A stretch of DNA of 64,000 nt from sequence record PZ386977.1, one strand, 5' to 3'. This document shows positions 1 to 64,000 of the stretch, one piece after another. The notes beneath the pieces are model-generated. The model did not search any database and had not been told where the DNA came from. It was given only the letters and a program-made list of their open reading frames with translations. Position numbers and translations under genes: made by a program. Each line of letters opens with the position of its first letter. The stretch's first letter is position 1. This stretch comes from a phage.

Positions 1-237
1 TAATATCCATTGCTTCGCCTGTTGCTACAAGTCCATCACCTGATTTTTCGACTAAACCTTTCTTAATCAATACACCAATGTTAGAGTTAACAACTGATGC
101 ATTGTATTCTGCTTCCAGAGCTTCACGGACATTGGCAGCAGTGGTGAAGTTGTTCTTAATGATATAAACCATTATTGCAGCAGTTTTTTCATTCAGAGCG
201 TTTTCAGAAGCTTTGATGATGTAAGTAACTTTAGACA
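1..237 (-). CDS. motA: MotA-like middle-transcription activator, N-terminal fragment (C-terminus beyond window edge)
   Basis: ATG near 235-237 with GGAG RBS and early promoter; N-terminus MSKVTYIIKASENALNEK...NSNIGVLIKKGLVEKSGDG matches my recollection of T4 MotA; adjacent to gene 52 as in T4. Confidence 0.55.
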
Positions 238-275
238 TTTTATTTCTCCAAATTAGTATTTGTTTTGATAGGTCT

Positions 276-304
276 ATAATATCATGTTTGAAGCAAAAGT
301 AAAC
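276..304 (-). promoter_or_regulatory. early sigma70-type promoter (GTTTAC-17-TATTAT) for motA
   Basis: minus strand reads GTTTAC, 17-nt spacer, TATTAT, then GGAG RBS and ATG. Confidence 0.55.
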
Positions 305-341
305 TTTATTTTGGGCTCTTTTTAAAAAGCCCTGGTAAAAT

Positions 342-557
342 TTACAAACTCATTTCTTTAATAAGGCCAATAAGTTTTGCCTTTTTAGAACGAAGCTTTT
401 CTAAATGACGTCCATTTGAACCGCGAACCACTAAAGAATTGATTTCAACTTCTAAGAAATTTAATTCTTTAACAAGTGCTTTACGAGGAGCATTCATACC
501 AGGTTTAACTTTACCGAAACGAGTAGTTGTGTTTTGGGTTAATTTCATTTTAGACAT
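342..557 (-). CDS. hypothetical small basic protein (71 aa)
   Basis: ATG ORF with GGAG RBS; driven by a near-identical copy of the motA promoter/leader cassette. Confidence 0.5.
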   Translation of the reverse strand: MSKMKLTQNTTTRFGKVKPGMNAPRKALVKELNFLEVEINSLVVRGSNGRHLEKLRSKKAKLIGLIKEMSL

Positions 558-596
558 TTTATTTCTCCAATTTGGTTGTTTTGTTTTGATAGGTCT

Positions 597-625
597 ATAA
601 TATCATGTTTGAAGCACATGTAAAC
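597..625 (-). promoter_or_regulatory. early promoter (GTTTAC-17-TATTAT), duplicate of the motA cassette
   Basis: about 50 nt near-identical to 262-306 including leader and RBS. Confidence 0.55.
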
Positions 626-635
626 TGTTTTGTGA

Positions 636-667
636 GAAAAAATGCACAAAAGGGAGCCGAAGCTCCC
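636..667 (-). terminator. rho-independent terminator downstream of gene 52
   Basis: GGGAGC-CGAA-GCTCCC hairpin followed on minus strand by TTTTGTGCATTTTTT. Confidence 0.55.
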
Positions 668-743
668 TAATCGTGATTGTCCAACCAATACAGCCAAATC
701 ACTAGTGCAGCTATTGCACCGATAAATCCTAAGGCTAGGGCAC

Positions 744-2069
744 TCAAAGTGCCTCCAAGTCTTTAGTGTACTCTGTCACAACATCAGTAGACTTCCAATA
801 CTCATTTTCTTCTTTCTTAGCTTTAGCTTCTTCTGCTAGTTTACGTGCTTCATCGGAAGTGATATGGAAGATGTTAAGACCTACTAGTTTATCGACGTGT
901 TCTTTGTACATTTCGATTTGTGCTAGCTCTTCAGTCAAAGCTTTACGGGTCTTGCCTTGAATCACAATTTCGCCGGCAATAACTTTTTTGATGAAGTGTG
1001 CCTTAGCAAAAGCCAGTTTAAATGCTTTTTCAGATTCAAGAATTTTGTTGTCGATACGTTTCTGAACGTAAGTCTTACGGACTTCAACAAAATCTTTGAT
1101 TAAGTCTACTACATTATCGTAGACAGCTAATTTACCCTTTTCATTAATCACTGTAATGTTTTGTGAACGACGTTCGATGAGACTAAAATCTTTCATGATT
1201 TTTTCATGACGTAGCTCTTCGTCATCTGGAAGCGAGTACTCTTTACGGAACTTCACCTTAAACCCAAAGCCGTGTTCACCACAATCATCTTCCCATGAGA
1301 TTAGACCTTTATCTTCTAATGGGTCAAGAACCTTACTCACATACGTTTCACGGTCGAATTTATATGGTATTTCAGTTATCTGCATTTGAGTGCGAGATGT
1401 GAACTTATATGTTCCGTGAATCTCGTACCGTCCATCAACTTCATGTACTTCACCACTGAATTCCGGGAATTCAACTTTTGGCTTAGTGACATTTTTACCT
1501 TGAAGAGCTTGTAATACAGCCTTTTTTACCGATTTAAAACTATGAGGCAGAATATTTGTTGCGTAACCGGTTGCAATACCAGATACACCATTCAAAAGAA
1601 CTGTCGGAACAATAGGAAGATAGAATTTTGGTGGAACGTGTTCTTTATCTTCATGAGCTGGAGCATATTCAGTATCTTTATAGACATTATAGAAATTTTT
1701 ACTTACACGAGCAAAAATATAACGAGATGCTGCAGCTTTTTGGACTGTTCGAGAACCAAAGTTGCCTTGACCATCTAATAGTGGATAGTTGTTGTTCCAT
1801 GTGTTAGCCATTAATGCACCTGCATCTTGTGCAGAAGATTCACCATGGTGATAACCTAAATCTGCAACACCGCCTGCAATTGACGCAAGTTTATGAAATT
1901 TTTCTTTATTACCACGAGCCAAATCTAACGCACGATGAACCACAAAACGTTGAACCGGCTTAAATCCATCAATCATGTTTGGGATTGCACGGTTTTCAAC
2001 GGTGTACATCGCATATGCTAAGGCTTCGTTATCAATAATACTTTTTAGATTACGAGAATTCAATTGCAT
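744..2069 (-). CDS. 52: DNA topoisomerase II medium subunit (GyrA-like cleavage subunit)
   Basis: 441 aa; N-terminus MQLNSRNLKSIIDNEALAYAMYTVENRAIPNMIDGFKPVQR is the type II topoisomerase A-subunit signature; size matches T4 gp52. Confidence 0.9.
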   Translation of the reverse strand: MQLNSRNLKSIIDNEALAYAMYTVENRAIPNMIDGFKPVQRFVVHRALDLARGNKEKFHKLASIAGGVADLGYHHGESSAQDAGALMANTWNNNYPLLDGQGNFGSRTVQKAAASRYIFARVSKNFYNVYKDTEYAPAHEDKEHVPPKFYLPIVPTVLLNGVSGIATGYATNILPHSFKSVKKAVLQALQGKNVTKPKVEFPEFSGEVHEVDGRYEIHGTYKFTSRTQMQITEIPYKFDRETYVSKVLDPLEDKGLISWEDDCGEHGFGFKVKFRKEYSLPDDEELRHEKIMKDFSLIERRSQNITVINEKGKLAVYDNVVDLIKDFVEVRKTYVQKRIDNKILESEKAFKLAFAKAHFIKKVIAGEIVIQGKTRKALTEELAQIEMYKEHVDKLVGLNIFHITSDEARKLAEEAKAKKEENEYWKSTDVVTEYTKDLEAL

Positions 2070-2073
2070 ATTT

Positions 2074-2214
2074 TCACCATATTAATGAACGAATAACCAT
2101 TATAACATCTGAAATGAAAAGCACTACTTGTATTAGCCCAAACATCACACCGTAGTACAGAACCGTAAGCAACAACAAGAGCCCGAAGGCTCCTGCTAAG
2201 ATTTTCTTAATCAT
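2074..2214 (-). CDS. small hydrophobic membrane peptide (about 46 aa)
   Basis: ATG ORF below the 60-aa cutoff; MIKKILAGAFGLLLLLTVLYYGVMFGLIQVVLF is one predicted TM helix; ends 5 nt before gene 52 ATG; possibly ac-like. Confidence 0.4.
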   Translation of the reverse strand: MIKKILAGAFGLLLLLTVLYYGVMFGLIQVVLFISDVIMVIRSLIW

Positions 2215-2360
2215 TACTCGCCTTTTAACACGTTAAAAAGAGCTAAGACCGCTAAGGTGCCTTGTGATACGGCCTGTTGAAATACCGTTGTTTCGCCTGT
2301 AACTAAAGTGTTAACGAATAAAAACGACCAACACAACAATGCAATAATCCATGATACCAT
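2214..2360 (-). CDS. small hydrophobic membrane peptide (about 48 aa)
   Basis: ATG with GAGGT RBS; MVSWIIALLCWSFLFVNTLVTGE...; stop overlaps next ATG (TAATG coupling). Confidence 0.4.
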   Translation of the reverse strand: MVSWIIALLCWSFLFVNTLVTGETTVFQQAVSQGTLAVLALFNVLKGE

Positions 2361-2412
2361 TTTAATTACCTCACAAATAAATTAAAGGCCTATTAAGTTA
2401 GGCCTGTATAAA

Positions 2413-2859
2413 TTAGTAACTCTGCAGAATAAATTTGAAATTATCGGCCAGAAGACGGTTCATTTCAGTGAGTGTTTGATATTCTGATGTATGGTTGCGA
2501 GTGAACGCTAGAGCCAATTGTCCTTTACCATAACCAGTGGTCAGAGGTTTCATGTTCTTAGCTGAAACAAAGATTACATCGTATTCAATATTGTTAGTGC
2601 CCATGGTACGAGCTAGTTGTGAACGGCCTTGACGAATGTGAGAAAGAATTGCATCTAACCCTTGTTTAGAACGTTGACGTCCTACAAAGAATCGTGCTGC
2701 TACTTGACGCCAGTCAGATGAACCTTTAACGAAGAAGTAAAAACCTTCACGAGAACGAAACTCTTTAGAAACTTCAGAACCATATTCGCCATTACGAACT
2801 ACTGCAACAACTTCACCGCCAACTGCCAGAAGGTCTTTACGAGTTAAATATTTGGACAT
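2413..2859 (-). CDS. hypothetical protein (148 aa), possibly Ndd-like
   Basis: ATG ORF with GAGG RBS and upstream promoter/stem-loop cassette; Ndd assignment is by position and size only. Confidence 0.5.
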
Positions 2860-2896
2860 GCTAATTTCCTCAATTGATTAATGTTTTTGTAATCCA

Positions 2897-2931
2897 TGAG
2901 AGCATTATACTCTGCTCTCAAGAGTTTGTAC
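2897..2931 (-). promoter_or_regulatory. early promoter with embedded inverted repeat (PeSL-like cassette)
   Basis: minus strand TTGTAC-18-TATAAT; TGAGAGC/GCTCTCA inverted repeat spans the -10; near-identical copy at 48484-48518. Confidence 0.5.
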
Positions 2932-2935
2932 AATT

Positions 2936-3136
2936 TTATTCGGTTATATCAGAACGTTCAAAAAGCTCTTCAACAGTTAAACATTCGGTGTCATCCTCAA
3001 TAAAGAATCGGGTCCAACACGTTGGGGCAATGCAGTTATGAGTTTGTCCGGCGATAGAAGCTACACGAATAAGCTGCTGTCCATTATTCAGGACGAATTT
3101 TTCACCAATTTCAACATCTTTAAAAAGCTTAGCCAT
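2936..3136 (-). CDS. hypothetical protein (66 aa)
   Basis: ATG ORF with GAGG RBS and own upstream promoter cassette. Confidence 0.45.
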   Translation of the reverse strand: MAKLFKDVEIGEKFVLNNGQQLIRVASIAGQTHNCIAPTCWTRFFIEDDTECLTVEELFERSDITE

Positions 3137-3164
3137 TTTGTATTCCTCGTGTTTTGATAGGACT

Positions 3165-3194
3165 ACTATACCATAATCCTACCTTGTTGTAAAC
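3165..3194 (-). promoter_or_regulatory. early promoter (GTTTAC-18-TATAGT) with inverted repeat
   Basis: TAGGA/TCCTA arms flank the -10 on the minus strand. Confidence 0.5.
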
Positions 3195-3386
3195 AATTAA
3201 ATTACATTAAAATATGTTAAAGCTAACCATGTTCCAGTGAATGAACATGCAATGTAAAAAACCGTATCACAAATTGTTCTTAGTACAATAAGAAGTGCAT
3301 TTTTCATAAGTACCTCAACACAATTGAAAATATTATACAAATCATTGGGATACTAAGCAACCATATTCCGATCCACATTTTAGAGC

Positions 3387-3650
3387 TCATATCTCAACTT
3401 CCGCGAGTTCCATATATCCTTTGTTGATAACCTCTTTAAGGTCTTTAGAAAGAATAACACCAAAATGGTCGTTCATATGTCCGTTAACTAAACGAGTTAT
3501 TTCGGCTTCAGATGACATATAAGGCACGTCCGAGTCCCAATGAGATAGACTTAAATGAGTATAAATCATCCCTTCGTCATCTGCTGTGTTGTACATTGAA
3601 ACAAACTCACCGGTCACTTTATGTTTTGCGTAGAAAAATTTAAATTTCAT
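3387..3650 (-). CDS. hypothetical protein (87 aa)
   Basis: ATG ORF, RBS AGAGGA, promoter cassette upstream. Confidence 0.45.
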   Translation of the reverse strand: MKFKFFYAKHKVTGEFVSMYNTADDEGMIYTHLSLSHWDSDVPYMSSEAEITRLVNGHMNDHFGVILSKDLKEVINKGYMELAEVEI

Positions 3651-3669
3651 GATGTTATCCTCTTTTAGA

Positions 3670-3706
3670 TAGGACTACTATATCATAGTCCTACTTAGTT
3701 GTAAAC
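3670..3706 (-). promoter_or_regulatory. early promoter (GTTTAC-18-TATAGT) inside perfect 8-bp inverted repeat
   Basis: TAGGACTA ... TAGTCCTA arms at about 3670-3677 and 3686-3693; then RBS and ATG of ORF 3387..3650. Confidence 0.55.
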
Positions 3707-3719
3707 ACTTTTTATGAAA

Positions 3720-4277
3720 TTAAAGATGAAGATACCAACCGTTGTAGTTGCTCTTACGAACGATTTTCTTTAGGTCTTCATGGTCTCCCACGAACTTTAT
3801 AGAATAAGAGAAGACGTCAGGTGAGGTTTCTTTGACATTCAATATAATAATACAGTCTGCAACTCGATGATTAAGGAAGGGCCCTATGTTGATTCCGTTG
3901 CCACCCGGATAATCACCACTGTATCCTGTGGTAACAGAAATCCATTTAGAATCCATCTGATGTGTCTTGACTTCTACACGAATTCCACAATATTTAGGAT
4001 GGGCTAACACGTCCCACGCATACGTGTACGGGTCTTCTACGTCTTCAATACCTTTATTAACATATCCGTCTAGCCAATTTGCTACTACATACTCTGCAAA
4101 GACTGCAACCTTACAACGTCGAACTACGTCTTCTTTTATTTGACCTGGATCTTGTTTCAACGAGTACCGAGCAGTGTCAGCAATCTTCACTTTCATTTCA
4201 CTAGTCAAAAACTCATTCGACAGGATAAATGTCGGAAGATTCTTCAGTCTCAACAGTCCCAAGTTCGTCTTTACCAT
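3720..4277 (-). CDS. hypothetical protein, possibly DenB-like endonuclease IV (start trimmed to internal ATG)
   Basis: ORF 3720..4340 trimmed to ATG at 4277 with AGAGGT RBS gives 185 aa, the size I recall for T4 DenB which follows rIIB; no catalytic motif recognised. Confidence 0.4.
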   Translation of the reverse strand: MVKTNLGLLRLKNLPTFILSNEFLTSEMKVKIADTARYSLKQDPGQIKEDVVRRCKVAVFAEYVVANWLDGYVNKGIEDVEDPYTYAWDVLAHPKYCGIRVEVKTHQMDSKWISVTTGYSGDYPGGNGINIGPFLNHRVADCIIILNVKETSPDVFSYSIKFVGDHEDLKKIVRKSNYNGWYLHL

Positions 4278-4500
4278 AGATACCTCTGATGTGTAGTTCG
4301 CCAAAATAAATGCGGTCTCCTTCTTCAAGATAGTTAGCATCTACAGGTGGAATTTCATTAACAACTTCGTCGCATTCTAACCAGCCGTAGTGTGCATCAC
4401 CAGGATGTTTTACCAATTTAGCACAATAAACTGATTTACACTTATGATGACCACGAAGATTAGCAATTTTGGATTCTGATACGTCAAATGGATGAATCAT
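4213..4500 (-). CDS. hypothetical protein (95 aa)
   Basis: ATG ORF with AGGGG RBS just downstream of the rIIB terminator; 3' end overlaps next ORF out of frame. Confidence 0.4.
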   Translation of the reverse strand: MIHPFDVSESKIANLRGHHKCKSVYCAKLVKHPGDAHYGWLECDEVVNEIPPVDANYLEEGDRIYFGELHIRGIYGKDELGTVETEESSDIYPVE

Positions 4501-4513
4501 AATTACCCCTAAA

Positions 4514-4536
4514 GAAAAAAGGGGACCGAAGTCCCC
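4514..4536 (-). terminator. rho-independent terminator after rIIB
   Basis: GGGGAC-TTCG-GTCCCC hairpin followed by TTTTTTCTTT on minus strand. Confidence 0.65.
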
Positions 4537-4541
4537 AATTA

Positions 4542-5489
4542 TTATTCTGCAAATAATTCAGTAACGTCTGAAATTACTTCATAACGACAAGTACGCATCT
4601 TAGCATCACCATAGTCAACCGGGATGGATACAACATCACGTGGATGAACTTTAACCTTAACAACTTTATCTGAGCTTGAACCAAAGTGGCGAATATAAGA
4701 TTTAGCACAAACGTGGAGACCGCGAGAACAGGTTTGAGTATCATCGTCGTTAACTCGAGTACGAGGCATTGAAACAACTTTACCTGGGGAGTTATCAAAT
4801 GTACCACTATAGCAGTCTAAATAGTCCTTACGAACTACTTTCCACGCATAGAAATACCCATCTTCAGTGATTTCAATATCATTTGCAACCAAGAAGTCGA
4901 ATAAACGTTGTACAGCTTTTTCGCTCGGGTTTTCTAACAGGTTTTCAAGGAACGGCAGATAGAATTTAAAGTCTTCGCCTTTTTCCATGGAATCAATAAT
5001 ACGATTAACCAGTCCTGAACGAATTTCTATACCTTGATAAAATAAACTACCACCTTCAATAGTAACATTACCATCAACAAACTTACTAATAGCTTTCTTG
5101 ATGTTAATAAGTTCGACAGCTTTACTAAGGTTTCCTGCGACCAGATTAGCTTTAATTTCTTCAAAATTTGCATGACTTGATGGGGTCGCATTGTATGCTA
5201 CGCGTCCTTCAATAATTGAAATAAATTTAGATGACGCGTTCCATACGATTTCAGGACGATGTCCGCCGATAATAGGTTCATCATTTTCTGGAACTTCTTC
5301 GATTACATAAGAGGCATCGTTTGCTTCAGGGACAACGCCTTCTGCTTTAAAATTCTTAACAATCTTACGAAGAGTATCTGTTGAAATGTCGAAGTAATCG
5401 GCAATTTCTTTACGAGTCCATTTGCCTGATTCAACCAGGCCGTAAGCTTCTAACTGTTCTTCTTGGGACAAGCATTTGATATTGTACAT
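4542..5489 (-). CDS. rIIB: rIIB protein (membrane-associated lysis-inhibition/rapid-lysis protein)
   Basis: 315 aa; N-terminus MYNIKCLSQEEQ matches my recollection of T4 rIIB; immediately downstream of rIIA. Confidence 0.8.
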   Translation of the reverse strand: MYNIKCLSQEEQLEAYGLVESGKWTRKEIADYFDISTDTLRKIVKNFKAEGVVPEANDASYVIEEVPENDEPIIGGHRPEIVWNASSKFISIIEGRVAYNATPSSHANFEEIKANLVAGNLSKAVELINIKKAISKFVDGNVTIEGGSLFYQGIEIRSGLVNRIIDSMEKGEDFKFYLPFLENLLENPSEKAVQRLFDFLVANDIEITEDGYFYAWKVVRKDYLDCYSGTFDNSPGKVVSMPRTRVNDDDTQTCSRGLHVCAKSYIRHFGSSSDKVVKVKVHPRDVVSIPVDYGDAKMRTCRYEVISDVTELFAE

Positions 5490-5498
5490 AATGTTTCC

Positions 5499-7712
5499 TT
5501 ATTTGGCCGCTTCCACGGCCTTCATGAATTTAACGATTTGAGCGACCTGTTCTTTAGAAAGAGTACCACGTCGTCCCATGTATTCTGACACAATATGATA
5601 ATTGGTTTCGAATTCAATAACCATTTTATCATCATTATCGTAAGCATTATCTTTAAGCTTATCGAAAATTTTAGCACACAATTCTAACTTCCTGTTCAGG
5701 TCTCTGTTTTCAGCACCTGCGAATCGATTCCATCCCCAACGATTATTTACTGTTGAGAGTTTTGCAAAATCTTTACTGATTTCTTTGTTTTTAGAGCTAA
5801 AATACTTACTAAGGAAGTTAAGCTCTTCATTACGAGTAATATGATTCAAATAAGGCTGTGCTCTACGACTTGGTGATACATACTCATCATAATCCACTTT
5901 ATCGATTAGCGTAATATAGTCATTAATTGATTTTTCGAACAAGCATTCTACTTCACCAAGTTTACGAACTTTTTTAGCAATCTGTGGACGAACTACAGTG
6001 AACTCTTTAATACCTGACAAATCAGCAATACGGGTCAAGAAATTGGAGTCATAGTTCAACCAACCTTTATCTGCGTCAAGACATTCAGCATTAGAACGAT
6101 TACGAACTATAGCATAACCTTGGATTTCATCTGCTTCACTTGCCGGAATAAAGAGGTCTTCTGATACCCAAACATCGTTTTCATTCTTAAAGAATCGATG
6201 AGCACTTGGCGATTTAGGACGAGGCTCGTTAGTCCGTTTCCTGACTTCAATCCATGGCTTAACGATTTGTAAAAGCTCTGAAGTCTTGTACATGTTAATG
6301 TTGTCGCCATCAAAGATAACTTTAAGGCGTTCCAGAAGTTTCATTGCATCTTCGTCTGTAGGGTCAACGAATAGTACACTTTTACCAAAACCGCGTGGAA
6401 CTTTACCAGTTAATTTAACCTCGTCTTTAGACATTTCAATTGAATTAAGAGCTCGCATTAATGGAACGCGTCCCTTAACGTCGTCAATAACGATTTCAAC
6501 ATTTTTAATGTTAATGCCAATCAGGCTGTTAATTGAAATGGTCGATGATGAGCTACCACTTTCACGAATACGACGAAGACGAGGGGATTCAACGATATCG
6601 TATACAACGCCAAGATTACACCACTCAGGCCCCATTTTAAAACGTTTGTACAACTCAGAATAAGTTAATTGTTCTTTAGAGTATTTCAGTGATTCAATAT
6701 TAGACCCGGCCTTTTCCATGTATTTACGAGCGGTATAGCCAAGAGAATCAATTTCACGGAACACATGACGTGGGTATTTACAATCAATCCATTTCTTAGA
6801 ATCTTCAGCGAACAATTTAGCATCGATTTCTGCAACTCGTTTATGGATATTTGCTACTGTACGTTTATCAAATGACAATGCTTCACGAGACGGAGCTACG
6901 TCTAGTTCACCCATAGGGAATTTAATATAAGCTGTAGTGCATCGTGTCATCATCCATGTTTGTTCTTTAATAACACTTCCAATTGGATATACAATACCAC
7001 CATAAACAGCCATGATATTACCACGTTCACCCCATGGAGCTTCCTTGGCCAAATATACATCGTCAAATTCAGGGAAGTATTTAATATCTTTAACACCACG
7101 AACTTCTGCAATATCACCTAGAGGACGCATAACATAAGCAATTTCGGATGCAAACTTTTCAAAATCTTCTGGGTTAACCGGTACGACTACTTCTACACCC
7201 GTACGGTCATCAGGACCCATCTTATCTACAAAGGTTGGCTTAATTTGTGGACCTGTGTCATCTTGGTAGATTACGTAACCACGAACTTCGCCGTTGTGAT
7301 AAGACGTAAGGTTAAACGTATCAGTATATGCTAATGGAGCTTTAGAACCGAGTCCAAATCCACCAATGAAATCGTTGCTCGATGTTTTAGTTGAAGCAAA
7401 ATATGAGTTATAGATTCCTGGCTCTTCGTCATTACCTCGAATGGTGAAATCGCTCATACCAGGACCAAAGTCTCGAACTACAAAGCGTGGGTCTAAACGA
7501 CCTGGAGCCTGAACAATAAACTTATCAGTGCAACCATTAAGAATTTGTCCATCGATACAGTTTGTAATTAATTCACGTACACAAGCCAATTCTTTGTTTG
7601 TATAAAGGTCATTAGACAAAATCTTATAAACTTTGCTATTGCCTTGAATAGTGAATGCTGTGCTCTTACCGCCTGAACCAATAATCGTTTCTTTAGCCGT
7701 TTCAATAATCAT
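5499..7712 (-). CDS. rIIA: rIIA protein
   Basis: 737 aa; N-terminus MIIETAKETIIGSGGKST (GHKL-like ATPase start); size and position match T4 rIIA. Confidence 0.8.
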   Translation of the reverse strand: MIIETAKETIIGSGGKSTAFTIQGNSKVYKILSNDLYTNKELACVRELITNCIDGQILNGCTDKFIVQAPGRLDPRFVVRDFGPGMSDFTIRGNDEEPGIYNSYFASTKTSSNDFIGGFGLGSKAPLAYTDTFNLTSYHNGEVRGYVIYQDDTGPQIKPTFVDKMGPDDRTGVEVVVPVNPEDFEKFASEIAYVMRPLGDIAEVRGVKDIKYFPEFDDVYLAKEAPWGERGNIMAVYGGIVYPIGSVIKEQTWMMTRCTTAYIKFPMGELDVAPSREALSFDKRTVANIHKRVAEIDAKLFAEDSKKWIDCKYPRHVFREIDSLGYTARKYMEKAGSNIESLKYSKEQLTYSELYKRFKMGPEWCNLGVVYDIVESPRLRRIRESGSSSSTISINSLIGINIKNVEIVIDDVKGRVPLMRALNSIEMSKDEVKLTGKVPRGFGKSVLFVDPTDEDAMKLLERLKVIFDGDNINMYKTSELLQIVKPWIEVRKRTNEPRPKSPSAHRFFKNENDVWVSEDLFIPASEADEIQGYAIVRNRSNAECLDADKGWLNYDSNFLTRIADLSGIKEFTVVRPQIAKKVRKLGEVECLFEKSINDYITLIDKVDYDEYVSPSRRAQPYLNHITRNEELNFLSKYFSSKNKEISKDFAKLSTVNNRWGWNRFAGAENRDLNRKLELCAKIFDKLKDNAYDNDDKMVIEFETNYHIVSEYMGRRGTLSKEQVAQIVKFMKAVEAAK

Positions 7713-7724
7713 GTTTTTCTCTCA

Positions 7725-7925
7725 TCACAAGTTACGTTTAAAAATTTCTGCTACTTCAAGAAGTTCTTCTTTAGTAGCTGTATCGGTTTGTATTTTATAT
7801 CGAATTTCTTTAAAGCGTTCTTTAAAGGACTCTGCTGACTCGATATCAAAAAATCTTTGGATAAGCCGGAATTCCCGGAGCACTGCTTTATCAAAAAGTT
7901 CCAAGTCCACGTTATATGTTCTCAT
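7725..7925 (-). CDS. hypothetical protein (66 aa), rIIA.1 position
   Basis: ATG ORF immediately upstream of rIIA. Confidence 0.45.
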   Translation of the reverse strand: MRTYNVDLELFDKAVLREFRLIQRFFDIESAESFKERFKEIRYKIQTDTATKEELLEVAEIFKRNL

Positions 7926-7950
7926 AATATTCTCTTCAGTAGATTCCTAG

Positions 7951-8001
7951 GGCACTATTACTAAAGACCATATAATCTATCATCTTATGTGTAATAGTGC
8001 C
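7951..8001. repeat. perfect 11-bp inverted repeat with 29-nt AT-rich loop
   Basis: GGCACTATTAC ... GTAATAGTGCC; loop contains TATAAT; lies between the glycosyltransferase stop and the 66-aa ORF. Confidence 0.6.
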
Positions 8002-8017
8002 TCAGGCGATTCAGGAT

Positions 8018-9118
8018 TTACGCTGTGAAGATTTTATCCCACATCGCAACAACTGCATCTCGGTTATACTTCTTCCATACTGCTTCAGCACGTTTAACTC
8101 TAGCTTCGTATGTGTCAGTGAATTCTAATACAGCTTTTGTGTAAAGCGCAACTACTTCTTTCTTAGGAGTAGAGGAATCAATTTCTACACGCACAGTATC
8201 TGGGTCATATTCGAATGTCGCGTGCGGATAATCCTTAAAAACTAACTGAATCACAGGGACACCTTTAGAGATGGCTTCAATAGAACTATTCTCTACTGTA
8301 CCTGTGTCAGGACACGTATTGATAAGTGCTTTAGCTGTTTTAAGACGTTCCATGATTTCACTGTGTGGAGCATCAATAATAACAGGATATTTAGCTGGCG
8401 GTGCCCATTTACTAGGACAGTATCCTGCACCGTTTTCGCCTAGTGCTTTAATCGCTTCAAGAGCAACATCAGTACGACGCATCTTAGTGTCATAACGTTG
8501 AGCACTAATAATCAGATCAGTCGCTGGAAGAACTTCAGGTTTCTCATTCAAACAAATAACCGGATAATCTTCGGCTTCAAACAACGGATTTGCTCGCCAA
8601 TAATCATAATCAATTTTGTCAGTCAGACCTGAAGTCATATAACAATATTTGCGTTCAAATTCACGGAAGGCTTTAGTAGGAGCATAACTCTTGCCACCAT
8701 TCTTATGAATTTGAATAGTCTGGTCCCAAATTTGAACAATGCCACGAGATACCGGTTCAAATGGTGTTGCCATAAAATTCTTATGAACTTTAGAGAGACC
8801 TGCGTCTTTAATTGCCTGAACGGTTAGTTTGGTCGGTTCCATTGTAACAACGAAATCGTACTCATTGATGCCGGCTAGTTCAACAATCTTACGAGCCATA
8901 GTATAACTCATACCTAGACTGAATTTAGTCAGACGACCAACAGGATGATGATTAACCTTCCAGTCACCAAACGTGTCATTATCAAAGCCGATATAATCAA
9001 TATCAGCACCGATGGACACAAGATATTTCAACACATTTAAATGTACCGCTTCAAGACCACCTTGTACACGTTCTGGGTTAAATGGGACTGCGCGAGATGG
9101 GATAAACATAACTTTCAT
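8018..9118 (-). CDS. GT-B fold glycosyltransferase (GT4-like), candidate DNA hmC glycosyl/arabinosyl-transferase
   Basis: 366 aa; N-terminal MKVMFIPS...ERVQGGLEAVHLNVLKYL and C-terminal TGTVENSSIEAISKGVPVIQ resemble GT4 family motifs; occupies the rIIA-39 interval. Confidence 0.7.
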   Translation of the reverse strand: MKVMFIPSRAVPFNPERVQGGLEAVHLNVLKYLVSIGADIDYIGFDNDTFGDWKVNHHPVGRLTKFSLGMSYTMARKIVELAGINEYDFVVTMEPTKLTVQAIKDAGLSKVHKNFMATPFEPVSRGIVQIWDQTIQIHKNGGKSYAPTKAFREFERKYCYMTSGLTDKIDYDYWRANPLFEAEDYPVICLNEKPEVLPATDLIISAQRYDTKMRRTDVALEAIKALGENGAGYCPSKWAPPAKYPVIIDAPHSEIMERLKTAKALINTCPDTGTVENSSIEAISKGVPVIQLVFKDYPHATFEYDPDTVRVEIDSSTPKKEVVALYTKAVLEFTDTYEARVKRAEAVWKKYNRDAVVAMWDKIFTA

Positions 9119-9129
9119 AATTAAGCCTT

Positions 9130-9162
9130 ATTAAAATTAAAATGAAGCTCCCGAAGGAGCTT
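9130..9162 (-). terminator. rho-independent terminator after gene 39
   Basis: AAGCTCC-TTCG-GGAGCTT hairpin followed by CATTTTAATTTTAAT on minus strand. Confidence 0.55.
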
Positions 9163-10978
9163 AGGACATCCATTCTTTACGAAGTTCTGAATCATCACCC
9201 AACAACATTTCAAAGAGTTCTTTCCAATTTTCAGGAAGTTTAACTACGTCGTACACAGGGTTCTGAATCATTTCACGATACTCTGACTTTTCAAGGGAGC
9301 CTAATCCCTTGATGTATCGAATACTATGCTTAGGCAGCGTATCTTTAGCTTCTTCATACTCAGCTACAGTATAAAACCATTTTTGAGTTTTGCCAATTTG
9401 TGCAATAATTACAGGTGTTTTAACAAAGCGAATACGTCCTTGTTCAAACAATTCAGGCCAATTACTAAAGAAAGCAAGCAAAGCCGGATAGATACTTCCA
9501 AGGCCGTCATGATCGGCATCGGTCATAATTGCAATATTACGATAGTTCGTATTCTCTGCCTTTTCACCAAGAATAAGACCTGTGATAGCACAGATATCGA
9601 ATAACTCTTTGTTCTTCATCATATCAGCATATGACATACCCCAGCTATTCATCACCTTACCACGTAATGGGAATCCACCGTGTAGTTCACGGTCACGAAC
9701 ATCAATGAGATATCCAATCGCCGAATCACCTTCTGTTAAGAACAATGTCGTATCTGCATCTTTACCACATTGGTTAGCTTTAATATGCTTATGAACCTTA
9801 GCTTTAGTTGCCTTTTTAGCTGCTTTAGTTTCTGCAGCCTTTTCTGCTGCCAATTTACGAGCTAATGCTGCTTCAACAATAGGCATAATCAAAGCTTCGT
9901 TTTTAAGAAGTGCCTGAGCAATTTTCTTAGCATCTAATTGGATATGATTACGAATATCACCATACGTTGACGTTAAACGTTCTTTAGTCTGAGAATCAAA
10001 ACGCATGTTGCTCATGTCTCTAATAAACATCAACATTGTGAGGCATTCTTTAACACGAGCTTTAGTGACTTCAATACCCTTATATTTCTTTTTAATACCA
10101 GGCAAAAGATGTTCGCAGATATCGTCCATTACACATTCAACATGATGTCCACCATTTTTAGTATGGATGTTATTCACATAAGTTAAATGACGGAAGCCAT
10201 CTGGTGATGTTGTGAATGCTATAGAGACTTTATCATTTTCTTGAATGATATTATCTTCACCAAATTGTTTAGCAAATCGTTTAAAATTACCATCAACCTT
10301 TTTACCATTAAATGTGAACTTGATATCAGGATAAACGACTGCCAATGTTTGAAGTCGGTCTAAAGTAATATCTAAATAAATTTGAGATAAATTATGCTCT
10401 TCAAATGAAGTGAAATCAGGAGTGAAGATTACTTTAGTGCCTTTACCTTTAGATTTCTTAGAAGACCATGATTTGTTTTCCATTCCGTTTGAACAGTTAA
10501 CAGTGATTTCATTTTCGCCATCTGACGTGATGCCTGTAAACAACGTAGAGAAGATATTAGTTAAACTACTCCCGACGCCGTTCATACCACCAGTCTTGCG
10601 TTCAGAGTCATCACCAAAGTTACCACCGGCTTTTGGAATAGTCCAGGCTGCTACAGGTCCAGGAATTTGTTCACCCGTTTGGTCGGTAACTAAACCTTGA
10701 GGAATACCGCGTCCGTTATCTTCCACCGAAACTTGGTTATTTTTAATTTGCACATCAATTTTATTTGCAAACTTAAATGATGTACGAATAGCTTCATCAA
10801 CCGAGTTGTCAATAATCTCATCGATTAATTTAACCAGACCTGGAACATATTCAACTTGTTGATATTTACCAAACAAAAAACGCTCATGGGCTTCTTTGGC
10901 CGAAGAACCAATATACATGCCACTACGTTTCTTAATATGTTCTACATCTGACAATACCTTAATTTCATTTTTAATCAT
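9161..10978 (-). CDS. 39: DNA topoisomerase II large subunit (GyrB-like ATPase), single uninterrupted ORF covering T4 genes 39 and 60
   Basis: 605 aa; N-terminus MIKNEIKVLSDVEHIKKRSGMYIGSS and GHKL ATPase motifs (VEDNGRGIP); continuous frame with no bypass-like gap. Confidence 0.9.
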   Translation of the reverse strand: MIKNEIKVLSDVEHIKKRSGMYIGSSAKEAHERFLFGKYQQVEYVPGLVKLIDEIIDNSVDEAIRTSFKFANKIDVQIKNNQVSVEDNGRGIPQGLVTDQTGEQIPGPVAAWTIPKAGGNFGDDSERKTGGMNGVGSSLTNIFSTLFTGITSDGENEITVNCSNGMENKSWSSKKSKGKGTKVIFTPDFTSFEEHNLSQIYLDITLDRLQTLAVVYPDIKFTFNGKKVDGNFKRFAKQFGEDNIIQENDKVSIAFTTSPDGFRHLTYVNNIHTKNGGHHVECVMDDICEHLLPGIKKKYKGIEVTKARVKECLTMLMFIRDMSNMRFDSQTKERLTSTYGDIRNHIQLDAKKIAQALLKNEALIMPIVEAALARKLAAEKAAETKAAKKATKAKVHKHIKANQCGKDADTTLFLTEGDSAIGYLIDVRDRELHGGFPLRGKVMNSWGMSYADMMKNKELFDICAITGLILGEKAENTNYRNIAIMTDADHDGLGSIYPALLAFFSNWPELFEQGRIRFVKTPVIIAQIGKTQKWFYTVAEYEEAKDTLPKHSIRYIKGLGSLEKSEYREMIQNPVYDVVKLPENWKELFEMLLGDDSELRKEWMS

Positions 10979-11021
10979 GTTGTCTCCTCGTTATGAAGGT
11001 ATTCTATCATCTGAAATCTAA

Positions 11022-11042
11022 AGCAAAAAGGGCCGAAGCCCT
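11022..11042 (-). terminator. rho-independent terminator
   Basis: AGGGC-TTCG-GCCCT hairpin followed by TTTTTGCTTT on minus strand. Confidence 0.6.
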
Positions 11043-11464
11043 TATTTAAATTTAATTTTCTGAAGTGCATCAATTGCAGCCAAACGCCCTTGTTCACTTT
11101 TAACTTTAATGACCACATCGCCTGATACGATCACCGAACCATCAACAAATTCTATAGAGCCTTTTTTGAAATCGACAGATGTATCTGGTTCCGGAACTTC
11201 TTCAAAGAATTTAAATTCTGCACCATAAATCAGAATATCACCTTGCATACTAATGATTGTACGTCCAGGTCCATCGGTTTCAGCGGCAATCATTGAAACA
11301 CCGTAACCAATCATCTCTTCTACAATAAAATCTCTTGATAATAAAACTGTATGCAGAGTAGTGTTAAGACGTTTACCAGTTGTATTAAGAATTCTCAAGA
11401 AATTATCTTCTTGACCTTTGATAATACGATATTTCTTACCAACTTCAAAACCTTTAAAAGCCAT
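11042..11464 (-). CDS. hypothetical protein (140 aa), goF position
   Basis: ATG ORF downstream of gene 39; size matches T4 GoF (positional inference only). Confidence 0.45.
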   Translation of the reverse strand: MAFKGFEVGKKYRIIKGQEDNFLRILNTTGKRLNTTLHTVLLSRDFIVEEMIGYGVSMIAAETDGPGRTIISMQGDILIYGAEFKFFEEVPEPDTSVDFKKGSIEFVDGSVIVSGDVVIKVKSEQGRLAAIDALQKIKFK

Positions 11465-11466
11465 AA

Positions 11467-11646
11467 TTAACCCTTTTTAAGTAAGTCGTAAAAACCACCG
11501 TTCACATGTTTAGGAGCAGAAACCCGACGAGTAGACAGACGATGACATTCAGGGCAAACATCGTTTTCTCGTTCAGAAATCCTTTTAATTTTTTCATATT
11601 CATGACCACAATCTTCAGATTGGCATTTATAGTCGTATAACGGCAT
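11467..11646 (-). CDS. small zinc-ribbon protein (about 59 aa, CxxC...CxxC)
   Basis: MPLYDYKCQSEDCGHEYEKIKRISERENDVCPECHRL; FmdB-like putative regulatory zinc ribbon; below ORF-track cutoff. Confidence 0.5.
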   Translation of the reverse strand: MPLYDYKCQSEDCGHEYEKIKRISERENDVCPECHRLSTRRVSAPKHVNGGFYDLLKKG

Positions 11647-11648
11647 TA

Positions 11649-12053
11649 TTATTCCTTAAAATGTGCTTTCAACATTTGATACAAAGACCATGCCTGGTCG
11701 TTATTTTCGATAGTAACTTTCATTACTGGGAATTCTGTGAAATCTTCTATCTGTTCTTGCTCTTCAGAAGCTTGGTATGGATTTTCCACTTCATCAAAGA
11801 ACTCGGCTTCATTCGTGGAGAGCCAGATAAAGTTTTCATCAAGGATATCACCGCCTGTTGCGTATCCAACCATGCCAGTAGATGTCACAATTTTAGTAGG
11901 ACGACCAAGATGGTCAACATCTAATACTTTAAATGGTTCCATGCCAAGACGTCGTGCGTAAATCCCATTATCAGTGTGGTTTTTAATAAACTCTTCTTGG
12001 GCACGTTTATCTTTAAATTTGTACCATGAGTTAACGCGGAATTTATTAGCCAT
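11649..12053 (-). CDS. hypothetical protein (start trimmed to MANKFRV)
   Basis: ORF 11649..12071; internal ATG removes overlap with upstream gene. Confidence 0.45.
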
Positions 12054-12280
12054 TAGTAAGTTTCCTTCCAATAAGTTGTACCGTTTTCAGTGATTTCACG
12101 GAAGATACCATAGATAGGCATTTCATCACCGAGTTTTTCGTAAACGTAAACCACTTCGGTGTAGCATAAAAATTCAGTCCAGTTTTTCTGTACAACAACT
12201 AAATCAGGATTAAACAGAACATCTTCAAACTCATCGATGTTTGAATCAGTAGTTACGTTTTTAATGATTTGACGTTTCAT
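12053..12280 (-). CDS. hypothetical protein (about 75 aa, start trimmed)
   Basis: first ATG of ORF 12053..12325 lies inside the promoter; downstream ATG (MKRQII) has AAGAGGAG RBS. Confidence 0.45.
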
Positions 12281-12303
12281 AATATTCTCCTCTTGTTTTG
12301 ATA

Positions 12304-12336
12304 GGTCTATAGTATCATAGACCATAGTTGTTGTAC
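12304..12336 (-). promoter_or_regulatory. early promoter with GGTCTAT/ATAGACC inverted repeat (PeSL-like)
   Basis: minus strand ATGTAC-18-TACTAT; 7-bp arms flank the -10. Confidence 0.5.
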
Positions 12337-12337
12337 A

Positions 12338-12862
12338 TCATTTTAGCAAAATAAAATCAACTTGTTCTGCCAATGAACGTCTAAACATTAATTGACAACT
12401 TCCGAGGATGAAATCAGGTGCTTCATAGACCGCGATGTAGTATCCTTTAGCTTTCAAGAGTTCAACATCCACCTGGTCATCAAACCATGCATAAACCGCG
12501 TCAACACTTTCAAATCCAAAATAGAACCCTTGAGCCCAATCTTCGTTCAATTCAAATGTGTGCTCAATTCTATAGTATCTTAAGATATTTTGTTCAAGGA
12601 GTTTGTCTTCATTTACTGTAGGACGATTAGGGACATTATAGTTGTCGCCGTGATGGTAGAAGTTACCTGAGAGTATTCCATGCTTATCAAGGAACTCCCA
12701 TGTTTCTTCAGAGTTGTCGGTGCCCGACCAACCGTAAGGTGAGCGAGGTTCTTTATTCCAGGAGATTTCCCAAATTCTGACGGCTTTACCATCTTCGATA
12801 GCAACTCCTGGTAAAGATTCACGTTGAGTACAAAAACTACGTTCTACGCGGTAAACTAACAT
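12338..12862 (-). CDS. hypothetical protein (174 aa)
   Basis: ATG ORF; its GAGGAGA RBS lies in one arm of a 12-bp inverted repeat. Confidence 0.5.
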   Translation of the reverse strand: MLVYRVERSFCTQRESLPGVAIEDGKAVRIWEISWNKEPRSPYGWSGTDNSEETWEFLDKHGILSGNFYHHGDNYNVPNRPTVNEDKLLEQNILRYYRIEHTFELNEDWAQGFYFGFESVDAVYAWFDDQVDVELLKAKGYYIAVYEAPDFILGSCQLMFRRSLAEQVDFILLK

Positions 12863-12866
12863 ATTA

Positions 12867-12917
12867 TTCTCCTCTAGTCGATAGATTTATAGTATCAAAA
12901 CTAGAGGAGAAGTAAAC
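12867..12917 (-). promoter_or_regulatory. early promoter (GTTTAC-17-TACTAT) embedded in perfect 12-bp inverted repeat that includes the RBS
   Basis: TTCTCCTCTAGT ... ACTAGAGGAGAA; the promoter-distal arm contains the Shine-Dalgarno of ORF 12338..12862. Confidence 0.6.
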
Positions 12918-12921
12918 AACT

Positions 12922-13341
12922 TTATGCAAAAGATGCTGGACAATATTTTTTGATTTGGAACTCAGGAACTACCATGAACTGCCCGGCAAAAACAATGTTA
13001 TAAAGCTTGACACCATCTTCTACCCATTGGTCACTAATAAATCCGGCGATTTGCTTAGTTTTCCATGGCGTTCCATCAGTTGCAGCAGCAATAGTAAATT
13101 CATGGTCTTTTACAACTAAAACAGACCTGCACAGTTTCCATTTGAACGCTTTTTCTTCTGGTTCAATGAATTGGCTTTTAACGTAACCAATGTTGCCATC
13201 AGCATCACGAACTTTAACTTCATTGCGACCAAAAACCGGATCACTTACATAAAGAACTTCAACCAACTTACCAGCGACTTTAGAGCGAGAAGCATCTGAT
13301 ACGTGTACATAATCACCAATAGAGAGATTTGCAATATTCAT
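12922..13341 (-). CDS. hypothetical protein, tandem paralog 1 (139 aa)
   Basis: shares SxASRSKxAGxLVEV N-terminal and DQWVEDGxKLYNIVFxGxFxVV C-terminal motifs with the next ORF. Confidence 0.55.
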   Translation of the reverse strand: MNIANLSIGDYVHVSDASRSKVAGKLVEVLYVSDPVFGRNEVKVRDADGNIGYVKSQFIEPEEKAFKWKLCRSVLVVKDHEFTIAAATDGTPWKTKQIAGFISDQWVEDGVKLYNIVFAGQFMVVPEFQIKKYCPASFA

Positions 13342-13350
13342 AATAATTCC

Positions 13351-13806
13351 TTAAGCTTTACGAGGAGACACATAGCGAGTGATTTCAGATTCTTTAACAA
13401 CTCGGAAGTCACCTAAGAATACGATATTGTATAACTTTTCACCATCTTCAACCCATTGGTCACTAATGAAGCCGCACATAATATCAGTTTTGTTTGGATA
13501 ACCGTATTCATCGATGAAGTCAAATTCTTTATCAGTCTGGAATTCAACACCTTTGCAAAGGGCCCATTTGAACTGTACATTGGGTTCAGTAGAAGCAAAA
13601 TGAGCGCTCACATGAGTTTCCAAGAATTTAGGACTTACGTAAGCGTACTGAGTTTCAGTTTTTCCAGAACTAGGAATGATTCGAACTTTAACTTCTTTAA
13701 CACGACCAGTACCATTAGTACGAAGTCCGACAACTTCAACCAGACGACCTGCAGCTTTAGAACGAGATGCAGACGATACACGCTTAATTTCACCAATAGT
13801 AATCAT
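13351..13806 (-). CDS. hypothetical protein, tandem paralog 2 (about 151 aa, start trimmed)
   Basis: full-length similarity to paralog 1; first in-frame ATG lies in the promoter; MITIGEIKRV start has GAGAGAGA RBS. Confidence 0.55.
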   Translation of the reverse strand: MITIGEIKRVSSASRSKAAGRLVEVVGLRTNGTGRVKEVKVRIIPSSGKTETQYAYVSPKFLETHVSAHFASTEPNVQFKWALCKGVEFQTDKEFDFIDEYGYPNKTDIMCGFISDQWVEDGEKLYNIVFLGDFRVVKESEITRYVSPRKA

Positions 13807-13836
13807 AATTTCTCTCTCTTTGTTTAAGTTGAATTC

Positions 13837-13864
13837 ATTATACTCCATCCGTCCTTGGATGTAC
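13837..13864 (-). promoter_or_regulatory. early promoter (GTACAT-16-TATAAT) with spacer hairpin
   Basis: variant of the TATACTCCAACCATCCTTGGTTGTAAAC cassette. Confidence 0.5.
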
Positions 13865-13868
13865 AACA

Positions 13869-14363
13869 TTAATTAAGGATATTAACCACAGCACTACGTG
13901 GAACTACACTAAAATCACCTGCATGAACAACGTTCAGAAGTTCAACACCGTCTTCAATCCATTGGTCAGTTACCCATCCATTTACTGGACCGGCGAATGG
14001 GCGTCGAATTGAAACATATTTACACAACAAATCAGTAGGCTCAATAGGCTTAATCAGAGTACCGTACATACAAGCGATGTCCATATCAAAGTGGAGACCA
14101 TCTTTAACAGGTGCTTCTTCAATCAACAGTTCAAAGTCGGTGCTTGGAAGGGCGGTAGTAGAAATTGTACCGTATGAATTTTTAATTTCTAAGAATAACC
14201 AAGGGCCTTCAACTTGTTTGATGAAGTTAACAATAGTGAAACTATTACCTTGAGTGGCACCTAAAATTTCACAAAACTTTTCATAAGCTCGCACTGAAGC
14301 ACCATACCAGTTGATTTGTTTTTCATCTTTCAGGATGTAAGTAGCCGTAGTATTGATATTCAT
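13869..14363 (-). CDS. hypothetical protein, paralog 3 (about 164 aa, start trimmed)
   Basis: C-terminal WVTDQWIEDGVELLNVVHAGDFSVV module shared with paralogs 1 and 2. Confidence 0.5.
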   Translation of the reverse strand: MNINTTATYILKDEKQINWYGASVRAYEKFCEILGATQGNSFTIVNFIKQVEGPWLFLEIKNSYGTISTTALPSTDFELLIEEAPVKDGLHFDMDIACMYGTLIKPIEPTDLLCKYVSIRRPFAGPVNGWVTDQWIEDGVELLNVVHAGDFSVVPRSAVVNILN

Positions 14364-14393
14364 AATGTTTTCCTGTTTGGTTAAAATAGAAAG

Positions 14394-14423
14394 ATTATAC
14401 TCCAACCATCCTTGGTTGTAAAC
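14394..14423 (-). promoter_or_regulatory. early promoter GTTTAC-18-TATAAT with CAACCA/TGGTTG spacer hairpin
   Basis: minus strand GTTTACAACCAAGGATGGTTGGAGTATAAT; same cassette at 57117-57146 and 58137-58166. Confidence 0.6.
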
Positions 14424-14427
14424 TGGT

Positions 14428-15105
14428 TTATCGCTGTTTTACACTTAACGGGTCAGGATTCTCAGGGACATCTTCAAGGCCAAGCGCATAACGCTGAGCA
14501 TATTTTAACATCAAAATATCTTTAGCACAATCGTGAATACTATCATGGGCAACGAATCCTTTTAGCGTACCCATCGGTAATGGACACATACTTAATCCTC
14601 GTGTCAACGAGTAAGCTTCGATTGCCGTACGAATATCACGTTGAGCCCAGAATTTAACAGGTTCTAATTTATCGGTATCAATATCTGGTTCAAGAACACC
14701 TTCATCACGATAGAGGTCACGAATCAAATCGACCAAGATCGGGAAGTCAAAGCTCATACCACGGCACCACATCTGTGATTTCCATTGGTCAACTTTATTA
14801 GCTCGACAATAATCTAAAAAGATTTTAATGCCTTCAAGCGTAGTGACATCGTCTTCAGACGGGGCCAGGTTTTTACGTGCTTCTGCTGATTGTTCTTTCC
14901 ACCATTTCATAGTGGATTTAGCGAAAACTCGCTTCCCTTTTTGAGAAGCTAAATTAAATTTAATTCGCTTACCTCGTTGAACAAGTTCTTCAAATGTTTC
15001 AACAACTTCAGGGTCCGAATTATATGCAATAACCGCAAGGTCAATAACAGCAGCTTTTGACGTATTGCCGAATGTTTCAAAATCTATAATAACATCAGTG
15101 CTCAT
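14428..15105 (-). CDS. dexA: exonuclease A (3'-5' DEDD-type oligonucleotide exonuclease)
   Basis: 225 aa; N-terminal DFETFG motif; size and position next to dda match T4 DexA. Confidence 0.75.
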   Translation of the reverse strand: MSTDVIIDFETFGNTSKAAVIDLAVIAYNSDPEVVETFEELVQRGKRIKFNLASQKGKRVFAKSTMKWWKEQSAEARKNLAPSEDDVTTLEGIKIFLDYCRANKVDQWKSQMWCRGMSFDFPILVDLIRDLYRDEGVLEPDIDTDKLEPVKFWAQRDIRTAIEAYSLTRGLSMCPLPMGTLKGFVAHDSIHDCAKDILMLKYAQRYALGLEDVPENPDPLSVKQR

Positions 15106-15114
15106 AATTTTCTC

Positions 15115-16428
15115 TCAAATAAAATGGACGTCAAAACGACCACGAGTTGTGCCGACATACAATAACTGTTTAGCTAATTCTGAATCGGCATAATGGATAC
15201 ACGGTGTATAAACAAAGGCCGTGTCAACAGACATACCCTGGGCCTTATGGAAGGTTGATACTGGTAGTGCCTTCACCTTAGTGAACATACGTTTAGCATC
15301 CCAGAATTCACTCCATGGAGCTTTACCACCTTTATTCCAGAATTTGTATGTTTCTGCGGTCTTAGCCAAAAACAAATTGAATTTATAAAGCTCTTCTTCA
15401 GAAGAAATAACCTTTATATCTTCGCGGACGTATTCTTCATCATCGCCATATGTTTCTACTGTAAGATTCCAGTATCGTATCATATATTCGCCTGAAACAC
15501 CACGTGCTTTAACGAATGTAGACGTTTCTACAGCGTCTCGAATACGAACGAACTGCCCGTTATTGAAAAGCATTTCGGTCATATTTTTGCCATCTAGCTT
15601 ATACGTCTTGGTAAACGGCTCTTGTAGAACAATGACTTCATCTTTAATAAATGGCTTTTCTGTTTCGAGAAGTTTTCGGCGAATAATTGAATTCAACTTA
15701 TCTACTGACTTATTTGTGAATGCCATCATTCGATTTTCGAAAAGGTCTTCAGGAGTTTTAACGACATTAAAATAGTTCATCATATACGATTTAAGGTCTG
15801 TATATCCATGAACACCGTGCCCATCAACTACTTTATCATAAATCCATTTGCCATTACGAATATCAGTCGCAACATCAATAATTGGCGCATTGCTACGTTT
15901 AACTTCTGTAAGGTTGCATTGCACGAAGTCTTTGTGAGTGAAGAAAGGACTTAGATACGCAGTGGATTCGCCTGGGTCTACAGGTCTAATCTGACATCGG
16001 TCGCCAATTCCAATTACTGTGCACCATTTAGGGATACTAGCTAACATTATTTTAAACAGAGAACGGTCGCACATTGACGCTTCATCAAATAACAGTACAC
16101 GGCACAAGGCTAAGTCGGGAACCTTTTTCTGTTCAAATAATACGTTTTCTTCGTATGTAGTTGGGTTGATTTTAAGAATGCTATGAATAGTCGATGCTTC
16201 TTGACCTGCAAGTTTGCTTAGAACCTTTTTAGCAGCATGTGTAGGGGCTGCTAAAATAATACCTGATTCTCCAGAAGAAATAAGGGCTTCAACGATGAAT
16301 CTAGTAAGGGTCGTTTTACCTGTACCAGCAGGTCCATTAATAGTTACGTGATGTTTCTTTTCTTTAATAGCTTTCATAACAACGTTGAAGGCGTTTTTCT
16401 GGCCTTCAGTCAAATCATCAAATGTCAT
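15115..16428 (-). CDS. dda: Dda DNA helicase (SF1B)
   Basis: 437 aa; Walker A GPAGTGKTT near N-terminus; size and synteny with T4 Dda. Confidence 0.85.
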   Translation of the reverse strand: MTFDDLTEGQKNAFNVVMKAIKEKKHHVTINGPAGTGKTTLTRFIVEALISSGESGIILAAPTHAAKKVLSKLAGQEASTIHSILKINPTTYEENVLFEQKKVPDLALCRVLLFDEASMCDRSLFKIMLASIPKWCTVIGIGDRCQIRPVDPGESTAYLSPFFTHKDFVQCNLTEVKRSNAPIIDVATDIRNGKWIYDKVVDGHGVHGYTDLKSYMMNYFNVVKTPEDLFENRMMAFTNKSVDKLNSIIRRKLLETEKPFIKDEVIVLQEPFTKTYKLDGKNMTEMLFNNGQFVRIRDAVETSTFVKARGVSGEYMIRYWNLTVETYGDDEEYVREDIKVISSEEELYKFNLFLAKTAETYKFWNKGGKAPWSEFWDAKRMFTKVKALPVSTFHKAQGMSVDTAFVYTPCIHYADSELAKQLLYVGTTRGRFDVHFI

Positions 16429-16736
16429 CGTAAAGTCCCTGCAATTGGAATACTAACAATACGGCCAGTATCTAGAATTCGTTGATATAATCTTTGCGTC
16501 TCCGCATCTAGTTTAACGTGTTTCATTTCAAGCTTATTAAACCAGAACTTACGCGGAGTTTCGACCATTCTTAGAACTCCCATTTTTAAATCTGTTTTAT
16601 ACTGTGTTTTCAAAGTATCGAAAACTTTATCTGCAATATCCTTTCTAAAAAATACTGCAGGACGATGCTCATCAAGTGGAACCGGGACAGTAAATCCTTC
16701 CATATCTCGATAAACTATTGCATATACATAAACCAT
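16425..16736 (-). CDS. hypothetical protein (103 aa), dda.1 position
   Basis: ORF between dda and srd; stop overlaps dda start. Confidence 0.5.
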   Translation of the reverse strand: MVYVYAIVYRDMEGFTVPVPLDEHRPAVFFRKDIADKVFDTLKTQYKTDLKMGVLRMVETPRKFWFNKLEMKHVKLDAETQRLYQRILDTGRIVSIPIAGTLR

Positions 16737-16738
16737 AA

Positions 16739-17485
16739 TTAACCTTTAATCAGTTGGAATAATGATGCGCTAAGTGGTAGGCCACGTTTCAATTTTAATT
16801 TACCAATGAAACCAATCTTTTCAAAACGTTGCAGACCTTGGATAACTTTATCATATGTATCGAAAAGCGATTCAGCGTCAGTTAATTTAGTTTTAGTTTT
16901 CCAGTCAGAGCCTTTAAGAAGAACGTTGAGTTTAGTAAGTTCATGGCCTTCTGCTTGATGTGAGCCATTAATGCGGGCTTTCAAAGCAACAATTCTAAGT
17001 TTAGATTCGTTAGATAAAGGTTGATTTTTCATCATGTTCGCCATATGCTTAACACGATTTTCACGTTTTGCTCGGATTTTTAAAATAGTATCATAAACCT
17101 TTTTGATTTGAGCCCATTTCTTCTCGTCGAGATTAAGTTTCTCTACTTTACGGGCAGAAGGATTAGCGATACGCCTTGCAATGGCATCACGTTTCTCAAT
17201 AAGTTCTTCTAATGTTAAATCAGAACGAGCCGTGTTATATTTTTTCTTAACTGGGATAACATTACCTTTAATGTAGCCGATATCGTTATTAAAACGTTCT
17301 AAGGATAATTTCTCACCTTCAACAGAGTTATTGAAAGATTCACCTGAGTAAGCGCAGACCTTTTGATCAAGAACGTTTTTAAGGTAATTAAAGTCTAAGT
17401 TAAAATCCTTAGAGCGTCTCTTCGCAGAAGCTCTGGTGTGGTCAAGACGACGATTGATTTTGTTAATTTTATTATTTGATAACAT
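16739..17485 (-). CDS. srd: Srd-like protein (putative sigma-factor mimic)
   Basis: 248 aa basic protein at the T4 srd position; size matches my recollection of T4 Srd. Confidence 0.5.
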   Translation of the reverse strand: MLSNNKINKINRRLDHTRASAKRRSKDFNLDFNYLKNVLDQKVCAYSGESFNNSVEGEKLSLERFNNDIGYIKGNVIPVKKKYNTARSDLTLEELIEKRDAIARRIANPSARKVEKLNLDEKKWAQIKKVYDTILKIRAKRENRVKHMANMMKNQPLSNESKLRIVALKARINGSHQAEGHELTKLNVLLKGSDWKTKTKLTDAESLFDTYDKVIQGLQRFEKIGFIGKLKLKRGLPLSASLFQLIKG

Positions 17486-17535
17486 AATATTTTCCTCTGT
17501 CTTACGGACGTTAAGGTCATTTAGCTGATAAGCTT

Positions 17536-17564
17536 ATAATATCATGCCCTCAGGTAGTGTACAC
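17536..17564 (-). promoter_or_regulatory. early promoter (GTGTAC-17-TATTAT) upstream of srd
   Basis: minus-strand hexamers with 17-nt spacer followed by RBS. Confidence 0.45.
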
Positions 17565-17638
17565 TCTTTTTTCATAAAATGCTTTAATTTTTTATGTGTT
17601 ATAATGGTTCTGAGTTCCATCCGGTTATTCCAATCCAG

Positions 17639-18247
17639 TCAGTAACCGACAATAGACAGATTCCAGATTGTATAACGTCCATCTTGAATAATAGAATCTA
17701 CACGCAGTGTAGTCCCTATAGGGAGCATAAATTCACATTCGTCAGATATAAGTCTAGCATTAGACCGTCTTGTCGCTTCAGGGAAAGCTCCATTGAACTC
17801 ACAAGATGGCGCAGCCAGAATCATGTTAAGCATATGTTCACGGAAGTTGAAAGCAAATGGTGCATCTTTGATGCAGAACATATTAAATGTTCCATAAAAA
17901 TTATATGAAGCGAAGTTACGTGCTACACCAAACACCGGACTAAAGCTCATTACTCTGTCAAATTTAATAATACTACCAACACCTTTATCATCGAGTGTGG
18001 CCATAGTTTTCTTAGAGATTCCACGATACATTGTCTCAGGAACTGAAGACGTCCAATTTCTACGAACGATTGAACTTAACTCCTGTTGAATACAGTCTGG
18101 CTTGTTTTCCATACACTGCCAAAGGATGCTTTGTTCATTATCGTTGAATTGACTATCAATTTCGTACTGCAATTCATCTTGATATTCAGGGCATTGAGCA
18201 CGACGAACCATTTCTTCAATTTCACATTCATTATACGGCATAAACAT
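17639..18247 (-). CDS. modA: ADP-ribosyltransferase ModA-like
   Basis: 202 aa; position after srd; paralogous to next ORF (shared ...YRG...T...F.F...AP..F motifs). Confidence 0.6.
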   Translation of the reverse strand: MFMPYNECEIEEMVRRAQCPEYQDELQYEIDSQFNDNEQSILWQCMENKPDCIQQELSSIVRRNWTSSVPETMYRGISKKTMATLDDKGVGSIIKFDRVMSFSPVFGVARNFASYNFYGTFNMFCIKDAPFAFNFREHMLNMILAAPSCEFNGAFPEATRRSNARLISDECEFMLPIGTTLRVDSIIQDGRYTIWNLSIVGY

Positions 18248-18275
18248 TTAGGTTTCTCCTGTGGTTGATAAAGGT

Positions 18276-18305
18276 ATAGTATCATCGTCGGTAGAGTTTG
18301 TACAC
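18276..18305 (-). promoter_or_regulatory. early promoter (GTGTAC-18-TACTAT)
   Basis: upstream of modA RBS AGGAGA. Confidence 0.45.
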
Positions 18306-18886
18306 TAAAAATTCAACATTTTTAAATGAATGATTTTGTATAGTCGAGATAAAGGGTCATATTCTAAGTCTTCAATTTCTACAATCTCAAATCTAGAGAT
18401 ACCTGAGACCATGTATTCTTGTTCAGATTCAATCATATCTAGGACGTCAACACGTTTTTCTTCCATAACATGCTTAGGGTTCTTTCCGGCGAGTACAATG
18501 TTAACCATGTTTTGGTAGTAATCGAAAATGAACGGAGCATTCCTGAGACTAAGAATAGTGTACGTTTGATATTCCCAACTCCCAGAGAACTGTCTGGCCG
18601 TACCAAAGTCTGTTGTAAACGATGTTACTCGCCCGGGAGACCAATGACATCCAACAGAAAGAAGGGAAAGACGTTCTACTTCTTCTGGAGTTACACCACG
18701 GTAGAGTTCTACTGGTACTGTAGAAGTCATATGCTTACGAACAAGATGGTCTAATTCATAGTGGAAATCTGGGTCTTCCTTAGAATCAGTGCAAGCCCAG
18801 AGAATGTTTTGTTCTTGTTTAGTGAATTTATCATCAATTAGTGCTGCGAGATATTCGCGTTCTTGAAGTTCAGATTGACATGTCAT
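18305..18886 (-). CDS. modB: ADP-ribosyltransferase ModB-like
   Basis: 193 aa; paralog of the preceding ORF; T4 modA-modB tandem arrangement. Confidence 0.6.
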   Translation of the reverse strand: MTCQSELQEREYLAALIDDKFTKQEQNILWACTDSKEDPDFHYELDHLVRKHMTSTVPVELYRGVTPEEVERLSLLSVGCHWSPGRVTSFTTDFGTARQFSGSWEYQTYTILSLRNAPFIFDYYQNMVNIVLAGKNPKHVMEEKRVDVLDMIESEQEYMVSGISRFEIVEIEDLEYDPLSRLYKIIHLKMLNF

Positions 18887-18913
18887 GATAGACCTCCATT
18901 TAAAGATAAGCCT

Positions 18914-18942
18914 ATCATAACACGAGAGGAGGGAATGTAAAC
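18914..18942 (-). promoter_or_regulatory. early promoter (GTTTAC-17-TATGAT)
   Basis: upstream of modB. Confidence 0.5.
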
Positions 18943-19102
18943 TACTTTTTAAGCTTTCCTACTAAAGGTCCATCAGGGCCGGGTTGTTCTAACATGAATA
19001 ACGATGCTTTAAAAAGCAATGTCAACCCTTTCACCATTCGATACCATGTCTCAAAGTCTTTTTCCTTGATTTCTAGTAAGAATTTCTCTTTAAATTTCTC
19101 TT

Positions 19103-19291
19103 TCATTTCCAAGGACTCCATGGTGGAGGGTCGTCATAATAAGAAGCCAGGTCTTTCAGGGCTTCGACAGGTAAACTAAAGCCGTGTCGTTGTATAATAC
19201 TATCTAGTTCATCAACAAGTTCACTACGATGCACTTTAGGAGCCTTGACTTCAGGCTCATCAAACATACTCATCAAGTCCATATTATTCAC
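19103..19291 (-). CDS. hypothetical protein (62 aa)
   Basis: ORF in the modB-soc interval, co-directional. Confidence 0.35.
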   Translation of the reverse strand: MNNMDLMSMFDEPEVKAPKVHRSELVDELDSIIQRHGFSLPVEALKDLASYYDDPPPWSPWK

Positions 19292-19748
19292 CGAGATAAA
19301 AACTAGCAGGTTCAGAGAATGTTTCTAGCGCTACACCTTTTGTCTTAAAAAATTTCCAAATAGCTCGTTGCAAATGGATTAAATCTGCTAATGATGTAAT
19401 AAAGTATTTTTTGGCAAAATACTTATGGTCTCGCTTTTCAAACAGGTCTAAACGCTTTTCAGGATTCGCATAAACAGCATTTTCTGTAGATTCGTACCCT
19501 AAATCCTTTATGCCTTCTTCAAGACTAAACGGAGAATTTTTAGAATGAGTAATAGCTCCAACTCGCTCTACACGAATTTTGTAACCTTTAGGAATCTGCA
19601 ATTTGCAGAATTCTTCTACGATATATTGCGGATTATTTAGACTTTTGTTAATGAGAATAGCTATTTCTAGTGGAGTCTTATCTTCTACTGGTATATGTTT
19701 AAATGACTTGGCTTCAAGCAAATACATTTTAAATAACATAGCATCCAT
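19284..19748 (-). CDS. hypothetical protein (154 aa)
   Basis: ATG ORF, co-directional. Confidence 0.5.
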   Translation of the reverse strand: MDAMLFKMYLLEAKSFKHIPVEDKTPLEIAILINKSLNNPQYIVEEFCKLQIPKGYKIRVERVGAITHSKNSPFSLEEGIKDLGYESTENAVYANPEKRLDLFEKRDHKYFAKKYFITSLADLIHLQRAIWKFFKTKGVALETFSEPASFYLGE

Positions 19749-19954
19749 TATAATTTCCTCAATGGTTCACCCATATAAAGTTTTACAATACGTTCGCCTT
19801 CATCTTCGACGAGCTTTTCTTCATGTTTCTGGAATTCTTTAGCCATATTCTCTTCAAGAACATCCAGCCAATCTTCTGGACCGACACCATCGTCCCAGCT
19901 TTTAAACCATTTAACTATCTTGTTCATTCGCAGCTCCCTGAGCTTGAACCACAA
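19748..19954 (-). CDS. hypothetical protein (68 aa)
   Basis: ORF in operon context. Confidence 0.4.
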   Translation of the reverse strand: MWFKLRELRMNKIVKWFKSWDDGVGPEDWLDVLEENMAKEFQKHEEKLVEDEGERIVKLYMGEPLRKL

Positions 19955-20160
19955 TCAGAATAACTTGACCCAGAATCACCAGGCCAAGACGATACGTATG
20001 AATGATTATAACTTGAAGAGTTTGAAGCAGACTTAGGACGAACAACTTCTTCCATCATGCCGTCGCCAATGTATTCCCAACTTTTTTCGTGTGTATCAGG
20101 AATAGGCATCATACCTTCGCCTGGTTTAACAGCAAATAACTTCTTCAGTATCGTAAGCAT
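19924..20160 (-). CDS. hypothetical Ser-rich protein (start trimmed, about 78 aa)
   Basis: internal ATG with AGGA RBS; Ser/Gly/Cys-rich C-terminal tail. Confidence 0.35.
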   Translation of the reverse strand: MLTILKKLFAVKPGEGMMPIPDTHEKSWEYIGDGMMEEVVRPKSASNSSSYNHSYVSSWPGDSGSSYSDCGSSSGSCE

Positions 20161-20353
20161 TAATTGTTCCTCGAACAAAACGAACACCGCCATCATCCCA
20201 ACGGATTTCAGCATTAAATTTGACGTCTTCACCATCCATCATGAATGAGTGTACGACTACATCATCATAATATCCAAGACCGTATTTCAACGAAACTTCT
20301 TGAGCAATCAAAGCACCTAATGTGTTATTAGGTTTAATCCAACGATTTAACAT
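20126..20353 (-). CDS. hypothetical protein (75 aa)
   Basis: ATG with AAGAGGAGA RBS downstream of an early promoter. Confidence 0.45.
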   Translation of the reverse strand: MLNRWIKPNNTLGALIAQEVSLKYGLGYYDDVVVHSFMMDGEDVKFNAEIRWDDGGVRFVRGTINAYDTEEVICC

Positions 20354-20381
20354 ATTGTTCTCCTCTTGAGTAAGTAAGAAT

Positions 20382-20411
20382 ATCTTAACACAGTTTTTAG
20401 TGGATGTAAAC
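20382..20411 (-). promoter_or_regulatory. early promoter (GTTTAC-18-TAAGAT)
   Basis: minus-strand hexamers upstream of ORF 20126..20353. Confidence 0.45.
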
Positions 20412-20421
20412 TCTAGAAACG

Positions 20422-20447
20422 AAAAAAGGAATCCCGAAGGATTCCTT
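20422..20447 (-). terminator. rho-independent terminator after soc
   Basis: AGGAATCC-TTCG-GGATTCCT hairpin followed by TTTTTTCGTTT on minus strand. Confidence 0.7.
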
Positions 20448-20454
20448 AAATTAT

Positions 20455-20691
20455 TTAACCACTTACTGGTGTAGGGGTAAACATTGCAGCGTTCTTAGTA
20501 CGCCAATCTGCTGCATCAGAAACGACATCAGAATAAGCTGCATTTTCTGATGGAAAGATTTGGTAATGAGAATCTGCAATCCGATGTTCGTTTGAATAAA
20601 TCTCAAACGGAACAGAAACTTCCATACCTTTTACTTCTTCGCCTTCACCAGCAGGATGCGTAAAGGTTTTGATGTTTACATAACCACCCAT
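20455..20691 (-). CDS. soc: small outer capsid protein
   Basis: 78 aa; GYVNIKTF...AHYQ.FPSE.AAYS resembles T4 Soc; late promoter upstream and strong terminator downstream. Confidence 0.8.
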   Translation of the reverse strand: MGGYVNIKTFTHPAGEGEEVKGMEVSVPFEIYSNEHRIADSHYQIFPSENAAYSDVVSDAADWRTKNAAMFTPTPVSG

Positions 20692-20722
20692 AATTAACTC
20701 CTTTGTTGTTTAATTACAGGTG

Positions 20723-20730
20723 TATTTATA
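20723..20730 (-). promoter_or_regulatory. late promoter TATAAATA upstream of soc
   Basis: exact T4 late-promoter octamer about 30 nt upstream of soc ATG. Confidence 0.6.
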
Positions 20731-20736
20731 ACTTAA

Positions 20737-21258
20737 TTAGTAACCATTATCCTGACGTTCAAAGTTGTGTTGGTTTTTCAAGTAGTAAAGTTTAAAGATT
20801 TCTTCAGCAGAAAGACCAAGACCTTGGAACATATTTAGAACGAAATGCAGAATATCAATCATTTCAAATTTAATTTCAAGCTGGTCTTCAGGAGACAGTT
20901 CATCGATACGACGATTTCGATATTCAGCATGTTGTGCTTTCCATGGCTTCCATACACTGCTGGCGGCTTTTTCACCATTGCTCATACCACCAAGTGAAGT
21001 CAGCAGTTCACGGAATTCATCATCAATATAATCTTTCTGATTACGCAGCCAATCAACAACATCACCAGCAGTAGCCAATTCATCAGGATGTTTGTTATGT
21101 TCAGGCTTGTCATTTGCCAGACGAACCTGTAAAGATTTCTGCATATCAAGCATTACCTGAAGTGGGTCTTTATCTTCGTGAATCAGAGCATTAAAATAAG
21201 CTTCTTCTGCTTTATCAACACCAGAAATAAGTTGTGAACATTCGTTAAAGTGTGCCAT
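20737..21258 (-). CDS. 56: dCTP pyrophosphatase (dCTPase/dUTPase, MazG-like)
   Basis: start trimmed to MAHFNEC; about 173 aa; matches T4 gp56 by size, position and recalled motifs. Confidence 0.75.
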   Translation of the reverse strand: MAHFNECSQLISGVDKAEEAYFNALIHEDKDPLQVMLDMQKSLQVRLANDKPEHNKHPDELATAGDVVDWLRNQKDYIDDEFRELLTSLGGMSNGEKAASSVWKPWKAQHAEYRNRRIDELSPEDQLEIKFEMIDILHFVLNMFQGLGLSAEEIFKLYYLKNQHNFERQDNGY

Positions 21259-21346
21259 TATTTTTCCTTTCAATTCAGTATAAGAGAGTTAATTCTAACA
21301 TTAATTTTATAAAGCGTAATAAATAATAGGTAACTAAGGAGATATT

Positions 21347-21544
21347 ATGTTTAAACTTACATCGTTAATCAACGCTATTAAAGGCAATAAAAAGAAAACT
21401 GCTATCGCCGCAATAGTTGTAGGTGGCATTATTTCATGGAACTTCGGGATTGCACCATTGTTAGTTGCCCATGGTATTATAGTTCCTTCTGTTCCATTGG
21501 ATACCGTAGTTGATTTGGCCTTTGCTATTATAGGACTTGTTTAA
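21347..21544 (+). CDS. small membrane protein (65 aa), plus strand
   Basis: ATG with strong AAGGAGA RBS; two predicted TM segments; one of only two plus-strand genes. Confidence 0.5.
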   Translation: MFKLTSLINAIKGNKKKTAIAAIVVGGIISWNFGIAPLLVAHGIIVPSVPLDTVVDLAFAIIGLV

Positions 21545-22563
21545 ATCTTCGAATAACGAGATAATCTCATTTTAGCATGCAACCCACTTGAAATATTCTG
21601 TTTCATATATTCTAAAATTTCTTGTGGTGTTGCATTTTCTTTCATTACCATATCATTCACATCCTTTGAACTCCATGGAGCTCGGTCCCAGAACATAACA
21701 CGTTCACCTGCATCAACTAATCGCTTCATACGAGCTATAGTATCCGGATGCCTAGGTTCATTATCCATTACCCATACCCGACGTTCTTTAAATGGTACCA
21801 CATCTAAATCTATCGAGCCGCCTGTAATAGCGATTGCATTGGGTATGAATAAACTATCAATAGGACCTTCCATTACCCAGACGTCTCCTTCCTTAACACG
21901 TTCAACACCATAAATTTTTGTTGCAGACTCAAACGCTTTAATAGTGATATATTTCTGAGGAGCATCTTTACGAAGTGCACGTCCTTGGAATGACTCGGCC
22001 TTCCCGTCTTTATTAAAAATAGGAATCACTAAACGTGGCTCGGGAATCTCTTTCTTATACGTGCCTGGTTGAATCTTGTTGACCAATTTAGGCCATTCTA
22101 ATGTGAACCATAATCTGTTCCACGATTCTTTAGGAATACACCGAGACTTAACATATTTCACAATAGGATGCTCTTCAGGCAACTTGTCCAGGCGAGAACA
22201 AGACGGCAAAGAATTTATAGTCTTTTTCTCCGGTTCTGGTTTATGTTCAGGAACCTTTTCAATCTTTGGTTCCATTCTAGCTTTTTCTTTACGAACTTCC
22301 ATTAGATATTCGCGATAAAGCTCTTCATCATACTCTTTTAAGTATCCGGAAATCGTATTATGATATTGGCAGTTATAGCAATGCACATTACCCGGAGTAC
22401 CGCCATAATACCATCCGCGAGCTTTCATTGCATCTGTCTGAGAGTCGCCACAAACTGGACATCGAAATGTTAATTTAAATGTGCTTGAATTATTGATTTG
22501 TCTAAAACGAGGTAGGTGAGAAAACGCACGATAAGCAAATTCGTTATCTATCCATTCAGCCAT
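21541..22563 (-). CDS. 61: DNA primase
   Basis: 340 aa; N-terminal zinc-binding CPVCGDS...CYNC and TOPRIM-like core; size and synteny with T4 gp61. Confidence 0.85.
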   Translation of the reverse strand: MAEWIDNEFAYRAFSHLPRFRQINNSSTFKLTFRCPVCGDSQTDAMKARGWYYGGTPGNVHCYNCQYHNTISGYLKEYDEELYREYLMEVRKEKARMEPKIEKVPEHKPEPEKKTINSLPSCSRLDKLPEEHPIVKYVKSRCIPKESWNRLWFTLEWPKLVNKIQPGTYKKEIPEPRLVIPIFNKDGKAESFQGRALRKDAPQKYITIKAFESATKIYGVERVKEGDVWVMEGPIDSLFIPNAIAITGGSIDLDVVPFKERRVWVMDNEPRHPDTIARMKRLVDAGERVMFWDRAPWSSKDVNDMVMKENATPQEILEYMKQNISSGLHAKMRLSRYSKI

Positions 22564-22602
22564 AGTATTCTCCAGAGGCCTTAAATTAATAAGGCCATCA
22601 TA

Positions 22603-23097
22603 TCACAACTTATTAATATTTACTTTAATTCGCTTTCTTTTCTTGGAAGGAATTTGTTCTGGACCTTTATTTACGACTGCACCTGTAGTTGTTCCTGATG
22701 CAATAGCTTGAGGGCTGCCACCTGAATCACCAGCCACCATATCCTCAAATAAAGGGAGTTCTTTAAATATTTCTTTCTGCTGTTCTTCCGTAATGTTATA
22801 GCGTGAAGCTACAGCACTCCAGGCAGACATCATTGAGGCCATTCCATTAAGACCTGGAACAGTGCTCATCATTCGCTTCATTGAACGAACTGAAGCATGA
22901 AAAGGTGTATAAGCCGCTTTCTCTTCGGGAGTAGAAGGACGTTTAAGAACACTTCCACGTTCGTCGATTATTTTGGCTTCATACGCTTTCCATTCTGTAA
23001 AAGGTTTTTGCATTAGTCGAATAAACTTATATGCATAAACTGAATCTATTGCAGTGTTAATAATACCCATAGGTACCTCCTGAGTATATTTAATCAA
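22603..23097 (-). CDS. hypothetical protein (164 aa)
   Basis: ATG ORF upstream of primase. Confidence 0.5.
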   Translation of the reverse strand: MIKYTQEVPMGIINTAIDSVYAYKFIRLMQKPFTEWKAYEAKIIDERGSVLKRPSTPEEKAAYTPFHASVRSMKRMMSTVPGLNGMASMMSAWSAVASRYNITEEQQKEIFKELPLFEDMVAGDSGGSPQAIASGTTTGAVVNKGPEQIPSKKRKRIKVNINKL

Positions 23098-23287
23098 TCA
23101 CAAAGATCGCTTTATCACCGTTCGCATCTGTGACTTCATATGTAGTGTCTTCATAGTGTGGAATATTCCAAATTACACCATCATTAGCTTTTACGCTAAT
23201 ATGGCATTGGTGTTTTGAAACAACTTCATAATCTTCAAAACTTGTAAAAACACTAATTTTAGAACCAGTGCAAATTGCAGTAGTCAT
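23090..23287 (-). CDS. hypothetical protein (65 aa)
   Basis: ORF in operon context. Confidence 0.4.
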   Translation of the reverse strand: MTTAICTGSKISVFTSFEDYEVVSKHQCHISVKANDGVIWNIPHYEDTTYEVTDANGDKAIFVID

Positions 23288-23288
23288 T

Positions 23289-23948
23289 TTAACCTCGATT
23301 CATAAATGCATTAAATATTTGGTCATCAACAGAAATTTCTAATTCGACTTCAATTGCTTCAGCCTTTTCTTCAGGTGGTAATTCGTATCCACATACTACA
23401 ATTTTTTCATCGATATCAAAATATACAGAAGCAATATGATTAATGTTATTTTCAGTTAAGTCTAAATCAACATCAACATCTTTTTGACCTACACTTAAAG
23501 GATAACTAATACGGGTTATTTTATTATCTTTAACAAAGAGTCCACCAACATACTCTGTACTACGTTTGAAGTTTACACGTTTCCGAATTGAAAGATATGA
23601 TACATCTTTACCGTGAGCTCGGCTCATAGGACATAATGAATAACTAGAATAAGAGATGTCAAATCCTACGCCTTCAACATGTGCTAGAGTATCATGAGTA
23701 AACCAATTATAGTCGTATGCCAAATCCATTAAATTATAATATGTGAAAGGCACAGGATTAACGTCATACGTTGTACCTTTAAAATCTGCCCAGGCAACGA
23801 TTTCGTTATCTTTAACAATTACAAAAATTACACCAATATGGTATCCGTTATTATTTTCATTCGGCGTTATATTATAACATTGTGCATTAGGAAATTTACC
23901 ATATTTAAATGGCGCGTTTTTGTGCATGTAATAAATCATATTATTCAC
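23289..23948 (-). CDS. hypothetical protein (219 aa)
   Basis: ATG ORF. Confidence 0.5.
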   Translation of the reverse strand: MNNMIYYMHKNAPFKYGKFPNAQCYNITPNENNNGYHIGVIFVIVKDNEIVAWADFKGTTYDVNPVPFTYYNLMDLAYDYNWFTHDTLAHVEGVGFDISYSSYSLCPMSRAHGKDVSYLSIRKRVNFKRSTEYVGGLFVKDNKITRISYPLSVGQKDVDVDLDLTENNINHIASVYFDIDEKIVVCGYELPPEEKAEAIEVELEISVDDQIFNAFMNRG

Positions 23949-24234
23949 CTGTGATTTCGGTTACGATATCTTTGTTATCGAAATTAGGGTCACAATACAA
24001 AACATAGTTGTACTGCATGATACCGCCAGACTTAAGTTGTTCAACAACTTTATTAACCATATTAGGACGGTCTCGTTTAGTGATGTTCATGATATCAGAG
24101 AAGATTTGTTGTTCAACATCTTCTTGATTTGCAGTCATTGACCACTCACAGAGGTCTTTATCATAACCTGCTGTAACTGGAGCTGGTGCACATGATACTG
24201 CAAGTAAGATTGCTGCCAATGATAACTTTTTCAT
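23941..24234 (-). CDS. sp: periplasmic protein with signal peptide, Spackle-like
   Basis: 97 aa; N-terminal signal peptide MKKLSLAAILLAVSCAPAPVTAG; size equals T4 Sp; conserved Cys pair. Confidence 0.5.
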   Translation of the reverse strand: MKKLSLAAILLAVSCAPAPVTAGYDKDLCEWSMTANQEDVEQQIFSDIMNITKRDRPNMVNKVVEQLKSGGIMQYNYVLYCDPNFDNKDIVTEITGE

Positions 24235-24263
24235 TTTAACTCCTTAGTTGATTTGATAGGACT

Positions 24264-24293
24264 ACTATACCATAGTCCATCTATAATGTAAAC
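24264..24293 (-). promoter_or_regulatory. early promoter (GTTTAC-18-TATAGT) with TAGGACTA-type inverted repeat
   Basis: PeSL-like cassette upstream of sp. Confidence 0.5.
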
Positions 24294-24297
24294 AAGT

Positions 24298-24546
24298 TTA
24301 TTCTTTTTCGCGAATAATAATTACTTGTTGAGGCTGCTGAGCGGATTTCTTTTCGGCAACGATAGACCAAATTAAAGTTCCAATCCAACCAATCATCGTC
24401 CAGTTAAAGAGTAAAGATACAAAGAAGATTGCTGTTGTGCTTTTTGTGCCACGAATAAGTGCGATTACCCAAGGCAACATGTAAATGATGATTGAACCAA
24501 TACCTGCGATTAAAACTGCTACTGAACTAGCTACAAATAATTCCAT
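24298..24546 (-). CDS. small inner-membrane protein (82 aa)
   Basis: two predicted TM helices. Confidence 0.5.
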   Translation of the reverse strand: MELFVASSVAVLIAGIGSIIIYMLPWVIALIRGTKSTTAIFFVSLLFNWTMIGWIGTLIWSIVAEKKSAQQPQQVIIIREKE

Positions 24547-24574
24547 GTTAATTTCCTCTTGATTTGTTATGTTT

Positions 24575-24604
24575 ATAATATCTTGTTTTAACTTTGGTGT
24601 AAAC
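24575..24604 (-). promoter_or_regulatory. early promoter (GTTTAC-18-TATTAT)
   Basis: hexamers upstream of RBS AAGAGGA. Confidence 0.5.
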
Positions 24605-24607
24605 CAA

Positions 24608-24976
24608 TTAATTAAATTTGTTTAAACGTTCAATACACTGGACGTAGTTATTAGCGATTTGTTTCTGGGAAGGCTCTTTACCAGTTGTTTCAACATAGCG
24701 AATGAATGCGATTTCAGTAGCCTGTAAGCAATGTTCTTTAACGCGTTGTTCTTTTGTCAATGCTACAGTATCAGAATCACGATAACGTTGAGCATGGGCA
24801 TCAGCTTGAATCATTCGATTACCTACAGTAACTGGGTCTTCCACTTCAACTTTAGGTTGGTTGTACTGTTTAACATTCGGGTTATAAATCAATTGGCCAA
24901 CATTATTAGGGATAAAGCCATGGGCACCACATCCGGTTAATCCAAATACCATTGCTAAAGCGATTAATTTTTTCAT
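24608..24976 (-). CDS. putative lipoprotein (122 aa)
   Basis: signal peptide with lipobox LTGC (MKKLIALAMVFGLTGC). Confidence 0.55.
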   Translation of the reverse strand: MKKLIALAMVFGLTGCGAHGFIPNNVGQLIYNPNVKQYNQPKVEVEDPVTVGNRMIQADAHAQRYRDSDTVALTKEQRVKEHCLQATEIAFIRYVETTGKEPSQKQIANNYVQCIERLNKFN

Positions 24977-25004
24977 TTCAATTTCCTCTGTAGTTGATAG
25001 AAAG

Positions 25005-25034
25005 ATAGTAACACATTATGTAGTGCTTGTAAAC
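25005..25034 (-). promoter_or_regulatory. early promoter (GTTTAC-18-TACTAT)
   Basis: upstream of the lipoprotein gene. Confidence 0.5.
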
Positions 25035-25036
25035 AG

Positions 25037-25249
25037 CTATTTTAAACTTTTGCGAAATTTGCGTTTTTCTTGACGAATCTGTCGTTTAGTCGGACGTACA
25101 GCAAATTTAACGAAGTCCACTTTGCCGTGTGGAAACTTTTCAGATGCTTCACAGTCCATCATTAGTTCCCATCCTTCCAGAATAAGAGCTTTCCATTGCG
25201 TAGTTGATGCAAATTCGTATGTCGATGGTTTAAACACAGTTGAATACAT
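25037..25249 (-). CDS. hypothetical small protein with C-terminal VRPTKRQ motif (70 aa)
   Basis: paralog of ORF 54197..54394. Confidence 0.45.
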   Translation of the reverse strand: MYSTVFKPSTYEFASTTQWKALILEGWELMMDCEASEKFPHGKVDFVKFAVRPTKRQIRQEKRKFRKSLK

Positions 25250-25250
25250 A

Positions 25251-25442
25251 TTATCCTCTTAAATCGGCTTCAAAAACTTTCTCGTCATTAACAAATGCTT
25301 TAACTAATGCTTTGTTCACTTCAGCAAGTTGTACCGCAACCCACTCGATTTCTTCGCGATCACCTGATAACATGATATCTTTAGTGAACATCTCGCCGCT
25401 TTTAAACCAACCGATAAAAGTAACTTTAGTTAATTTGCTCAT
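25251..25442 (-). CDS. hypothetical protein (about 63 aa, start trimmed)
   Basis: ORF 25251..25463; internal ATG minimises overlap. Confidence 0.4.
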   Translation of the reverse strand: MSKLTKVTFIGWFKSGEMFTKDIMLSGDREEIEWVAVQLAEVNKALVKAFVNDEKVFEADLRG

Positions 25443-25756
25443 ATTTCCTCGCAAAATGCCCATTCAGCGTGATAAACTGTAGCACCTTTAGTATCATTCA
25501 TTTGAACTACGTCTACCGGAGAAATTACTCGATAGAGACGTGGTTCACCTCCATAAGAGCGTGCTGCTCGTCCTGCATAAATCTTTGCTAAACCGATATC
25601 TTCAGTAAAGAATACACGATTCAAGTTTTTCTTACGCCCAGTTTCAGACAGAACTCCTGTTTCCTCAGGAGGACAAAGCATGTTTTCGATGTTAGCTGAA
25701 CTACTTGAACCGTGATAAAAAATCTTAAATTCTGCTTTACAATCGATGGTTTTCAT
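25439..25756 (-). CDS. hypothetical protein (105 aa)
   Basis: ATG with GGAGAA RBS that lies in one arm of a 14-bp inverted repeat. Confidence 0.5.
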   Translation of the reverse strand: MKTIDCKAEFKIFYHGSSSSANIENMLCPPEETGVLSETGRKKNLNRVFFTEDIGLAKIYAGRAARSYGGEPRLYRVISPVDVVQMNDTKGATVYHAEWAFCEEI

Positions 25757-25760
25757 TTTG

Positions 25761-25811
25761 TTCTCCAGTAGTTGATAGGTCTATAATAACACAACTACTG
25801 GAGAAGTAAAC
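25761..25811 (-). promoter_or_regulatory. early promoter (GTTTAC-17-TATTAT) inside perfect 14-bp inverted repeat that includes the RBS
   Basis: TTCTCCAGTAGTTG ... CAACTACTGGAGAA; classic arrangement for RBS sequestration in read-through transcripts. Confidence 0.6.
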
Positions 25812-26186
25812 TTAAAAACGTAATTTAGATATATCTGCGTTGATTTCGTTTTGGTTTGCGTCGTATGCAATTAAACGAACCGCTTTAGATGGGTCATTCA
25901 ATGCATAGAAATGATGGAACATTGCTCGAACGATATCGCCATTTACGAGTTCTACCTGGATAGGAGAACCTTTTTCGAGTTGGAAATGTTCATAAGCTTT
26001 GATGGTTCGTAGATAATCAAGTTTTTGATTTCCAGCTCCAACTATTTGTACGATACGTTTGCCCATGTTTTCCATACGAGATACAATAGTTTTAGGAGCA
26101 AGAATAACGTAGGTTGCCAGCGGAGAAACTACTTCAACAGTTGTGTTTTCGGTGATTGCAGTAAAAATTGCTTGAGACATATTCAT
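25812..26186 (-). CDS. hypothetical protein (124 aa)
   Basis: ATG ORF with AGAGGAAA RBS. Confidence 0.5.
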   Translation of the reverse strand: MNMSQAIFTAITENTTVEVVSPLATYVILAPKTIVSRMENMGKRIVQIVGAGNQKLDYLRTIKAYEHFQLEKGSPIQVELVNGDIVRAMFHHFYALNDPSKAVRLIAYDANQNEINADISKLRF

Positions 26187-26215
26187 AATGTTTTCCTCTT
26201 GGTTGGTGTAAGTTC

Positions 26216-26245
26216 ATCATATCATGCTTAGAGGAAGATGTAAAC
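26216..26245 (-). promoter_or_regulatory. early promoter (GTTTAC-18-TATGAT)
   Basis: upstream of ORF 25812..26186. Confidence 0.5.
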
Positions 26246-26252
26246 CCCGAAA

Positions 26253-26275
26253 GGAGACCGAAGTCTCCTTTTTAT
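26253..26275. terminator. terminator-like hairpin, stronger in plus orientation
   Basis: GGAGAC-CGAA-GTCTCC; T-run TTTTTATT follows on plus strand, only TTTC on minus; just downstream of gene 41 stop. Confidence 0.4.
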
Positions 26276-27717
26276 TAAAATTTTAACTCATTGGCTAAGC
26301 TATCTAGGTCAGCACGTGTTGCTTTGGCTTTACCTACGCGTTCCGTGCGATTCACCTCTGCCTGACGCATCTGAGCACCTGCGTTTTCATTTACTGTGTT
26401 AGGTGTGTTCATGCCTTCTTGCTCAATCTCAACCCATTTCTGATTGCCTTTACGTACACCCATCAAGAACTTGTTCCACTTATTCTTATCACCATATCGT
26501 GATTTGATTTGTTTGATAAGTTGTTGTTCAGCTTGTGCAAGTTCTTCGGTTTCAATTACGGCCAACATGAAATCTGCCGTTGCTGGTAAACCTGCTGATT
26601 CTGCAATATCACTCATGTTCATGTCTGAAGCATCCCATGCTGCACGTCCTACTTGGGCTGCAGTCCATAGAACTGTTTCAGATTCTACTGCTAATGCACG
26701 AAGTTCTTCTGCGATAGCTTTAACTAATGTGTAACTATTTTCAGTGTAAACTCTGATACGACAAGACCCACAAATACCTAAGTAATCAACCATGATTACA
26801 GATGGCACAAAGTTCTTCTTAAGTTTTAACTCATTAAGCAATGCACGGAATGTATTAGCATTAGCTCCACCAGTAGGATACTGTTTAACTACTAAACGTC
26901 CTAATGTTGTTTTTGAACGCCATTTTTCCATCTTGGCTTTATATTCAGCATAAGATACGTTACCATCATCGATATCATCGAGTGATACGTCAAGCATGTT
27001 TGCGTCTATACGCTTAGCACAAACTTCTTCAGCCATTTCCATGGAAATATAAAGAACATTATGTCCTGTTTGAAGATAATCTGCAGCAAGTGAACAAAGG
27101 CCTAAAGATTTACCAACGTTAACACCGGCCATTAAAACATTCAGTGTACCTGTTTCTGCACCACCTTTGGTGATTTTATTAAGAATGTTTAATTTGAACG
27201 GGACCTTACGTGCTTTATTTAGATAAGAAAGCCAGCGTGCTTCGTAGTCTTCCATCCAGTCATGACCAACATAACTATCAAACGAAATTGAAAGTGCTTG
27301 ACGCATAATATCAGGAATAGCTCCTACGTCAGGCATTTTCTTGTTACGTTGTTCTGGAGGTAGTTCAGCATTAGACTGAATCTCAATGATTTTGGATGTA
27401 GCATTATACATCGCTTTTTGCTGAACATATTTCTCAGTTTCTTTAACCAACCATTCGTGGTCTTCAGGAGTATCAGCCAATTTTTCAATTAGGTCCGAAG
27501 TTCCTTTATATTCGGCTTCAGTTAAAGAACTGTTATCTAAAGCCACCTTTAATGCATTGATAGATGGCATTGCATTATATTCGTTAACGTGGCTCTTTAT
27601 AATTTTAAAGACATTTTTTGCCGGTCCACGCTCAAAGTAATCAGAATCCATATAAGGCCAGACCTTAGAAAAATAAGCCTGGTCGTATACTAGATGAGAC
27701 AAAATAATTTCTACCAC
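26275..27717 (-). CDS. 41: replicative DNA helicase (DnaB-like, primase-helicase partner)
   Basis: 480 aa; GTG start with AAGGAG RBS; N-terminus VEIILSHLVYDQAYFSKVWPYMD; RecA-like core; T4 gp41 synteny. Confidence 0.85.
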   Translation of the reverse strand: MVEIILSHLVYDQAYFSKVWPYMDSDYFERGPAKNVFKIIKSHVNEYNAMPSINALKVALDNSSLTEAEYKGTSDLIEKLADTPEDHEWLVKETEKYVQQKAMYNATSKIIEIQSNAELPPEQRNKKMPDVGAIPDIMRQALSISFDSYVGHDWMEDYEARWLSYLNKARKVPFKLNILNKITKGGAETGTLNVLMAGVNVGKSLGLCSLAADYLQTGHNVLYISMEMAEEVCAKRIDANMLDVSLDDIDDGNVSYAEYKAKMEKWRSKTTLGRLVVKQYPTGGANANTFRALLNELKLKKNFVPSVIMVDYLGICGSCRIRVYTENSYTLVKAIAEELRALAVESETVLWTAAQVGRAAWDASDMNMSDIAESAGLPATADFMLAVIETEELAQAEQQLIKQIKSRYGDKNKWNKFLMGVRKGNQKWVEIEQEGMNTPNTVNENAGAQMRQAEVNRTERVGKAKATRADLDSLANELKF

Positions 27718-27726
27718 GATAACTCC

Positions 27727-28089
27727 TTAAAAGAATTTAAATTTTTTCTTGGTCCGTTCATTAAAAGCTTGTTGTACTTGCATTGTAACACATTTTTCAA
27801 CATGTGGTGCAAGTTCTGCTTTTCTGTCTTGGTCAAGAACTGCAAAGTCCATTACGATTTTACCATCAACCCAGTCTAGTTTTGTAATATAGACTATATG
27901 ATGGGAACCGTCTTCAAGTGTAATCAGAATCTCTTGAATGACATTTTCCATTGCTGAACGGACAATTTTAAGAGATTCATTAAACACTCGTTCTTTGCGA
28001 ATGTCCTCCCCTTCCAAAGAAGGGGATTCATCAACGATTTCTAGATTTAAATCATCGAGATTATTCATCGAAATCTTCCATTTCGTCAA
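27727..28089 (-). CDS. 40: small protein at gene-40 position (T4 gp40 is a head-assembly factor)
   Basis: 120 aa ORF between uvsX and gene 41; positional assignment only. Confidence 0.45.
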   Translation of the reverse strand: MTKWKISMNNLDDLNLEIVDESPSLEGEDIRKERVFNESLKIVRSAMENVIQEILITLEDGSHHIVYITKLDWVDGKIVMDFAVLDQDRKAELAPHVEKCVTMQVQQAFNERTKKKFKFF

Positions 28090-29233
28090 GGTCGTTTTCT
28101 ATATCTGCTGCAGACGGAGCATCAGAAGCTTTAACCGGAACTTTAGTTGTTGCTTTGCAATTAATAAGGTCGTTAACAGCGTCATCAACTTCTTTAATAG
28201 AAGAGATAGCACCTAGTTTATATTTAGTTTCAATTGCATCTCGGAAAGGTTTGTGTTTAAACAACGGTCCCCAGAATTCTACACAATCAGTAGCTTTAGC
28301 ACGCCACGATTTCTCTTCACGAATCATTTCACCTGTTTCTTCGTCAAGGAATTCACGAGCATACCAACCAGCTTTAGGCTTAACAACAAATCCAATTTCA
28401 GTTGCCATTTCTAACAAGCCACTGAATGGGTCGATACCGCCATCAAAATTAACCGTGATCGGGAAAGTAGATTTCTCTTTAACTGTACGAGATTTTTCTG
28501 CTTTCAACGTGAAGTCATAACCGGTCAATTCTGTACCTTCTTTAACCTGACGTTTAGAGATAAAGAATACAGTGTTAGCAGAGTAAAGAATACCTGTACC
28601 ACCACCCATAATCTCTTTAGGATATAGTCCGCCTATTTCCATTGCTGTATGGTTGATTGCAACACACGGAATATCTTTAATAGTCAGATAAGGAGTCACA
28701 ATACGGAACAGAGATTTAAGTGCCTTAGCACGAGACATATCACCTACGACTTTCTCGTTCAATGCATCTTCGGTTTCTTTCTTAGATGCAGTATTACCGA
28801 TTGAATCGATAAAGATAATAACTTTATCACCGCGTTCAATAGCGTCAAGCTGATTAGTCATATCAACTTTAAGTTGTTCGACAGATTGAATCGGAGTATG
28901 AACTACACGGTCTAAATCGACACCCATTGAACGAAAATAAGATTCTGAAGCACCGAATTCCGAGTCATAAAACAAACAGATTGCATCTTTATATTTCTTC
29001 ATATACGCTGCAACCATAGTCAGTCCAAACAATGTTTTAAAATGTTTAGAAGGTGCAGCAAAAATAGTCAAGCCTGATTGCAATCCTGCATTCAGAGCAC
29101 CACCTAGTGCGATATTCAACATCGGAATACGAGTAGGGACTTCATCACGATTATTAAACAGCTTAGACTTAGTCAAGTCTGCAGTCATTTTAGAAGTAGA
29201 AGCTTTAATCAGACGAGATTTTAAATCAGACAT
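28061..29233 (-). CDS. uvsX: UvsX recombinase (RecA/Rad51 family)
   Basis: 390 aa; Walker A-like TIFAAPSKHFKT and RecA core; size and synteny with T4 UvsX. Confidence 0.85.
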   Translation of the reverse strand: MSDLKSRLIKASTSKMTADLTKSKLFNNRDEVPTRIPMLNIALGGALNAGLQSGLTIFAAPSKHFKTLFGLTMVAAYMKKYKDAICLFYDSEFGASESYFRSMGVDLDRVVHTPIQSVEQLKVDMTNQLDAIERGDKVIIFIDSIGNTASKKETEDALNEKVVGDMSRAKALKSLFRIVTPYLTIKDIPCVAINHTAMEIGGLYPKEIMGGGTGILYSANTVFFISKRQVKEGTELTGYDFTLKAEKSRTVKEKSTFPITVNFDGGIDPFSGLLEMATEIGFVVKPKAGWYAREFLDEETGEMIREEKSWRAKATDCVEFWGPLFKHKPFRDAIETKYKLGAISSIKEVDDAVNDLINCKATTKVPVKASDAPSAADIENDLDEMEDFDE

Positions 29234-29286
29234 TGTATTTTTCCATAGGCATCATTATATTTTACTCATGTTTAAAAGATAAGACG

Positions 29287-29311
29287 ATTATATACTAAGG
29301 GTTATACAGCA
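29287..29311 (-). promoter_or_regulatory. candidate MotA-dependent middle promoter for uvsX
   Basis: minus strand TGCTGTA (one mismatch to MotA box TGCTTTA), 12 nt, TATAAT. Confidence 0.3.
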
Positions 29312-29331
29312 TTTAAAACTTTAAATGGCTC

Positions 29332-29880
29332 TTAACGAGCCCATTTGATGATTTCTGTAATCAAACCATTACGTTCGCTTGCATTAAATCCTATAACTTT
29401 GTTAGCACCATCATGATTAAGTAATTGATACGTTTGGATTTTGTTATGAATTGCAAACTCTTCAAAATGTGAAATGACTGTATTAAAACCGAATGAAGAC
29501 AAAGTAATAAGGTCGTCTTCAAAACTTTCAGTCATTTCGTTACGTGTTAAAATAATTGTGAACACATCATGGTTTTGGCAAAGACGAACATAATCCTGCT
29601 CATAAACATCAAGAACAGAGTCCGCATCTTGTCGAATACGTCCATAAACCCAGTTACTAATATATCCACGGTCTAACAGATAAATCTTAGTAGGGTCTAA
29701 ATAATTCAACATCGTTTCGAAACAGCCAACTTCATTTCTAGACTTAACATCGAAACGTCCATCAACTGTTCGTTTAGGGAAATCAATCTTTACATATCTT
29801 TCACTAATTTCCATTATGTCATTAATGAAAGTTGTTTTACCAGCATTATCCGGGCCATCTACTAAAATAATTTTAGCCAT
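29332..29880 (-). CDS. P-loop kinase-like protein (nucleoside/nucleotide kinase fold)
   Basis: 182 aa; Walker A GPDNAGKTT and LDRGYIS (DRY-like motif of dNK/TMPK kinases); located in the T4 beta-gt interval. Confidence 0.55.
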   Translation of the reverse strand: MAKIILVDGPDNAGKTTFINDIMEISERYVKIDFPKRTVDGRFDVKSRNEVGCFETMLNYLDPTKIYLLDRGYISNWVYGRIRQDADSVLDVYEQDYVRLCQNHDVFTIILTRNEMTESFEDDLITLSSFGFNTVISHFEEFAIHNKIQTYQLLNHDGANKVIGFNASERNGLITEIIKWAR

Positions 29881-29881
29881 T

Positions 29882-30781
29882 TTATTCCTCGATTACGACA
29901 TCTTCGTATTTAGGTATATTATACGGTGAAGAAATTAAAGCATTAAAGTAGATGAACTCACCAAGACCTGGATGGAATACTTCTTCAGGATTTTCGAAAT
30001 ATTGAATCTTCGGACGTCCTTTAAGAATTTGATAGTACTCAGTTTTAGTTGGATTAAAAATTCGAATCAGCGCTTCTTCAGGATACTTATTTCTGTCGAA
30101 ACTATTATTTGGATCAGTTATATAAAGCGGTTGACCTAATTGAATTGCGCATTCAACCACTTGTTCAAAACGATAGCATGGGTCACTAATTCGAAATGGA
30201 TGAAAAATACCATCTAGATGAATAGGAGCCAAATCACCTACAAGACGCTGCATGACGGAAGGACATATAACTTTCTGCGTTACGATAATCTTATTACCAT
30301 CTGCACCTGCGTTAACCAGCACTTCTTTTTGACGTTCATTCAACACAGTAGTTTGAAGTGAACGATTAACAGACAACATGTCGGTTTTTAAGAATTCATC
30401 AATATAAAAACGTGGTTTATTAGGGTCTGCAGTGATATTGAAATTGAATTCTACGTCAAAAGCGCCATCATATCCAGTGATATCTGTGATTAGAAAATCA
30501 CAATCATAATAAGCAATTAATGAATCAACCACAAATTCATTTTCAGACCAGAAATATTTACGAGTGTTATACGCGTTATCTTTATACCATAATGGAACAA
30601 ACTTAAATTCTGGGAAAAGACGTTCACATTCTTTAATATCAGATGCATTACGTGGATATGTAATCACATCACCTGGATTAGCACGGTGCAAATGAAGTTG
30701 GAAGTTGCCATCCTTAAGGATGGCATACTGTCCAGTTTCATAAGACCGCATACTCAAGATTGGTACGCGGAAAATAGCCAT
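29882..30781 (-). CDS. hypothetical protein (299 aa) in the beta-gt slot; candidate DNA sugar-transferase
   Basis: ATG ORF translationally coupled (TAATG) to gene 42; no recognisable motif; positional inference only. Confidence 0.5.
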   Translation of the reverse strand: MAIFRVPILSMRSYETGQYAILKDGNFQLHLHRANPGDVITYPRNASDIKECERLFPEFKFVPLWYKDNAYNTRKYFWSENEFVVDSLIAYYDCDFLITDITGYDGAFDVEFNFNITADPNKPRFYIDEFLKTDMLSVNRSLQTTVLNERQKEVLVNAGADGNKIIVTQKVICPSVMQRLVGDLAPIHLDGIFHPFRISDPCYRFEQVVECAIQLGQPLYITDPNNSFDRNKYPEEALIRIFNPTKTEYYQILKGRPKIQYFENPEEVFHPGLGEFIYFNALISSPYNIPKYEDVVIEE

Positions 30782-31497
30782 TAGTCAAGGAATCCTTTAA
30801 CATAATCAAAATCACGTTCAAACACATGGGCACTTACCATGGTATGAGTATAATCACCAACTTCTACACCGCATTCGTTAGCGATATAATGAAGTAATTT
30901 TCCTTGGAGATAAAAATCCAACTGCATAACAACAGCACAGTTCTGAGAACGCATATGACAGTGGGTATAAAGCTTACCATCACGAATATAATAAGTTACT
31001 GAGTCAGTACATGGATATTCAAGTGTTTCGTCCGAATCAAGCAAAGCCTGATCAGAACTTTCTAGAATTTGGAACACAACTCTTCGAGAGTTAGGTTTTT
31101 CTTTAAGTTCTTTTAGAAGAGTTGGTAATTGGGCCGCAATGCGAGGACCATAGAAAGTGTTGAAGTTCGCCGGCAAAACATCTGATTTTGGTTTAGAAAT
31201 AAATTTAGCGACATTAGGATATGCCTTAAACGCTTCTTCTGCGTTGGTACCACCAGAAATCATAAACTTCCAGAAGTCTTCGGCATATTCATAAGAGATG
31301 CGGTTAATACGTGGGTCGGTCATTTTGAATGATGACGGATTGTCAACAACTACTGTCATGGACCCAATTTCATTACAACGTCCAATACGAGAATCAGTTA
31401 CGAATTCCGGGTTTTCTAAAATTTCACGATTGACTGCTTTAAATGCGGTTTGAAAATCTGCGGCTTTGATATATTTCATTGTGTTATGTTTTCCCAT
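30781..31497 (-). CDS. 42: dCMP hydroxymethylase (thymidylate-synthase family)
   Basis: 238 aa; PCTDSVTYYIRD and MRSQN motifs typical of TS/dCMP-HMase fold; position matches T4 gene 42. Confidence 0.7.
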   Translation of the reverse strand: MGKHNTMKYIKAADFQTAFKAVNREILENPEFVTDSRIGRCNEIGSMTVVVDNPSSFKMTDPRINRISYEYAEDFWKFMISGGTNAEEAFKAYPNVAKFISKPKSDVLPANFNTFYGPRIAAQLPTLLKELKEKPNSRRVVFQILESSDQALLDSDETLEYPCTDSVTYYIRDGKLYTHCHMRSQNCAVVMQLDFYLQGKLLHYIANECGVEVGDYTHTMVSAHVFERDFDYVKGFLD

Positions 31498-31516
31498 GTT
31501 TACCTCAATACAATTT

Positions 31517-31542
31517 ATTATATACTCGATTCGTAAAGCTTA
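31517..31542 (-). promoter_or_regulatory. candidate MotA-dependent middle promoter for gene 42
   Basis: minus strand AAGCTTTA (MotA-box-like), 11 nt, TATAAT, about 20 nt before ATG. Confidence 0.4.
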
Positions 31543-31779
31543 TTTGAATTTCTTGGCAGTGTTGATATACCGTAAAGCTTCAGCATCGATACTTCCAAGA
31601 ACACTATGAAGAAATGCATCAGCGTAGTATTCCAATTGAACAGGTTCTTTAATCACTTTAGCCGCTTTGGTTTCAAACAGGCCCATAAGGGCCTTTTTAA
31701 GAATTTGTTCGTTAGTGTTCAGTTTAATAGTCAAAATCTCTTCATTAAGTTGATGATTAAAAGTTTTTCTAGAAATCAT
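31540..31779 (-). CDS. hypothetical protein (79 aa)
   Basis: ORF coupled (ATGA overlap) to the upstream 386-aa gene; not membrane-like, so not Imm. Confidence 0.45.
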   Translation of the reverse strand: MISRKTFNHQLNEEILTIKLNTNEQILKKALMGLFETKAAKVIKEPVQLEYYADAFLHSVLGSIDAEALRYINTAKKFK

Positions 31780-32936
31780 TCCGGGTACCTCAGAGCGTCA
31801 TCAGAGTTAGTTATATCAATAATAGATATAGAGTTTTCTGCTAACCCGTTTTTAGATAATTGACGTTTATAATATCTTTCACAATATGTACACGTTGATC
31901 CGCAGATTTCATTAGCACAATCAAAATCTGGATGTCTGAACCACCTTTTTTCTAAAAAGCCATCTAACAAAGAGGTTTCAATATTTACTGTATGTGAAAA
32001 CTCGGTCTCGTTTTCAAGAGTGAAAATGGTCTCTAAAGGCTTCCACAGTTCTAACAAATTACCTTCAAACTTTTCAGAAGCATAAGCTTCAAGAACTTTC
32101 AAAATGTAGTCGGTGCTACCTGTACGTCCTGAAACTTTGAATTGAGTGATACCAATATCATTATAAAGTTTCAAATCTTGAGGACGAACAAAACGAGTTC
32201 TCAACCAGTTAAATGGGTCTGTATCACGAGCTTTAATACAGTGCTGCATTGGATATCCGTTTAAGGATTTAGCATCATCAGCTGTAACATCAGTACTATG
32301 GAAAATATAGCAAGAGTCACGATAGCTACAATGTGTTGTATACCCTTTACCAGCATTAGAACAGAACTCATTTACAAGAACTTCAAATATTATATTGTTC
32401 TTATTGCAAAACTCTGCTGCACGCTTCAGGAAAGAAACTGAACGGTTCTTATGAATTCCGCAACAGACTTTTTTGATGTTATATTGGTCGTGCAAGTATT
32501 TGATTTGAGTTACAGCATCGACATGTAGAATTGTTGAAACTTCAATCTCAATGTCTTTATTGACTTCACGAACAATTTCCATAACAACAGGGTTAGCGAT
32601 AGTAATACGCCATACGCCTATTGACCAAAGATACTGAACATAATCCTGAATAGCTTTCTTCTTCCACTCGACTAGTTCTCTTTTTGAACCAGGATTTATC
32701 GTGTTGAGTGTATAGTTAAAGCAAATACCTAATTCGTTACAACGTTTAACGTAATCTTCTAACATCTTTTTGTCAACGTCAGGAAGCCTAAAATCAGGTC
32801 TGGCTGCTACAAAAGCCATTTCTCTTGTAGAGCCATATACTTCGTTTATCAAGCTATTAGGATAGGTTTTATTGAGCTCTACGATTTTATCAAGAAGAGC
32901 TAAATCAAAATTCGTTCCGATTTTAAAAGTATTCAT
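31776..32936 (-). CDS. Cys-rich hypothetical enzyme (386 aa), part of the modification cassette
   Basis: C-terminal cluster CANEICGSTCTYC plus further conserved Cys; no confident family assignment. Confidence 0.55.
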   Translation of the reverse strand: MNTFKIGTNFDLALLDKIVELNKTYPNSLINEVYGSTREMAFVAARPDFRLPDVDKKMLEDYVKRCNELGICFNYTLNTINPGSKRELVEWKKKAIQDYVQYLWSIGVWRITIANPVVMEIVREVNKDIEIEVSTILHVDAVTQIKYLHDQYNIKKVCCGIHKNRSVSFLKRAAEFCNKNNIIFEVLVNEFCSNAGKGYTTHCSYRDSCYIFHSTDVTADDAKSLNGYPMQHCIKARDTDPFNWLRTRFVRPQDLKLYNDIGITQFKVSGRTGSTDYILKVLEAYASEKFEGNLLELWKPLETIFTLENETEFSHTVNIETSLLDGFLEKRWFRHPDFDCANEICGSTCTYCERYYKRQLSKNGLAENSISIIDITNSDDALRYPE

Positions 32937-32993
32937 TTTTTTGCATCTCGCGTTAATTGATGCGATGGTTTTTTGCAGGTCTTACTTAAATTA

Positions 32994-33380
32994 TTATAGA
33001 TTCGGTTTATATGATTTAAATGTTTCGAATTCGCCTTTATTCATAAGAGCTTTGAATTCGTCAGGACGCATAGCTTTGTCGTCGATAATCCAATCATATA
33101 CTGGTTTATGTGTTAGCAAATTATGGTACTTCAAGCCAATGTTTGCCAAGTTCTGAATCAGACTTGGGAGAATGTCAATTGCTATACGTCCAGGACCTAC
33201 TGACTTCATACCACGAGCAGTGTAAAGCGTTATGGTGTGCCCTGCATCATACAGGGCATTAATGGCGGACACCATTTCGACGTCTGGTTTGAAGTTCACA
33301 TAATCACGATTGTTATTCCATTCCGTGATGCAATCATCGACATCAAAACAAAGATTAAGCATGTTTTCTACACGGTGCAT
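32994..33380 (-). CDS. small HAD-superfamily phosphatase (capless, KdsC-like)
   Basis: motif I FDVDDCITEW, motif II ITLYTARG, motif III/IV K...WIIDDKA; start trimmed to ATG overlapping upstream stop. Confidence 0.55.
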   Translation of the reverse strand: MHRVENMLNLCFDVDDCITEWNNNRDYVNFKPDVEMVSAINALYDAGHTITLYTARGMKSVGPGRIAIDILPSLIQNLANIGLKYHNLLTHKPVYDWIIDDKAMRPDEFKALMNKGEFETFKSYKPNL

Positions 33381-35065
33381 TAGATTCGTTCCCATTGATG
33401 AGTGATATCGCCACCGATTGGACGATAGGAAACACCAGTTTCTTTATCAGTTAGTACCCATTTACCAGGATTTTTTGTAATCAGAGTAGCCGTTACAGGT
33501 TCTGCTACGTCATAACTAATAGAGCCATCTTGAAGTACACGGCCCATGTTACGTAATTGCTTAGTCAGAAGTTCCATACCTTTATAATATGCGGCTACCG
33601 CTTTAAGTGGATTATTCTTGAAATAACCACCTAATGCAATCCAGATAATTGCTACTGCCAAATGATGATACTCGTTAAACGAACTCATCTTTCCATATTT
33701 GTAAACTAATGGATTGATGTTAATAGTCACATTACAAGTTGTTTCATCAATAATAAACTGACCCCAGGTCGGATTAGCATTGAATTCATCATAACCTGAA
33801 ACAGCATAAAGCACTTTAGCTTCATCATACAATTTTGGCCCGTAAATCTTGGTTTCACCAAAATATCCACGAGGGTCGATAAACTTGACTTCGCCGTTAT
33901 CAGTAATCATAGTATTACTGAAGTTCGGGTCACCATGAATAACAGAGTACTGTCCCTGAGAACGGTTATGATAACGAATAAGATGTTCTAAAGCTTGTTT
34001 CAACATTGGCTTCAGACGTCCAATCTTAGTGTAGTTCACGTGTGTGATTTTACCAAATGAATCAATCAATGGCTGAATGCTTTCACAACGATCAATAACT
34101 TTCGTATAGAACTCTTTAGTGAAATCACGGCGAACAGTTTCAGGACTTACAAAATAAGTGTCTGTGCTGAATTTCAGTGCATCTAAAATTGCATCAACAA
34201 TTTGTGGACGAGCAAGACTTGATTTGGATTTAATATATTCAAATGCCGGCTTACCTTTAATACGTTCCATTTCAAAGTTATTTTCATTAACAGAAACTAA
34301 CTGAGGGACTGAATCTGATTTCACTTTCAAATACCATGAAATCTCATCTTTCTGAAGAGCTCGACCCTGTTCGGTTAATGCGAATTTAGTTACAGTTTCT
34401 TCACCAATTTCAACTGCATTAAAACTACGATTAAGTTCACGAACTTCATGAGCTTTTTCAAGTTTAGGCATATCACCTAAATCAATTATATTCATAAGCT
34501 CTGATTTATTGAATGCGCCGCTGTAAAGGAATTCTACGAAATCACGTCCTTTGCAGTATTCATGAATTTCCTCATCAGTAGAACCCATATAGAATTCCCA
34601 GTCTTTGAACTGATAAATTCCTACAACATTACCACCTGTTGAACCTACGTTAGTGATATTTTCACCATCGAAATTATATCGACATTCATCACCCTTAACA
34701 TAGATTGCGTTAACATTCCAAGACCATGAACCAAAGTCAGGAATAATATCACACCAGTTAACAATTACGTTATGGCCATCTAAATCTTTGTATAATTTAG
34801 CAAGAGCATAAGCAGAACCATACGCTTCATCAACTGTACGAATAGTCACATTGAACCCTTCTTGCTCGCAATAAGCTCGAACAGTTTCAGCAAATTTTGA
34901 ATGAACTACTACAATAATTTCATCTGCGCCAAGGTCAGAATAAATTGTATACAAATTGCTCAGAATAGTGTCTTGTTTATAGTTAACAAGCACCTTAGGA
35001 ATATGGTGCGTTATTGGATACAAACGAGTTGCCAGTCCAGCACCAAGAATAACAGCTTTTTTCAT
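33380..35065 (-). CDS. bifunctional sugar-1-phosphate nucleotidyltransferase (N-terminal) / sugar kinase (C-terminal, APH/choline-kinase fold)
   Basis: 561 aa; N-terminal AVILGAGLATRL and GSAYAL motifs; C-terminal HGDPNFSNTMI and FIDPRG kinase motifs. Confidence 0.65.
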   Translation of the reverse strand: MKKAVILGAGLATRLYPITHHIPKVLVNYKQDTILSNLYTIYSDLGADEIIVVVHSKFAETVRAYCEQEGFNVTIRTVDEAYGSAYALAKLYKDLDGHNVIVNWCDIIPDFGSWSWNVNAIYVKGDECRYNFDGENITNVGSTGGNVVGIYQFKDWEFYMGSTDEEIHEYCKGRDFVEFLYSGAFNKSELMNIIDLGDMPKLEKAHEVRELNRSFNAVEIGEETVTKFALTEQGRALQKDEISWYLKVKSDSVPQLVSVNENNFEMERIKGKPAFEYIKSKSSLARPQIVDAILDALKFSTDTYFVSPETVRRDFTKEFYTKVIDRCESIQPLIDSFGKITHVNYTKIGRLKPMLKQALEHLIRYHNRSQGQYSVIHGDPNFSNTMITDNGEVKFIDPRGYFGETKIYGPKLYDEAKVLYAVSGYDEFNANPTWGQFIIDETTCNVTININPLVYKYGKMSSFNEYHHLAVAIIWIALGGYFKNNPLKAVAAYYKGMELLTKQLRNMGRVLQDGSISYDVAEPVTATLITKNPGKWVLTDKETGVSYRPIGGDITHQWERI

Positions 35066-35106
35066 GTTGTGGTCCTCATTGGTAAGTAGGTGTATTGTAC
35101 ACTATT

Positions 35107-35250
35107 CTAGTTAAAGCATTCATACTTTGCTTGTAGCCCAATCATAATCCATCCGATTATAAGAGTCGGAATCATTACTGGAGCCGTTAAGCTCCAGTAG
35201 ATAGTCATGACAAGCATCAATAGTAAAAGTCCTATTGTTATTGCTTTCAT
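35107..35250 (-). CDS. small hydrophobic peptide (about 47 aa)
   Basis: MKAITIGLLLLMLVMTIYWSLTAPVMIPTLIIGWIMIGL; ATG overlaps isomerase stop (ATGA); below ORF-track cutoff. Confidence 0.35.
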   Translation of the reverse strand: MKAITIGLLLLMLVMTIYWSLTAPVMIPTLIIGWIMIGLQAKYECFN

Positions 35251-35882
35251 TGTTCGCCTCGTAACATGGCACCTAGTGAACCGCCTGGATGGAACTTAAG
35301 GAAGTCATTAGAGGTAAATCCACGTTCAGACGAAAGGTTGATAGCGAACGTATCGATAAGCGCTAACAACAATGTAGTGGACATGGTCGGAGCCAGAGAA
35401 TTCTCATCAACCTCTACCGCGATGCCTGTACAGAACGTATAATCAAAAAGAGCTTCGTATTCTTGCGGAATGTCAGGGTTACAATGTAACAGAATCTGTT
35501 TAACCTGAGGACGAATCATACGAAGATGTTTAGCAACACCTATCATTTCTTCAGTCTTACCAGAACGACTGATGTGAACTAATACATCATTAGGTGCAAT
35601 AAATCCTGCGTCGCCATGAGAATAATGCCCGGTGTTCAAATACATGCTAGGAATACCTAGTGAAGCAAAAGTCTCGGAAGCTTTAGTTGCGATATTAGCG
35701 TTCTTACCAACACCTGTAATAATTACTCGGCTTTCATAATTACTCAGTCCAGGGCGACGAAGAGTTTCAAGAATAGCATTATATCGGGCAGAGTTTTGAC
35801 TAATTACTTTAGCCATAGTGGCAAGAGATGAAGCTTGTTTTACGATTGCGTCAATAGCGATAGTGATTGGTGTAGTTTTCAT
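35247..35882 (-). CDS. D-arabinose-5-phosphate isomerase (SIS domain, KdsD/GutQ type)
   Basis: 211 aa; ITGVGKNANIATKASETFASLGIPS...SHGDAG and HISRSGKTEE match the KdsD SIS-domain core. Confidence 0.7.
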   Translation of the reverse strand: MKTTPITIAIDAIVKQASSLATMAKVISQNSARYNAILETLRRPGLSNYESRVIITGVGKNANIATKASETFASLGIPSMYLNTGHYSHGDAGFIAPNDVLVHISRSGKTEEMIGVAKHLRMIRPQVKQILLHCNPDIPQEYEALFDYTFCTGIAVEVDENSLAPTMSTTLLLALIDTFAINLSSERGFTSNDFLKFHPGGSLGAMLRGEQ

Positions 35883-35922
35883 ATTTCTCTCATTTAATTA
35901 GTTTACCGTCCATGGCATTATA

Positions 35923-38634
35923 TCAAAAATCGAACATATCGAACAGAGATGCTTTCTTCTCGTAATCGAGTTTCGCTGCTGATGTGAATCCTTCAAGTGG
36001 TTTAATAAATGTCTTCTCAAGGAGAACAGTGTAGTCCATCCAATGAAGTACGTCGTCTTTAATTAAATCTGTGATTTCAGTACCAGAAGGCCATGCGATA
36101 CATTTATCACCGAATGGGTTTCCTTCACGTAAAGGCAGAACATATACCTTTTCGCCTTCTACAACTTGTGGAGCATCAATATTACCTTTGATAGCCCGGT
36201 TATACGTCAGAATTCCACGAATATGGAACGGACATTTTGGACCAGGGAATCCACCTACATCATATTTAGCAATGTTATTCGCAGAAGATACCGACGCGAT
36301 GCTAATATAATTCAATTGACGGAATTCTTTTTCAAACTCTTTAAAATATTCTTGTAATGATTCTTCACCTTCTTGAAGCATACGACGAATACATTCTTTA
36401 AGAGCTTTCTGTACCGCTTTAGGAGTTGAAGATTTCTGTGTTTCGAGACCCATGATTTTGAGTTTAGGCTCAGCGTAACGAGTACCTTCCATATCCCACA
36501 CGTTTAATGCGTAACGTTTCTTACCAGTCCAGAATCCACCAATACCTTTAGAGCCAAGTGGAGGACCAGCGATAGCTTCTCGGTCCATGAACATTAAGTG
36601 TTGTTTATTGTTCATGTATTCACACATTTCACGGAAACCTCTATCAATAGCAGGTTCCATACGTTCACGAGCGAACTTATCTAAGAAGTCCACCCAATGG
36701 TTGGTATCACGGAATTTAGATTCACCAACCTTATCAATAATTTTATCAGCAGATACGTAAATAGAGTCTGTATCACCATATAGAACGAAAGCTTCACCTT
36801 CTGTACCACAAACTTCATTCAGATATTCATTAACTTTACGTTCAATCCACTGTAAAGCCATTTGCCCGAATGTTGTGATTGCAGTAGCATTACGCAAATC
36901 ATAATAACGGAACCAAACGTTGCCAAGTGCACCATAAAGTGAGTTGATAAGCAATTTACGGTTAATTTGTGCAGTCATACCTGCAACTTCAGTACGTTGA
37001 GCTCTAAACAACATTTCATTAAGAGATTTAGCAGACAACTTTTTAATCTTTTCTTTAATCTCATCGCTGAAGTCGAAACGATAATCAACATCTAACGGTT
37101 CGTCAACAGAAAGATTAGGATTATGCAATGCCTCTTTAATTATTTCACCATTACGTTGAGCTGCAAGCATGTAACCTTTATGTTCTTTACGTTGATTAAA
37201 GACCTTAGTGATTTCAGTTGGAACTACACCATCACGGTCTTTATAATACATCATGCCATTAGGAGAGCAGCTGTACACATCTGAAGGACGTTCAGCGATT
37301 GCGTTAATATAATCATGCAATGGAGCTACTTTAAACGTTCCTGCTATTGTTTCTGGGCTAATATTCACTTGGCGAATAATACTTGGATACAGAGATGTAA
37401 GGTCGAAACTCATTACATATTTGTATCGATTTGGAATAGGTTCCTTAACAAAAGCGCCAGGATAAGGTTGAACCGGGTGAGAACGACCTTGTGGAATCAC
37501 CTTGTTCTGCTCTTTAAGGCTATTAAAAATAATAGCATCCCATGTTTTAATTGGGCTGAACACAGATTGAATCTGTATCTTAGCATAATAACCCATGTCC
37601 AAACTCAAGTTGATGAACTGGCGCTTAGCATCAATTTGCAATACACGATACACGTCGATGATGTTATAAGAAATATATCGTTGGTGATTGCTTTCACGAA
37701 GCTTAGAAATAGGGCCGTCATATTTCAGTTTACCAACGTTCAATTCAAATTCTGAAATGTAATCCAGAGAATACGACGGTTGATTAGTAAAAGAGAATTT
37801 TTTGTAAAGGTCAATGTAATCAAGAACAGAGATACCGAACAATGTAATGATTTCACGAGAACCATACATGTTTTCGATAACTTTAACACGAGTTTTACGA
37901 TGTGGTGATAAACGTTTCGCAGTAGATTCACCAAAAATATTCTTGATTCTGTTATACACATATGGAATATCAAATGACTCAACGTTCCATCCAGTCAAAA
38001 TGACAGGAGTTTTCTGTTGCCAGAAGTTGAGATATTCCATCAACAATTCTTTTTCGTTATCGAACGGCATATAAATGATTTTATCGATAATTTCAGATGG
38101 AACTTCATCACCACCTTGTTCTTGAAGCTTAGCAGCGATTTCAATAGACCATTCTTCCACATTGCCGTATGGAGAATTCAATAGATCAAATACATAGAAC
38201 CTGTCGTCAATTGAGTCATAATGGGTGATAGCATCAATCGGATGTTTTGCTTGTGACGGCTCAGGGAACCCATCCGGAGATGTTACTTCGATGTCGAAGT
38301 TAGCCACACGAATTTTTGTATGGTCGTATTTGATTTCATAGTTATAAGTGTCAGACAAATACGCCAATTTGAAATCGTCCATGCCAAGTGCTTCAAGTCC
38401 GATATCTTCCATGCGTTTAATCCATTGGGAGGCATCACGCATATTAGCGAACAACTTACGAGTACACGGCTTACCGTAGATATCGAAATATTTCGTGGCC
38501 TGACTTTCTGGACAATGAGCAAACAATGATGGTTTATATTCTACTTCACGAGTACGTTCACGGCCATTAGAATCGATGTAACGTTCAAAAATTGAATCAC
38601 CAATCTGTTCAACCGTTAAGTAAAATTCTTTCAT
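35923..38634 (-). CDS. 43: DNA polymerase (family B)
   Basis: 903 aa; exo motifs FDIE and YNIIDV, pol motifs DLTSLYPS and YGDTDS; sequence is RB69-like from memory. Confidence 0.95.
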   Translation of the reverse strand: MKEFYLTVEQIGDSIFERYIDSNGRERTREVEYKPSLFAHCPESQATKYFDIYGKPCTRKLFANMRDASQWIKRMEDIGLEALGMDDFKLAYLSDTYNYEIKYDHTKIRVANFDIEVTSPDGFPEPSQAKHPIDAITHYDSIDDRFYVFDLLNSPYGNVEEWSIEIAAKLQEQGGDEVPSEIIDKIIYMPFDNEKELLMEYLNFWQQKTPVILTGWNVESFDIPYVYNRIKNIFGESTAKRLSPHRKTRVKVIENMYGSREIITLFGISVLDYIDLYKKFSFTNQPSYSLDYISEFELNVGKLKYDGPISKLRESNHQRYISYNIIDVYRVLQIDAKRQFINLSLDMGYYAKIQIQSVFSPIKTWDAIIFNSLKEQNKVIPQGRSHPVQPYPGAFVKEPIPNRYKYVMSFDLTSLYPSIIRQVNISPETIAGTFKVAPLHDYINAIAERPSDVYSCSPNGMMYYKDRDGVVPTEITKVFNQRKEHKGYMLAAQRNGEIIKEALHNPNLSVDEPLDVDYRFDFSDEIKEKIKKLSAKSLNEMLFRAQRTEVAGMTAQINRKLLINSLYGALGNVWFRYYDLRNATAITTFGQMALQWIERKVNEYLNEVCGTEGEAFVLYGDTDSIYVSADKIIDKVGESKFRDTNHWVDFLDKFARERMEPAIDRGFREMCEYMNNKQHLMFMDREAIAGPPLGSKGIGGFWTGKKRYALNVWDMEGTRYAEPKLKIMGLETQKSSTPKAVQKALKECIRRMLQEGEESLQEYFKEFEKEFRQLNYISIASVSSANNIAKYDVGGFPGPKCPFHIRGILTYNRAIKGNIDAPQVVEGEKVYVLPLREGNPFGDKCIAWPSGTEITDLIKDDVLHWMDYTVLLEKTFIKPLEGFTSAAKLDYEKKASLFDMFDF

Positions 38635-38646
38635 TTAATTTCCTTT

Positions 38647-38662
38647 AGACGAGTTATTGTCT
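38647..38662 (-). promoter_or_regulatory. putative gene 43 translational operator hairpin
   Basis: mRNA AGAC-AAUAACUC-GUCU followed by AAAGGA SD and AUG; loop resembles the T4 gp43 operator loop as I recall it. Confidence 0.4.
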
Positions 38663-38715
38663 TTTGTTTGTTGATGAACTTATTATACTCCAAATGGGAC
38701 CGGAGTCCCATTGCT

Positions 38716-39084
38716 TTAATTACCAATTGTATATTTTGCTTTCAAAGTCCAGTCATCTTTCTGTTTAAAAGAGATAACACGGAAGTTATTAGTCAGGCCA
38801 AACAGATCTTCACGAGCAGAGTCTTCAATAACAATTAATCCCCAGTCTTCAAGCAACTGAGCAATCGAATCACGTCGCTGATAGTCTTCACCATCAATAT
38901 CAACCTGACGTCCGTCCATACGCAGCATTTCTTTAAAGTGGACGATGTAATATTTACCTTGCTTTTGGAGGATATGACAAGACTGGTAAAGGACTTTATC
39001 TTTGTTATTAGCGATGCCCATACGTGTTAGAGTCTCTTTGACTTTCAGAAAATCTTCAGGGTTCTTCAATTTAATTTCAATCAT
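38716..39084 (-). CDS. regA: RegA translational repressor
   Basis: start trimmed to MIEIKLKNPEDFLKVKETLTRMGIANNKDKVLYQSCHILQK; 122 aa as in T4 RegA. Confidence 0.85.
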   Translation of the reverse strand: MIEIKLKNPEDFLKVKETLTRMGIANNKDKVLYQSCHILQKQGKYYIVHFKEMLRMDGRQVDIDGEDYQRRDSIAQLLEDWGLIVIEDSAREDLFGLTNNFRVISFKQKDDWTLKAKYTIGN

Positions 39085-39086
39085 TT

Positions 39087-39650
39087 TTACCATTCCAATG
39101 CTAATTTTTTAAATTGTTTTTGTTCTTTTACGTTTTTAGTAACTTCTTTGAGAAATTCATCAGTGACCATGGCCTTCAGTTCTTTAAGGACTATTGGCAA
39201 CTTGTTATTTTTTTCAAGGAGCCGCTTATACTCGGTAGCATCATTCATGTTGATTGTGTAATGTTTCATCAACAGTTTGATAACTAGTAACTCTGAAGTG
39301 TCTTCGACTAGTTTAGCCCATTTAGAGAATCGACGACCACGAGGAATTGCCGCCATCATATAGTTGAAGTGCGCTTCATCACTTAATTCAGAACCGACTA
39401 AGTTCATCATGTAAACGGCTGGCATACATTCTGGGAACTGGGATAATGAGTTCTCAACCATAAATTTTGAGTAGTCGACCTGAGCAATTGACATAGATTT
39501 CTTTTCATTAATAGCATTAATGATTTTAAAGAATTCATTCTCAGGTTTTTCTTTAAACATATCAGCACATTTTTGAATCGCATCAGCGTCATTAGACTTC
39601 CATGCAATTTGGTGCTCGTTAAGCTGGACGTCATCATCGAATAAGTTCAT
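39087..39650 (-). CDS. 62: clamp-loader small subunit
   Basis: 187 aa; size and position between regA and gene 44. Confidence 0.75.
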
Positions 39651-39651
39651 A

Positions 39652-40614
39652 TTATTTCCAAGTCAGTTCACAGGTCAGTTGAAGAAGCATATACATAACA
39701 TGTAATTCAATATTACTTGCTAGTCCATGAAACTTATTATTTTCGCCTGCAATTTCGTAAAGCGAAATAATACTTTTACCAGGTGCAACTTGGTCATAAC
39801 ATTCTGAAACTAATTTATCGATGAACCACGAATAATCTGCAGCATATTTTGGAGCTAATGCACGAAGCTGTTTGATATCTTTGTTCTTCATTGCTTCGAT
39901 AACATCAGAGACTGTGCCACGGTCATTAGTTACGATAGACAGAATACCTGCATCAAGAACACCTTTAGACGAGTACTGGTCTAATTGACCAATTGTGCGA
40001 CGAAAGTCTGGGAAGTTCTTTTTAACCAGAGCTGCAACAACTTTCATATCAGCGATTTCGATATTTTCGTTCTTACAGATTTCAACCATACGATGAATCA
40101 TTTTCTTCATCATCGAGATTTTATCTTCTTCAGTCGGTCGACCGAATTCGATAACTCGACAACGGCTACGTAATGGTTCAATAATTCCATCAATATTGTT
40201 AGCAGTGATAATAATAGAGCAGTTACTAGAGAATTCTTCCATAAACGTACGAAGGTGACGTTGTGATTCGGCGAGGCCACTACGGTCAAATTCATCAATA
40301 ACAATAACTTTAGGCTTGCCTTCCATTGAGACTGAACGAGCGAATGCAGTTAACGGACCACGCACAAAATCAATCTTACAATCAGAACCGTTGACGAACA
40401 TCATTTCGGCATTGATATCATTACATAATGCTTTTGCTACGGTTGTTTTACCGGTACCAGGAGAAGGAGAGTGCAAAATAATATGAGGAAGTTTTCCTTT
40501 AGATACTAAAGACTTGAATGTTTCATGGTCATACGCAGGCAGAATACATTCGTCAATGGAAGAAGGACGATATTTCTGTTCTAGAATGTGTTCTTTGGAA
40601 TTGATAGTAATCAT
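39652..40614 (-). CDS. 44: clamp-loader large subunit (AAA+ ATPase)
   Basis: 320 aa; Walker [11 protein letters not shown], Walker [12 protein letters not shown]-like motif. Confidence 0.85.
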
Positions 40615-40689
40615 GTAATTTTCCTCATTATCATTAATCTGGAGGATTTCTCCTCCATAATCGTACTACATTAAACGTAAAGCTTTGAC

Positions 40690-41376
40690 TTAGAAGTCGT
40701 GAGTAGAATCGGCTTCCATTGCAATAACATAACTTACTTGAGAGCTTTCAAACTTGGCTGCAACTTTATCACCAGCTCCCCACAACATTACTTTATAGTT
40801 ACCTGGCTGGATTTTCATATTAGCCATATTGATTACGAAGTTAAAGTTATTAGAACCATCATAATCGGTAAGAGTCAAAGAATACTTAGGACGAGTCAAG
40901 CCAGAATCTTCAACTTTATTGTAACCATTGATAACAATTTTACCATCTTTATTTGTAATAGCAATTGTATCAATCTGGAGACCACGTGAAACTCGAAGCA
41001 ATTGTTGAAGGTCTTCAGCTTTAATTTCAGTAATCACAGAAGCCACTGGGAATTGAATTGGCTTATTAGGAAAAACAATGGTGCTCTTGTCGGCAGCAGG
41101 CCAATAAACTGTGGAACGTGTATCTGCAATTTTAATATTGCCGTCAGTGTGCATTGAAATTTCAGCATCATCAGACACTAGACTCAAAATGCTTAAGAAG
41201 CTATTCAAATCATAAAGTGCTACGTCAAAATCAATTTCATCAGAGATATTTGCTTCCGCATAAGTGGTGCCATTAACTGCACGAGTCATAATAAATTTAC
41301 CTTGACTCAACAGAATGCCGGAGTTAATAGAGGCAAAGTTTTTCAGAATAGCGATAGTATCTTTAGACAGTTTCAT
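40690..41376 (-). CDS. 45: sliding clamp
   Basis: start trimmed to MKLSKDTIAILKNF; 228 aa as in T4 gp45. Confidence 0.85.
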   Translation of the reverse strand: MKLSKDTIAILKNFASINSGILLSQGKFIMTRAVNGTTYAEANISDEIDFDVALYDLNSFLSILSLVSDDAEISMHTDGNIKIADTRSTVYWPAADKSTIVFPNKPIQFPVASVITEIKAEDLQQLLRVSRGLQIDTIAITNKDGKIVINGYNKVEDSGLTRPKYSLTLTDYDGSNNFNFVINMANMKIQPGNYKVMLWGAGDKVAAKFESSQVSYVIAMEADSTHDF

Positions 41377-41417
41377 TTTATTTCCTTTCAAGACAATTCA
41401 AAGTTTAAAAAAATTTA

Positions 41418-41834
41418 TTATGCAGCAACCATCTGCTTTTTAATAGCTTCAGGCAGTGATTCAATATATTCTGGAATTTTAGAAGCAACAATTTCGCCAG
41501 CTGCAATTAGTTGTTCGTCGGCATCAACACAATAGAAATCTTCCAGGCGCTCAGAACCATCTTTATCAAGAACGATTTTTCCACCAGCTTCAATAGAATC
41601 TTTATAGTGCTTACGCATCAGATGAATCCACATATCAGATACATCGTTATCAATAAAACCATAAATCATAAAACGAGTTTCTTGTGGCAAAGATTGAAGC
41701 TTTTTAGCACTTGCGTCATCACAATGCAGGACCCATGCTTTACGAACACGATTATGGTTATGCGGGTTAGCGTCAGTACGGATAGAAGTAACTTTCAGAT
41801 CAGCAGCAGTGAAACCTTTAGCAGTAGTAAACAT
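41418..41834 (-). CDS. rpbA: RNA polymerase-binding protein RpbA-like
   Basis: 138 aa ORF downstream of gene 45; positional and size inference. Confidence 0.5.
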   Translation of the reverse strand: MFTTAKGFTAADLKVTSIRTDANPHNHNRVRKAWVLHCDDASAKKLQSLPQETRFMIYGFIDNDVSDMWIHLMRKHYKDSIEAGGKIVLDKDGSERLEDFYCVDADEQLIAAGEIVASKIPEYIESLPEAIKKQMVAA

Positions 41835-41846
41835 ATTATTTCTCTC

Positions 41847-42038
41847 TTATTCGTAGAAGTCAGTAACTGTCCATGCGGAATTGCGATTAGACATTATTTT
41901 ATTATACTCATCTTTAAAAGCAGATTTGAGCATTTGTTCAGTAACAATATGTTCTTCACCTGAAAACGTATTGGTCAAAACATATTTTTTAATTTCAGGA
42001 ACAACGAGAAGATGTTGTCCGGTTGAATACTCCGCCAT
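41847..42038 (-). CDS. hypothetical protein (63 aa)
   Basis: ATG ORF with GGAG RBS. Confidence 0.45.
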   Translation of the reverse strand: MAEYSTGQHLLVVPEIKKYVLTNTFSGEEHIVTEQMLKSAFKDEYNKIMSNRNSAWTVTDFYE

Positions 42039-42062
42039 TATAAATCTCCGTGTTTAAAGCAA

Positions 42063-42070
42063 TATAAATA
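42063..42070 (+). promoter_or_regulatory. late-promoter-like TATAAATA on plus strand upstream of the HNH endonuclease gene
   Basis: exact octamer about 45 nt upstream of plus-strand ATG at 42116. Confidence 0.4.
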
Positions 42071-42115
42071 GGTTTATCAATTTATCTGTTGCTGTATCAA
42101 ATAAGGATTTAGTAA

Positions 42116-42832
42116 ATGAATTATAACTCAATATACGAAAAGCTTATCACCAATGCTAAATCAAGAAGTTTAGATGGTTATACAGAACGTCATCACATTA
42201 TACCACAATGTTTAGGTGGAAGTGATGATGCTTTAAACTTAGTAGACTTAACACCAGAAGAACATTATTTGGCACATCAACTGTTGGTAAAAATCCATCC
42301 AGATAATGCCTCTTTAATATATGCTGCTCGTATGATGACCATATCATCTCCTAAAGCAGATAGAAGCAAAAACAAATTATTTGGATGGCTTCGACGTAAG
42401 AATCAGGAAGTTCAAAAGAATAAAGAATTCACTGCTGAAACCCGTAAGAAAATGTCCGAGTCTGCAAAAAATAAACCAAAGATTACCTGTCCACATTGTG
42501 GTTTAACTGGAACTGAAGGAAACATGCGACGTTGGCATTTTGATAATTGTAAACAAGGTCCAACGCCTAAAATAGTAAAATTATCTGATGATGAAAAACA
42601 GAGGATAAGTTCTAAACTTAAAACAATAGAGTGGAAACTCCACACATGTGTACACTGTGGTCTAGAAGGAAAAGCTTGCAATATAGTTCCTCATGAGAAA
42701 AACTGTAAACTTAATCCTAATAGAATAAAACCTAATGTAACAATAGTGGAATGTCCATACTGCTCTAAAAGTGGTTCTATATCAAATATGAAAAGATGGC
42801 ATTTCGATAATTGTAAATATAAGCCTCATTAA
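42116..42832 (+). mobile_element. free-standing HNH homing endonuclease gene with three C-terminal zinc-finger repeats
   Basis: 238 aa; HNH core YTERHHIIPQCLGG...EHYLAH; three repeats of CPxCG...NMxRWHFDNCK; opposite strand to all neighbours; overlaps gene 46 stop by 4 nt. Confidence 0.8.
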
Positions 42833-44517
42833 GAGGCTTTCATTACAGTAAATCGTCCAACTTTACTCATCTGAAGATGTTGTCCATACGCTTGTGGGTC
42901 ATGGTCTCTGTGACTAATTATAAACACGTTTGCATCGGTTAGAGAGTTAAGAATTGTTGAAATAGCTTTAATACCTTCAGAATCAGTCGCGGAATCCATG
43001 ACTTCGTCCATAATTAATGTATTGATTCTAACACCAGAGACCTTTTCAGCAATATCTCGCCATGTAAACAACAATGCGATATCGATACGTGCCTTTTCAC
43101 CTTGACTAAATGAAGCATAACTAAAATCTTCACGACCACGTGATTTTATAGATTCATTGAATTCTTCGTCAATAGAAAACACATAATCAGCTTCCATGAT
43201 TTTAAGGTAATGGTTAATCTGCTTGTTGAACAGAGGCACATATTTTTTAATGATAGCACCTTTAATACCAGAATCTTTTAACATATCTGTGATAATACCA
43301 CGATGGTATTTTTCAAGAACGATATCTGATTTTGTTTTAATGATTTTATCAAGTTCTTTTTGAAGCAAAGCTATCTCATCGGCATGGTCGATAAATTCAG
43401 CTGAGGCTTGTTCTATTGCAGCTTTAACTTTCTTAGCTTTATCAATAGTGGCAATCATTGCTTGTTTCTTGGTACGAATATCAGATGCAAGGTCCTGTTT
43501 AGTCTTAACATTAGCTCTATATTCGTCCACTAGGACACTCAGATTATCTCTGTGAGAGGTAAGTTGCTCGAATGAGTGATTACATTCATGAAGCTTATCG
43601 GTAATCTTAGAGACAATAGGATCACCCTGGTGCAACTGTGATGCACAAGTAGGACATGTGCCACCGTCATGATACATCTTAATAACTTTGTTATATGAGT
43701 CGATTTTAGATTTAATCAAGAATGCTTCTTGTCCGATCTTGTTGAATGCCTCAGTAGGGTCTTCGTCAAGAACGATATTAAGTAGACGCTCGTTAGCTTC
43801 TTCAATTTCTGCTTTTAATGACCGAGCTTCTTTGGCTAGGTCGTCATACATATTCTGTAGACGCGCTACATTATCACCAGATAATTTCTTTTGACGTTCG
43901 ATATTCTCATTATAAATCTTAATTTGTTGGATAACACCATCTTTCTTGGCATCGAGAACTTGTCCCTGGGAATTAAGTTCTCGAACTTGAGACTTATTGA
44001 TTTTATCCATTTCGGCAAGTGTTCCAACTTCTAATAAGTCTTCAACAAGCTTTCTGCGAGCAGGGGTGCTAAGAGCCATGAAAGGGGTATACCCTGCCGT
44101 CCCAAGCACAACGATCTGTTTAAAAGACGCGTATGACATTCCGATGCTACGTTCAAATTCTTCTTGGAAGTCGCGACTGCTGGCAGATTCATCAAGACGA
44201 ACACCGTCAACGGAGATTTCGAAAATATTGGGCTTTTGGCCACGTTTAATGAAGTATTTTTTATCATCGAATTCCATCCAAAGCTCAACTAAGAGCTCTT
44301 TCTTGTTCGTGCTATTAATGATTTGTCCTTTCTTAACATCACGAAATGGTTTACCGAAAAGTCCGAAAGTAATGGCTTCTAACATCGTAGATTTACCACC
44401 GCCATTTTTACCAGTGATTAATGTCTTTTGGACTTTATCTAATTGGATATCAATAGGATTCCCACCTACCGACATGATGTTTTGATAACGAACACGATTT
44501 AATTTAAATGATTTCAT
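42829..44517 (-). CDS. 46: recombination endonuclease subunit (Rad50/SbcC-like ATPase)
   Basis: 562 aa; Walker A GKNGGGKST, coiled-coil middle with CPTC zinc hook, C-terminal signature. Confidence 0.85.
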   Translation of the reverse strand: MKSFKLNRVRYQNIMSVGGNPIDIQLDKVQKTLITGKNGGGKSTMLEAITFGLFGKPFRDVKKGQIINSTNKKELLVELWMEFDDKKYFIKRGQKPNIFEISVDGVRLDESASSRDFQEEFERSIGMSYASFKQIVVLGTAGYTPFMALSTPARRKLVEDLLEVGTLAEMDKINKSQVRELNSQGQVLDAKKDGVIQQIKIYNENIERQKKLSGDNVARLQNMYDDLAKEARSLKAEIEEANERLLNIVLDEDPTEAFNKIGQEAFLIKSKIDSYNKVIKMYHDGGTCPTCASQLHQGDPIVSKITDKLHECNHSFEQLTSHRDNLSVLVDEYRANVKTKQDLASDIRTKKQAMIATIDKAKKVKAAIEQASAEFIDHADEIALLQKELDKIIKTKSDIVLEKYHRGIITDMLKDSGIKGAIIKKYVPLFNKQINHYLKIMEADYVFSIDEEFNESIKSRGREDFSYASFSQGEKARIDIALLFTWRDIAEKVSGVRINTLIMDEVMDSATDSEGIKAISTILNSLTDANVFIISHRDHDPQAYGQHLQMSKVGRFTVMKAS

Positions 44518-44768
44518 ATGTATTCTCTTCGAATGAAGTCCTCTACATATTTTAACATGTCATCTCTATCAGCAAAATATTCATCTAGTTCTGCATACAT
44601 AACAACACCTGGTGCGTACTCACAGGTAACATACATTGTTCCAAAGAAACGAGGAGTTGATTCCTCGTAATTCTCAGTCCATTCAACGATACCAATATAA
44701 CCGTCACCAATACTAAATTCATGACGATGGATTTCATAATCAGTCTTCGTCATTATACGCATCCTCAA
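44514..44768 (-). CDS. hypothetical protein (84 aa)
   Basis: ORF between genes 47 and 46. Confidence 0.45.
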   Translation of the reverse strand: MRMRIMTKTDYEIHRHEFSIGDGYIGIVEWTENYEESTPRFFGTMYVTCEYAPGVVMYAELDEYFADRDDMLKYVEDFIRREYI

Positions 44769-44997
44769 TACACGCTTCGGCCATTTTAAGAATAGAGCCA
44801 GGAGTATCGTTGTCCATTATATTAAAGCTAAATTCAATAGCCCAGTCGGTACAGACATGAACGGCTTTAACTTCATTGCCTTCAACGCGTAATGGCTCAA
44901 TCCAATACTTGATAGTGTTCTCGAATCCATCATCATCTTTAACGTCCATTTCAACTTCAAGCCTGAGTCCAGCATTGTTAAATTCATCTAAAGTCAT
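44740..44997 (-). CDS. hypothetical protein (85 aa)
   Basis: ORF between genes 47 and 46. Confidence 0.45.
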   Translation of the reverse strand: MTLDEFNNAGLRLEVEMDVKDDDGFENTIKYWIEPLRVEGNEVKAVHVCTDWAIEFSFNIMDNDTPGSILKMAEACIEDAYNDED

Positions 44998-46013
44998 TGT
45001 GTTGCCTCAATATAAAGTTCGTTGGAATATTTGACCAGCGCTTCTCTGTCTTCGTCTGAGATATCTGGAATCGCGTCAATATATTCTTTAATGATATCTT
45101 GAAGTGATTTAATCTCGATTTCCTGGTCGTCATCAGATTCAACACTGTTATCAACTTTAGAAACCATACGAAGAGAGTGAACTACTTTTTCAAGTTCAGA
45201 TTCAAACTTAGTCAACTCTGAATCAATTTCTGATACTATAACACGTACGGCTAGATTAGTATAATCAGAATAATTGATTTTGCCTTTAAACGGATAAGTG
45301 ATTCGTCGATGCCATGTTGTTTCATTAGGAATAAATTCCATACGTTCAACATCGGTGTCAAATACCCAGAATCCTCGAGGGTCGTTTTCATCACCTGCAG
45401 TAAGGGTCCATGGTGTCCCAATATATTTGACATTAGCAGCTTCAGAGATTGTGTGGAAGTGGCCAGACCAGACTTGTTTATAGGTCTTTAAAAAATCAGG
45501 TTCAAGCCCATGAGACTTCATTCCTTTATAGAAATAAAAACCATTCAGTTCCCAGTGCCCAACACAAAAAGAAGCAGATGAAGTTTTGATATGTTCAAGA
45601 ATTTCACCAGTATTTTCTTCGCACATCCAAGGAATTAAATCAATCAAACATCCGTCAAAATCTACTGTAGTAGGCTTATCATATACTTTAACATTAGGAT
45701 ATTTAGCTAAAAGCTCAGTAGAAGCGTTTGGAGTTAAAGTATTTTTAAAGTGCATATCATGGTTTCCTACAACAGTATGTAGGGTAATACCAGCATCATC
45801 AAGCATTTGAACTATTTCACGTGCGAACTCCATAGTTTTATGCGTGATTGCTTTTCGCACATCAAAAATATCGCCGTATTGAATCCATGTAGTAATTCCA
45901 TTTTTCTTAGAATATTCTATCGCCTGCTTAATTCCATCCAACTGAATGGATTGAACCCACTCATCATCGGCTTTAACACCTAAATGCCAATCACCTAAAT
46001 TTAAAATTTTCAT
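44994..46013 (-). CDS. 47: recombination nuclease subunit (Mre11/SbcD-like phosphoesterase)
   Basis: 339 aa; N-terminal MKILNLGDWHLG and GNHD calcineurin-like motifs. Confidence 0.85.
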   Translation of the reverse strand: MKILNLGDWHLGVKADDEWVQSIQLDGIKQAIEYSKKNGITTWIQYGDIFDVRKAITHKTMEFAREIVQMLDDAGITLHTVVGNHDMHFKNTLTPNASTELLAKYPNVKVYDKPTTVDFDGCLIDLIPWMCEENTGEILEHIKTSSASFCVGHWELNGFYFYKGMKSHGLEPDFLKTYKQVWSGHFHTISEAANVKYIGTPWTLTAGDENDPRGFWVFDTDVERMEFIPNETTWHRRITYPFKGKINYSDYTNLAVRVIVSEIDSELTKFESELEKVVHSLRMVSKVDNSVESDDDQEIEIKSLQDIIKEYIDAIPDISDEDREALVKYSNELYIEATQ

Positions 46014-46057
46014 ATTATTTCCTCATTAGTTAATTCATTCTATCATCCGTTTATAAA

Positions 46058-46084
46058 GCAAAAAAGGAACTCCGAAGAGTTCCT
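46058..46084 (-). terminator. rho-independent terminator upstream of gene 47
   Basis: AGGAACTC-TTCG-GAGTTCCT hairpin followed by TTTTTTGC on minus strand. Confidence 0.65.
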
Positions 46085-46295
46085 ATCCACATAGTACACC
46101 GTACAGAGGCTCATTTGAACTTTTAAATCGAATGGGCTTGTATGTAATAGTTCCTTCGGCTTTAGCTTTATCATAAGACTCTTTAAAACGTCTCATTCTT
46201 TCTGCTTTGCCTTTACGGATTTTATCGAAATTTTCAGAAGTCGGGATGTTCGTCATGCATAAGCACCTCTCAGAAAATGCCTAAATCGATTTCTC

Positions 46296-46517
46296 TCATC
46301 GTTTCCACCATTTCTTAACTTGAAATGAATCAACCCACACGAGTTGTTTTGGGTCTGCCTTTACAATAGGCGGACAAATTTCTGTAATAGAACCGTCGTG
46401 ATATTCCTTTTCAGAGATTTTAACGCAAAGAGGACCTCCCAATTTAAGGGTGAACCCTGCGTTCAGCTTCAGACGTTTAAACTTTGTTTGAACTAGCGCC
46501 ATTAATGATGTCCTCAA
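46296..46517 (-). CDS. hypothetical protein (73 aa)
   Basis: ORF in the 47-55 interval where T4 carries alpha-gt. Confidence 0.4.
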   Translation of the reverse strand: MRTSLMALVQTKFKRLKLNAGFTLKLGGPLCVKISEKEYHDGSITEICPPIVKADPKQLVWVDSFQVKKWWKR

Positions 46518-46800
46518 TAGCCTGACGAGTAGTAACCCATTGGATTTTAATTAACTTGTCGTTATATGGTTGTCGTAGAATATCCCGAGATTTCTTAATA
46601 GCATATTCGTAAGCTTCGAAGTTGTTTTGAATTGCTGCTTCTTGAGCATGAGCATAAAGACGGTTTAGTTCAAAACGATTCTTTTTAAGAATCTTTTCGG
46701 ATTTTTTACGTGCTTCAGCTTCATTTTTCTTTTGGATTTCTTGTAGCATTTTAGCTACTGCATCTTCTGCTTCTTTATTTTCAATAATCTCGGTAGTCAT
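46477..46800 (-). CDS. hypothetical coiled-coil protein (107 aa)
   Basis: ATG ORF. Confidence 0.45.
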   Translation of the reverse strand: MTTEIIENKEAEDAVAKMLQEIQKKNEAEARKKSEKILKKNRFELNRLYAHAQEAAIQNNFEAYEYAIKKSRDILRQPYNDKLIKIQWVTTRQAIEDIINGASSNKV

Positions 46801-46801
46801 A

Positions 46802-47017
46802 TTATCTCATTAAATTAAAATAAAAACGTCCATCCTCTTCAATACAGAACTCATACTCAACCGGAGTCCCATTTATCGAAAATGACACGTCATGTGGGTT
46901 CAAAGGGTCGATGTCAAAATTAATTTTAAATTCACGACCCAACAGTTTTACCAAATAAGGGATTGCTTCGTCAAAAGGTTCTTCTAAGTAGTTAGAGATG
47001 TCAATTGTCATCCTCAT
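46802..47017 (-). CDS. hypothetical protein (start trimmed)
   Basis: ORF 46802..47095 trimmed to internal ATG to reduce overlap with gene 55. Confidence 0.35.
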
Positions 47018-47558
47018 ATAAAAAATCCAAACTAGGCGAATCGCTAACAACTTCCTTCTTTTCAGCCCCAGGAGCTTTATAAGCGGATTCTTCATAATGC
47101 GTCATTTTATCGTAGATGTCTTGAATAAACGTTTCATCTACCAACGCTACCATATCATCGTCATGACTGTCGTAGACGTTATGAACGAAGTAACTATATT
47201 TCTTTGCAACTTCCTTACGTTCTTTTTTGATACGTTGGACAAAAGCATTAAAACAAGCTCGAGTTATGTATGCATGTGGGTTATTGTACTTAGTTTCGTC
47301 GAAATTATGAAGTCCCTTAATAGAGGCTTCAATCCCATCTGCAATCATCTCCTGCTTCCAAGACTGGGTATATCCTGAAAAGTTGAAACGTTTGGACAGG
47401 CCTTCGGCGATAAGCATAATTGCTAAACCGATGGTATCATTCTGACGAATAATTTTGTTTGGGTCTTTATTATTTAAGAGCTCCTTTTTCCACTCGATTA
47501 TAGCGGCGAGAAGCTCTTTATTATTCACATAGTTATTTTTAGGTTTTTGTTCAGTCAT
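47001..47558 (-). CDS. 55: late-transcription sigma factor
   Basis: 185 aa; N-terminus [24 protein letters not shown]; size equals T4 gp55. Confidence 0.85.
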
Positions 47559-47579
47559 AAGTACCTCTTAGCTCAATTC

Positions 47580-47614
47580 ATAGGTCTATTATATCATAAT
47601 ATTTAGAGACCTAT
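47580..47614 (-). promoter_or_regulatory. inverted-repeat element with TATAAT upstream of gene 55
   Basis: ATAGGTCT ... AGACCTAT 8-bp arms around an AT-rich loop; no clear -35. Confidence 0.4.
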
Positions 47615-47630
47615 CTTAAAGCACGAGATA

Positions 47631-47900
47631 CTATCGGAGCAAACAATAAGCCTGAAACACTTTTTCCATTAAACGTTTGAACTCATGGATATCGATATAA
47701 AGCTCAGTAAGACCGGCATTATAAAGAAAATCTAAAAAGTTCTCATGTGTTTCGTTATAGTCGCCTTCGTTTAATTGAGATACATGAGTTTCCCAAAAAC
47801 CAACACCTTTAACGAATGGAAAATACGTGACTTTCATGTATTCGTCAACATAAAATTCGCCCAGCTTTTCTTCAGTTATACTGATTCGAGTTAATTTCAT
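47631..47900 (-). CDS. hypothetical protein (89 aa)
   Basis: ATG ORF. Confidence 0.45.
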   Translation of the reverse strand: MKLTRISITEEKLGEFYVDEYMKVTYFPFVKGVGFWETHVSQLNEGDYNETHENFLDFLYNAGLTELYIDIHEFKRLMEKVFQAYCLLR

Positions 47901-48124
47901 TCTAGTTCCTTTGCTGCTTCAAGAGCATCATCCAACGAATCAAATTGGTCAACGAAATCGATATTCAACGCATCGTCAGCCGTAGCATATAGCCACCATT
48001 GTTTGAATTCATATTCTAGGATAAATCCAAGCCCTTCAATCTGAGAAAGACCTAGGCTATTTGTACCAACTTCGTAACCAGCTAGACGCAGGTCATTAAT
48101 CAAAGATTCTGTTAATACACTCAT
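47897..48124 (-). CDS. hypothetical acidic protein (75 aa)
   Basis: ATG ORF. Confidence 0.45.
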   Translation of the reverse strand: MSVLTESLINDLRLAGYEVGTNSLGLSQIEGLGFILEYEFKQWWLYATADDALNIDFVDQFDSLDDALEAAKELE

Positions 48125-48453
48125 TTTACCGCCTTAACAATTTTCAGGTCAACGAATTTTTTCTTACGTTGATTTTTCATACGACGGATAGTCTTTTCAG
48201 AGATTTCATGTTTCTGATAAGCTTTAGATTCAACACCAAATGCAGCAACGTCAAATTCAGAAAGAATATATTGTACTAGAATTTCACGAATAGAATTACG
48301 TCCAATTTTCTGGTCGTGTTTTTGCATGATTTCATAAAGACGGAATTCCCACGCGTCAAGGACTTGAGGAGTAACAATATTGCCGGATTCCAGAAGAGCA
48401 ACAACTTTATCGAAAGCGAAAGAATTAACTACATTTTTGATTTTAGTAGACAT
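48121..48453 (-). CDS. hypothetical protein (about 110 aa, start trimmed)
   Basis: internal ATG (MSTKIKNV) with GAGG RBS downstream of promoter cassette. Confidence 0.45.
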   Translation of the reverse strand: MSTKIKNVVNSFAFDKVVALLESGNIVTPQVLDAWEFRLYEIMQKHDQKIGRNSIREILVQYILSEFDVAAFGVESKAYQKHEISEKTIRRMKNQRKKKFVDLKIVKAVK

Positions 48454-48483
48454 ATTATTTTCCTCTGTTATTTTATTATCCAA

Positions 48484-48518
48484 TGAGAGCATTATACTCT
48501 GCTCTCAAGAGTTTGTGC
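48484..48518 (-). promoter_or_regulatory. promoter/stem-loop cassette, near-identical copy of 2897-2931
   Basis: shared sequence TGAGAGCATTATACTCTGCTCTCAAGAGTTTGT(A/G)C. Confidence 0.5.
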
Positions 48519-48519
48519 A

Positions 48520-48759
48520 TTATTCCGTGATAAGATAATGTAAATAGTTTGCTTGACGAACACTGATATCAACACCCATATCAAAGATACCTTTATAGAA
48601 CGGGTATTTGTTTTCAGTAGAATCTAGACTAAAAGCCTTTCCACCACAACTAACGGTAATAGCATCAGTTAAAGTGTCATATACAAACTTAATAGTTGAG
48701 CCATTCACTACGACTTCAAGACGTTTTTTCGATGTAATAACGTCTAATTCTTGTTCCAT
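48520..48759 (-). CDS. hypothetical protein (79 aa)
   Basis: ATG ORF. Confidence 0.45.
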   Translation of the reverse strand: MEQELDVITSKKRLEVVVNGSTIKFVYDTLTDAITVSCGGKAFSLDSTENKYPFYKGIFDMGVDISVRQANYLHYLITE

Positions 48760-48822
48760 GATATTTTCCTCATTTTAAGACGATAGGAAGATAATAACAC
48801 GTCTTCCTATCGTTGTACATTA

Positions 48823-49035
48823 TTAACCGAACTTTTTAGCGCCTTTCCAGCCTTCATACATAGCTGCACAAGTCAGTAGTACAGCGTGCTGGCATTCTTT
48901 GTATTTGTAAATCCAGAACCAACGTAAAAAGTCTTCGTCCTCAACGCCGTTGAGTTTCATATTGGCAAAGAATTCGGCACGTTCTTCACGAAGTTGCCAT
49001 GACACAATATTTTCAGGATTCATTTTGTGTTCCAC
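48823..49035 (-). CDS. hypothetical protein (70 aa)
   Basis: ATG ORF. Confidence 0.4.
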   Translation of the reverse strand: MEHKMNPENIVSWQLREERAEFFANMKLNGVEDEDFLRWFWIYKYKECQHAVLLTCAAMYEGWKGAKKFG

Positions 49036-49154
49036 GTCCCATTTTCATCGATGAACTTAATCCAGTCATTTACAGACCATTTAGTTGTATCACCCTTTGG
49101 ATTAACATTTAAAGTATATAATCCCTGCTTAAAAAGCATTCGTTTGATATTCAT
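49020..49154 (-). CDS. hypothetical small protein (start uncertain)
   Basis: ORF 49020..49247 trimmed to internal ATG with GAGGAAA RBS. Confidence 0.3.
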   Translation of the reverse strand: MNIKRMLFKQGLYTLNVNPKGDTTKWSVNDWIKFIDENGTWNTK

Positions 49155-49161
49155 AATTTCC

Positions 49162-49455
49162 TCAACTGTAACGATAACATTCATTAGCTTTACGTTTGGC
49201 TTCAGTATGAGAAGTATTATAATCATAATCTTCTTTACTGTAAACATCTTTTTTCAACTTACGAACTTCTTTGCGGAGTTGTCGATTCATTTCGTTCTTG
49301 ACTTCAGAATCAACGCCTTTCATACGTTTCCATTTATCTGAGCGGAAAATGTTTTCAACCATGTCTTTGTGGCTAACACCGTCAGGAGCTTTACGTTTAC
49401 CAAAATAGTCGTAATCACGAACTTTCAAATCTTTACGACGATACGTTTTACCCAT
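49162..49455 (-). CDS. hypothetical basic protein (start trimmed)
   Basis: internal ATG with GAGG RBS; Lys/Arg-rich. Confidence 0.4.
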   Translation of the reverse strand: MGKTYRRKDLKVRDYDYFGKRKAPDGVSHKDMVENIFRSDKWKRMKGVDSEVKNEMNRQLRKEVRKLKKDVYSKEDYDYNTSHTEAKRKANECYRYS

Positions 49456-49462
49456 AAGTACC

Positions 49463-49711
49463 TCAGAGGTTGATTGATACAATGCGTTTGATAAAATTCA
49501 CTTCACTTACTGAAAGGTCTTTAAGACCAATTGATTCTAAACGCTGAGTAAGCGTCAACATTGGGATATAGTCCCAATGTGTTTTAGACGTTTGATAAGT
49601 ATGGACGCCATTAGCAATTTCAACGTTCAAATCAGAAATGGTAACGAATACTGGACGCTCATCATTAACTTTAAGGGTTAGAACAACTTTCTTTGAATCT
49701 AAACTAATCAT
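49463..49711 (-). CDS. hypothetical protein (82 aa)
   Basis: ATG ORF. Confidence 0.45.
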   Translation of the reverse strand: MISLDSKKVVLTLKVNDERPVFVTISDLNVEIANGVHTYQTSKTHWDYIPMLTLTQRLESIGLKDLSVSEVNFIKRIVSINL

Positions 49712-49983
49712 GGCTTAATTTCCTTCGCAATTGAACAGAAGATACCACGGTCACAAATCATTTCACCAATTTCTGGATATTTGATCGAACGGTACCAAAC
49801 ATCCAGGCTTGAAACTCTGGTTATCTGTACTGCATTACCATTGACAGAATAGTACTGGTCAACCTTAATTTCTTTATCTTCAATTGTCATTTTATTTTCC
49901 TCTATAGCAGTTTGTTTAATCTTAACACATCTATCGAGGATGTAAACTGTTTTATGAAAATATTTTTGATTTGAGAGGGGCAC
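49708..49983 (-). CDS. hypothetical protein (91 aa)
   Basis: ATG ORF. Confidence 0.45.
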   Translation of the reverse strand: MPLSNQKYFHKTVYILDRCVKIKQTAIEENKMTIEDKEIKVDQYYSVNGNAVQITRVSSLDVWYRSIKYPEIGEMICDRGIFCSIAKEIKP

Positions 49984-50055
49984 AAGGAGATAGTGAAGTG
50001 AAGATTCTAATGGATTATATTAGAAATAGGATAAAGAAGACCAGGCGGCACCTGG

Positions 50056-50379
50056 TCAATCTTCTATGATATCAGAGTCGTATCCTAATGAAATCAAGGA
50101 CTTTTTAAACTCTGCAATATTCTTTTGTTTCTTATCATTTAAAAATATGACAGGATAACGAATATTAAGTGAAGTGAATCCTGCACGTTTAGCAAGAGAT
50201 ACGATTAAAGGACGATCATATTCAATCTTACCATTATTAGTGAGGACTTTATAAAATGTATAAGGAGCATTGAGCTCCTTTAAAAGTTTTGTAACAGTAT
50301 AACATCCTGGACAACGTCCAACTTCTTCAGGGATGCCATAAATTTCAATCTTGTTCTTTAAGTTCGAGTTTTGTTCCAC
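50056..50379 (-). CDS. glutaredoxin-like protein (NrdH-like), start uncertain
   Basis: redox motif CPGC (IEIYGIPEEVGRCPGCY); upstream part of ORF 50056..50508 overlaps the neighbouring gene, so a GTG start near 50379 is proposed. Confidence 0.45.
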   Translation of the reverse strand: MEQNSNLKNKIEIYGIPEEVGRCPGCYTVTKLLKELNAPYTFYKVLTNNGKIEYDRPLIVSLAKRAGFTSLNIRYPVIFLNDKKQKNIAEFKKSLISLGYDSDIIED

Positions 50380-50662
50380 GAGAAATAATTCCTTGGTAAG
50401 CCCAATAAGGAGGATTAACAGAATCCTCACCAGAGTTTTCTTCAGGAAAATAAACCTGGATAACAAATCCAGATGCATCAAATGTAAAATAAACTGTAGG
50501 CAGTTCACCTAACAATTCGGCACGAGCATTAATTTCTTCGAGATCTCGTTCACGTCCAGCCCAAAAACTAGGATTTAGACTACATTCATAGAAATAATAG
50601 TCATTACCGAACATATCAAACCCCTTCCAACTCTCTACCACGTACTGCTCAAAACTAATCAT
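50345..50662 (-). CDS. hypothetical protein (105 aa)
   Basis: ATG ORF with AAAGG RBS. Confidence 0.45.
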   Translation of the reverse strand: MISFEQYVVESWKGFDMFGNDYYFYECSLNPSFWAGRERDLEEINARAELLGELPTVYFTFDASGFVIQVYFPEENSGEDSVNPPYWAYQGIISRGTKLELKEQD

Positions 50663-50664
50663 AA

Positions 50665-50880
50665 TTAAGCCTTTTTATCAAGAACAGAATTCAGTTTGTT
50701 AGTAATTTTATCCAGACGCTCATTGAACTCACTAGAAGATAAGCCCTTTTCTGGAGAAATTAAACTAATCACGAAAAATACACCAGTAAAAGGAATAAGA
50801 AAAATAGCTCCAACTGCCATAAACAAAAAGAACGTTACAGTTGTAAGAAAATCAGCTAAACCTTTACGAAATTTATACAT
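50665..50880 (-). CDS. small membrane protein (71 aa)
   Basis: predicted TM segment LTTVTFFLFMAVGAIFLIPFTGVFFVISLI. Confidence 0.45.
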   Translation of the reverse strand: MYKFRKGLADFLTTVTFFLFMAVGAIFLIPFTGVFFVISLISPEKGLSSSEFNERLDKITNKLNSVLDKKA

Positions 50881-50991
50881 ATTTACCCTTAATTAATTAA
50901 CCAAGCGTTGATAAGCAAACAATATTGCGAATAAAATTCTGGACCAAAATGAAAAATCATATCATTTATAGTATCCATAATGTAGTTCAAT

Positions 50992-51462
50992 TTAATCATG
51001 TTTCCACACCCCATCGGTATTTGACCAAAGTCGCTGATTATCTGATCCTCGCCACAGCTTTTTGGTCGGAAGACTTTTCTCATACTTCCCATCAATAATA
51101 ACATCAACATATTTAAGCATTTCTAGTTGTTTAATATCTTCAAACTTATATCCTGTCCACAACCAAATGCTTTTATTGGGATAAAGATTTTTTACTGTTT
51201 GAACAATGCAATGAACAACATCTCGGTTATCAGGATAGAGAGGGTCTCCTCCGGTTATAGTAAATCCTTCTATATAATCATTATTCAAACATTCAATTAA
51301 TTGTTCTAGTGTCTCTCCAGTGAATGGAGCACCATTTCTAGCGTTCCATGTTGATTTATTATAACACCCTTCACATTTATGCAAACAACCTGTAACGAAA
51401 AGAACGACCCTACAACCAGGGCCATTCACAAAATCGCAAGGATAAAATCTATCATAATTCAT
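50992..51462 (-). CDS. nrdG: anaerobic ribonucleotide reductase activating protein (radical SAM)
   Basis: 156 aa; radical-SAM Cys motif (CLHKCEGC); adjacent to nrdD. Confidence 0.8.
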   Translation of the reverse strand: MNYDRFYPCDFVNGPGCRVVLFVTGCLHKCEGCYNKSTWNARNGAPFTGETLEQLIECLNNDYIEGFTITGGDPLYPDNRDVVHCIVQTVKNLYPNKSIWLWTGYKFEDIKQLEMLKYVDVIIDGKYEKSLPTKKLWRGSDNQRLWSNTDGVWKHD

Positions 51463-53276
51463 TGGTGTTTAACCCTATGCATGATTTCTTTATTTTTACC
51501 GAGATTAAATCCGCGCTCGTTCGGATTTCCAAGATAACCGCATGTTCTTCTTATGGTGTTCATCTTTTTAGGATCAGTTTCTCCGCAAACTGAACAAACA
51601 AATCCATTTTCGGTAGGAGTCATTTCATGGGTACTTCCACATGTAAAACATTTATCTACTGGCATATTAACACCAAAATAATCTAAATGTTGTGCAGCAT
51701 AATCCCAGACAGCCTCAAGACCTTTTAGGTTATTTTTCATATCAGGAAGTTCAACATAAGAAATGTGACCACCTGTCGCAATGAAATGATATGGCGCTTC
51801 ACGAGAAATCTTTTCAAACGGAGTAATATTTTCTTCTACTGAAACGTGGAAACTGTTAGTGTACCAGCCTTTATCGGTAACATCCTTTACACTTCCATAT
51901 TTTTCTGTATCGAGTTTACAGAAGCGATAACAAAGGTTTTCAGCAGGAGTCGAATATAAACTAAAAGCAAATCCAGTTCTTTCGGTCCACTGTTTAAGAT
52001 GAGCATTCATTTTAGTTAAAATTTCCTGTCCAATATCACGACCGACAAGAATATTCAATTCATGAATACCAATGTATCCTAAAGACACTGAACTTCTACC
52101 GTTTTTAAATAACTCAATTATATCATCATCAGGTTTAAGACGAACCCCGAATGCACCTTCTTGGTAAAGAATAGGAGCAACAGTCGCTTTAACACCCTTT
52201 AAAGAACTAATTCTACACATCAAGGCTTCAAAACACAGATCCATTCGTTCATTAAACAACTCGATAAATTTCTGTTCATTGAACTGTGTTCCAATATAAG
52301 AATCTAATGCGATGCGAGGAAGATTCAGCGTTACAACACCGAGATTATTACGTCCATCAAGAATTTCATTACCAGTCGAATCTTTCCATACGCTCAAGAA
52401 ACTACGGCAACCCATTGGAGAAACTGGAACTGAAGAACCGGTAATAGCTTTATTATTCTTAACCGAAATAATGTCAGGATACATTCTTTTGCTTGCGCAT
52501 TCTAACGCAAGTTGTTTAATATCATAGTTCGGATCATCTTTATAAAGATTAACACCTTCTTCAACAAACATAACAAGTTTAGGAAAAATAGGAGTTATTC
52601 CATCACGACCAAGACCTTTAATGCGGTTTTTAAGAATTGCCTTCTGAATAATTCGTTCAGTCCAGTCAATTCCCGTACCAAATGTAATTGTTACAAAAGG
52701 CGTTTGTCCGTTTGAACTAAAGAGAGTATTTACTTCGTATTCATAAGCTTGGAATGCGTCATAGACATCTTTTTCTGTTTTAGATTGAGCATAATTCAAC
52801 GCATCAGCGATTTGCCATTTTTCTGCATCTTCAACATGTTTAGCGTATGTGCGTTTAACATAAGGAGAAAGTACTTTATCTACATTAGCAAAAGTCGTTC
52901 CGCCATACTGGTGTGAAGCAACTTGTGCGGTAATTTGTGCCATAATTGCAGTAGCAACTCCAATTGATTTAGGAGTTTCAATTTGAGCATTACCTAGCTT
53001 AAATCCGTTCTCAAGCATTCCTTTTAAATCTACTAAACAACAATTAGTAAATGGAAGAGCAGGAGAATAATCAATATCATGAAAATGAATAATTCCGCTT
53101 TCATGCGCTTTCATAATAAAAGACGGGACCATATTTTTGGCAATGTGTTTAGACACAATACCAGCCATAAGGTCCCGTTGAGTTGGAAAAACACGAGAAT
53201 CTTTATTAGCATTCTCGTTTAAAAGGTCTTTATTAGTTTTATGAATCAATCCTTCAATTTCTTTTTCAATTGTCAT
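51459..53276 (-). CDS. nrdD: anaerobic ribonucleoside-triphosphate reductase, uninterrupted
   Basis: 605 aa; C-terminal zinc-ribbon Cys and glycyl-radical region (TCGY); continuous ORF. Confidence 0.85.
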   Translation of the reverse strand: MTIEKEIEGLIHKTNKDLLNENANKDSRVFPTQRDLMAGIVSKHIAKNMVPSFIMKAHESGIIHFHDIDYSPALPFTNCCLVDLKGMLENGFKLGNAQIETPKSIGVATAIMAQITAQVASHQYGGTTFANVDKVLSPYVKRTYAKHVEDAEKWQIADALNYAQSKTEKDVYDAFQAYEYEVNTLFSSNGQTPFVTITFGTGIDWTERIIQKAILKNRIKGLGRDGITPIFPKLVMFVEEGVNLYKDDPNYDIKQLALECASKRMYPDIISVKNNKAITGSSVPVSPMGCRSFLSVWKDSTGNEILDGRNNLGVVTLNLPRIALDSYIGTQFNEQKFIELFNERMDLCFEALMCRISSLKGVKATVAPILYQEGAFGVRLKPDDDIIELFKNGRSSVSLGYIGIHELNILVGRDIGQEILTKMNAHLKQWTERTGFAFSLYSTPAENLCYRFCKLDTEKYGSVKDVTDKGWYTNSFHVSVEENITPFEKISREAPYHFIATGGHISYVELPDMKNNLKGLEAVWDYAAQHLDYFGVNMPVDKCFTCGSTHEMTPTENGFVCSVCGETDPKKMNTIRRTCGYLGNPNERGFNLGKNKEIMHRVKHQ

Positions 53277-53746
53277 TTTAAACTCTTTCTAAGCTGCTTT
53301 TTGAATGAAGCTATTAATTGCGTTTTAGTATCAGATTCATTATATTCAAATCCTCTTTGAAGCATCTCAGCCATCATTTCCTCTTTACCTAGTCTTGAGA
53401 ACTCTTTAGTTTTGTCTGGAACAAAATTAGGATGGATATTATTATCAGAATAATCTTGTTTCAAATAAGCAAGAAGAGATTCAAGCCATTCGAGGTAATC
53501 AACGTTTTGACCTTTAAGACCAGAACGGTTGAACTTATGCTTCATTTGACCTTCTGCTGCGTTGCACAGATTACAGAGTAACCCACGAACTCTACCTGCT
53601 TTTGGCCCGTTTAATTCGTGGTCGTGGTCAAGATGGTTACCTTGAACATCAGGGTCTAATTCACGGTGGCAAATAGGACACTTACCGTTCTGTGCATCAT
53701 AAAATTTTTGTTTTTCTTCTTTATATTTTGCGCCTGACAATAACAT
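53273..53746 (-). CDS. 49: endonuclease VII (Holliday junction resolvase)
   Basis: 157 aa; zinc-binding CPIC...HLDHDHEL...CNLCN motif as recalled for T4 gp49. Confidence 0.85.
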   Translation of the reverse strand: MLLSGAKYKEEKQKFYDAQNGKCPICHRELDPDVQGNHLDHDHELNGPKAGRVRGLLCNLCNAAEGQMKHKFNRSGLKGQNVDYLEWLESLLAYLKQDYSDNNIHPNFVPDKTKEFSRLGKEEMMAEMLQRGFEYNESDTKTQLIASFKKQLRKSLK

Positions 53747-53781
53747 GATAAACCCTTACCTTAAATAGATAAGGGTATTTA

Positions 53782-54195
53782 TTAACTTAAACGTCTTTCT
53801 AAATATTCAATGTATTCTGCGGCTGCTTGCATCAGGTTACCTTCATAGCCGTCGTTATTTTCTTGTCCGGCTAATTTAGCTAAAGCATAAGAAATACGTT
53901 CACCTTCGAATTCGCCAAGTTCACCATCACAAACTACTTGGTCAATTTCTTCGAGTTCATCTATTGAATGGGATTCCCAGAAGCACCAAAGAGAAGTATC
54001 ACGGTCATAGATGCAAAGTTTCTCACCTGTGTTCAACATCACTTCGTTAATGCCATGGTCGCCATAACCATCTTCGGTAGTAGTACCAATTACCTTGATG
54101 ATTGTGCCTTTCTTTAATTCAGGAAACTTGACTTGTAGTTCTTCATCTTCTTTAACAATCTTGAACCATTTACCGCGAGTTTCAGAAATATTCAT
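53782..54195 (-). CDS. hypothetical acidic protein (137 aa)
   Basis: ATG ORF. Confidence 0.45.
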   Translation of the reverse strand: MNISETRGKWFKIVKEDEELQVKFPELKKGTIIKVIGTTTEDGYGDHGINEVMLNTGEKLCIYDRDTSLWCFWESHSIDELEEIDQVVCDGELGEFEGERISYALAKLAGQENNDGYEGNLMQAAAEYIEYLERRLS

Positions 54196-54196
54196 A

Positions 54197-54394
54197 TCAA
54201 TATTCTCTATAAAAGTTACGATGAGAACGTTTAGCTTTGCGAAGCTGACGTTTAGTAGGACGAACCGTAAAAGGTTTACCGGAGAAAAAATTCGGTTCAG
54301 TTTTAATTAACAAATACCATCCTTTTTTGCCACTTTTGAATGAACGATACCTCAATTCAACTTGCATAATAATCTCTTCCCATTTCCATATCAA
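54197..54394 (-). CDS. hypothetical small protein with C-terminal VRPTKRQ motif
   Basis: paralog of ORF 25037..25249 (shared F.VRPTKRQ.R..KR). Confidence 0.4.
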   Translation of the reverse strand: MIWKWEEIIMQVELRYRSFKSGKKGWYLLIKTEPNFFSGKPFTVRPTKRQLRKAKRSHRNFYREY

Positions 54395-54495
54395 TTAATT
54401 CATTTATTGAAGGTTCATCATAACACGTTTCTTCGTCGTTGTAAACTGTTTCGACGTCTGGCTCGACAGTTTCCCATCGAGCCGAATACCATGGC

Positions 54496-54852
54496 TTAAC
54501 CCCGGAGTTTATTGAGCTCTTCATAATCAATCCAGGATTCTAGCCCTGACGGCAGATCACATTCAATGTTCCACAGAAGCTCTTCAATGGCTTGCAGGCG
54601 ATTATATTCTTCAACAGTAATGGTAACCATTGGTGCAACCGGTTCTGCCTTTTTAATCATCATGTCATTCATCAGGACGTAAAGGTCATCACGAACGTCA
54701 GTGTCGTTCCAACCCCATGATTTGGCTTCATAAGCTAATGATGAAGGGAGCACATTTAAAACTTCAATAATAGTTGGAGCATCAGGACCAAGTTCATTGG
54801 CACAAACTTCGTATGCATCTTGGAAATCTTTAAGATTTAATGAATATGTCAT
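54496..54852 (-). CDS. hypothetical protein (118 aa)
   Basis: ATG ORF. Confidence 0.45.
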   Translation of the reverse strand: MTYSLNLKDFQDAYEVCANELGPDAPTIIEVLNVLPSSLAYEAKSWGWNDTDVRDDLYVLMNDMMIKKAEPVAPMVTITVEEYNRLQAIEELLWNIECDLPSGLESWIDYEELNKLRG

Positions 54853-54870
54853 TTAAAATTTTCTCGCAGG

Positions 54871-55167
54871 TTATTGTTCTACCCATGAACAAGAGACTTC
54901 AAAATCAGGACCACCGTATTCCCAGTGATATTCACCAACAGGAATCCAGTCACCGTGCTCGTTTTCTTCATAGTCCTCAGGCTCAAGGCCAACGAATCGC
55001 CATTGGACACCGATGATTCGATTACCCATTAATATACGAAATTCACCCCATGGATTATCGATAGCATACTGAATATCGTTCTTGGCACGAGAGCACATTT
55101 CTTGATATAATAAAGCTTCTAATTCACCCTGGTCATAAGGGCCAGGGAAAGTTAAATCAATACTCAT
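54871..55167 (-). CDS. hypothetical protein (98 aa)
   Basis: ATG ORF. Confidence 0.45.
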   Translation of the reverse strand: MSIDLTFPGPYDQGELEALLYQEMCSRAKNDIQYAIDNPWGEFRILMGNRIIGVQWRFVGLEPEDYEENEHGDWIPVGEYHWEYGGPDFEVSCSWVEQ

Positions 55168-55427
55168 TTAAAATATTCTCGCAGTTGGTCAAATCCACCA
55201 ATATGACTTCCATCAGGAGCAAATACCTGAGGCATAGTCAATCCAACTTGTGATTCACGTCCTAGTTTATTCAGAAGCTCGTCAATTTTTTCTTCATCAA
55301 ATACACCTTTCTCTGGCATCACGTTAATGAATTCGAACGGCTGTTTCTTAACAGTCAGCAATCGTTTCGCATTATCACAATAAATGCATTTATGAATAGT
55401 AGAGTCATACCCGTACACTTTAAACAT
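55164..55427 (-). CDS. nrdC: glutaredoxin/thioredoxin NrdC
   Basis: start trimmed to MFKVYGYDSTIHKCIYCDNAKRLL; CxxC motif; 87 aa as in T4 NrdC. Confidence 0.8.
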   Translation of the reverse strand: MFKVYGYDSTIHKCIYCDNAKRLLTVKKQPFEFINVMPEKGVFDEEKIDELLNKLGRESQVGLTMPQVFAPDGSHIGGFDQLREYFK

Positions 55428-55833
55428 TATTTTTCCTTTCATCAATTAAATATGCAATGCCAAATACAATACATGTAATAAAACCTGTGATACAGATAGA
55501 AACCAACAACACTGTACCAAAGAACCAAATCAAGTTATCTTTAGTAGTTTGTTTGATATCCATCTCACGAATTTCTATAGCTATCGTATCACCTTTATTC
55601 AGAAGCGTATAAAACGATGGCGATACACGCCTGTCAAAAACTCGTCCTTGCTCATCTTTATAGACTGCAATAAATTCTAAATTAGAATATTTTCCTGTAG
55701 ATTGGCCTGAGATTAATTCCACTACCTCCACAGGAATTACTTTAGTTTCCATGTAAGTATTCTGGCTGTTCCAAATGAATGGAATAACGGCAAAAACTAA
55801 AGCTGCGATAAAACAACGAAGGCTATATCTCAT
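55420..55833 (-). CDS. membrane protein (137 aa)
   Basis: N- and C-terminal predicted TM helices flanking a soluble domain. Confidence 0.5.
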   Translation of the reverse strand: MRYSLRCFIAALVFAVIPFIWNSQNTYMETKVIPVEVVELISGQSTGKYSNLEFIAVYKDEQGRVFDRRVSPSFYTLLNKGDTIAIEIREMDIKQTTKDNLIWFFGTVLLVSICITGFITCIVFGIAYLIDERKNNV

Positions 55834-56138
55834 TATAATGTTCTCTCAAATTTGTGGAAGCATTTACGACATTTCAATTTCAAGTTATCAGTGGTCCAGT
55901 TAACCAGTTGGACTTGGATAGTTCCACATTCCGGGCATGGATGTTTTGCTGCCGATTTGGCAGCATTTTCACGTCGTTCAACCATTTTCATTATTTCGTT
56001 CCATGCCGGAGGAACGAACTCTTCTTCACCGTGGATTTTATCTCGCTGAACAAATTCAATCTTTGAACTATCGTCAATAAACTTAACCAAGCCATGATTA
56101 GTGCTCATATCAATATCCTCTAAAAGACGTAGTTTCAT
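55833..56138 (-). CDS. zinc-ribbon protein (101 aa)
   Basis: C-terminal CPECG...CRKC. Confidence 0.5.
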   Translation of the reverse strand: MKLRLLEDIDMSTNHGLVKFIDDSSKIEFVQRDKIHGEEEFVPPAWNEIMKMVERRENAAKSAAKHPCPECGTIQVQLVNWTTDNLKLKCRKCFHKFERTL

Positions 56139-57088
56139 TATAACACCTCAATGGCATTTCGTAAACCGTCCGCTTTCGCATTCAGAGCTTTTAACGATTT
56201 AGTTTGTTCTTTAATCTGGGCTTCGACTTCTTTCAGACGAGATTTGAGGTACTCACGTTCTTCGCTCAAGTTGTCAACTTTTTCTACTTTAGGTTCTTTA
56301 ATAGTCTTAAGTTTATACTCGTTAGGGTTCTTCAACTTAATTCGGGTACGAGAACTATATAACATTGAACCGTTATCTTCGGATTCGTCGAACGTTTCAA
56401 CAACATCCATAGTCTCTAACAATGTAATAAGTTTATAAGACAACGAACGAATAGTTTTGTTGTGCTTATTAATTTCTTCGGCTTTCATGGTACCGAGATT
56501 ACGTGAGTAGTAATAAGGAACCTGGATATCAATTGATAATGATGCGTTACCATTACCAGTTGGTTTGAATACTGCAGTAACCCAATCTTTAACATGAACT
56601 TTATTTGTACGGCCATCACCGCCAGTGAATAATTTACGAGAATGTTTAAAAAGCATATTCACTTGTTTATTGAATTCACAAGCAAATTTATCAGCAAATT
56701 TAGTTTCAGGAATGGTAGATAACCAATCAGCCAAATGAGTCTTTTTAACATCATTAACAATAGTGAATTCAACCAAATCGGTTTTAGATGTCACAGATTT
56801 AATAAAGCTCGGCTTCATAAAGTTTTTAATGTTATCGCGAGCTACAGTAGAAGATAATAAACGAGAACGTTTGAACCATTGAAGCAGGGTCCCTAATGAA
56901 TGAGAATACGCATTCTGAGTATCTTTACAGATATGATTTTCTTGGCCTGTGTATGTACCAAAATCGCGAAGAATACCACTTACTACATCTCGGTGCGGAA
57001 CATCAAATCCTAGTGCACCAGAAGCGCGCTGAGCATGAACGTTAGCGATAAGACCGGCAAAGTATTCAATGTAATGTGAACGTGTCAT
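56138..57088 (-). CDS. hypothetical protein with C-terminal coiled coil (316 aa), tandem gene A
   Basis: ATG ORF with own early promoter; C-terminal heptad-like segment. Confidence 0.55.
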   Translation of the reverse strand: MTRSHYIEYFAGLIANVHAQRASGALGFDVPHRDVVSGILRDFGTYTGQENHICKDTQNAYSHSLGTLLQWFKRSRLLSSTVARDNIKNFMKPSFIKSVTSKTDLVEFTIVNDVKKTHLADWLSTIPETKFADKFACEFNKQVNMLFKHSRKLFTGGDGRTNKVHVKDWVTAVFKPTGNGNASLSIDIQVPYYYSRNLGTMKAEEINKHNKTIRSLSYKLITLLETMDVVETFDESEDNGSMLYSSRTRIKLKNPNEYKLKTIKEPKVEKVDNLSEEREYLKSRLKEVEAQIKEQTKSLKALNAKADGLRNAIEVL

Positions 57089-57116
57089 AATATTTTCCTC
57101 TCGTTAAGATAGATTC

Positions 57117-57146
57117 ATTATACTCCGACCATCCTTGGTTGTAAAC
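57117..57146 (-). promoter_or_regulatory. early promoter GTTTAC-18-TATAAT (CCAACCATCCTTGGTTG cassette)
   Basis: same cassette as 14394-14423. Confidence 0.6.
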
Positions 57147-57150
57147 TATT

Positions 57151-58110
57151 TTATGATTTTAATGCATTCATTGCGTTAAAAAGTTTAGAATACTGCAACT
57201 GGAGATTCGTTACAACACTTTGAGCATCACGAAGCTTAGCTTGTGCTTTGTCAAGTTCAACAGACAGTTGGTCCATAGTGACCTTGATTTGATTGTAATG
57301 GTAATCTTCGACCGGAAGAAGGTCATTAGAAACATTTAGTTTTACTGCAGACAGTTTGCACACATTTGGCGAACCTTTAAACATTGATTTACCCGAAGTA
57401 GAATAAGCACTTAGGACTTCGGCCTGTTCAATTGGGGTCCCAGTAAGCGATGCTTCAAACAATGCATTTTCCTTTTTAAGATTTTGATAGTATTCAGAGT
57501 CTTTGTGCCACCATGGCGCAGGAACCTTTTTACCAATAGATACACGAGCCTGGATAGCGATATGGCCCTTATTCTTGATAGGGTCGACAATATTAAGCTC
57601 ACGAGAATAAATTGCTTTAATCTGGTGGATATTATCACCTAAAACTTCCAACGCTTGGTGGAATACACGAGCAACGTTATCATTCTTAGGTTTATACGTA
57701 AGAGTGAACTCATTCTCACTGATAACCATGATTTCCAACTTATCGTAAGTATATTTCAAATGTTTCATGTTAATTGCTTGAGGACGAATACGAGAAGCAA
57801 TGGCCATCAGATTGTTAAGGTTATTCCGGAACTGCTTAGCGAAATATTGTCCTTCACCGCCAATACAAAAATTACGAAGTTTCTGTTTGGCTAGTAAACG
57901 GCTGAACTCACCATTTTTAATGAACTCTTTAACGGGTGTGTTAGTAACGCATTCAAATTGAGTAAACGTACGAGAATTAATCCCATAATACGAACAGATT
58001 TCCTCAATCTCTTCAGGAGTCTTTACAGGCATACGGATAGGATTAGGTTCTGGGGTATATGCGTTCGAGGTAAATTCTTTGATAAGTTCTCTACGTGTAA
58101 TAAAAGCCAT
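57151..58110 (-). CDS. hypothetical protein with C-terminal coiled coil (319 aa), tandem gene B
   Basis: ATG ORF with own early promoter. Confidence 0.55.
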   Translation of the reverse strand: MAFITRRELIKEFTSNAYTPEPNPIRMPVKTPEEIEEICSYYGINSRTFTQFECVTNTPVKEFIKNGEFSRLLAKQKLRNFCIGGEGQYFAKQFRNNLNNLMAIASRIRPQAINMKHLKYTYDKLEIMVISENEFTLTYKPKNDNVARVFHQALEVLGDNIHQIKAIYSRELNIVDPIKNKGHIAIQARVSIGKKVPAPWWHKDSEYYQNLKKENALFEASLTGTPIEQAEVLSAYSTSGKSMFKGSPNVCKLSAVKLNVSNDLLPVEDYHYNQIKVTMDQLSVELDKAQAKLRDAQSVVTNLQLQYSKLFNAMNALKS

Positions 58111-58136
58111 TTTATATTCCTCATGTTGAAAAATTT

Positions 58137-58166
58137 ATTATACTCCAACCATCCTTGGTTGTACAT
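58137..58166 (-). promoter_or_regulatory. early promoter (ATGTAC-18-TATAAT), same cassette family
   Basis: TTATACTCCAACCATCCTTGGTTGTACAT. Confidence 0.55.
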
Positions 58167-59161
58167 CATTCCTTAAGAAGTTTTACTACCTGAATAAGAT
58201 TAGCTCGTTCTGTTTTATTTTTACCGTTTAAGCCTGCTAATCGTGAGATTTCATCGTCAGTTTGTTGAATAGTTACATTAAGTTCATTAATCAAAGCTTC
58301 AAAGTATTTGATTTGCTCAGCATGTTTTGATTCAAATTTCTGAACCGGAATAACGTCTTGGTTTAGTTCGTCAATAAGGTCTTTAAGAGCATCTTCTTGG
58401 TTGATATCATATTCAACTTCTTTTATTTCTTCAACGAGCTCGTCTTTATATCTAACGTCTTTTAGTCCTGGTGCTGGTCCTGAAATCTCTTCTTTAAGAG
58501 TACAAACATACCCAATACGGTATCCAGTGCCGTCTCGCTTGATATCAACTTCGTCGATAAATCCACAATGTTTAAGTCCAGAGCCGATTATGTCAAAATA
58601 TCCTTGACGTCGTCCTTCAAACGTTACACGAACTACTAAGATAGTTTTGCCACCAACCTTTTGAAGCTCACATTTATAAAAGTTTGTTGAACCTGAATAA
58701 CGTGGATGAGTTTTAAAGTTCATCTGACGATCTAGGCCCATTTGTAAACGCGCTGTTACAGCCATAAAACGTGTTTGGTTCTCGTTAAGATGAGCAACGA
58801 TCCATTTCAAAGGCATTTTACACTGTTCACGACCGAACAAATCAGTACGTCCTAGATTACGCAGGATGTTGTTAGAGTTAATCATCGACAGAACGTTAAG
58901 TTTATTCAGCGCGCTGAAGATTCCATCAGCCATTGATTTTCCATAACCTTTACACGCTTTAATAAGTGCTCGTGGCAGATTAGTATAGATTTCAGACGGC
59001 ATATGAAAATCAAATTTACTAGTCAGTAATTGATGAACTTGGATAGCAATTTGCTCATAATTAAGTGCTCTGCGATCGTTATGGTCTTTAAACCACACTT
59101 TAATCTGTGAAGCACATAAACCGTTAATTTCATGTTTTACCGCATCAGATGTAATGCTCAT
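58166..59161 (-). CDS. hypothetical protein with C-terminal coiled coil (331 aa), tandem gene C
   Basis: ATG ORF; degenerate copy of the promoter cassette upstream (about 59195-59225). Confidence 0.55.
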   Translation of the reverse strand: MSITSDAVKHEINGLCASQIKVWFKDHNDRRALNYEQIAIQVHQLLTSKFDFHMPSEIYTNLPRALIKACKGYGKSMADGIFSALNKLNVLSMINSNNILRNLGRTDLFGREQCKMPLKWIVAHLNENQTRFMAVTARLQMGLDRQMNFKTHPRYSGSTNFYKCELQKVGGKTILVVRVTFEGRRQGYFDIIGSGLKHCGFIDEVDIKRDGTGYRIGYVCTLKEEISGPAPGLKDVRYKDELVEEIKEVEYDINQEDALKDLIDELNQDVIPVQKFESKHAEQIKYFEALINELNVTIQQTDDEISRLAGLNGKNKTERANLIQVVKLLKE

Positions 59162-59223
59162 AACTATTTCCTCAGATTGAATTGGAACTCAAAACCATTA
59201 TAACCCGTCCTTGGGTAAAGCGT

Positions 59224-59751
59224 TTATGCGTGAACCGTCTTTAAACGTTCTTCAAATTTCCGAAGAGTACTAATACGTTCTGCTTTCTGTTTTGTATAGT
59301 TTGCAATACGTTCTGAAGTGAGAGCGTATCGTTCGTTTACTGTTTCTTTCATGAAGTCAGGGATTTCACGAGAAGCTTTAATTTCATCAAACTTATCGAG
59401 TACTGCCTGGTCTTCAGCGATTAAATTTTCGTACATCTCGATATCTTTCTTGATAAACTCGATATCTTCCTGGGTTACTTTGGATAAACGAGATGCTTTA
59501 TCCTTTTTGTACTGCTCGTTAGTTTCACGAGACCAGAATAATGTACGTTTTTTGTTAGTGTTTTTGTAGACTTCCACAATTCCAACTGAATCGATGATAA
59601 CAATCCAATTCCAGTGAGATTTGAAAATCTGACCTCCGTCCACGGTAATCTCGTTACCATAAGCAACATCGTTAAAGAACTTGCTTTGTGCTTCAGATTT
59701 AAATTTACCGTCGTTATAATTTACCAGGTTGAAAATATCTTTAGCGTTCAT
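59224..59751 (-). CDS. hypothetical protein (175 aa)
   Basis: ATG ORF with GGAGG RBS inside promoter/stem-loop cassette. Confidence 0.5.
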   Translation of the reverse strand: MNAKDIFNLVNYNDGKFKSEAQSKFFNDVAYGNEITVDGGQIFKSHWNWIVIIDSVGIVEVYKNTNKKRTLFWSRETNEQYKKDKASRLSKVTQEDIEFIKKDIEMYENLIAEDQAVLDKFDEIKASREIPDFMKETVNERYALTSERIANYTKQKAERISTLRKFEERLKTVHA

Positions 59752-59778
59752 GTTTTACCTCCAGTAGTTGATAGGTCT

Positions 59779-59807
59779 ATAATAACATAACCATAGACCT
59801 TGTAAAC
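59779..59807 (-). promoter_or_regulatory. early promoter (GTTTAC-17-TATTAT) with AGGTCTAT/ATAGACCT inverted repeat
   Basis: PeSL-like cassette. Confidence 0.55.
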
Positions 59808-59809
59808 AA

Positions 59810-60097
59810 CTAAAAGAAACTTTTTTCGGTATTTTTTCCACTGAACCAAACAGACTTCGGGGTTTTTTGTAATTTTTCAGATTTAAGTTTCTCTTCCTGT
59901 TCTTTCTTATATACACTCTTGTCGTACTGGAGCATCTCTATGGCATTCTTTTGCAAATGATCTAAGGTAATTAAGGCTTTAGTTTTTCCTTTCAAGGAAG
60001 AGTCCTGGCGAACTTCCTCGCTATATTGCATCGTAGAACTAACCATACGATGTGCATACAGTTCGAATGCGGCTTTGATTTTTTGCATAAAATCCAT
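59810..60097 (-). CDS. hypothetical protein (95 aa)
   Basis: ATG ORF. Confidence 0.4.
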   Translation of the reverse strand: MDFMQKIKAAFELYAHRMVSSTMQYSEEVRQDSSLKGKTKALITLDHLQKNAIEMLQYDKSVYKKEQEEKLKSEKLQKTPKSVWFSGKNTEKSFF

Positions 60098-60235
60098 AAC
60101 ATATCCTCTTTGATTTGTACATCATTATTTTTAAATATTTCTATGCCCTCAGTAGGTTCCTGGTGTCCTTCTTTGAGGTAAGCCATATGATTATTCATCT
60201 TTATGGCTTTTGTTACCTCAGGACTTCCTGTAAGC

Positions 60236-61216
60236 TTATTTCAGTAAAGTTACTTCAGAGATTTCCTCCCAACCATCTTTATCAGTTGAAATAAAATCTG
60301 CTACATAAAGAGCCGTACGTAATGATACATTGCGAAGACGAGATACGTTAGCCTTCATCCAGGACAATGCTTTGTACGTTTCAGCATCAGTCAAGCCACG
60401 TTTCTGCATCATGTCAGTAGATAATATTACATCTTCAACTCGAACCATAATCTCTTCATTAGAGTGTACTCCAAGATCGAGATATACTGAACGAGATACT
60501 AAAGCTTGAAGGTGAGGAGCAAGTTTCGAACCACGTTCTAACTCTTTATCGATATCAACGTTTGTAATGAAAACGATAGTACCTTCAAACTCAAATTCTT
60601 TATCGATACCCTTATCATCAAGATAAGATGATGCAGTGCTCCAGCAAACTTTGCGTTTATCACCGGTATCTAATGCGGCTTTAAGAAGGTTCAGGATGTC
60701 CATATCCGAGAATACGTCAACGTCGTCGATTAAGAGAACGCTGTCTGCATCACGGTTGAGCCAAAGTTGTTCGTAAAGGCCAATACCAGAGATTTTACCA
60801 TTAATGCTTTTGTATTTGATGAAACCATTATCATTAGCACTATTAAGTGCTTTATCCAGAGAATACGTCTTACCAATACCGGCTGCACCTGAAATAATGA
60901 GTGAACGAATTTTGCCATCGATAATGCCATTCGTCATCATGTTCATTACTTTAAAGCGTTTGTTGATACGAGTTTTCATATCTTCAGTGCTTTCAACAAC
61001 TGCAACTGGTGTTGTCTCAACTCCTTCCATTACGATGTCTGATTTGAAGACCCATACTCCACGTTCAGAACCATCAATCATAACGAAAATTTTACCATCA
61101 CCTAAGTGGGAACATTCAGGATTAAGCTTTGCTGGGAACCAGGTCTTTGTGGCAACATAAGATCCAGAGATTTCGTTATTACGATAGATACCTTTTTTGA
61201 TTTGAACGTTGAACAT
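60236..61216 (-). CDS. P-loop ATPase (AAA-like) with N-terminal extra domain
   Basis: Walker A GAAGIGKT and Walker B VLLIDDVD; start trimmed to ATG after the promoter (MFNVQ) with GGAGAA RBS. Confidence 0.6.
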   Translation of the reverse strand: MFNVQIKKGIYRNNEISGSYVATKTWFPAKLNPECSHLGDGKIFVMIDGSERGVWVFKSDIVMEGVETTPVAVVESTEDMKTRINKRFKVMNMMTNGIIDGKIRSLIISGAAGIGKTYSLDKALNSANDNGFIKYKSINGKISGIGLYEQLWLNRDADSVLLIDDVDVFSDMDILNLLKAALDTGDKRKVCWSTASSYLDDKGIDKEFEFEGTIVFITNVDIDKELERGSKLAPHLQALVSRSVYLDLGVHSNEEIMVRVEDVILSTDMMQKRGLTDAETYKALSWMKANVSRLRNVSLRTALYVADFISTDKDGWEEISEVTLLK

Positions 61217-61254
61217 TTTATTCTCCAATTTACTCATTTCGTTTCGATAGGTCT

Positions 61255-61283
61255 ATAATAACATATCCTAAAAGCATGTACAC
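61255..61283 (-). promoter_or_regulatory. early promoter (GTGTAC-17-TATTAT)
   Basis: upstream of the ATPase gene. Confidence 0.45.
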
Positions 61284-61314
61284 TACTTTTTTTAAAATAT
61301 TTTAACCCCCTAAA

Positions 61315-61330
61315 GGGACCCGAAGGTCCC
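61315..61330 (-). terminator. hairpin, weak terminator candidate
   Basis: GGGACC-CGAA-GGTCCC perfect hairpin; only short T-run on minus strand. Confidence 0.35.
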
Positions 61331-61335
61331 CACAT

Positions 61336-61602
61336 TTACTTATCGCACTTAGCAACATAATTAGGCATATCACAGAATACAGAGTGAGTAACTACTCTGC
61401 CCTTTGACCATGCTTCAGTTGCTTGTCCAGCCGTGCTATTAATATAGCTTGATTTGATATTCTCAATACCCTGAGAATGTGAAGCATTTACCGAACCATT
61501 GGAAGGCCCAGAAGACTGGTTACCACCAGCTCCTGCACCCGTGGTAGCACCAACAGAGAACGCCATCATTACTGCGAATAAACCAATTACTAATTTTTTC
61601 AT
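61336..61602 (-). CDS. small secreted protein (88 aa) expressed from a late promoter
   Basis: signal peptide MKKLVIGLFAVMMAFSVGA; Gly/Ser-rich linker; conserved Cys pair; TATAAATA about 33 nt upstream. Confidence 0.5.
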   Translation of the reverse strand: MKKLVIGLFAVMMAFSVGATTGAGAGGNQSSGPSNGSVNASHSQGIENIKSSYINSTAGQATEAWSKGRVVTHSVFCDMPNYVAKCDK

Positions 61603-61633
61603 ATTTACCTCAAGTGAATGGTTATTTATCTAT

Positions 61634-62623
61634 TTATTTATAGTAAGAATTATGATTTTCGAGATAGACTTGCTCAAGGAAATCATCCCAGAAACTCATA
61701 TCTACTTTTTGTTGCATACCGTTCTTAGCGGCTTGTTCTGATGCTTGTTCAACTTGGTCAACGATATCTTCTAGGAATTCTTGTACAGTTTTAAACGTAT
61801 GTTTACCAAGCTTAACATCGAGAATAAATGGAGCATCCTGAAGCGGGTAAACCAGGTCGCCGGTTTTGTAAATTTCCAATAATTGAAGTCCACCACGACA
61901 TGCATGACTCAATGCTTTCCAGTCAATACCTTCGTTAGCTTCCGCCTTACGAGCACGTTCACCATAGTTCTCTTCCAGTTTAACCAGGATGGCATTGAAC
62001 TCTTTATTGGTTAACGTGTCTTGGAATTTACGGTCTAACAGATTATAGAATGTTTGCTTACCTGTTTTCTCGTTTTCGGTTTCAACCCATGAAGCAAATT
62101 CACCTACAGGCAGAACATTCTTCATATGTGATAAACGAATTACTGCACCATTATCAAAGTATTGTCCCCATTCATTAGAACGTTTAAGGGCTTGACGAAG
62201 AACAGCCAGTCGAGAACCCTTGACACCGTATTTAGAAGCTTGCTTACGGACATACCCTAAATAAGATTTCATGTTAGTGGTATAGAAACGAGACCTGTTA
62301 TCTTGAATATACTTCCATACATCAGGCAAATCAGATTTAACTACTAGACTTGGTGGAGTGTGAAGCATATCTAATGCAACAGTTTCACCATCCGCAGCTA
62401 GTTTAAAGAAATATTTGAGACTATACAACTCATGGTCCACGTCGTCTTTTGTGTTCTTAGAAGATGTGTTATTCGTGTTCTTGCTCATATGTTCTTTAAC
62501 GTTACCTGTCAAGATATCACGAGCATGAGGGACATAAATTTCTTTAAAATCAACGTCAGATTCAGGAGTAGATGTTCCATAAAGGTGGCTACCAAAGTAG
62601 CTTTTCATAATTGTTTTCATCAT
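61634..62623 (-). CDS. Pol-beta superfamily nucleotidyltransferase (329 aa)
   Basis: GS-x10-DxD motif (YFGSHLYGTSTPESDVDF) plus downstream acidic DVDHE; C-terminal helical region. Confidence 0.6.
   Translation of the reverse strand: MMKTIMKSYFGSHLYGTSTPESDVDFKEIYVPHARDILTGNVKEHMSKNTNNTSSKNTKDDVDHELYSLKYFFKLAADGETVALDMLHTPPSLVVKSDLPDVWKYIQDNRSRFYTTNMKSYLGYVRKQASKYGVKGSRLAVLRQALKRSNEWGQYFDNGAVIRLSHMKNVLPVGEFASWVETENEKTGKQTFYNLLDRKFQDTLTNKEFNAILVKLEENYGERARKAEANEGIDWKALSHACRGGLQLLEIYKTGDLVYPLQDAPFILDVKLGKHTFKTVQEFLEDIVDQVEQASEQAAKNGMQQKVDMSFWDDFLEQVYLENHNSYYK
61635..61642 (-). promoter_or_regulatory. late promoter TATAAATA
   Basis: exact octamer on minus strand upstream of ORF 61336..61602. 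Confidence 0.45.
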
Positions 62624-63093
62624 TTAGCCTTATATTCAAGAGTAGGACAGACTTTTTCTTTACGAGCTTTAAGGTATTCACTTATTAATGATTTCTTACG
62701 TTCAATAGGCTCAAGTCCATTTTTAATTCGTTCTTGGTTTTGCGCAATGAGCTCAATTTCTTTATAATATTTTCTGTCGTTATATTTGTCTAACAACCAA
62801 GACGGACCAATTACCAACCCGGTAGCAATAAAAGCCATGACTGCTACAATTAAAATGCCTACACCAATTGAGGCTGGAACTAATGTCCATAGACTGCTAA
62901 AAACAAAGAATTTAGTTAAAATTTCGTGGCCAAAGATTGTGACTGCTGCTAAAATCGCAAATCCAATAATTGAAACAGCCAATACCGGGATTAACGTTTT
63001 CCAAAAATAAGCACACAACGTTTTCGGACGATTCCATGTACTATTGAACGCGGCATAAATTTTAAAGTGCCAAGAGTTTTCATTGATAATCAT
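62620..63093 (-). CDS. membrane protein (157 aa)
   Basis: three predicted TM helices; translationally coupled to the nucleotidyltransferase gene. Confidence 0.5.
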   Translation of the reverse strand: MIINENSWHFKIYAAFNSTWNRPKTLCAYFWKTLIPVLAVSIIGFAILAAVTIFGHEILTKFFVFSSLWTLVPASIGVGILIVAVMAFIATGLVIGPSWLLDKYNDRKYYKEIELIAQNQERIKNGLEPIERKKSLISEYLKARKEKVCPTLEYKAK

Positions 63094-63102
63094 AATAATT
63101 CC

Positions 63103-63633
63103 TTATTTCAAAGTTGGGATAATAGAATCGAGATAAGCTTTAAGAGCAACTGCTTCATCTTTGTCTAATGTAACGATATGTTGACGAAGGTCATCAATTT
63201 GACGAATAACTACAACATCGCCATCTTCATAAGAAGGATTAACGCCTAGGACTGTTGTATAGTCAGGGCGGTCCTGATTTGTAATAAAAGCATTACGGCA
63301 TTTAGCCCATTGAAGTTTGGCCTTTTTGGCTATTTCAGATTCCATTAATTCTTTCACCTTAGTGACGAATGTTTTCCAATTATTGATAGAAAGGCATTCA
63401 TCTTCTGTTTCGATATTAACCCCACTATAAAGACCGTGATAAAAACGAACTTGAAGGTCTTCATCGATGTTAATTACAGATGCATGGCCTGGCGGATTGA
63501 GTTTCAAAATCTTGTCCAGTTCCATAGGAAGAATAGTAACAGAATCATCTTCTTGTGTCAGAACATACACATAACCACGTTTTTCGATACATAAATCACC
63601 AAACAACTCGGTTGTTTCAATTACAATTTTCAT
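63103..63633 (-). CDS. hypothetical protein (about 176 aa, start trimmed to ATG)
   Basis: ORF-track start is TTG; ATG (MKIVIETT) 4 codons downstream. Confidence 0.45.
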   Translation of the reverse strand: MKIVIETTELFGDLCIEKRGYVYVLTQEDDSVTILPMELDKILKLNPPGHASVINIDEDLQVRFYHGLYSGVNIETEDECLSINNWKTFVTKVKELMESEIAKKAKLQWAKCRNAFITNQDRPDYTTVLGVNPSYEDGDVVVIRQIDDLRQHIVTLDKDEAVALKAYLDSIIPTLK

Positions 63634-63634
63634 A

Positions 63635-63814
63635 TTATTCACCAATTAAAGTTTCAACAAAATTCACCAAATCATTCAGACAAGCATCAACCTGTTTTTC
63701 ATAAAAGTCTTCGTTATCATTTACTGCATGATAAGCTACATCATTCAAATCTGAATCGGCTTCACGTAAGTTACGGATAAGTTCCATCAATTTATTAGCT
63801 TGTTCACGGGTCAT
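63635..63814 (-). CDS. hypothetical small acidic protein (about 59 aa)
   Basis: ATG ORF MTREQANKLMELIRNLREADSDL...; below ORF-track cutoff. Confidence 0.35.
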   Translation of the reverse strand: MTREQANKLMELIRNLREADSDLNDVAYHAVNDNEDFYEKQVDACLNDLVNFVETLIGE

Positions 63815-63949
63815 TTTACCATACTCGTTTCAATAAGATTCACTATGCCGTTTACCATGTTATAAGTAAACATCGGATAATTGTATTGTACTACAACATA
63901 AGCGATAAGCAAAAGTTTCATTTTGTTCTCCATTCGTTTTGGTAGGACT

Positions 63950-63979
63950 ACTATAACATAATCCTACCAAGATGTAAAC
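63950..63979 (-). promoter_or_regulatory. early promoter (GTTTAC-18-TATAGT) with GGTAGGA/TCCTACC inverted repeat
   Basis: PeSL-like cassette at window end. Confidence 0.5.
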
Positions 63980-64000
63980 TACCGATTGTGTTTTAAATGT

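Follow-up and report, generated by a model that had tools for sequence, protein, structure and literature searches.

What does the gene cluster placed by the original prediction between genes 42 and 43 build in this 64,000-nt stretch of phage DNA (PZ386977.1, hereafter the window), and do all its members serve one pathway? It had been read as a sugar-nucleotide cassette for an arabinosylated hydroxymethylcytosine (hmC). We consider it likely that the cassette comprises two functional modules of an arabinosyl-5-hydroxycytosine DNA hypermodification system: a sugar-donor module, which is known, and an acceptor module, in which we infer that a U32-family protein takes part.

Judged by its sequence, the phage is a Mosigvirus and a member of the RB69-type arabinosyl-5-hydroxycytosine system. 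Indeed, its polymerase is identical to that of RB69 at 902 of 903 residues and the cassette genes match RB69 gp50-gp55. The window shares gene set and order with the Mosigvirus Ara-5hoC system (RB69 gp45-gp55 and gp3; the Afh enzymes of HY126; Bas46/47, LC53 and DLP3), namely isomerase, AfhE, AfhF, U32, ThyA-homologue hydroxylase, arabinosyltransferase and kinase, at 94-100% protein identity. While the RB69 reference record splits AfhE and the glycosyltransferase, which was put down to sequencing errors (PMC13326640, PMC6024577), each is an intact single ORF here; otherwise there is no difference of substance.

The four predicted ORFs were all recovered on the minus strand in the ORF listing, but the 4-kb insertion also contains two conserved small ORFs (35107-35250 and 31540-31779) that had been overlooked. 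Translational coupling holds at three overlapping junctions (ATGA, TAATG and ATGA) and not at four gapped starts, the SIS, AfhE, U32 and ThyA-homologue genes being preceded by gaps of 40-57 nt. T4 was said to have only imm between genes 42 and 43; in fact, these genes flank imm plus imm.1, and homologues of both lie elsewhere in the window (24301-24970). The proposed absence of the T4 glucosyltransferase genes holds for the window, where tblastn with alpha-gt and beta-gt found nothing, syntenic slots included. The cassette has the same G+C content as its flanks and its genes are under purifying selection (dN/dS 0.00-0.06 against HY126 or Bas46; 0.015-0.019 for the U32 gene).

The sugar-donor module starts with a predicted SIS-only arabinose-5-phosphate isomerase of 211 aa (35247-35882, minus strand), 95.7% identical to its RB69 counterpart gp55. 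The protein scores 38.8 bits with Pfam SIS, above the cut-off, lacks CBS domains, carries GVGK and SRSGKT loops, and matches the NCBIfam models KpsF/GutQ (1.1e-31) and KdsD (9.5e-30, covering KdsD positions 47-202 only). Its role in converting ribulose-5-P to arabinose-5-P was proposed previously (PMC6024577, PMC13326640). The AfhE-type bifunctional nucleotidyltransferase/kinase (33380-35065, minus strand; 561 aa, RB69 gp52:53) is 96.6% identical to HY126 AfhE. Its residues 3-99 score 38.4 bits with Pfam NTP_transferase, above the cut-off, and the kinase half shows weak APH/fructosamine-kinase Pfam matches (residues 350-405) and an HGDPNFSN (HxDxxxxN) loop at 377. The AfhF-type HAD phosphatase (32994-33380, minus strand; 128 aa, RB69 gp51) is identical to the HY126 protein at 128/128 residues and matches NCBIfam TIGR01689 (EcbF-BcbF capsule-biosynthesis phosphatase, 4.3e-13). 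Since its sequence motifs (D13-x-D15, T54, K92 and D100-D101) all fall within 128 aa, it can be called capless. In the ORF listing this gene can extend to an upstream ATG at 33395, but the start at 33380 is favoured because it overlaps the AfhE stop (TAATG), follows a GGGAA element and agrees with the RB69 and HY126 annotations.

An arabinose-donor cluster was proposed for RB69 in 2018 (PMC6024577), and PMC13326640 reports biochemical proof for AfhE and AfhF of HY126. According to its section 27, which refers to He et al. 2026, the C-terminal kinase of AfhE converts arabinose-5-P to arabinose-1,5-bisphosphate, AfhF removes the 5-phosphate, and the N-terminal nucleotidyltransferase of AfhE turns the resulting arabinose-1-P into UDP-arabinofuranose. 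With 96-100% identity to their HY126 counterparts, the three proteins constitute this already published pathway, and the arabinose-donor cassette itself is not new. The original prediction was thus right to expect that an RB69-like phage would supply activated arabinose for modifying the cytosines of its DNA, and its enzyme classes (SIS arabinose-5-P isomerase, fused nucleotidyltransferase/kinase, capless HAD phosphatase) hold in Pfam, NCBIfam and motif searches. Its order of reactions, dephosphorylation and then re-phosphorylation at C1, is reversed in the published scheme. Its doubt whether these ORFs had been assigned no longer applies to SIS, AfhE and AfhF, but still holds for the U32 protein and both small ORFs.

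The gene taken for gene 42 (30781-31497, minus strand) encodes a ThyA homologue, RB69 gp48, predicted to be a 5-hydroxy-dCMP synthase using flavin and O2. It is 98.3% identical to RB69 gp48 and 97.1% to the HY126 protein, but only 24.8% to T4 gp42. At the positions of Ec-ThyA D169, N177 and L143 it has N, D and E, respectively, while T4 gp42 retains D169. In the literature, D169N marks the 5hodCMP synthase that depends on flavin and O2, for which activity, 18O2 labelling and FMN were demonstrated (PMC13326640). Given this signature and the distance from gp42, we rejected the identification as dCMP hydroxymethylase. This gene lies outside the interval covered by the original prediction, yet it decides the chemistry. 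Moreover, NMR and MS showed that the modified base is 5-hydroxycytosine with arabinose attached at C5 through an ether link, and the hmC assignment was termed erroneous (PMC13326640, PMC13390438). The acceptor base in this phage is, as its genes predict, 5-hydroxycytosine and not hmC.

Three further genes complete the set. A putative DNA arabinosyltransferase (29882-30781, minus strand; RB69 gp46:47) occupies the T4 beta-gt slot and shows 97.8-99.1% identity to either half of its RB69 counterpart, a split ORF whose role was proposed in PMC13326640 Table 1. A thymidylate-kinase-like nucleotide kinase (29332-29880, minus strand) with a P-loop matches phrog_761 (thymidylate kinase, 5.7e-45) and RB69 gp45 (98.9% identity); it presumably phosphorylates the modified dNMP. 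A second putative DNA arabinosyltransferase (8018-9118, minus strand; RB69 gp3, ORF003c), between rIIA and gene 39, gave no match in a Pfam search but is identical to RB69p003 at 362 of 366 residues, and its role has been described (PMC6024577, PMC13326640 Table 1).

The Cys-rich protein of 386 aa (31776-32936, minus strand; RB69 gp50) is a U32-family Fe-S protein, as indicated by Pfam (Peptidase_U32 at 42.2 bits, the cut-off being 22.4), by an AF2 model and by its Cys pattern. The model (pLDDT 91.3) adopts a TIM-barrel fold and its best PDB match is the U32 protein 5d88. Ten of its 13 Cys are invariant across the family, and a CX4CX3CX2C cluster lies at the C-terminus. While identity to E. 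coli U32 hydroxylases is only about 10-20%, the best E. coli match is RlhA (hhalign 77%, E 2e-5), other E. coli U32 proteins scoring much lower. E190, C203 and C209 align with E161, C169 and C176 of RlhA, the rRNA ho5C synthase, in which the signature Glu and both Cys are essential. The protein lacks the extensions that RlhA and TrhP have at the C-terminus.

The distribution of U32 places it outside the sugar route. Dhakavirus QL01 has the isomerase/AfhE/AfhF/glycosyltransferase set but lacks U32; among Acinetobacter phage records with AfhE its presence is possible in at most 3 of 57, with none among the matches listed; and DLP3 makes tri-arabinosyl-5hoC without it (PMC13326640). Because Dhakavirus and the Acinetobacter phages retain the route without U32, the idea that the Cys-rich protein is a sugar-pathway member was abandoned. 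In 56 isolate genomes, as in 13 of 15 T4-like IMG/VR loci from other T4-like genera, U32 has a chorismate mutase gene behind it, and the pair stays together despite rearranged gene order, for example in Thanatos-2. We also examined 42 non-T4-like loci (26 other viral, 9 metagenome and 7 genome/MAG), which include close relatives and thus represent fewer independent lineages, about eight to ten architectures. In these, U32 adjoins homologues of the first arabinosyltransferase (hhalign 98.9%), as it does in many unrelated phages, with kinase, AfhE/SIS, chorismate mutase, DAHP synthase or DAHPS-CM fusions nearby; most loci combine U32 and the glycosyltransferase with a kinase homologue. No ThyA-family gene lies within 10 kb of U32 in any of the 42, versus 15 of 15 T4-like loci. 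The seven genome/MAG matches are to Romboutsia (two), Lachnospiraceae, Erysipelotrichales, Phocaeicola, an unclassified Bacillota MAG and candidate division BRC1. As evidence of the host, the binning of phage contigs into MAGs is weak. Romboutsia, Lachnospiraceae, Erysipelotrichales and Phocaeicola are obligate anaerobes.

These data bear on several readings of the cassette. That all four proteins form one NDP-arabinose pathway for arabinosyl-hmC, running from Ara5P through free arabinose and a C1 phosphate to activation, with gene 42 as dCMP hydroxymethylase, fits the enzyme classes in Pfam and NCBIfam, the 2018 Ara-hmC assignment and Table 1 of PMC13326640, which still describes the route as 'Ara5P to Ara to Ara1P'. 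It is scarcely tenable in view of the ether link to 5-hydroxycytosine, the 5hodCMP-synthase signature of a protein only 25% identical to gp42, the passage of the HY126 enzymes through the 1,5-bisphosphate and the occurrence of these sugar genes in phages without U32. The last point also makes it improbable that U32 is a sugar-side or redox tailoring enzyme in donor synthesis, although its gene sits between those for the phosphatase and the ThyA homologue, its fold is a TIM barrel, gp50 is labelled 'sugar or heterocycle reductase' (PMC13326640 Table 1) and an 'epimerase' figures among the sugar genes in PMC13390438. Indeed, the arabinose route is complete without U32 in DLP3, QL01 and HY126 biochemistry. 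In addition, U32 occurs beside glycosyltransferase and kinase genes where SIS/AfhE is not nearby (L018, L019, L024-L026, L044, L048, L055 and L066), and pentose chemistry offers no reason for its association with chorismate mutase and DAHP synthase.

U32, with chorismate mutase where present, might instead hydroxylate RNA like TrhP and RlhA, tuning translation during infection independently of DNA modification. RlhA being the best E. coli match, and pyrimidine C5 hydroxylation by U32 enzymes being known only on tRNA and rRNA, this deserves mention, but we judge it very improbable: the extensions of RlhA and TrhP are missing; U32 adjoins an arabinosyltransferase homologue, nucleotide kinase, AfhE, dCMP deaminase and replicative polymerase across the different architectures; and the occurrence of U32, a ThyA homologue or both beside a glycosyltransferase is the pattern expected of interchangeable hydroxylases. 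Less easily dismissed, though still unlikely, is O2-independent hydroxylation not of dCMP but of cytosine already in DNA (post-replicative, TET-like) or of a different pyrimidine such as dUMP. RlhA and TrhP act on polymers, the gene next to U32 resembles TET-associated glycosyltransferases in L018 and L049, and a dCMP deaminase gene is close to U32 in several loci, overlapping it in L012. However, the Tmk-like kinase accompanying U32 in most loci suggests a modified mononucleotide, and UbiU and UbiV are family members that accept small molecules. Furthermore, T4-like phages destroy dCTP, so that DNA made anaerobically would require a hydroxylated precursor; a dCTPase is listed for RB69 (PMC13326640 Table 1).

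We therefore favour a two-module scheme. The SIS isomerase would divert ribulose-5-P to arabinose-5-P, the AfhE kinase domain would add a phosphate at C1, AfhF would remove the 5-phosphate, and the AfhE nucleotidyltransferase domain would form UDP-arabinofuranose, to be used by the two arabinosyltransferases on 5-hydroxycytosine in DNA. On the acceptor side, the ThyA homologue would make the 5-hydroxyl on dCMP with flavin and O2, a step shown in the literature, and the U32 protein would most likely provide a second route to the same precursor, as an anaerobic, prephenate-dependent and O2-independent C5 hydroxylase. Both would thus form an aerobic/anaerobic pair in a phage of a facultative anaerobe, and U32 would let the phage build the same modified base without air. 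As the window has lost the dedicated chorismate mutase that partners U32 elsewhere, prephenate would come from host PheA or TyrA. Since E. coli Dhakaviruses lack U32 and infect a facultative anaerobe as well, U32 is not obligatory for that lifestyle. We found no accessible paper that calls phage U32 an anaerobic 5-hydroxylase; He et al. 2026 and Mahler et al. 2025, which were beyond reach, may treat gp50.

The proposed system shares its logic with glucosyl-hmC formation in T4 (gp42, alpha-gt, beta-gt and host UDP-glucose), in which a ThyA-superfamily enzyme modifies dCMP ahead of incorporation and DNA glycosylation, and also its position between gene 43 and uvsX. The T4 base is 5-hydroxymethyl-C instead of 5-hydroxy-C, the T4 enzyme uses folate instead of flavin and O2, and the window lacks alpha-gt/beta-gt homologues and has an additional U32 protein. 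Since the host does not produce the sugar donor used here, the enzymes for making it are phage-encoded. Within its Pfam family, phage U32 joins E. coli RlhA (23S rRNA ho5C2501), TrhP (tRNA ho5U34) and UbiU/UbiV (anaerobic ubiquinone), whose signature Glu and Cys it retains, with further invariant Cys. It differs in being shorter, in having its own C-terminal cluster, in being virus-encoded within DNA-modification modules and in its proposed deoxynucleotide substrate; we know of no U32 enzyme acting on such a substrate. The E. coli enzymes carry out pyrimidine C5 or aromatic hydroxylation, documented to proceed without O2 and to require prephenate and Fe-S clusters (PMC10990095, PMC6599085, PMC5727448), although in vitro reconstitution was never achieved for the family. 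In genomes, the family is linked to chorismate mutase and DAHP synthase. TrhO/TrhP, UbiIHF/UbiUV and T4-type NrdAB/NrdDG likewise pair O2-dependent and O2-independent enzymes for one product in the genome of an organism exposed to both conditions, and the phage itself encodes NrdD and NrdG. For the phage hydroxylases, redundancy is deduced from genome content only (ThyA type only, U32 only, or both).

Finally, the two small ORFs are both on the minus strand. The 79-aa ORF (31540-31779; RB69 ORF049c, phrog_8601) overlaps the U32 stop by 4 nt and fills the slot of chorismate mutase in other genera. It has no Pfam match at E<=10 and scores -0.4 in hmmsearch with a phage chorismate-mutase HMM, and was rejected as a candidate for this enzyme, which was not found in the window. 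It is full length here but shortened to 40 aa in HY126, and is probably dispensable. The 47-aa ORF (35107-35250; phrog_3610), a membrane ORF with two hydrophobic segments, has no significant similarity to T4 Imm. It overlaps the SIS stop by 4 nt (ATGA) and is conserved with the cassette, at 100% identity in HY126 and 61.7% in Serratia phage LC53.

Between 29.3 and 38.6 kb every gene lies on the minus strand, in the order DNA polymerase (35923-38634), a SIS protein of 211 aa (35247-35882), a 47-aa membrane ORF (35107-35250), the fused nucleotidyltransferase/kinase AfhE (561 aa, 33380-35065), the HAD protein AfhF (128 aa, 32994-33380), a Cys-rich U32 protein of 386 aa (31776-32936), a 79-aa ORF (31540-31779), a ThyA homologue (30781-31497), a 299-aa arabinosyltransferase (29882-30781), a P-loop kinase of 182 aa (29332-29880) and UvsX. 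ORF calling confirmed the four ORFs of the original prediction together with their coordinates, and Pfam and NCBIfam profiles placed them as SIS/KpsF-GutQ, NTP_transferase with APH-like kinase, HAD capsule-phosphatase and Peptidase_U32, respectively. The translational coupling that had been proposed holds at three junctions, where the genes overlap (ATGA, TAATG, ATGA), but gaps of 40-57 nt precede the SIS, AfhE, U32 and ThyA-homologue genes.

The cassette as originally described is known already and has appeared in several publications since 2018. Thomas et al. 2018 (PMC6024577) found arabinose on RB69 DNA and proposed that UDP-arabinose is made by the products of ORF055c (SIS) and ORF53_52c (the fused enzyme) and that ORF003c encodes the transferase. 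Mono- or di-arabinosyl-5-hydroxy-dC is known to replace dC in the virion DNA of RB69, NP and others (PMC13326640, PMC13390438). At the DNA level, more than 150 Mosigvirus genomes match the stretch with 97-98% identity, and RB69 gp45-gp56 share 94-99.9% identity with the window proteins (902/903 residues for the polymerase). Both arabinosyltransferase types are present: the protein encoded at 29882-30781 shares 98-99% identity with RB69 gp46 and gp47, and a gp3-type enzyme (8018-9118, minus strand) is 98.9% identical to RB69 gp3. In the Mosigvirus HY126, whose gene order is that of the window, AfhE turns arabinose-5-P into the 1,5-bisphosphate, AfhF takes off the 5-phosphate and AfhE then forms UDP-arabinofuranose (He et al. 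2026, as summarised in PMC13326640). The window AfhE, AfhF and SIS proteins are 96.6-100% identical to their HY126 counterparts (96.6%, 100% and 96.7%), as is the ThyA homologue at 97.1%. The prediction of an activated-arabinose donor pathway was thus right, although already published; its order of steps, with dephosphorylation preceding phosphorylation at C1, was wrong, since the HY126 route passes through the 1,5-bisphosphate before the 5-phosphate is removed.

The individual proteins agree with this UDP-arabinofuranose gene set of arabinose-5-P isomerase, AfhE kinase/pyrophosphorylase and AfhF phosphatase. The isomerase shares its KpsF/GutQ-type SIS domain with KdsD and GutQ (TIGR00393, 1.1e-31; KdsD model, 9.5e-30, over residues 48-207), but at 211 aa it lacks the C-terminal tandem CBS domains of the full-length enzymes (~320 aa); its match reaches only from position 47 to position 202 of the 328 in KdsD, with scores under the curated full-length cut-offs. 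AfhF carries HAD motifs I-IV (D13-V-D15, T54, K92 and D100-D101) in 128 aa with no cap insertion, as do capless (C0 or IIIA-like) HAD phosphatases (TIGR01689, 4.3e-13; HAD-SF-IIIA weak). The cassette explains how RB69-like phages equip their own DNA with arabinose and, as they make their own arabinose donor, how they evade restriction and CRISPR.

The base that receives the sugar is not the hydroxymethylcytosine that had been predicted. By NMR and MS, Lee et al. 2026 (PMC13326640) established an ether linkage between the sugar and 5-hydroxycytosine (5hoC), and they showed that the gp48 ThyA homologue, with bound FMN, turns dCMP into 5-hydroxy-dCMP using oxygen from 18O2. At the positions of E. 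coli ThyA D169, N177 and L143 the window ThyA homologue has N, D and E, respectively, which is the D169N-type signature of 5hodCMP synthase defined in PMC13326640. T4 gp42 keeps D169, and the window protein, 24.8% identical to it, does not; taking the neighbouring gene for a gene 42 dCMP hydroxymethylase was therefore mistaken. The window differs from the T4 glucosyl-hmC system in having neither a gp42-type dCMP hydroxymethylase nor either of the T4 glucosyltransferase genes, whose predicted absence was borne out for the window (alpha-gt and beta-gt gave no tblastn match there). It resembles the arabinosyl-5hoC system of RB69 and HY126 in its 5hodCMP-synthase signature, UDP-Araf genes and arabinosyltransferases. 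Altogether, the original interpretation of the cassette is partly supported.

The Cys-rich protein, which had been counted among the enzymes of the sugar route, is not part of it: the same sugar genes occur without U32 in Dhakavirus QL01 and in DLP3. The QL01 cluster contains imm, a lipoprotein-like ORF related to T4 imm.1, AfhE, HAD, kinase, ThyA homologue and glycosyltransferase genes, with no U32 gene, and the DLP3 cluster makes tri-arabinosyl-5hoC without U32 (PMC13326640). Among 374 phage records with AfhE, 57 are from Acinetobacter phages; none of these phages figures among the organisms listed for 222 U32 phage records. RB69 gp50, the equivalent of the Cys-rich protein, appears in the accessible literature only as an undiscussed table label, "sugar or heterocycle reductase" (PMC13326640).

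We propose that this U32 gene is the one worthwhile lead in the region. From its sequence and gene context, we infer that the gp50 family is probably, though by no means surely, a prephenate-dependent, O2-independent C5 hydroxylase of deoxycytidylate (or of DNA cytosine). The accessible literature yielded neither this predicted role nor any connection between phage 5hoC and U32, chorismate mutase or prephenate. The known U32 enzymes RlhA, TrhP and UbiU/UbiV are Fe-S proteins that carry out O2-independent hydroxylation and need prephenate (PMC10990095, PMC6599085, PMC5727448), which is the demonstrated oxygen donor for UbiU/UbiV (PMC10990095). The phage protein shares with them the domain (Peptidase_U32, 42.2 bits against a Pfam gathering cut-off of 22.4), a U32-type fold and the signature Glu and Cys. 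In the PDB, the best match to its AF2 model (pLDDT 91.3) is the U32 protein 5d88 (TM 0.71 on the target). Foldseek returned only 5d88 and generic TIM barrels and the sequence matched no PDB chain at E<=1; hence no solved U32 hydroxylase helps here. Ten Cys (C158, C177, C192, C203, C209, C233, C340, C345, C349 and C352) are invariant in 42 family members and include a C-terminal CX4CX3CX2C cluster, enough for a 4Fe-4S cluster, although MAFFT and hhalign disagree on the register that would tell which four bind it. In the profile alignment E190, C203 and C209 face RlhA E161, C169 and C176; these RlhA residues are essential for rRNA 5-hydroxycytidine formation. Aligned by hhalign with single E. 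coli sequences, the phage family gave an informative match to RlhA and weak ones to UbiU, UbiV and TrhP, which does not place it in a subfamily. Finally, of the large genes in the cluster, the U32 gene is the one most strongly constrained by purifying selection (dN/dS 0.015-0.019).

Genes for prephenate-forming enzymes recur next to U32. In Serratia phage LC53 and Enterobacter phage Entb_45, the U32 stop is overlapped by an ORF for an AroQ chorismate mutase (CM_2, 40.9 and 44.6 bits; cut-off 27), and the same arrangement occurs in 56 isolate phage genomes with hosts in Klebsiella, Serratia, Yersinia, Edwardsiella, Erwinia, Proteus, Pectobacterium, Providencia, Morganella, Kosakonia and Shewanella. 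The mutases that follow U32 retain EcCM R11, R28, K39, E52, S84 and Q88. In Thanatos-2 the cluster is rearranged, and U32 and chorismate mutase are displaced as a pair. The same slot in the window holds the 79-aa ORF, which is not a chorismate mutase: it had no Pfam match at E<=10 and scored -0.4 with a phage chorismate-mutase HMM, whereas its positional counterparts in LC53, Entb_45, PhiKpNIH-6, Thanatos-2 and Pm5461 have the CM_2 domain with these six residues. A diverged mutase was also ruled out, as HMM searches with filters off returned nothing from the ORF or from the six frames of 31450-31850; the window itself encodes no chorismate mutase. In HY126 (L022) a stop codon cuts the 79-aa ORF to 40 aa (9287-9409) while all neighbouring genes are intact, and the ORF looks dispensable.

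We extended the comparison with custom HMMs to the 10-kb flanks of U32 in 41 IMG/VR loci, 9 metagenome loci and 7 genome/MAG loci, several of which are close relatives of one another. A ThyA homologue lies beside U32 in 15/15 T4-like loci, and no ThyA-family gene was found within 10 kb of U32 in the 42 non-T4-like loci (26 viral, 9 metagenome, 7 genome/MAG). In the latter, U32 adjoins a homologue of the 299-aa arabinosyltransferase (hhalign 98.9%, E 1e-17) in 20/26 viral, 6/9 metagenome and 3/7 genome/MAG loci; a Tmk-like kinase is usual, and AfhE, with or without SIS, is frequent. Chorismate mutase or DAHP synthase genes are next to U32 in 13 of the 15 T4-like loci. Such genes (DAHP synthase, 237 bits), or fusions of the two, also accompany U32 in 11/26 viral and 3/7 genome/MAG loci; the first metagenome loci examined had no chorismate mutase, and the wider census later found some, with one of the nine metagenome loci (L017) carrying a gene of the chorismate mutase/DAHP synthase type next to U32. 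In four loci (L052, L053, L054 and L063) a phage-encoded DAHP synthase adjoining U32 is fused to a C-terminal chorismate mutase domain; these fusions are a predicted viral auxiliary route towards prephenate. The seven genome/MAG matches carry host labels, which are soft evidence, of Romboutsia (two), Lachnospiraceae, Erysipelotrichales, Phocaeicola, an unclassified Bacillota MAG and candidate division BRC1. These binned hosts include gut groups that are strict anaerobes.

The glycosyltransferase is thus accompanied by a ThyA-type hydroxylase alone, by U32 alone or by both, as expected of two interchangeable hydroxylases, and the recurrent genes for prephenate-forming enzymes fit the known cofactor need of U32 enzymes. 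It is on these two patterns that we base the proposal that U32 would form the 5-hydroxyl of cytosine without O2. Judging by the dedicated kinase, its substrate would be dCMP. In T4-like phages of facultative anaerobes, U32 would act as an anaerobic counterpart or backup to the flavin/O2-dependent 5hodCMP synthase; in many non-T4-like phages it would be the sole hydroxylase, with an arabinosyltransferase homologue, a kinase, UDP-arabinose genes and chorismate mutase/DAHP synthase. The window phage is equipped to replicate without O2, as it encodes an anaerobic ribonucleotide reductase: NrdG (50995-51462, minus strand) is 79% identical to that of T4, and a 605-aa ORF is in the NrdD position (51459-53276, minus strand). 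Against such a role for U32 stand the E. coli Dhakaviruses, which lack it.

The U32 gene offers a specific and testable answer to the question of how 5hoC would be synthesised in the anoxic intestine by a gut phage with no known hydroxylase other than an O2-dependent one. If the proposal is true, this would be the first U32 enzyme acting in DNA modification, and prephenate-dependent hydroxylation would reach DNA precursors, beyond RNA and quinones. With a small soluble substrate, in vitro reconstitution of U32/prephenate chemistry, so far not achieved, would become tractable. It would also mean non-orthologous displacement between two hydroxylase types across phage lineages, and would be relevant to phage therapy and to the culture of RB69-like phages in gut-like conditions.

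Several observations concern the neighbourhoods of U32 in other phages. U32 is 86% identical in Klebsiella phage PhiKpNIH-6, against 43.5% for AfhE in related Klebsiella phages of similar size, and ~82% in Thanatos (L011), against 54%; this much better conservation between genera than that of its neighbours points either to exceptionally strong constraint on the U32 gene or to its recent exchange between T4-like phages. The T4-like phages PhiKpNIH-6 (L009), Biddle_MM4 (L008) and Pm5461 (L010) have AfhE, HAD, kinase, U32 and glycosyltransferase genes with no SIS isomerase beside the polymerase, and presumably draw on host KdsD or GutQ for arabinose-5-P. Five non-T4-like loci (L012, L013, L019, L025 and L070) have a radical-SAM/SPASM gene near U32; in L013 and L070 this gene is directly followed by a second U32 paralogue, 22% identical to the window U32. 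In the phage contigs L018 (8098-9000) and L049 (11062-11976), the U32 stop is overlapped by a gene for a protein similar to TET-associated DNA glycosyltransferases, so U32 may feed glycosylation with sugars other than arabinose; L018 additionally encodes UDP-galactopyranose mutase and a dUTPase/dCTP-deaminase.

Within the window, the G+C content of the cassette is that of its flanks, and a recent foreign insertion was ruled out by this composition and by synteny conserved across genera. The T4 interval between genes 43 and 42 had been said to contain only imm; it holds imm.1 and imm. In the window, homologues of both are found on the minus strand at 24301-24546 and 24623-24970, imm with 65% and imm.1 with 33% identity to T4, and the T4 occupants of the interval are thus present elsewhere in the window phage, not lost. 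The 47-aa ORF, with its two hydrophobic segments, is translationally coupled to the SIS gene and is kept from Mosigvirus to Serratia phage LC53 (61.7% identity), always between SIS and AfhE; a shortened Imm was ruled out, given the absence of significant similarity and the genuine homologues at 24301-24970. A scan of 29000-36200 for sigma-70 promoters and terminators gave counts no higher than shuffled controls. Just upstream of the AfhE start, AATGCTTTA followed by 12 nt and TACAAT (35090-35128, minus strand) is a consensus match only to the T4 MotA-box middle promoter, as is, for an extended -10 element, TGATATAAT in the polymerase-SIS gap (~35905). Finally, a 219-aa protein (23289-23948, minus strand) matches Pfam AdfA (anti-DarT factor A) with 397.7 bits, which makes its gene a putative counter-defence against DarTG toxin-antitoxin systems.

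Follow-up and report, generated by a model that had tools for sequence, protein, structure and literature searches.

The window analysed here, a stretch of 64,000 nucleotides from an RB69-like coliphage (sequence record PZ386977.1), carries a DNA-modification cassette. Within it, an open reading frame for a 386-aa protein runs from ATG to stop over 31776-32936 of the minus strand, exactly where the initial annotation had placed it, and the HAD and SIS isomerase genes to which that annotation had linked it (32994-33395 and 35247-35882) do lie in the same block. The features discussed below are as follows.

29332-29880, minus strand: thymidylate-kinase-like nucleotide kinase (RB69 gp45), from phrog_761
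29882-30781, minus strand: candidate DNA arabinosyltransferase (phrog_3891; RB69 gp46:47), from PHROG and Table 1 of PMC13326640
30781-31497, minus strand: thymidylate-synthase (TS) homologue, a flavin- and O2-dependent 5-hydroxy-dCMP synthase and RB69 gp48 orthologue, from Pfam Thymidylat_synt and 234/238 identical residues (98.3%)
31540-31779, minus strand: orf79 (phrog_8601), translationally coupled to the U32 gene
31776-32936, minus strand: U32-family protein of 386 aa, RB69 gp50 orthologue, from the ORF, Pfam PF01136, PHROG 5757, an AF2 model and sequence identity
31881-31919, minus strand: C-terminal Cys4 cluster of the U32 protein, C340-x4-C345-x3-C349-x2-C352 (CANEICGSTCTYC)
32079-32657, minus strand: Peptidase_U32 domain, residues 94-286, inside the TIM-barrel-like core, from the Pfam envelope and hhalign
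32238-32369, minus strand: core motif E190-F-C192...C203-x5-C209-Y-x-x-H213...C233, a predicted [4Fe-4S] site, from invariance in 121 homologues and alignment with the E. coli paralogues
32994-33395, minus strand: HAD phosphatase (AfhF / RB69 gp51 type), Araf-1,5-P2 to Araf-1-P, from profile matches and PMC13326640
33380-35065, minus strand: bifunctional arabinose-5-P kinase / UDP-arabinose pyrophosphorylase (AfhE / RB69 gp52:53 type), from profile matches and PMC13326640
35247-35882, minus strand: SIS-domain arabinose-5-phosphate isomerase (RB69 gp55 type), from profile matches
50992-53276, minus strand: anaerobic ribonucleotide reductase activase NrdG (50992-51462) and reductase NrdD (51459-53276), from Pfam (NRDD, 569 bits; Gly_radical; Fer4_12/Radical_SAM)

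The 386-aa protein, which had been described as belonging to no known family, matches the Pfam Peptidase_U32 HMM (PF01136) over residues 94-286 with 42.2 bits against a gathering cut-off (GA) of 22.4 (E 7.3e-11). This is the sole Pfam domain that a Pfam scan identifies in it, and it is present in all of the homologues listed; the protein is assigned to PHROG 5757. A phmmer search of PDB sequences gave no match, so a fold comparison was needed: the best match of the AF2 model (pLDDT 91.4) is PDB 5D88, and the modelled fold is the TIM-barrel-like fold of U32 proteins. By profile and by predicted fold, the protein is a member of Peptidase_U32, and the identity of 383 of its 386 residues to RB69 gp50 marks it as the orthologue of that protein. 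The initial annotation had stated that the signature of this family does not match. That pattern, which we take to be the PROSITE-type E-x-F-x2-G-[SA]-[LIVM]-C-x4-G-x-C-x-[LIVM]-S, is indeed not matched by the protein when run as the regular expression E.F..G[SA][LIVM]C....G.C.[LIVM]S, and the site reads N-E-F-C-S-N-A-G-K-G-Y-T-T-H-C-S-Y-R-D-S-C; the mismatch is nonetheless misleading, because the HMM scores above its gathering cut-off. Judged by these comparisons, the protein belongs to a divergent U32 subfamily; Kimura et al. distinguish 12 subfamilies. The historical family name, used in many GenBank records as "peptidase" or "collagenase-like protease", would make it a protease or collagenase, which we find scarcely credible: the name goes back to a few old collagenase reports and its mechanism has been called largely unknown (PMC5727448), the well-studied members are tied to hydroxylation, and the genomic context is unrelated to proteolysis.

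All the cysteine motifs previously pointed out are present, namely CCGIHKN (C158/C159), HCSYRDSC (C203...C209) and the C-terminal C340-x4-C345-x3-C349-x2-C352. Within a family alignment of 121 sequences, reaching about 46% identity, conservation is 100% for C158, C192, C203, C209, C233, C340, C345, C349 and C352, and reaches 98% for C177; C66, C72 and C159 are not conserved. Such conservation across the family argues that the cysteines are not there by chance, and the loss of the cluster from close homologues, which the initial annotation had held would speak against it, is not seen in any of the 121 sequences. The description of a conserved, Cys-rich, probable Fe-S protein in a DNA-modification cassette is supported.

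Comparison of the family profile with a profile of RlhA, TrhP and UbiU (hhalign probability 96.5%, E 8.9e-10, residues 52-285) places E190, C203, C209 and C233, all invariant in the 121 homologues, on RlhA E161, C169, C176 and C192, and RlhA C169 and C176 are essential for the formation of 5-hydroxycytidine (PMC5727448). On this correspondence, the 386-aa protein is predicted to bind a [4Fe-4S] cluster. Three positions of the four-Cys U32 motif are aligned (C203, C209, C233); the fourth canonical Cys ligand is absent, and the conserved C158, C177 and C192 are candidates for its place. The core spacing is Cx5Cx23C, against a canonical Cx6Cx15Cx3/4C, and variants of the motif exist in UbiU and UbiV. 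The C-terminal Cys4 cluster, the region of which has no sequence similarity to the C-terminus of RlhA, is predicted to form another site for a metal or an Fe-S cluster, one that is peculiar to the subfamily. We also considered a radical SAM motif, since the spacing C345-x3-C349-x2-C352, with Tyr before the last Cys, would fit, yet it is C-terminal and preceded by a fourth invariant Cys; this reading was rejected because a Pfam scan of the protein found no Radical_SAM domain.

The position of the U32 gene between the HAD phosphatase and other arabinose genes might suggest an enzyme that modifies the sugar donor (an epimerase, mutase, dehydratase or unusual transferase). The initial annotation had proposed such a role, and similar annotations exist ("putative sugar-modifying gene"; for Bas46_0144 of Bas46, "putative enzyme involved in UDP-arabinose biosynthesis"). 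AfhE/KdsD-like genes also often co-occur with U32. However, the sugar reported is plain D-arabinofuranose, and each step from Ru5P to UDP-arabinofuranose is covered by the isomerase, the kinase/uridylyltransferase or the HAD phosphatase (PMC13326640). Arabinosyl-5hoC is made by Acinetobacter phages that have no U32 gene, and U32 homologues are found with hexose-type genes (TAGT, GLF) or in phage neighbourhoods without any sugar genes, beside dCMP deaminase, nucleotide kinases and methyltransferases. As the published pathway is complete without the U32 gene, and homologues occur in neighbourhoods without sugar genes, the proposal is not supported, and we regard it as very improbable. We know of no U32 protein that acts on a sugar.

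The TS homologue lies about 280 bp from the U32 gene in the same operon-like block. RB69-type DNA carries 5-hydroxycytosine, and 18O2 labelling indicates that gp48 draws its oxygen from O2 (PMC13326640). The window also encodes NrdD and NrdG, which indicates that the phage is equipped for replication in the absence of oxygen, a condition under which a synthase that depends on O2 would fail. A role as redox helper, in place of hydroxylase, would fit the adjacency to the TS homologue, the conserved Cys clusters, which lend themselves to electron transfer, and Table 1 of PMC13326640, where the label is "sugar or heterocycle reductase". Such a helper could be an Fe-S reductase working for the TS-type synthase, or one whose substrate is a sugar or a heterocycle. 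We consider this improbable, since in E. coli gp48, by itself or together with the dNMP kinase, yields 5hodC even where gp50 is absent (PMC13326640), and since U32 homologues lack a nearby TS homologue in 25 of 28 lineages. Iterated profile searches of flanks of about 6-10 kb identified no TS homologue near the distant U32 genes, and neither TS nor TET/JBP is among the 25 most frequent Pfam families of 122 neighbours. A redox helper would moreover leave the linked chorismate mutase (CM) and DAHP synthase genes unexplained.

These linked genes point to a supply of prephenate. An AroQ CM directly follows U32 in most T-even-like relatives other than Mosigvirus, and in every one of the 51 phage records that have a homologue of it (51/51) the CM is placed between U32 and TS. 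By its Pfam CM_2 scores (44.6 and 40.9 bits, above a GA of 27) and its retained catalytic residues (R11/R28/K39/E52/S84/Q88), it is a bona fide AroQ chorismate mutase. The U32 genes of distant phages adjoin DAHP synthase, DAHPS-CM fusions or stand-alone CMs, and a CM or DAHPS lies within 1.5 kb of U32 in 9 of 28 non-redundant U32 lineages. The DAHP_synth_1 neighbours were checked as possible KDO8P synthases, an identity that would have favoured a sugar role, and scored as DAHP synthase (237 bits, versus 63 for KDO8P synthase). A human-faecal contig with a DAHPS-CM fusion (MT837090) has no U32 within its 11.6 kb, and is thus uninformative.

A CM is lacking in the window's own lineage, Mosigvirus, in which the slot is filled by the unrelated orf79, whose start overlaps the stop of the U32 gene as ATGA. 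A degenerate CM was rejected for orf79, which has no CM_2 or NCBIfam match and an hhalign probability below 1%. Since orf79 and CM coexist in some phages (L018, L024, L027 and L031), orf79 is, on this distribution, a gene separate from CM.

Together, the chemistry of the U32 family and the linked CM and DAHP synthase genes point towards prephenate-dependent hydroxylation of a base. Formation of ho5C needs RlhA and that of ho5U needs TrhP, in each case with dependence on prephenate, and UbiU/V take oxygen from prephenate under anaerobic conditions; in vitro hydroxylation has so far been shown for no U32 protein (PMC10990095). We therefore consider it probable, on balance, that the 386-aa protein is an Fe-S U32 enzyme that adds a hydroxyl to C5 of a cytosine nucleotide without O2, likeliest converting dCMP to 5-hydroxy-dCMP, with prephenate as donor. 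The present analysis shows its family and fold, the conservation of its Cys and its genomic and host associations, and we infer its Fe-S binding, use of prephenate, independence of O2, substrate and product. The substrate would be bound in the TIM-barrel and undergo a two-electron oxidation, the electrons leaving via the core [4Fe-4S] site (C203/C209/C233 and one more Cys), and probably also via another cluster, held by the C-terminal Cys4 motif. The hydroxyl would be supplied by decarboxylation of host-made prephenate, as proposed for UbiU/V, RlhA and TrhP. Phage kinases and polymerase would then carry the hydroxylated nucleotide into DNA, for glycosyltransferases to arabinosylate. The U32 enzyme would be the anaerobic counterpart of the TS homologue next door, and whatever the O2 level, the two together could supply the 5-hydroxycytosine that fills the DNA and accepts arabinose. 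The divergent signature, the unaligned fourth Cys ligand with its altered spacing, the lack of a CM in Mosigvirus and the Dhakaviruses that lack U32/CM count against this reading, as does an estimate: at 37% GC and about 168 kb, hydroxylation of the whole genome would cost roughly 6e4 prephenate per genome, which is a heavy load on an unmodified host pathway. Nothing relevant that ties U32, CM or prephenate to arabinosyl/5hoC phages emerged from the literature searched.

The company kept by U32 homologues bears on the substrate. The phrog_3891 DNA glycosyltransferase is their commonest recognised neighbour across phages, near U32 in 18 of 28 lineages whatever sugar genes are present, and one homologue is immediately followed by a gene of the TAGT (TET-associated glycosyltransferase) family, with UDP-galactopyranose mutase (GLF) also near. 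Others stand beside dCMP deaminase, dCTP deaminase/dUTPase and thymidylate-kinase-like genes, the last a family that recurs near distant U32 genes, and NMP-kinase/methyltransferase fusions adjoin some homologues where sugar genes are absent. This neighbourhood suggests a base-side role at the level of nucleotides, and we count it in favour of a hydroxylase. The same O2-independent enzyme might instead act after replication on cytosine in DNA, or on dCTP or dCDP and not dCMP. RlhA and TrhP, the characterised U32 proteins of nucleic acids, do act on RNA polymers, and TET, the usual partner of the TAGT encoded beside one homologue, acts on DNA. This variant we judge unlikely, though it deserves more weight than the other alternatives: the extra nucleic-acid-binding domains (DUF3656 in RlhA; those of TrhP) are absent from a protein that has only PF01136, the neighbours are enzymes of the nucleotide pool (dCMP deaminase, Tmk-like kinases, NMP-kinase fusions, NT5C, dNK), and T-even-type phages assemble modified DNA from modified dNTPs (PMC13326640).

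A target in RNA, with the protein modifying host or phage rRNA or tRNA to tune translation during infection as RlhA or TrhP might, is in our view highly improbable. T-even-like phages carry tRNA genes, and by profile comparison RlhA is the best-matching E. coli paralogue of the 386-aa protein. However, accessory RNA-binding domains are absent, U32 lies consistently in modules of DNA modification or nucleotide metabolism, with frames that overlap the DNA glycosyltransferase in many phages, and the host already encodes RlhA and TrhP.

The distribution of the gene shows an ecological correlation with oxygen, U32 being absent from Acinetobacter phages and present on contigs associated with anaerobes, which we count in favour of a route without O2. 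U32 matches were identified in 222 records, all at least 80% identical, and the organisms listed for them, a listing that omits 7 minor name categories, are all Enterobacterales or Shewanella. In Acinetobacter phage DLP1, the synteny is the same and HAD abuts TS, indicating that the U32/CM block is missing there. The AfhE gene occurs in 57 Acinetobacter phage records, and the absence of U32 from these phages may go back to a single evolutionary event or to very few. Dhakaviruses, which infect E. coli, have the arabinosylation genes and lack U32/CM, which shows that phages of facultative anaerobes can do without the gene. Distant U32 homologues were identified on contigs assigned to Clostridia, Erysipelotrichales, Bacteroidales and Gastranaerophilaceae, although the taxon labels of phage-like MAG contigs rest on binning, and those of Planctomycetota and BRC1 are not clearly anaerobes. 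Examples of the distant U32 phages are IMGVR_UViG_3300045988_171958 and the Phocaeicola faecalis scaffold NZ_JADNRM010000017.1.

More tentatively, and with somewhat less than even confidence, we suggest that these proteins form a previously unrecognised phage U32 subfamily of prephenate-consuming, O2-independent C5 hydroxylases of deoxypyrimidine nucleotides, which would be the sole source of the hydroxyl in phages of obligate anaerobes, would rewire the shikimate pathway of the host, and would act as an anaerobic twin in RB69-like phages. If so, the handle would then be glycosylated by phrog_3891 or TAGT transferases, or O-methylated by the NMP-kinase/methyltransferase fusions, implying undiscovered 5-hydroxy- and 5-methoxy-pyrimidine modifications of DNA and hinting at further base modifications in phages of anaerobes. 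Phage DAHP synthase and CM would make up for the prephenate spent, in stoichiometric amounts, when an entire genome is modified, in what would be the first link of the shikimate pathway to DNA modification. As a base of phage DNA, 5-hydroxycytosine has been known only since 2025-2026, and its sole known synthase needs O2. An O2-independent route would explain replication of RB69-like phages in the gut, their habitat, where they have an anaerobic ribonucleotide reductase, and would predict oxygen-dependent phenotypes relevant to phage therapy and to phage-defence assays, which are nearly always aerobic. With a small nucleotide in solution as its substrate, the enzyme would offer the first U32 system amenable to reconstitution in vitro, and with a dedicated supply of prephenate the mechanism of prephenate-dependent hydroxylation would become directly testable.

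Among known systems, RlhA (YdcP), the synthase of 5-hydroxycytidine-2501 in 23S rRNA, shares with the phage protein the PF01136 domain and a "CY..H" motif after the aligned E and Cys positions, and makes a 5-hydroxyl on cytosine, the chemistry proposed here. It requires additional C-terminal Cys, Fe-S biogenesis and prephenate (PMC5727448). RlhA is however a protein of 653 aa with DUF3656 whose target is the rRNA of a precursor of the ribosome, and differs in its core Cys spacing and C-terminal Cys arrangement; neither of its subfamily marks (DUF3656; the C-terminal Cys pair C580/C611) was found in the 386-aa protein. The dual logic of TS and U32 recalls E. coli TrhO (O2) and TrhP (prephenate, U32), which both make ho5U34, and the spread of trhO and trhP over aerobes, facultatives and anaerobes mirrors that of phages with TS only, TS and U32, or U32 only. 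The O2-dependent partner is a rhodanese in TrhO and a flavin-binding TS homologue in the phage, and the substrate is tRNA in E. coli as opposed to the DNA precursor proposed here. The protein does not share a TrhP-like architecture, its hhalign match to TrhP (probability 25.6%) covering only the N-terminal 150 residues.

UbiU-UbiV are likewise U32 Fe-S proteins, with prephenate as the proven in vivo oxygen donor and two [4Fe-4S] clusters per functional unit whose fourth ligands are non-canonical; by analogy, the two conserved Cys groups of the phage protein could be a single-chain equivalent. Unlike the proposed phage system, UbiU-UbiV form a heterodimer that works with the lipid-binding UbiT on a membrane quinone, and the protein matches the NCBIfam UbiU model with 18.5 bits, below its cut-off of 440, and UbiU or UbiV alone weakly by hhalign. 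Mk0906 (PDB 5D88), to our knowledge the only solved structure of the family, has a core of 247 residues at 14% identity, without a counterpart of the C-terminal Cys4 region.

RB69 gp48 and its HY126 homologue, of the TS superfamily, share the product and pathway proposed for the U32 protein; gp48 has an unrelated fold, uses flavin and O2, and its activity is verified experimentally, whereas the U32 role is a proposed one. Phage systems of TET/JBP and TAGT follow the same logic, in which a pyrimidine first receives its handle from a hydroxylase and the handle is then decorated by a DNA glycosyltransferase. TET/JBP enzymes oxidise a 5-methyl group in DNA with the help of Fe(II), 2-oxoglutarate and O2, whereas the U32 enzyme would act on C5-H without O2.

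The 386-aa reading frame was recovered exactly as initially annotated (31776-32936, minus strand, ATG start), in a window from the genome of a T4-like, RB69-like phage (genus Mosigvirus). The surrounding 6.7-kb stretch shares 98% identity with Escherichia phage p000v and with about 150 other records. The gene, referred to here as the U32 gene, lies within a co-directional cassette block that extends from DNA polymerase through to UvsX.

Genes of the cassette block
35247-35882, SIS isomerase, after DNA polymerase
33380-35065, bifunctional kinase/nucleotidyltransferase
32994-33395, HAD phosphatase, between the bifunctional enzyme gene and the U32 gene
31776-32936, minus strand, U32 gene, 386-aa ORF
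31540-31779, minus strand, orf79 (79 aa, phrog_8601), its start overlapping the U32 stop as ATGA
30781-31497, thymidylate-synthase (TS) homologue
29882-30781, glycosyltransferase (GT)
29332-29880, Tmk-like kinase, followed by UvsX

In the RB69 record (NC_004928.1), gp46/gp47 and gp52/gp53 are split, and each corresponding window gene (29882-30781 and 33380-35065) is a single intact ORF (299 and 561 aa), consistent with sequencing errors reported for RB69. Elsewhere, the replication genes, otherwise on the minus strand, are interrupted by a plus-strand 238-aa ORF (42116-42832) flanked by gene 45-like and gene 46-like reading frames; it had no Pfam match at E<=1e-3 and is possibly a mobile or homing-endonuclease-type insertion.

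The U32 protein contains 13 cysteines, among them all the motifs previously quoted: CCGIHKN, HCSYRDSC and the C-terminal cluster C340-x4-C345-x3-C349-x2-C352. A search of 5.8 billion proteins yielded 263 homologues, about 20 of which are orthologues in T-even-like phages (76-88% identity), the remainder forming a large metagenome set of roughly 46-58% identity. Nine cysteines (C158, C192, C203, C209, C233, C340, C345, C349, C352) are invariant across 121 homologues and C177 is conserved in 98%; E190, R206, Y210 and H213 are likewise conserved. Loss of the cysteine cluster, which would have spoken against the initial reading, was thus not seen. When compared with the four E. coli U32 paralogues, the phage-family profile matched RlhA best (probability 87%, E 4e-6), and it matched a three-paralogue profile at a probability of 96.5% (E 8.9e-10), with target E190/C203/C209/C233 aligned to RlhA E161/C169/C176/C192. 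The target lacks the fourth canonical cysteine, as do UbiU and UbiV, both of which rely on non-canonical ligands, and the C-terminal four-cysteine cluster, without counterpart in RlhA, is a subfamily feature. The initial annotation holds in part, for cassette membership and for (predicted) Fe-S binding, and its unknown family gives way to a divergent U32-family enzyme.

Residues 340-352 (31881-31919, minus strand) include CGSTCTYC, with the Cx3Cx2C spacing and the aromatic residue before the last cysteine of typical radical-SAM clusters. We rejected a radical-SAM reading, as the motif lies at the C-terminus, after a fourth invariant cysteine, and outside any radical-SAM domain. Two loci contain, a few kb away from the first U32 homologue, another paralogue that has diverged strongly (L003 13227-14360 and L062 11227-12360; phrog_5757, 61 bits; Pfam, 21.7 bits, just below GA). 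It directly follows a radical-SAM/SPASM gene, and genes for NT5C, deoxynucleoside kinase and nucleoside deoxyribosyltransferase are close by.

Those U32 proteins that have been studied well are associated with hydroxylation that is independent of O2, and not with proteolysis. Formation of 5-hydroxycytidine at position C2501 in 23S rRNA requires RlhA, which in turn needs prephenate (through PheA/TyrA acting as chorismate mutases), Fe-S biogenesis, Cys169/Cys176 and two C-terminal cysteines (PMC5727448). TrhP provides a prephenate-dependent route to ho5U34 in tRNA that works anaerobically; TrhO, an unrelated enzyme, forms this base with O2. UbiU and UbiV each carry one [4Fe-4S] cluster, and under anoxia the oxygen atom is taken from prephenate; no U32 protein has so far been reconstituted in vitro (PMC10990095).

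The product of the cassette was proposed in 2018 to be arabinosyl-hydroxymethylcytosine in RB69, in a paper whose text lacks the U32 gene. The revised structure is arabinosylated 5-hydroxycytosine, in which an ether bond joins the sugar directly to C5 (2026 NAR, PMC13326640). In that study gp48, the TS homologue, binds flavin and makes 5-hydroxy-dCMP with O2 as oxygen source, by 18O2 labelling; in vitro confirmation for a phage HY126 homologue is cited there to He et al. 2026. The window TS is identical to gp48 at 234/238 positions, and these results therefore apply to the window. The sugar route (Ru5P to Ara5P, Ara-1,5-P2, Ara-1-P and UDP-Araf) is fully assigned to the isomerase, bifunctional enzyme and HAD phosphatase, and gp50, the U32 orthologue, appears only as a table entry ("sugar or heterocycle reductase", match 5D88) without discussion (PMC13326640).

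We favour, with moderate confidence and from comparative sequence evidence, the view that the U32 protein is an O2-independent, prephenate-dependent C5 hydroxylase supplying 5-hydroxy-dCMP (or 5-hydroxycytosine) for DNA hypermodification. This would place a known kind of enzyme in a new biological role. Our literature search, whose scope did not extend to He 2026 and Mahler 2025, found no link of U32, prephenate or chorismate mutase (CM) to these phages.

Gene order, mapped over 41 viral loci and some others, provides independent, indirect evidence for prephenate use. Serratia phage LC53 and Enterobacter phage Entb_45 both have a CM gene (Pfam CM_2, 44.6 and 40.9 bits against a GA of 27) between U32, whose stop codon it overlaps, and the TS homologue, and the order KdsD-AfhE-HAD-U32-(orf79)-CM-TS-GT-Tmk, AfhE being the bifunctional enzyme gene, recurs in nearly all non-Mosigvirus T-even-like lineages. 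Some lineages have both orf79 and CM, that of the window orf79 only, and one locus (L017) neither. The phage CMs retain the residues that E. coli chorismate mutase uses for catalysis, and in a 50,697-record phage collection a homologue of this CM lay between U32 and TS in all 51 records having one. In distant phages, U32 is flanked by DAHP synthase (DAHPS; 237 bits with the DAHPS model against 63 with that of KDO8P synthase), DAHPS-CM fusions with the CM domain at the C-terminus, or stand-alone CMs; CM and/or DAHPS lie within 1.5 kb of U32 in 9 of 28 non-redundant U32 lineages.

Type I-beta DAHP synthases adjoining U32, several fused to a C-terminal AroQ CM
L040, 8411-9433
L042, 7302-8357
L051, 11079-12197
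L065, 4931-5959

A related DAHPS-CM fusion occurs on a human-faecal phage contig (MT837090, 3-920). Phage shikimate-pathway auxiliary genes thus seem to go together with this U32 family. The shikimate pathway begins with DAHP synthase, and prephenate is made by chorismate mutase. If base hydroxylation by the U32 enzyme consumes prephenate stoichiometrically, then with an estimated ~6e4 hydroxylations per genome (~168 kb, 37% GC) a raised supply would be sensible; Mosigviruses, without their own CM, would depend on host PheA/TyrA. The Cys-free orf79 is kept beside U32 in several T-even-like genera, sometimes along with CM, and may serve the U32 enzyme as an accessory factor. Its N-terminus resembles that of the CM found in phages LC53 and EcS1 (114 aa), pointing to a gene fusion.

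The commonest arrangement (18/28 lineages) places a phrog_3891 protein, of the family of the DNA arabinosyltransferase gp46:47, directly before the U32 homologue in overlapping frames, whether with arabinose genes, hexose-type genes (TAGT and UDP-galactopyranose mutase) or no sugar genes. Other contexts are PolIII-alpha/dCMP deaminase/U32, Tmk/radical-SAM/GT/U32 and, without sugar genes, GP88/[NMP-kinase and SAM-methyltransferase fusion]/unknown/U32; thymidylate kinase was the commonest family among 122 U32 neighbours in a bulk Pfam scan. The common theme is a nucleotide hydroxyl acceptor that is then decorated, which favours a base-level, probably mononucleotide-level, role. The same O2-independent chemistry acting instead on DNA or dCTP/dCDP is, in our judgement, unlikely.

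The GP88 contexts (L068-L071, about 3800-7100; L003, 5135-9098) are on contigs labelled Bacteroidales, Oscillospiraceae and BRC1. Their fusion joins a guanylate-kinase-like NMP kinase to a SAM methyltransferase, and the ~265-aa protein overlapping U32 had no Pfam or PHROG match. These loci suggest O-methylation of a 5-hydroxy-pyrimidine nucleotide, perhaps giving a 5-methoxy base; we know of no description of this type of DNA modification. RimK/glutathione-synthetase-type ATP-grasp proteins were the second commonest neighbours (6/122 proteins, counted up to 3.5 kb from U32 at 17 distant viral loci in the range L030-L054), and also match "sugar-transfer associated ATP-grasp", a hint that the modified base is decorated further. 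A conserved ~250-aa protein right after U32 in PolIII-alpha/dCMP-deaminase contexts (L002 9175-9939, L010 8050-8826) resembled NAD-dependent sugar epimerases only faintly (E 0.015).

Finally, the window encodes NrdG, NrdD and endonuclease VII in T4-like order (50992-53746, minus strand). NrdD and NrdG show anaerobic dNTP synthesis by the phage, which is thus built to replicate without O2, a condition under which its sole known 5-hydroxy-dCMP synthase, the TS homologue, cannot work. The arabinose-activation gene was found in 374 phage records, 57 of them from Acinetobacter, a strict aerobe. The U32 gene was found in 222, all at least 80% identical; among the matches listed, to which seven minor name categories do not belong, all hosts were Enterobacterales or Shewanella, which are facultatively anaerobic. 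Acinetobacter phage DLP1 has the same synteny with HAD abutting TS, the missing piece being exactly the U32-(orf79)-CM block, and the Acinetobacter absences may represent few independent events. The gene is accessory, since Dhakaviruses, which infect E. coli, carry the pathway and lack U32.

When prokaryotes were scanned at one genome per species, 12 relatives were identified, in assemblies labelled Erysipelotrichales, Bacillota, Oscillospiraceae, Romboutsia (two), Clostridium, Angelakisella, Tannerella, Phocaeicola faecalis, Gastranaerophilaceae, Planctomycetota and BRC1; obligate anaerobes account for the majority of the labels, those of MAGs resting on binning. No TS homologue was found in the fetched ~6-10 kb flanks of these relatives or of distant viral U32 loci. 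The pattern is of TS only with aerobe hosts, TS and U32 with facultative hosts, and U32 only in anaerobe-associated loci, where TS was checked locally; this distribution parallels that of trhO and trhP described by Sakai et al.

Follow-up and report, generated by a model that had tools for sequence, protein, structure and literature searches.

The endonuclease gene and its neighbors

The window (the whole 64-kb stretch of DNA analyzed here) comes from a Mosigvirus phage, RB69-like and T4-type. A 2-kb query around the gene discussed below is 98.2% identical to Mosigvirus mar005p1 and 96–98% identical to RB69-type phages. Genes 44, 45, rpbA, 45.2, and 46 follow one another in that order on the minus strand, as checked against the annotated records of RB69 and a20. 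Between gene 45.2 (41847–42038, minus strand; an ORF that is also annotated in the RB69 and a20 records) and gene 46 (42829–44517, minus strand), which encodes a Rad50/SbcC-like recombination nuclease subunit, lies a plus-strand homing endonuclease gene of 238 aa with an ATG start (42116–42832), supported by the ORF list, homology, selection, and an AlphaFold2 model. The gene is convergent with gene 46, and the stop codons of the two share the sequence TTAA (42829–42832). The initial annotation had placed a plus-strand ORF here that overlaps the stop codon of gene 46, and the ORF is real; the start that it gave, 42063, is the first base of the promoter sequence TATAAATA (42063–42070, plus strand) and not of the ORF.

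The endonuclease ORF is the sole plus-strand ORF of at least 110 aa that lies outside any minus-strand ORF in the 64 kb. A second credible plus-strand ORF (21347–21544; 65 aa, hydrophobic) sits in a gap between minus-strand ORFs and is probably the other gene meant by the statement that the endonuclease is one of only two plus-strand genes; given this one further candidate, the statement is plausible. No paralogues of the endonuclease were found in the 64-kb window. A row of five ORFs of similar size (316–333 aa) occupies positions 56138–62623 on the minus strand.

The encoded protein

The protein matches PHROG 655, "homing endonuclease" (E = 9e-65), and a large-database search returned 2884 homologues at E < 1e-5, many with NUMOD3 motifs. 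The HNH catalytic motif ERHHIIPQCLGGSDDALNLVDLTPEEHYLAH (42185–42277, plus strand) covers residues 24–54 and contains E24, H26, H27, N41, H50, and H54. It follows the pattern HH-x13-N-x8-H-x3-H, and H26, H27, N41, H50, and H54 are invariant in an alignment of 103 homologues (A2), which upholds the earlier description of an HNH core. The invariant columns of A2 are Y3, Y7, E24, H26, H27, P30, C32, G35, N41, L45, H50, H54, L57, M74, C213, C216, H229, and C233; among them are the residues of the HNH motif and the predicted zinc ligands of the last finger.

Against single Pfam models the window protein scores below threshold: 12.8 bits for HNH (PF01844; cut-off 21.4) and 13.5 bits for HNH_5 (PF14279; cut-off 27.5), both at E ~0.1. 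Among the 103 homologues, 61 match PF01844 and 33 match PF14279 at E < 0.01. The A2 profile aligns with the catalytic HNH motif of EcoKMcrA (YtEkHHiiP..GG....N...L....H; E = 0.0024). In the AlphaFold2 model (pLDDT 94), the motif is modeled as two strands (24–27 and 42–45) and a helix (47–60), followed by three hairpin-plus-helix units that carry the putative CCHC zinc fingers. A PDB sequence search with the single protein gave chance matches of the zinc-ribbon type only, a search of NCBIfam gave nothing above the cut-offs, and sequence and fold searches gave no significant match to any solved HNH homing enzyme. The gene is under purifying selection, with a dN/dS of 0.06 against the mar005p1 copy and of 0.15–0.3 against the orthologues described below.

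The three fingers have the pattern C-x2-C-x11/12-H-x3-C. Finger 1 (CPHCG...NMRRWHFDNC; 42488–42550, plus strand; residues 125–145) is modeled as a beta-hairpin (122–133) and a helix (134–141). Finger 2 (CVHCG...CNIVPHEKNC; 42647–42706, plus strand; residues 178–197) is divergent, with strands at 175–186 and a helix at 187–195 in the model. Finger 3 (CPYCS...NMKRWHFDNC; 42752–42814, plus strand; residues 213–233) contributes the A2-invariant residues C213, C216, H229, and C233, and is the only finger conserved across the family and in MobE of phage T6. The initial annotation had reported three copies of CPxCG...NMxRWHFDNCK. The description is correct in its general form, though not in every residue: finger 1 alone fits exactly, finger 3 has S for G, and finger 2, a divergent version of the CCHC type, lacks RWHFD. 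The "triple repeat" is thus two near-identical fingers and one divergent finger. The best Foldseek matches are the finger arrays of CTCF and Tramtrack, but at E ≥ 0.1. The fingers may serve as a DNA-recognition array.

In the linker, a helix assigned by eye as NUMOD3-like (KEFTAETRKKMSESAKN; 42422–42472, plus strand; residues 103–119) aligns with the MobE segment REVSMETREKISRALKG. Pfam NUMOD3 is matched at E < 0.01 by 62 of the 103 homologues and was not matched by the window protein.

Promoter, leader, and stop-codon hairpin

The T4-type late promoter consensus TATAAATA (42063–42070, plus strand) lies 53 nt before the ATG, within the inserted DNA. The window contains three copies on both strands together (about seven are expected from shuffles), and at this rarity a copy 53 nt before the ATG is more than chance. 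The sequence is retained at −41 to −53 in the orthologues from Tequatrovirus, Dhakavirus, and Roth77; the two most distant orthologues, those of RCIP0009 and leB, have a TAAATA variant (cTTAAATA and CCTAAATA). The late-type promoter sequence that the initial annotation had noted upstream on the plus strand is present and conserved. A scan for sigma-70-type promoters around the gene found no excess over the shuffled expectation.

The 5' leader (42071–42115, plus strand) carries a Shine–Dalgarno sequence, AAGGA (42103–42107), 8 nt before the ATG. In a comparison of upstream regions, the blocks TTTATCA and GCTGTATCAAA are common to the window and the orthologues; they may have a regulatory role.

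At the other end of the gene, a hairpin (AAGCCTC-ATTAA-GAGGCTT; 42821–42839) spans both stop codons. The fold of 42805–42860 has an energy of −17.8 kcal/mol, with z = −6.5 on the plus strand and z = −4.9 on the minus strand, and the hairpin is kept in the orthologues with differing stem sequences. It is a candidate bidirectional transcript-end or terminator structure. A terminator scan around the gene did not call this hairpin because no T-run follows it.

A cassette present in some Mosigvirus genomes and absent from others

The gene belongs to an 807-bp cassette (42034–42840). The anchor sequences GGTTGAATACTCC and CATTACAGTAAATCG are 807 bp apart in nine carriers and 68 bp apart in seven non-carriers (RB69 and six other Mosigvirus genomes). 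In an alignment with RB69, the final three codons of gene 46 come from the cassette (KAS* in the carrier, TVS* in non-carriers), which also adds an Ala codon at position 2 of gene 45.2. The gene was found in 14 of the 571 phage records that match the locus, representing 12 distinct phages; in the remaining records, including RB69, HX01, and ATK47, only the flanks matched. Comparison of the locus in relatives, which had been proposed as a check on the mobile-element reading, thus shows that the ORF is not universal. RB69 itself was reported to be without any homing endonuclease genes (PMC2993671).

In the non-carriers (RB69 and the same six genomes), the 54-bp spacer between the genes is invariant. 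In RB69, this spacer contains an inverted repeat, GTGGT-CATTATA-ACCAC (L001, ~2160–2176), which is gone in the cassette carriers. The flanks are otherwise 96–99% identical between carriers and non-carriers. A search of the Mosigvirus flanks, covering 1.5 kb to the left and 2.4 kb to the right, revealed no SNP fixed between the two groups; therefore, the lineage of the window has neither a co-conversion tract nor a protective polymorphism beyond the junction itself.

The cassette is flanked by two exact copies of a 13-nt direct repeat, GAAGATGTTGTCC, at 42008–42020 (in gene 45.2) and 42873–42885 (in gene 46). Both copies encode GQHL, and a slightly varied form is found in non-carriers and in T4. 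The repeat was considered as a target mark or as the trace of an old event in which part of the gene 46 3' end was duplicated into gene 45.2. This idea was set aside: at the peptide level, the N-terminus of 45.2 and the C-terminus of gp46 show marginal similarity (p = 0.02–0.07), which is absent in three lineages, so the repeat is probably due to chance.

Other variable genes occur in the neighborhood. In the carriers NRG-P0074 (L009, 5635–6489), F2 (L010, 5606–6466), and G2469 (L011, 5605–6465), a second endonuclease gene, annotated as MobD-like, lies directly upstream of gene 46 and replaces 46.1, so that two homing endonuclease genes bracket gene 46 in these three phages; the window itself has the ordinary 46.1/46.2 arrangement. 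In phage G2285 (L014, 1609–2498), two additional ORFs that are absent from the window and from RB69 lie between gene 45 and rpbA, and this interval is another variable insertion point.

Orthologues at the same site in other lineages

Orthologues with 44–76% identity are found at this junction, likewise convergent with gene 46, in Tequatrovirus fFiEco06, Dhakavirus IME281, the Klebsiella phages RCIP0009 and Roth77, and Pseudotevenvirus leB, and also on metagenomic contigs. Among Tequatrovirus-type records, 60 of 532 have the gene, including RB32 and RB33. A single endonuclease lineage holds this site in no fewer than five lineages of T4-like phages. Relative to the window, fFiEco06 shows 81% identity in gp46 and 58% in the endonuclease; the corresponding values are 66% and 67% for IME281 (85% in the HNH domain) and 67% and 76% for contig L025. 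The divergence of the endonuclease is out of step with that of gp46, which is consistent with lateral spread.

Diverged tracts adjoin the gene in two of these backgrounds. When T4, which lacks the cassette, is compared with fFiEco06, which has it, the 45.2/rpbA side is 100% identical to within 50 bp of the junction, whereas at the gene 46 3' end the first ~300 bp are 62–92% identical before identity returns to 98–100%. A metagenomic contig of the Mosigvirus type (L026) has a ~240-bp tract of about 62–88% identity at the gene 46 3' end (L026 ~1570–1810, corresponding to window 42832–43068). In a second comparison, identity over the tract was 76–77%. This tract adjoins a third endonuclease allele, and farther into gene 46 the contig is 97–99% identical to the Mosigvirus background. 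These 240–300-bp tracts look like co-conversion scars. They match no sampled locus and therefore came from unsampled donors. That they lie on one side only suggests that the break occurred toward gene 46. The 3' end of gene 46 (~42829–43130) is thus a candidate target and co-conversion zone.

Mosaic alleles of the finger array

Within Mosigvirus, an exchanged module made up of the linker and finger 2 plus finger 3's first half (42583–42796, plus strand; residues ~156–225) separates the allele of the window and mar005p1 from the commoner allele of a20. Residues 1–155 of the two alleles are 100% identical and residues 156–225 are 40% identical, with sharp breakpoints in the DNA. The closest protein to the exchanged segment of the window is the metagenomic protein P0003 (69%). 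A third allele, P0004, shows 96% identity in the HNH domain but 65% and 40% in the two finger regions. Thus, near-identical HNH domains (96–100%) are combined with at least three finger arrays (40–65% identical) at one genomic site. A 21-nt repeat encoding WHFDNCK occurs at 42533–42553 and 42797–42817, and its second copy coincides with the right breakpoint; the allele breakpoints lie at or near the repeated sequence encoding RWHFDNCK. The copy in phage ESCO47 (L015, 3202–3918) reads ERHYIIP for ERHHIIP, which is an H27Y change in the HNH motif, and this copy is likely to be decaying and possibly inactivated.

Comparison with known homing endonucleases

MobE of T6 is a full-length homologue of the window protein, with 33% identity over 239 columns (E = 7e-34) and ~50% identity across the first 60 aa; in T4, a tblastn search gave a match with 99% coverage (E = 1e-25). 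Both proteins have their HNH domain at the N-terminus and, at the C-terminus, a CCHC finger with the sequence ...RWH(F/Y)D(N/K)CK, which is the layout of the Mob class (N-terminal HNH domain and C-terminal zinc finger; PMC10448857). The single finger of MobE aligns with finger 3; in the place of fingers 1 and 2, MobE contains repeats of the NUMOD3 type. In T4 and T6, the mobE gene is a free-standing HNH endonuclease gene between nrdA and nrdB (Wilson & Edgell 2009, PMC2790892), its product makes a strand-specific nick in nrdB of T2, and the gene is passed on at high frequency (PMC2790892). The activity shown for MobE so far is nicking, in vivo only. Like mobE, the window gene lies between conserved genes, overlaps the end of a neighbor, and is sporadic in relatives. 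The mobE gene is promoterless, has the orientation of its neighbors, and contains an internal terminator (PMC2790892), whereas the window gene is antisense and has its own late promoter. Among the endonuclease genes of T4, all but segD are oriented as their neighbors are (PMC2988022). The insertion sites of the two genes differ (nrdA/nrdB and 45.2/46), and the targets are therefore presumably different as well.

Another close relative is the orthologue of RB32, RB33, and other Tequatrovirus phages, which shares the 45.2/46 site, the convergent orientation, the length of 238 aa, and the three fingers, has TATAAATA at −41, and is 58% identical to the window protein. In comparison with T4, it comes with the diverged ~300 bp at the 3' end of gene 46, whereas the window copy has no such tract. 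This orthologue has long been present in the RB32 record and has been counted among mob-like genes (PMC2993671, Table 5), and the records of such phages annotate it as "putative site-specific intron-like DNA endonuclease" or "homing endonuclease". In the searched literature, no experimental work on this endonuclease lineage, including the Tequatrovirus orthologue, was found.

I-TevIII of RB3 and I-HmuI of SPO1 are characterized phage HNH homing endonucleases. I-TevIII has zinc fingers and cuts both strands, whereas I-HmuI nicks. These two enzymes share with the window protein the two-part design of an HNH domain connected by a linker to a DNA-binding region, as discussed for MobE (PMC2790892), but they are intron-encoded and the window gene is free-standing. 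SegF and SegG of T4 (cited in PMC2993671 and PMC2988022) are GIY-YIG enzymes rather than HNH enzymes and have no sequence relation to the window protein, but their intronless homing and localized marker exclusion represent the biology expected here: a free-standing enzyme cuts the adjacent conserved gene of a relative, and its own gene is co-converted together with flanking markers.

Homing, domestication, or decay

We consider the gene to be an intact, free-standing HNH homing endonuclease of the Mob type (MobE-like), carried on an 807-bp cassette with its own late promoter, with a probability of about 0.8. Part of this best explanation is that the cassette homes, or homed recently, into the 45.2/46 junction. 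The initial annotation had called the locus a typical mobile element, and this finds support in the anatomy of the cassette, the homology with MobE, the sporadic presence of the gene, its purifying selection, the site and promoter conserved across genera, and the mosaic flanks in relatives, with co-conversion-like tracts in other backgrounds.

In this scheme for a mobile endonuclease, late gp55-directed RNA polymerase would start at TATAAATA and transcription would oppose that of all neighboring genes, and the stop-codon hairpin would probably end or stabilize the transcript. The C-terminal array, consisting of the NUMOD3-like helix and the three CCHC fingers, would bind DNA, and the HNH domain would nick or cut the DNA of co-infecting, cassette-free relatives at the junction of 45.2 and gene 46 or close to it. 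Phage recombination would then repair the break from the carrier genome; this would bring in the cassette, at times together with a few hundred bp from the 3' end of gene 46, and the outcome would be localized marker exclusion. The carrier genome would probably be spared because its junction has the 68 bp replaced. The target would either span these 68 bp or sit in the last ~300 bp of gene 46. A target spanning the 68 bp would explain self-immunity without flank polymorphisms; a target in the last ~300 bp of gene 46, which the scars in other backgrounds suggest, would leave the lineage of the window unprotected by sequence.

An unlikely alternative is that the gene encodes a domesticated HNH/zinc-finger protein that no longer homes and is kept for a function of the phage's own, for example, to hinder competing phages or parasites or to regulate gene 46 via convergent late antisense transcription. 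Such a role would fit an intact ORF under purifying selection, an antisense orientation and promoter conserved in all orthologues, and Mosigvirus flanks that do not distinguish carriers from non-carriers, and co-option of endonuclease-derived genes has been noted in the literature (PMC10448857). However, no more than about a tenth of the Mosigvirus-like and Tequatrovirus-like records carry the gene, which is therefore dispensable; diverged flank tracts adjoin it in other backgrounds; and the catalytic H27Y change in ESCO47 is what a selfish gene would be expected to show as it decays.

That same ESCO47 copy could be taken to mean that the gene is an inactive relic, once mobile and still open but no longer cutting and passively carried. 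The lineage of the window has no co-conversion tract, and defunct endonucleases are known in T4, such as I-TevIII (PMC2790892). Still, the window copy retains all of the invariant catalytic and zinc-ligand residues, its promoter and ribosome-binding site are intact, and dN/dS is 0.06 against mar005p1 and 0.15–0.3 against the orthologues, which makes a relic quite improbable. That the ORF arose by chance on the antisense strand of an intergenic insert and is not a gene, as the weak Pfam scores might be taken to say, is refuted by the 2884 homologues, the PHROG match, the confident fold, and the purifying selection.

Implications for T4-like phages

The homing endonuclease is of a well-known kind, and database records and pipelines already label the ORF as such. 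One more such element is unsurprising in T4-like phages, where homing endonuclease genes of the Mob and Seg types are known to abound. Points of modest interest are the antisense orientation combined with a late promoter of its own that is conserved, an array of three fingers rather than NUMOD3 repeats, the alleles of that array, and the fidelity to one site across genera. According to a 2010 review, there was no convincing evidence for movement of the intron-encoded homing endonucleases of T-even phages between phage clusters (PMC2993671); the present free-standing lineage bears on the same kind of question. With RB69 reported to be free of homing endonuclease genes and flanks that are 96–99% identical, Mosigvirus isolates with and without the gene are ready-made for crosses that measure homing and marker exclusion.

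Two further ideas are tentative and rather doubtful: that the finger array is a recombining specificity cassette, or that antisense late transcription has been co-opted to lower gp46 late in infection. If the former is true, it could reflect an arms race in which the endonuclease swaps DNA-binding modules to follow variants of its target in gene 46/45.2. The finger-array alleles on a constant HNH domain offer a simple system for learning how such arrays set target specificity.
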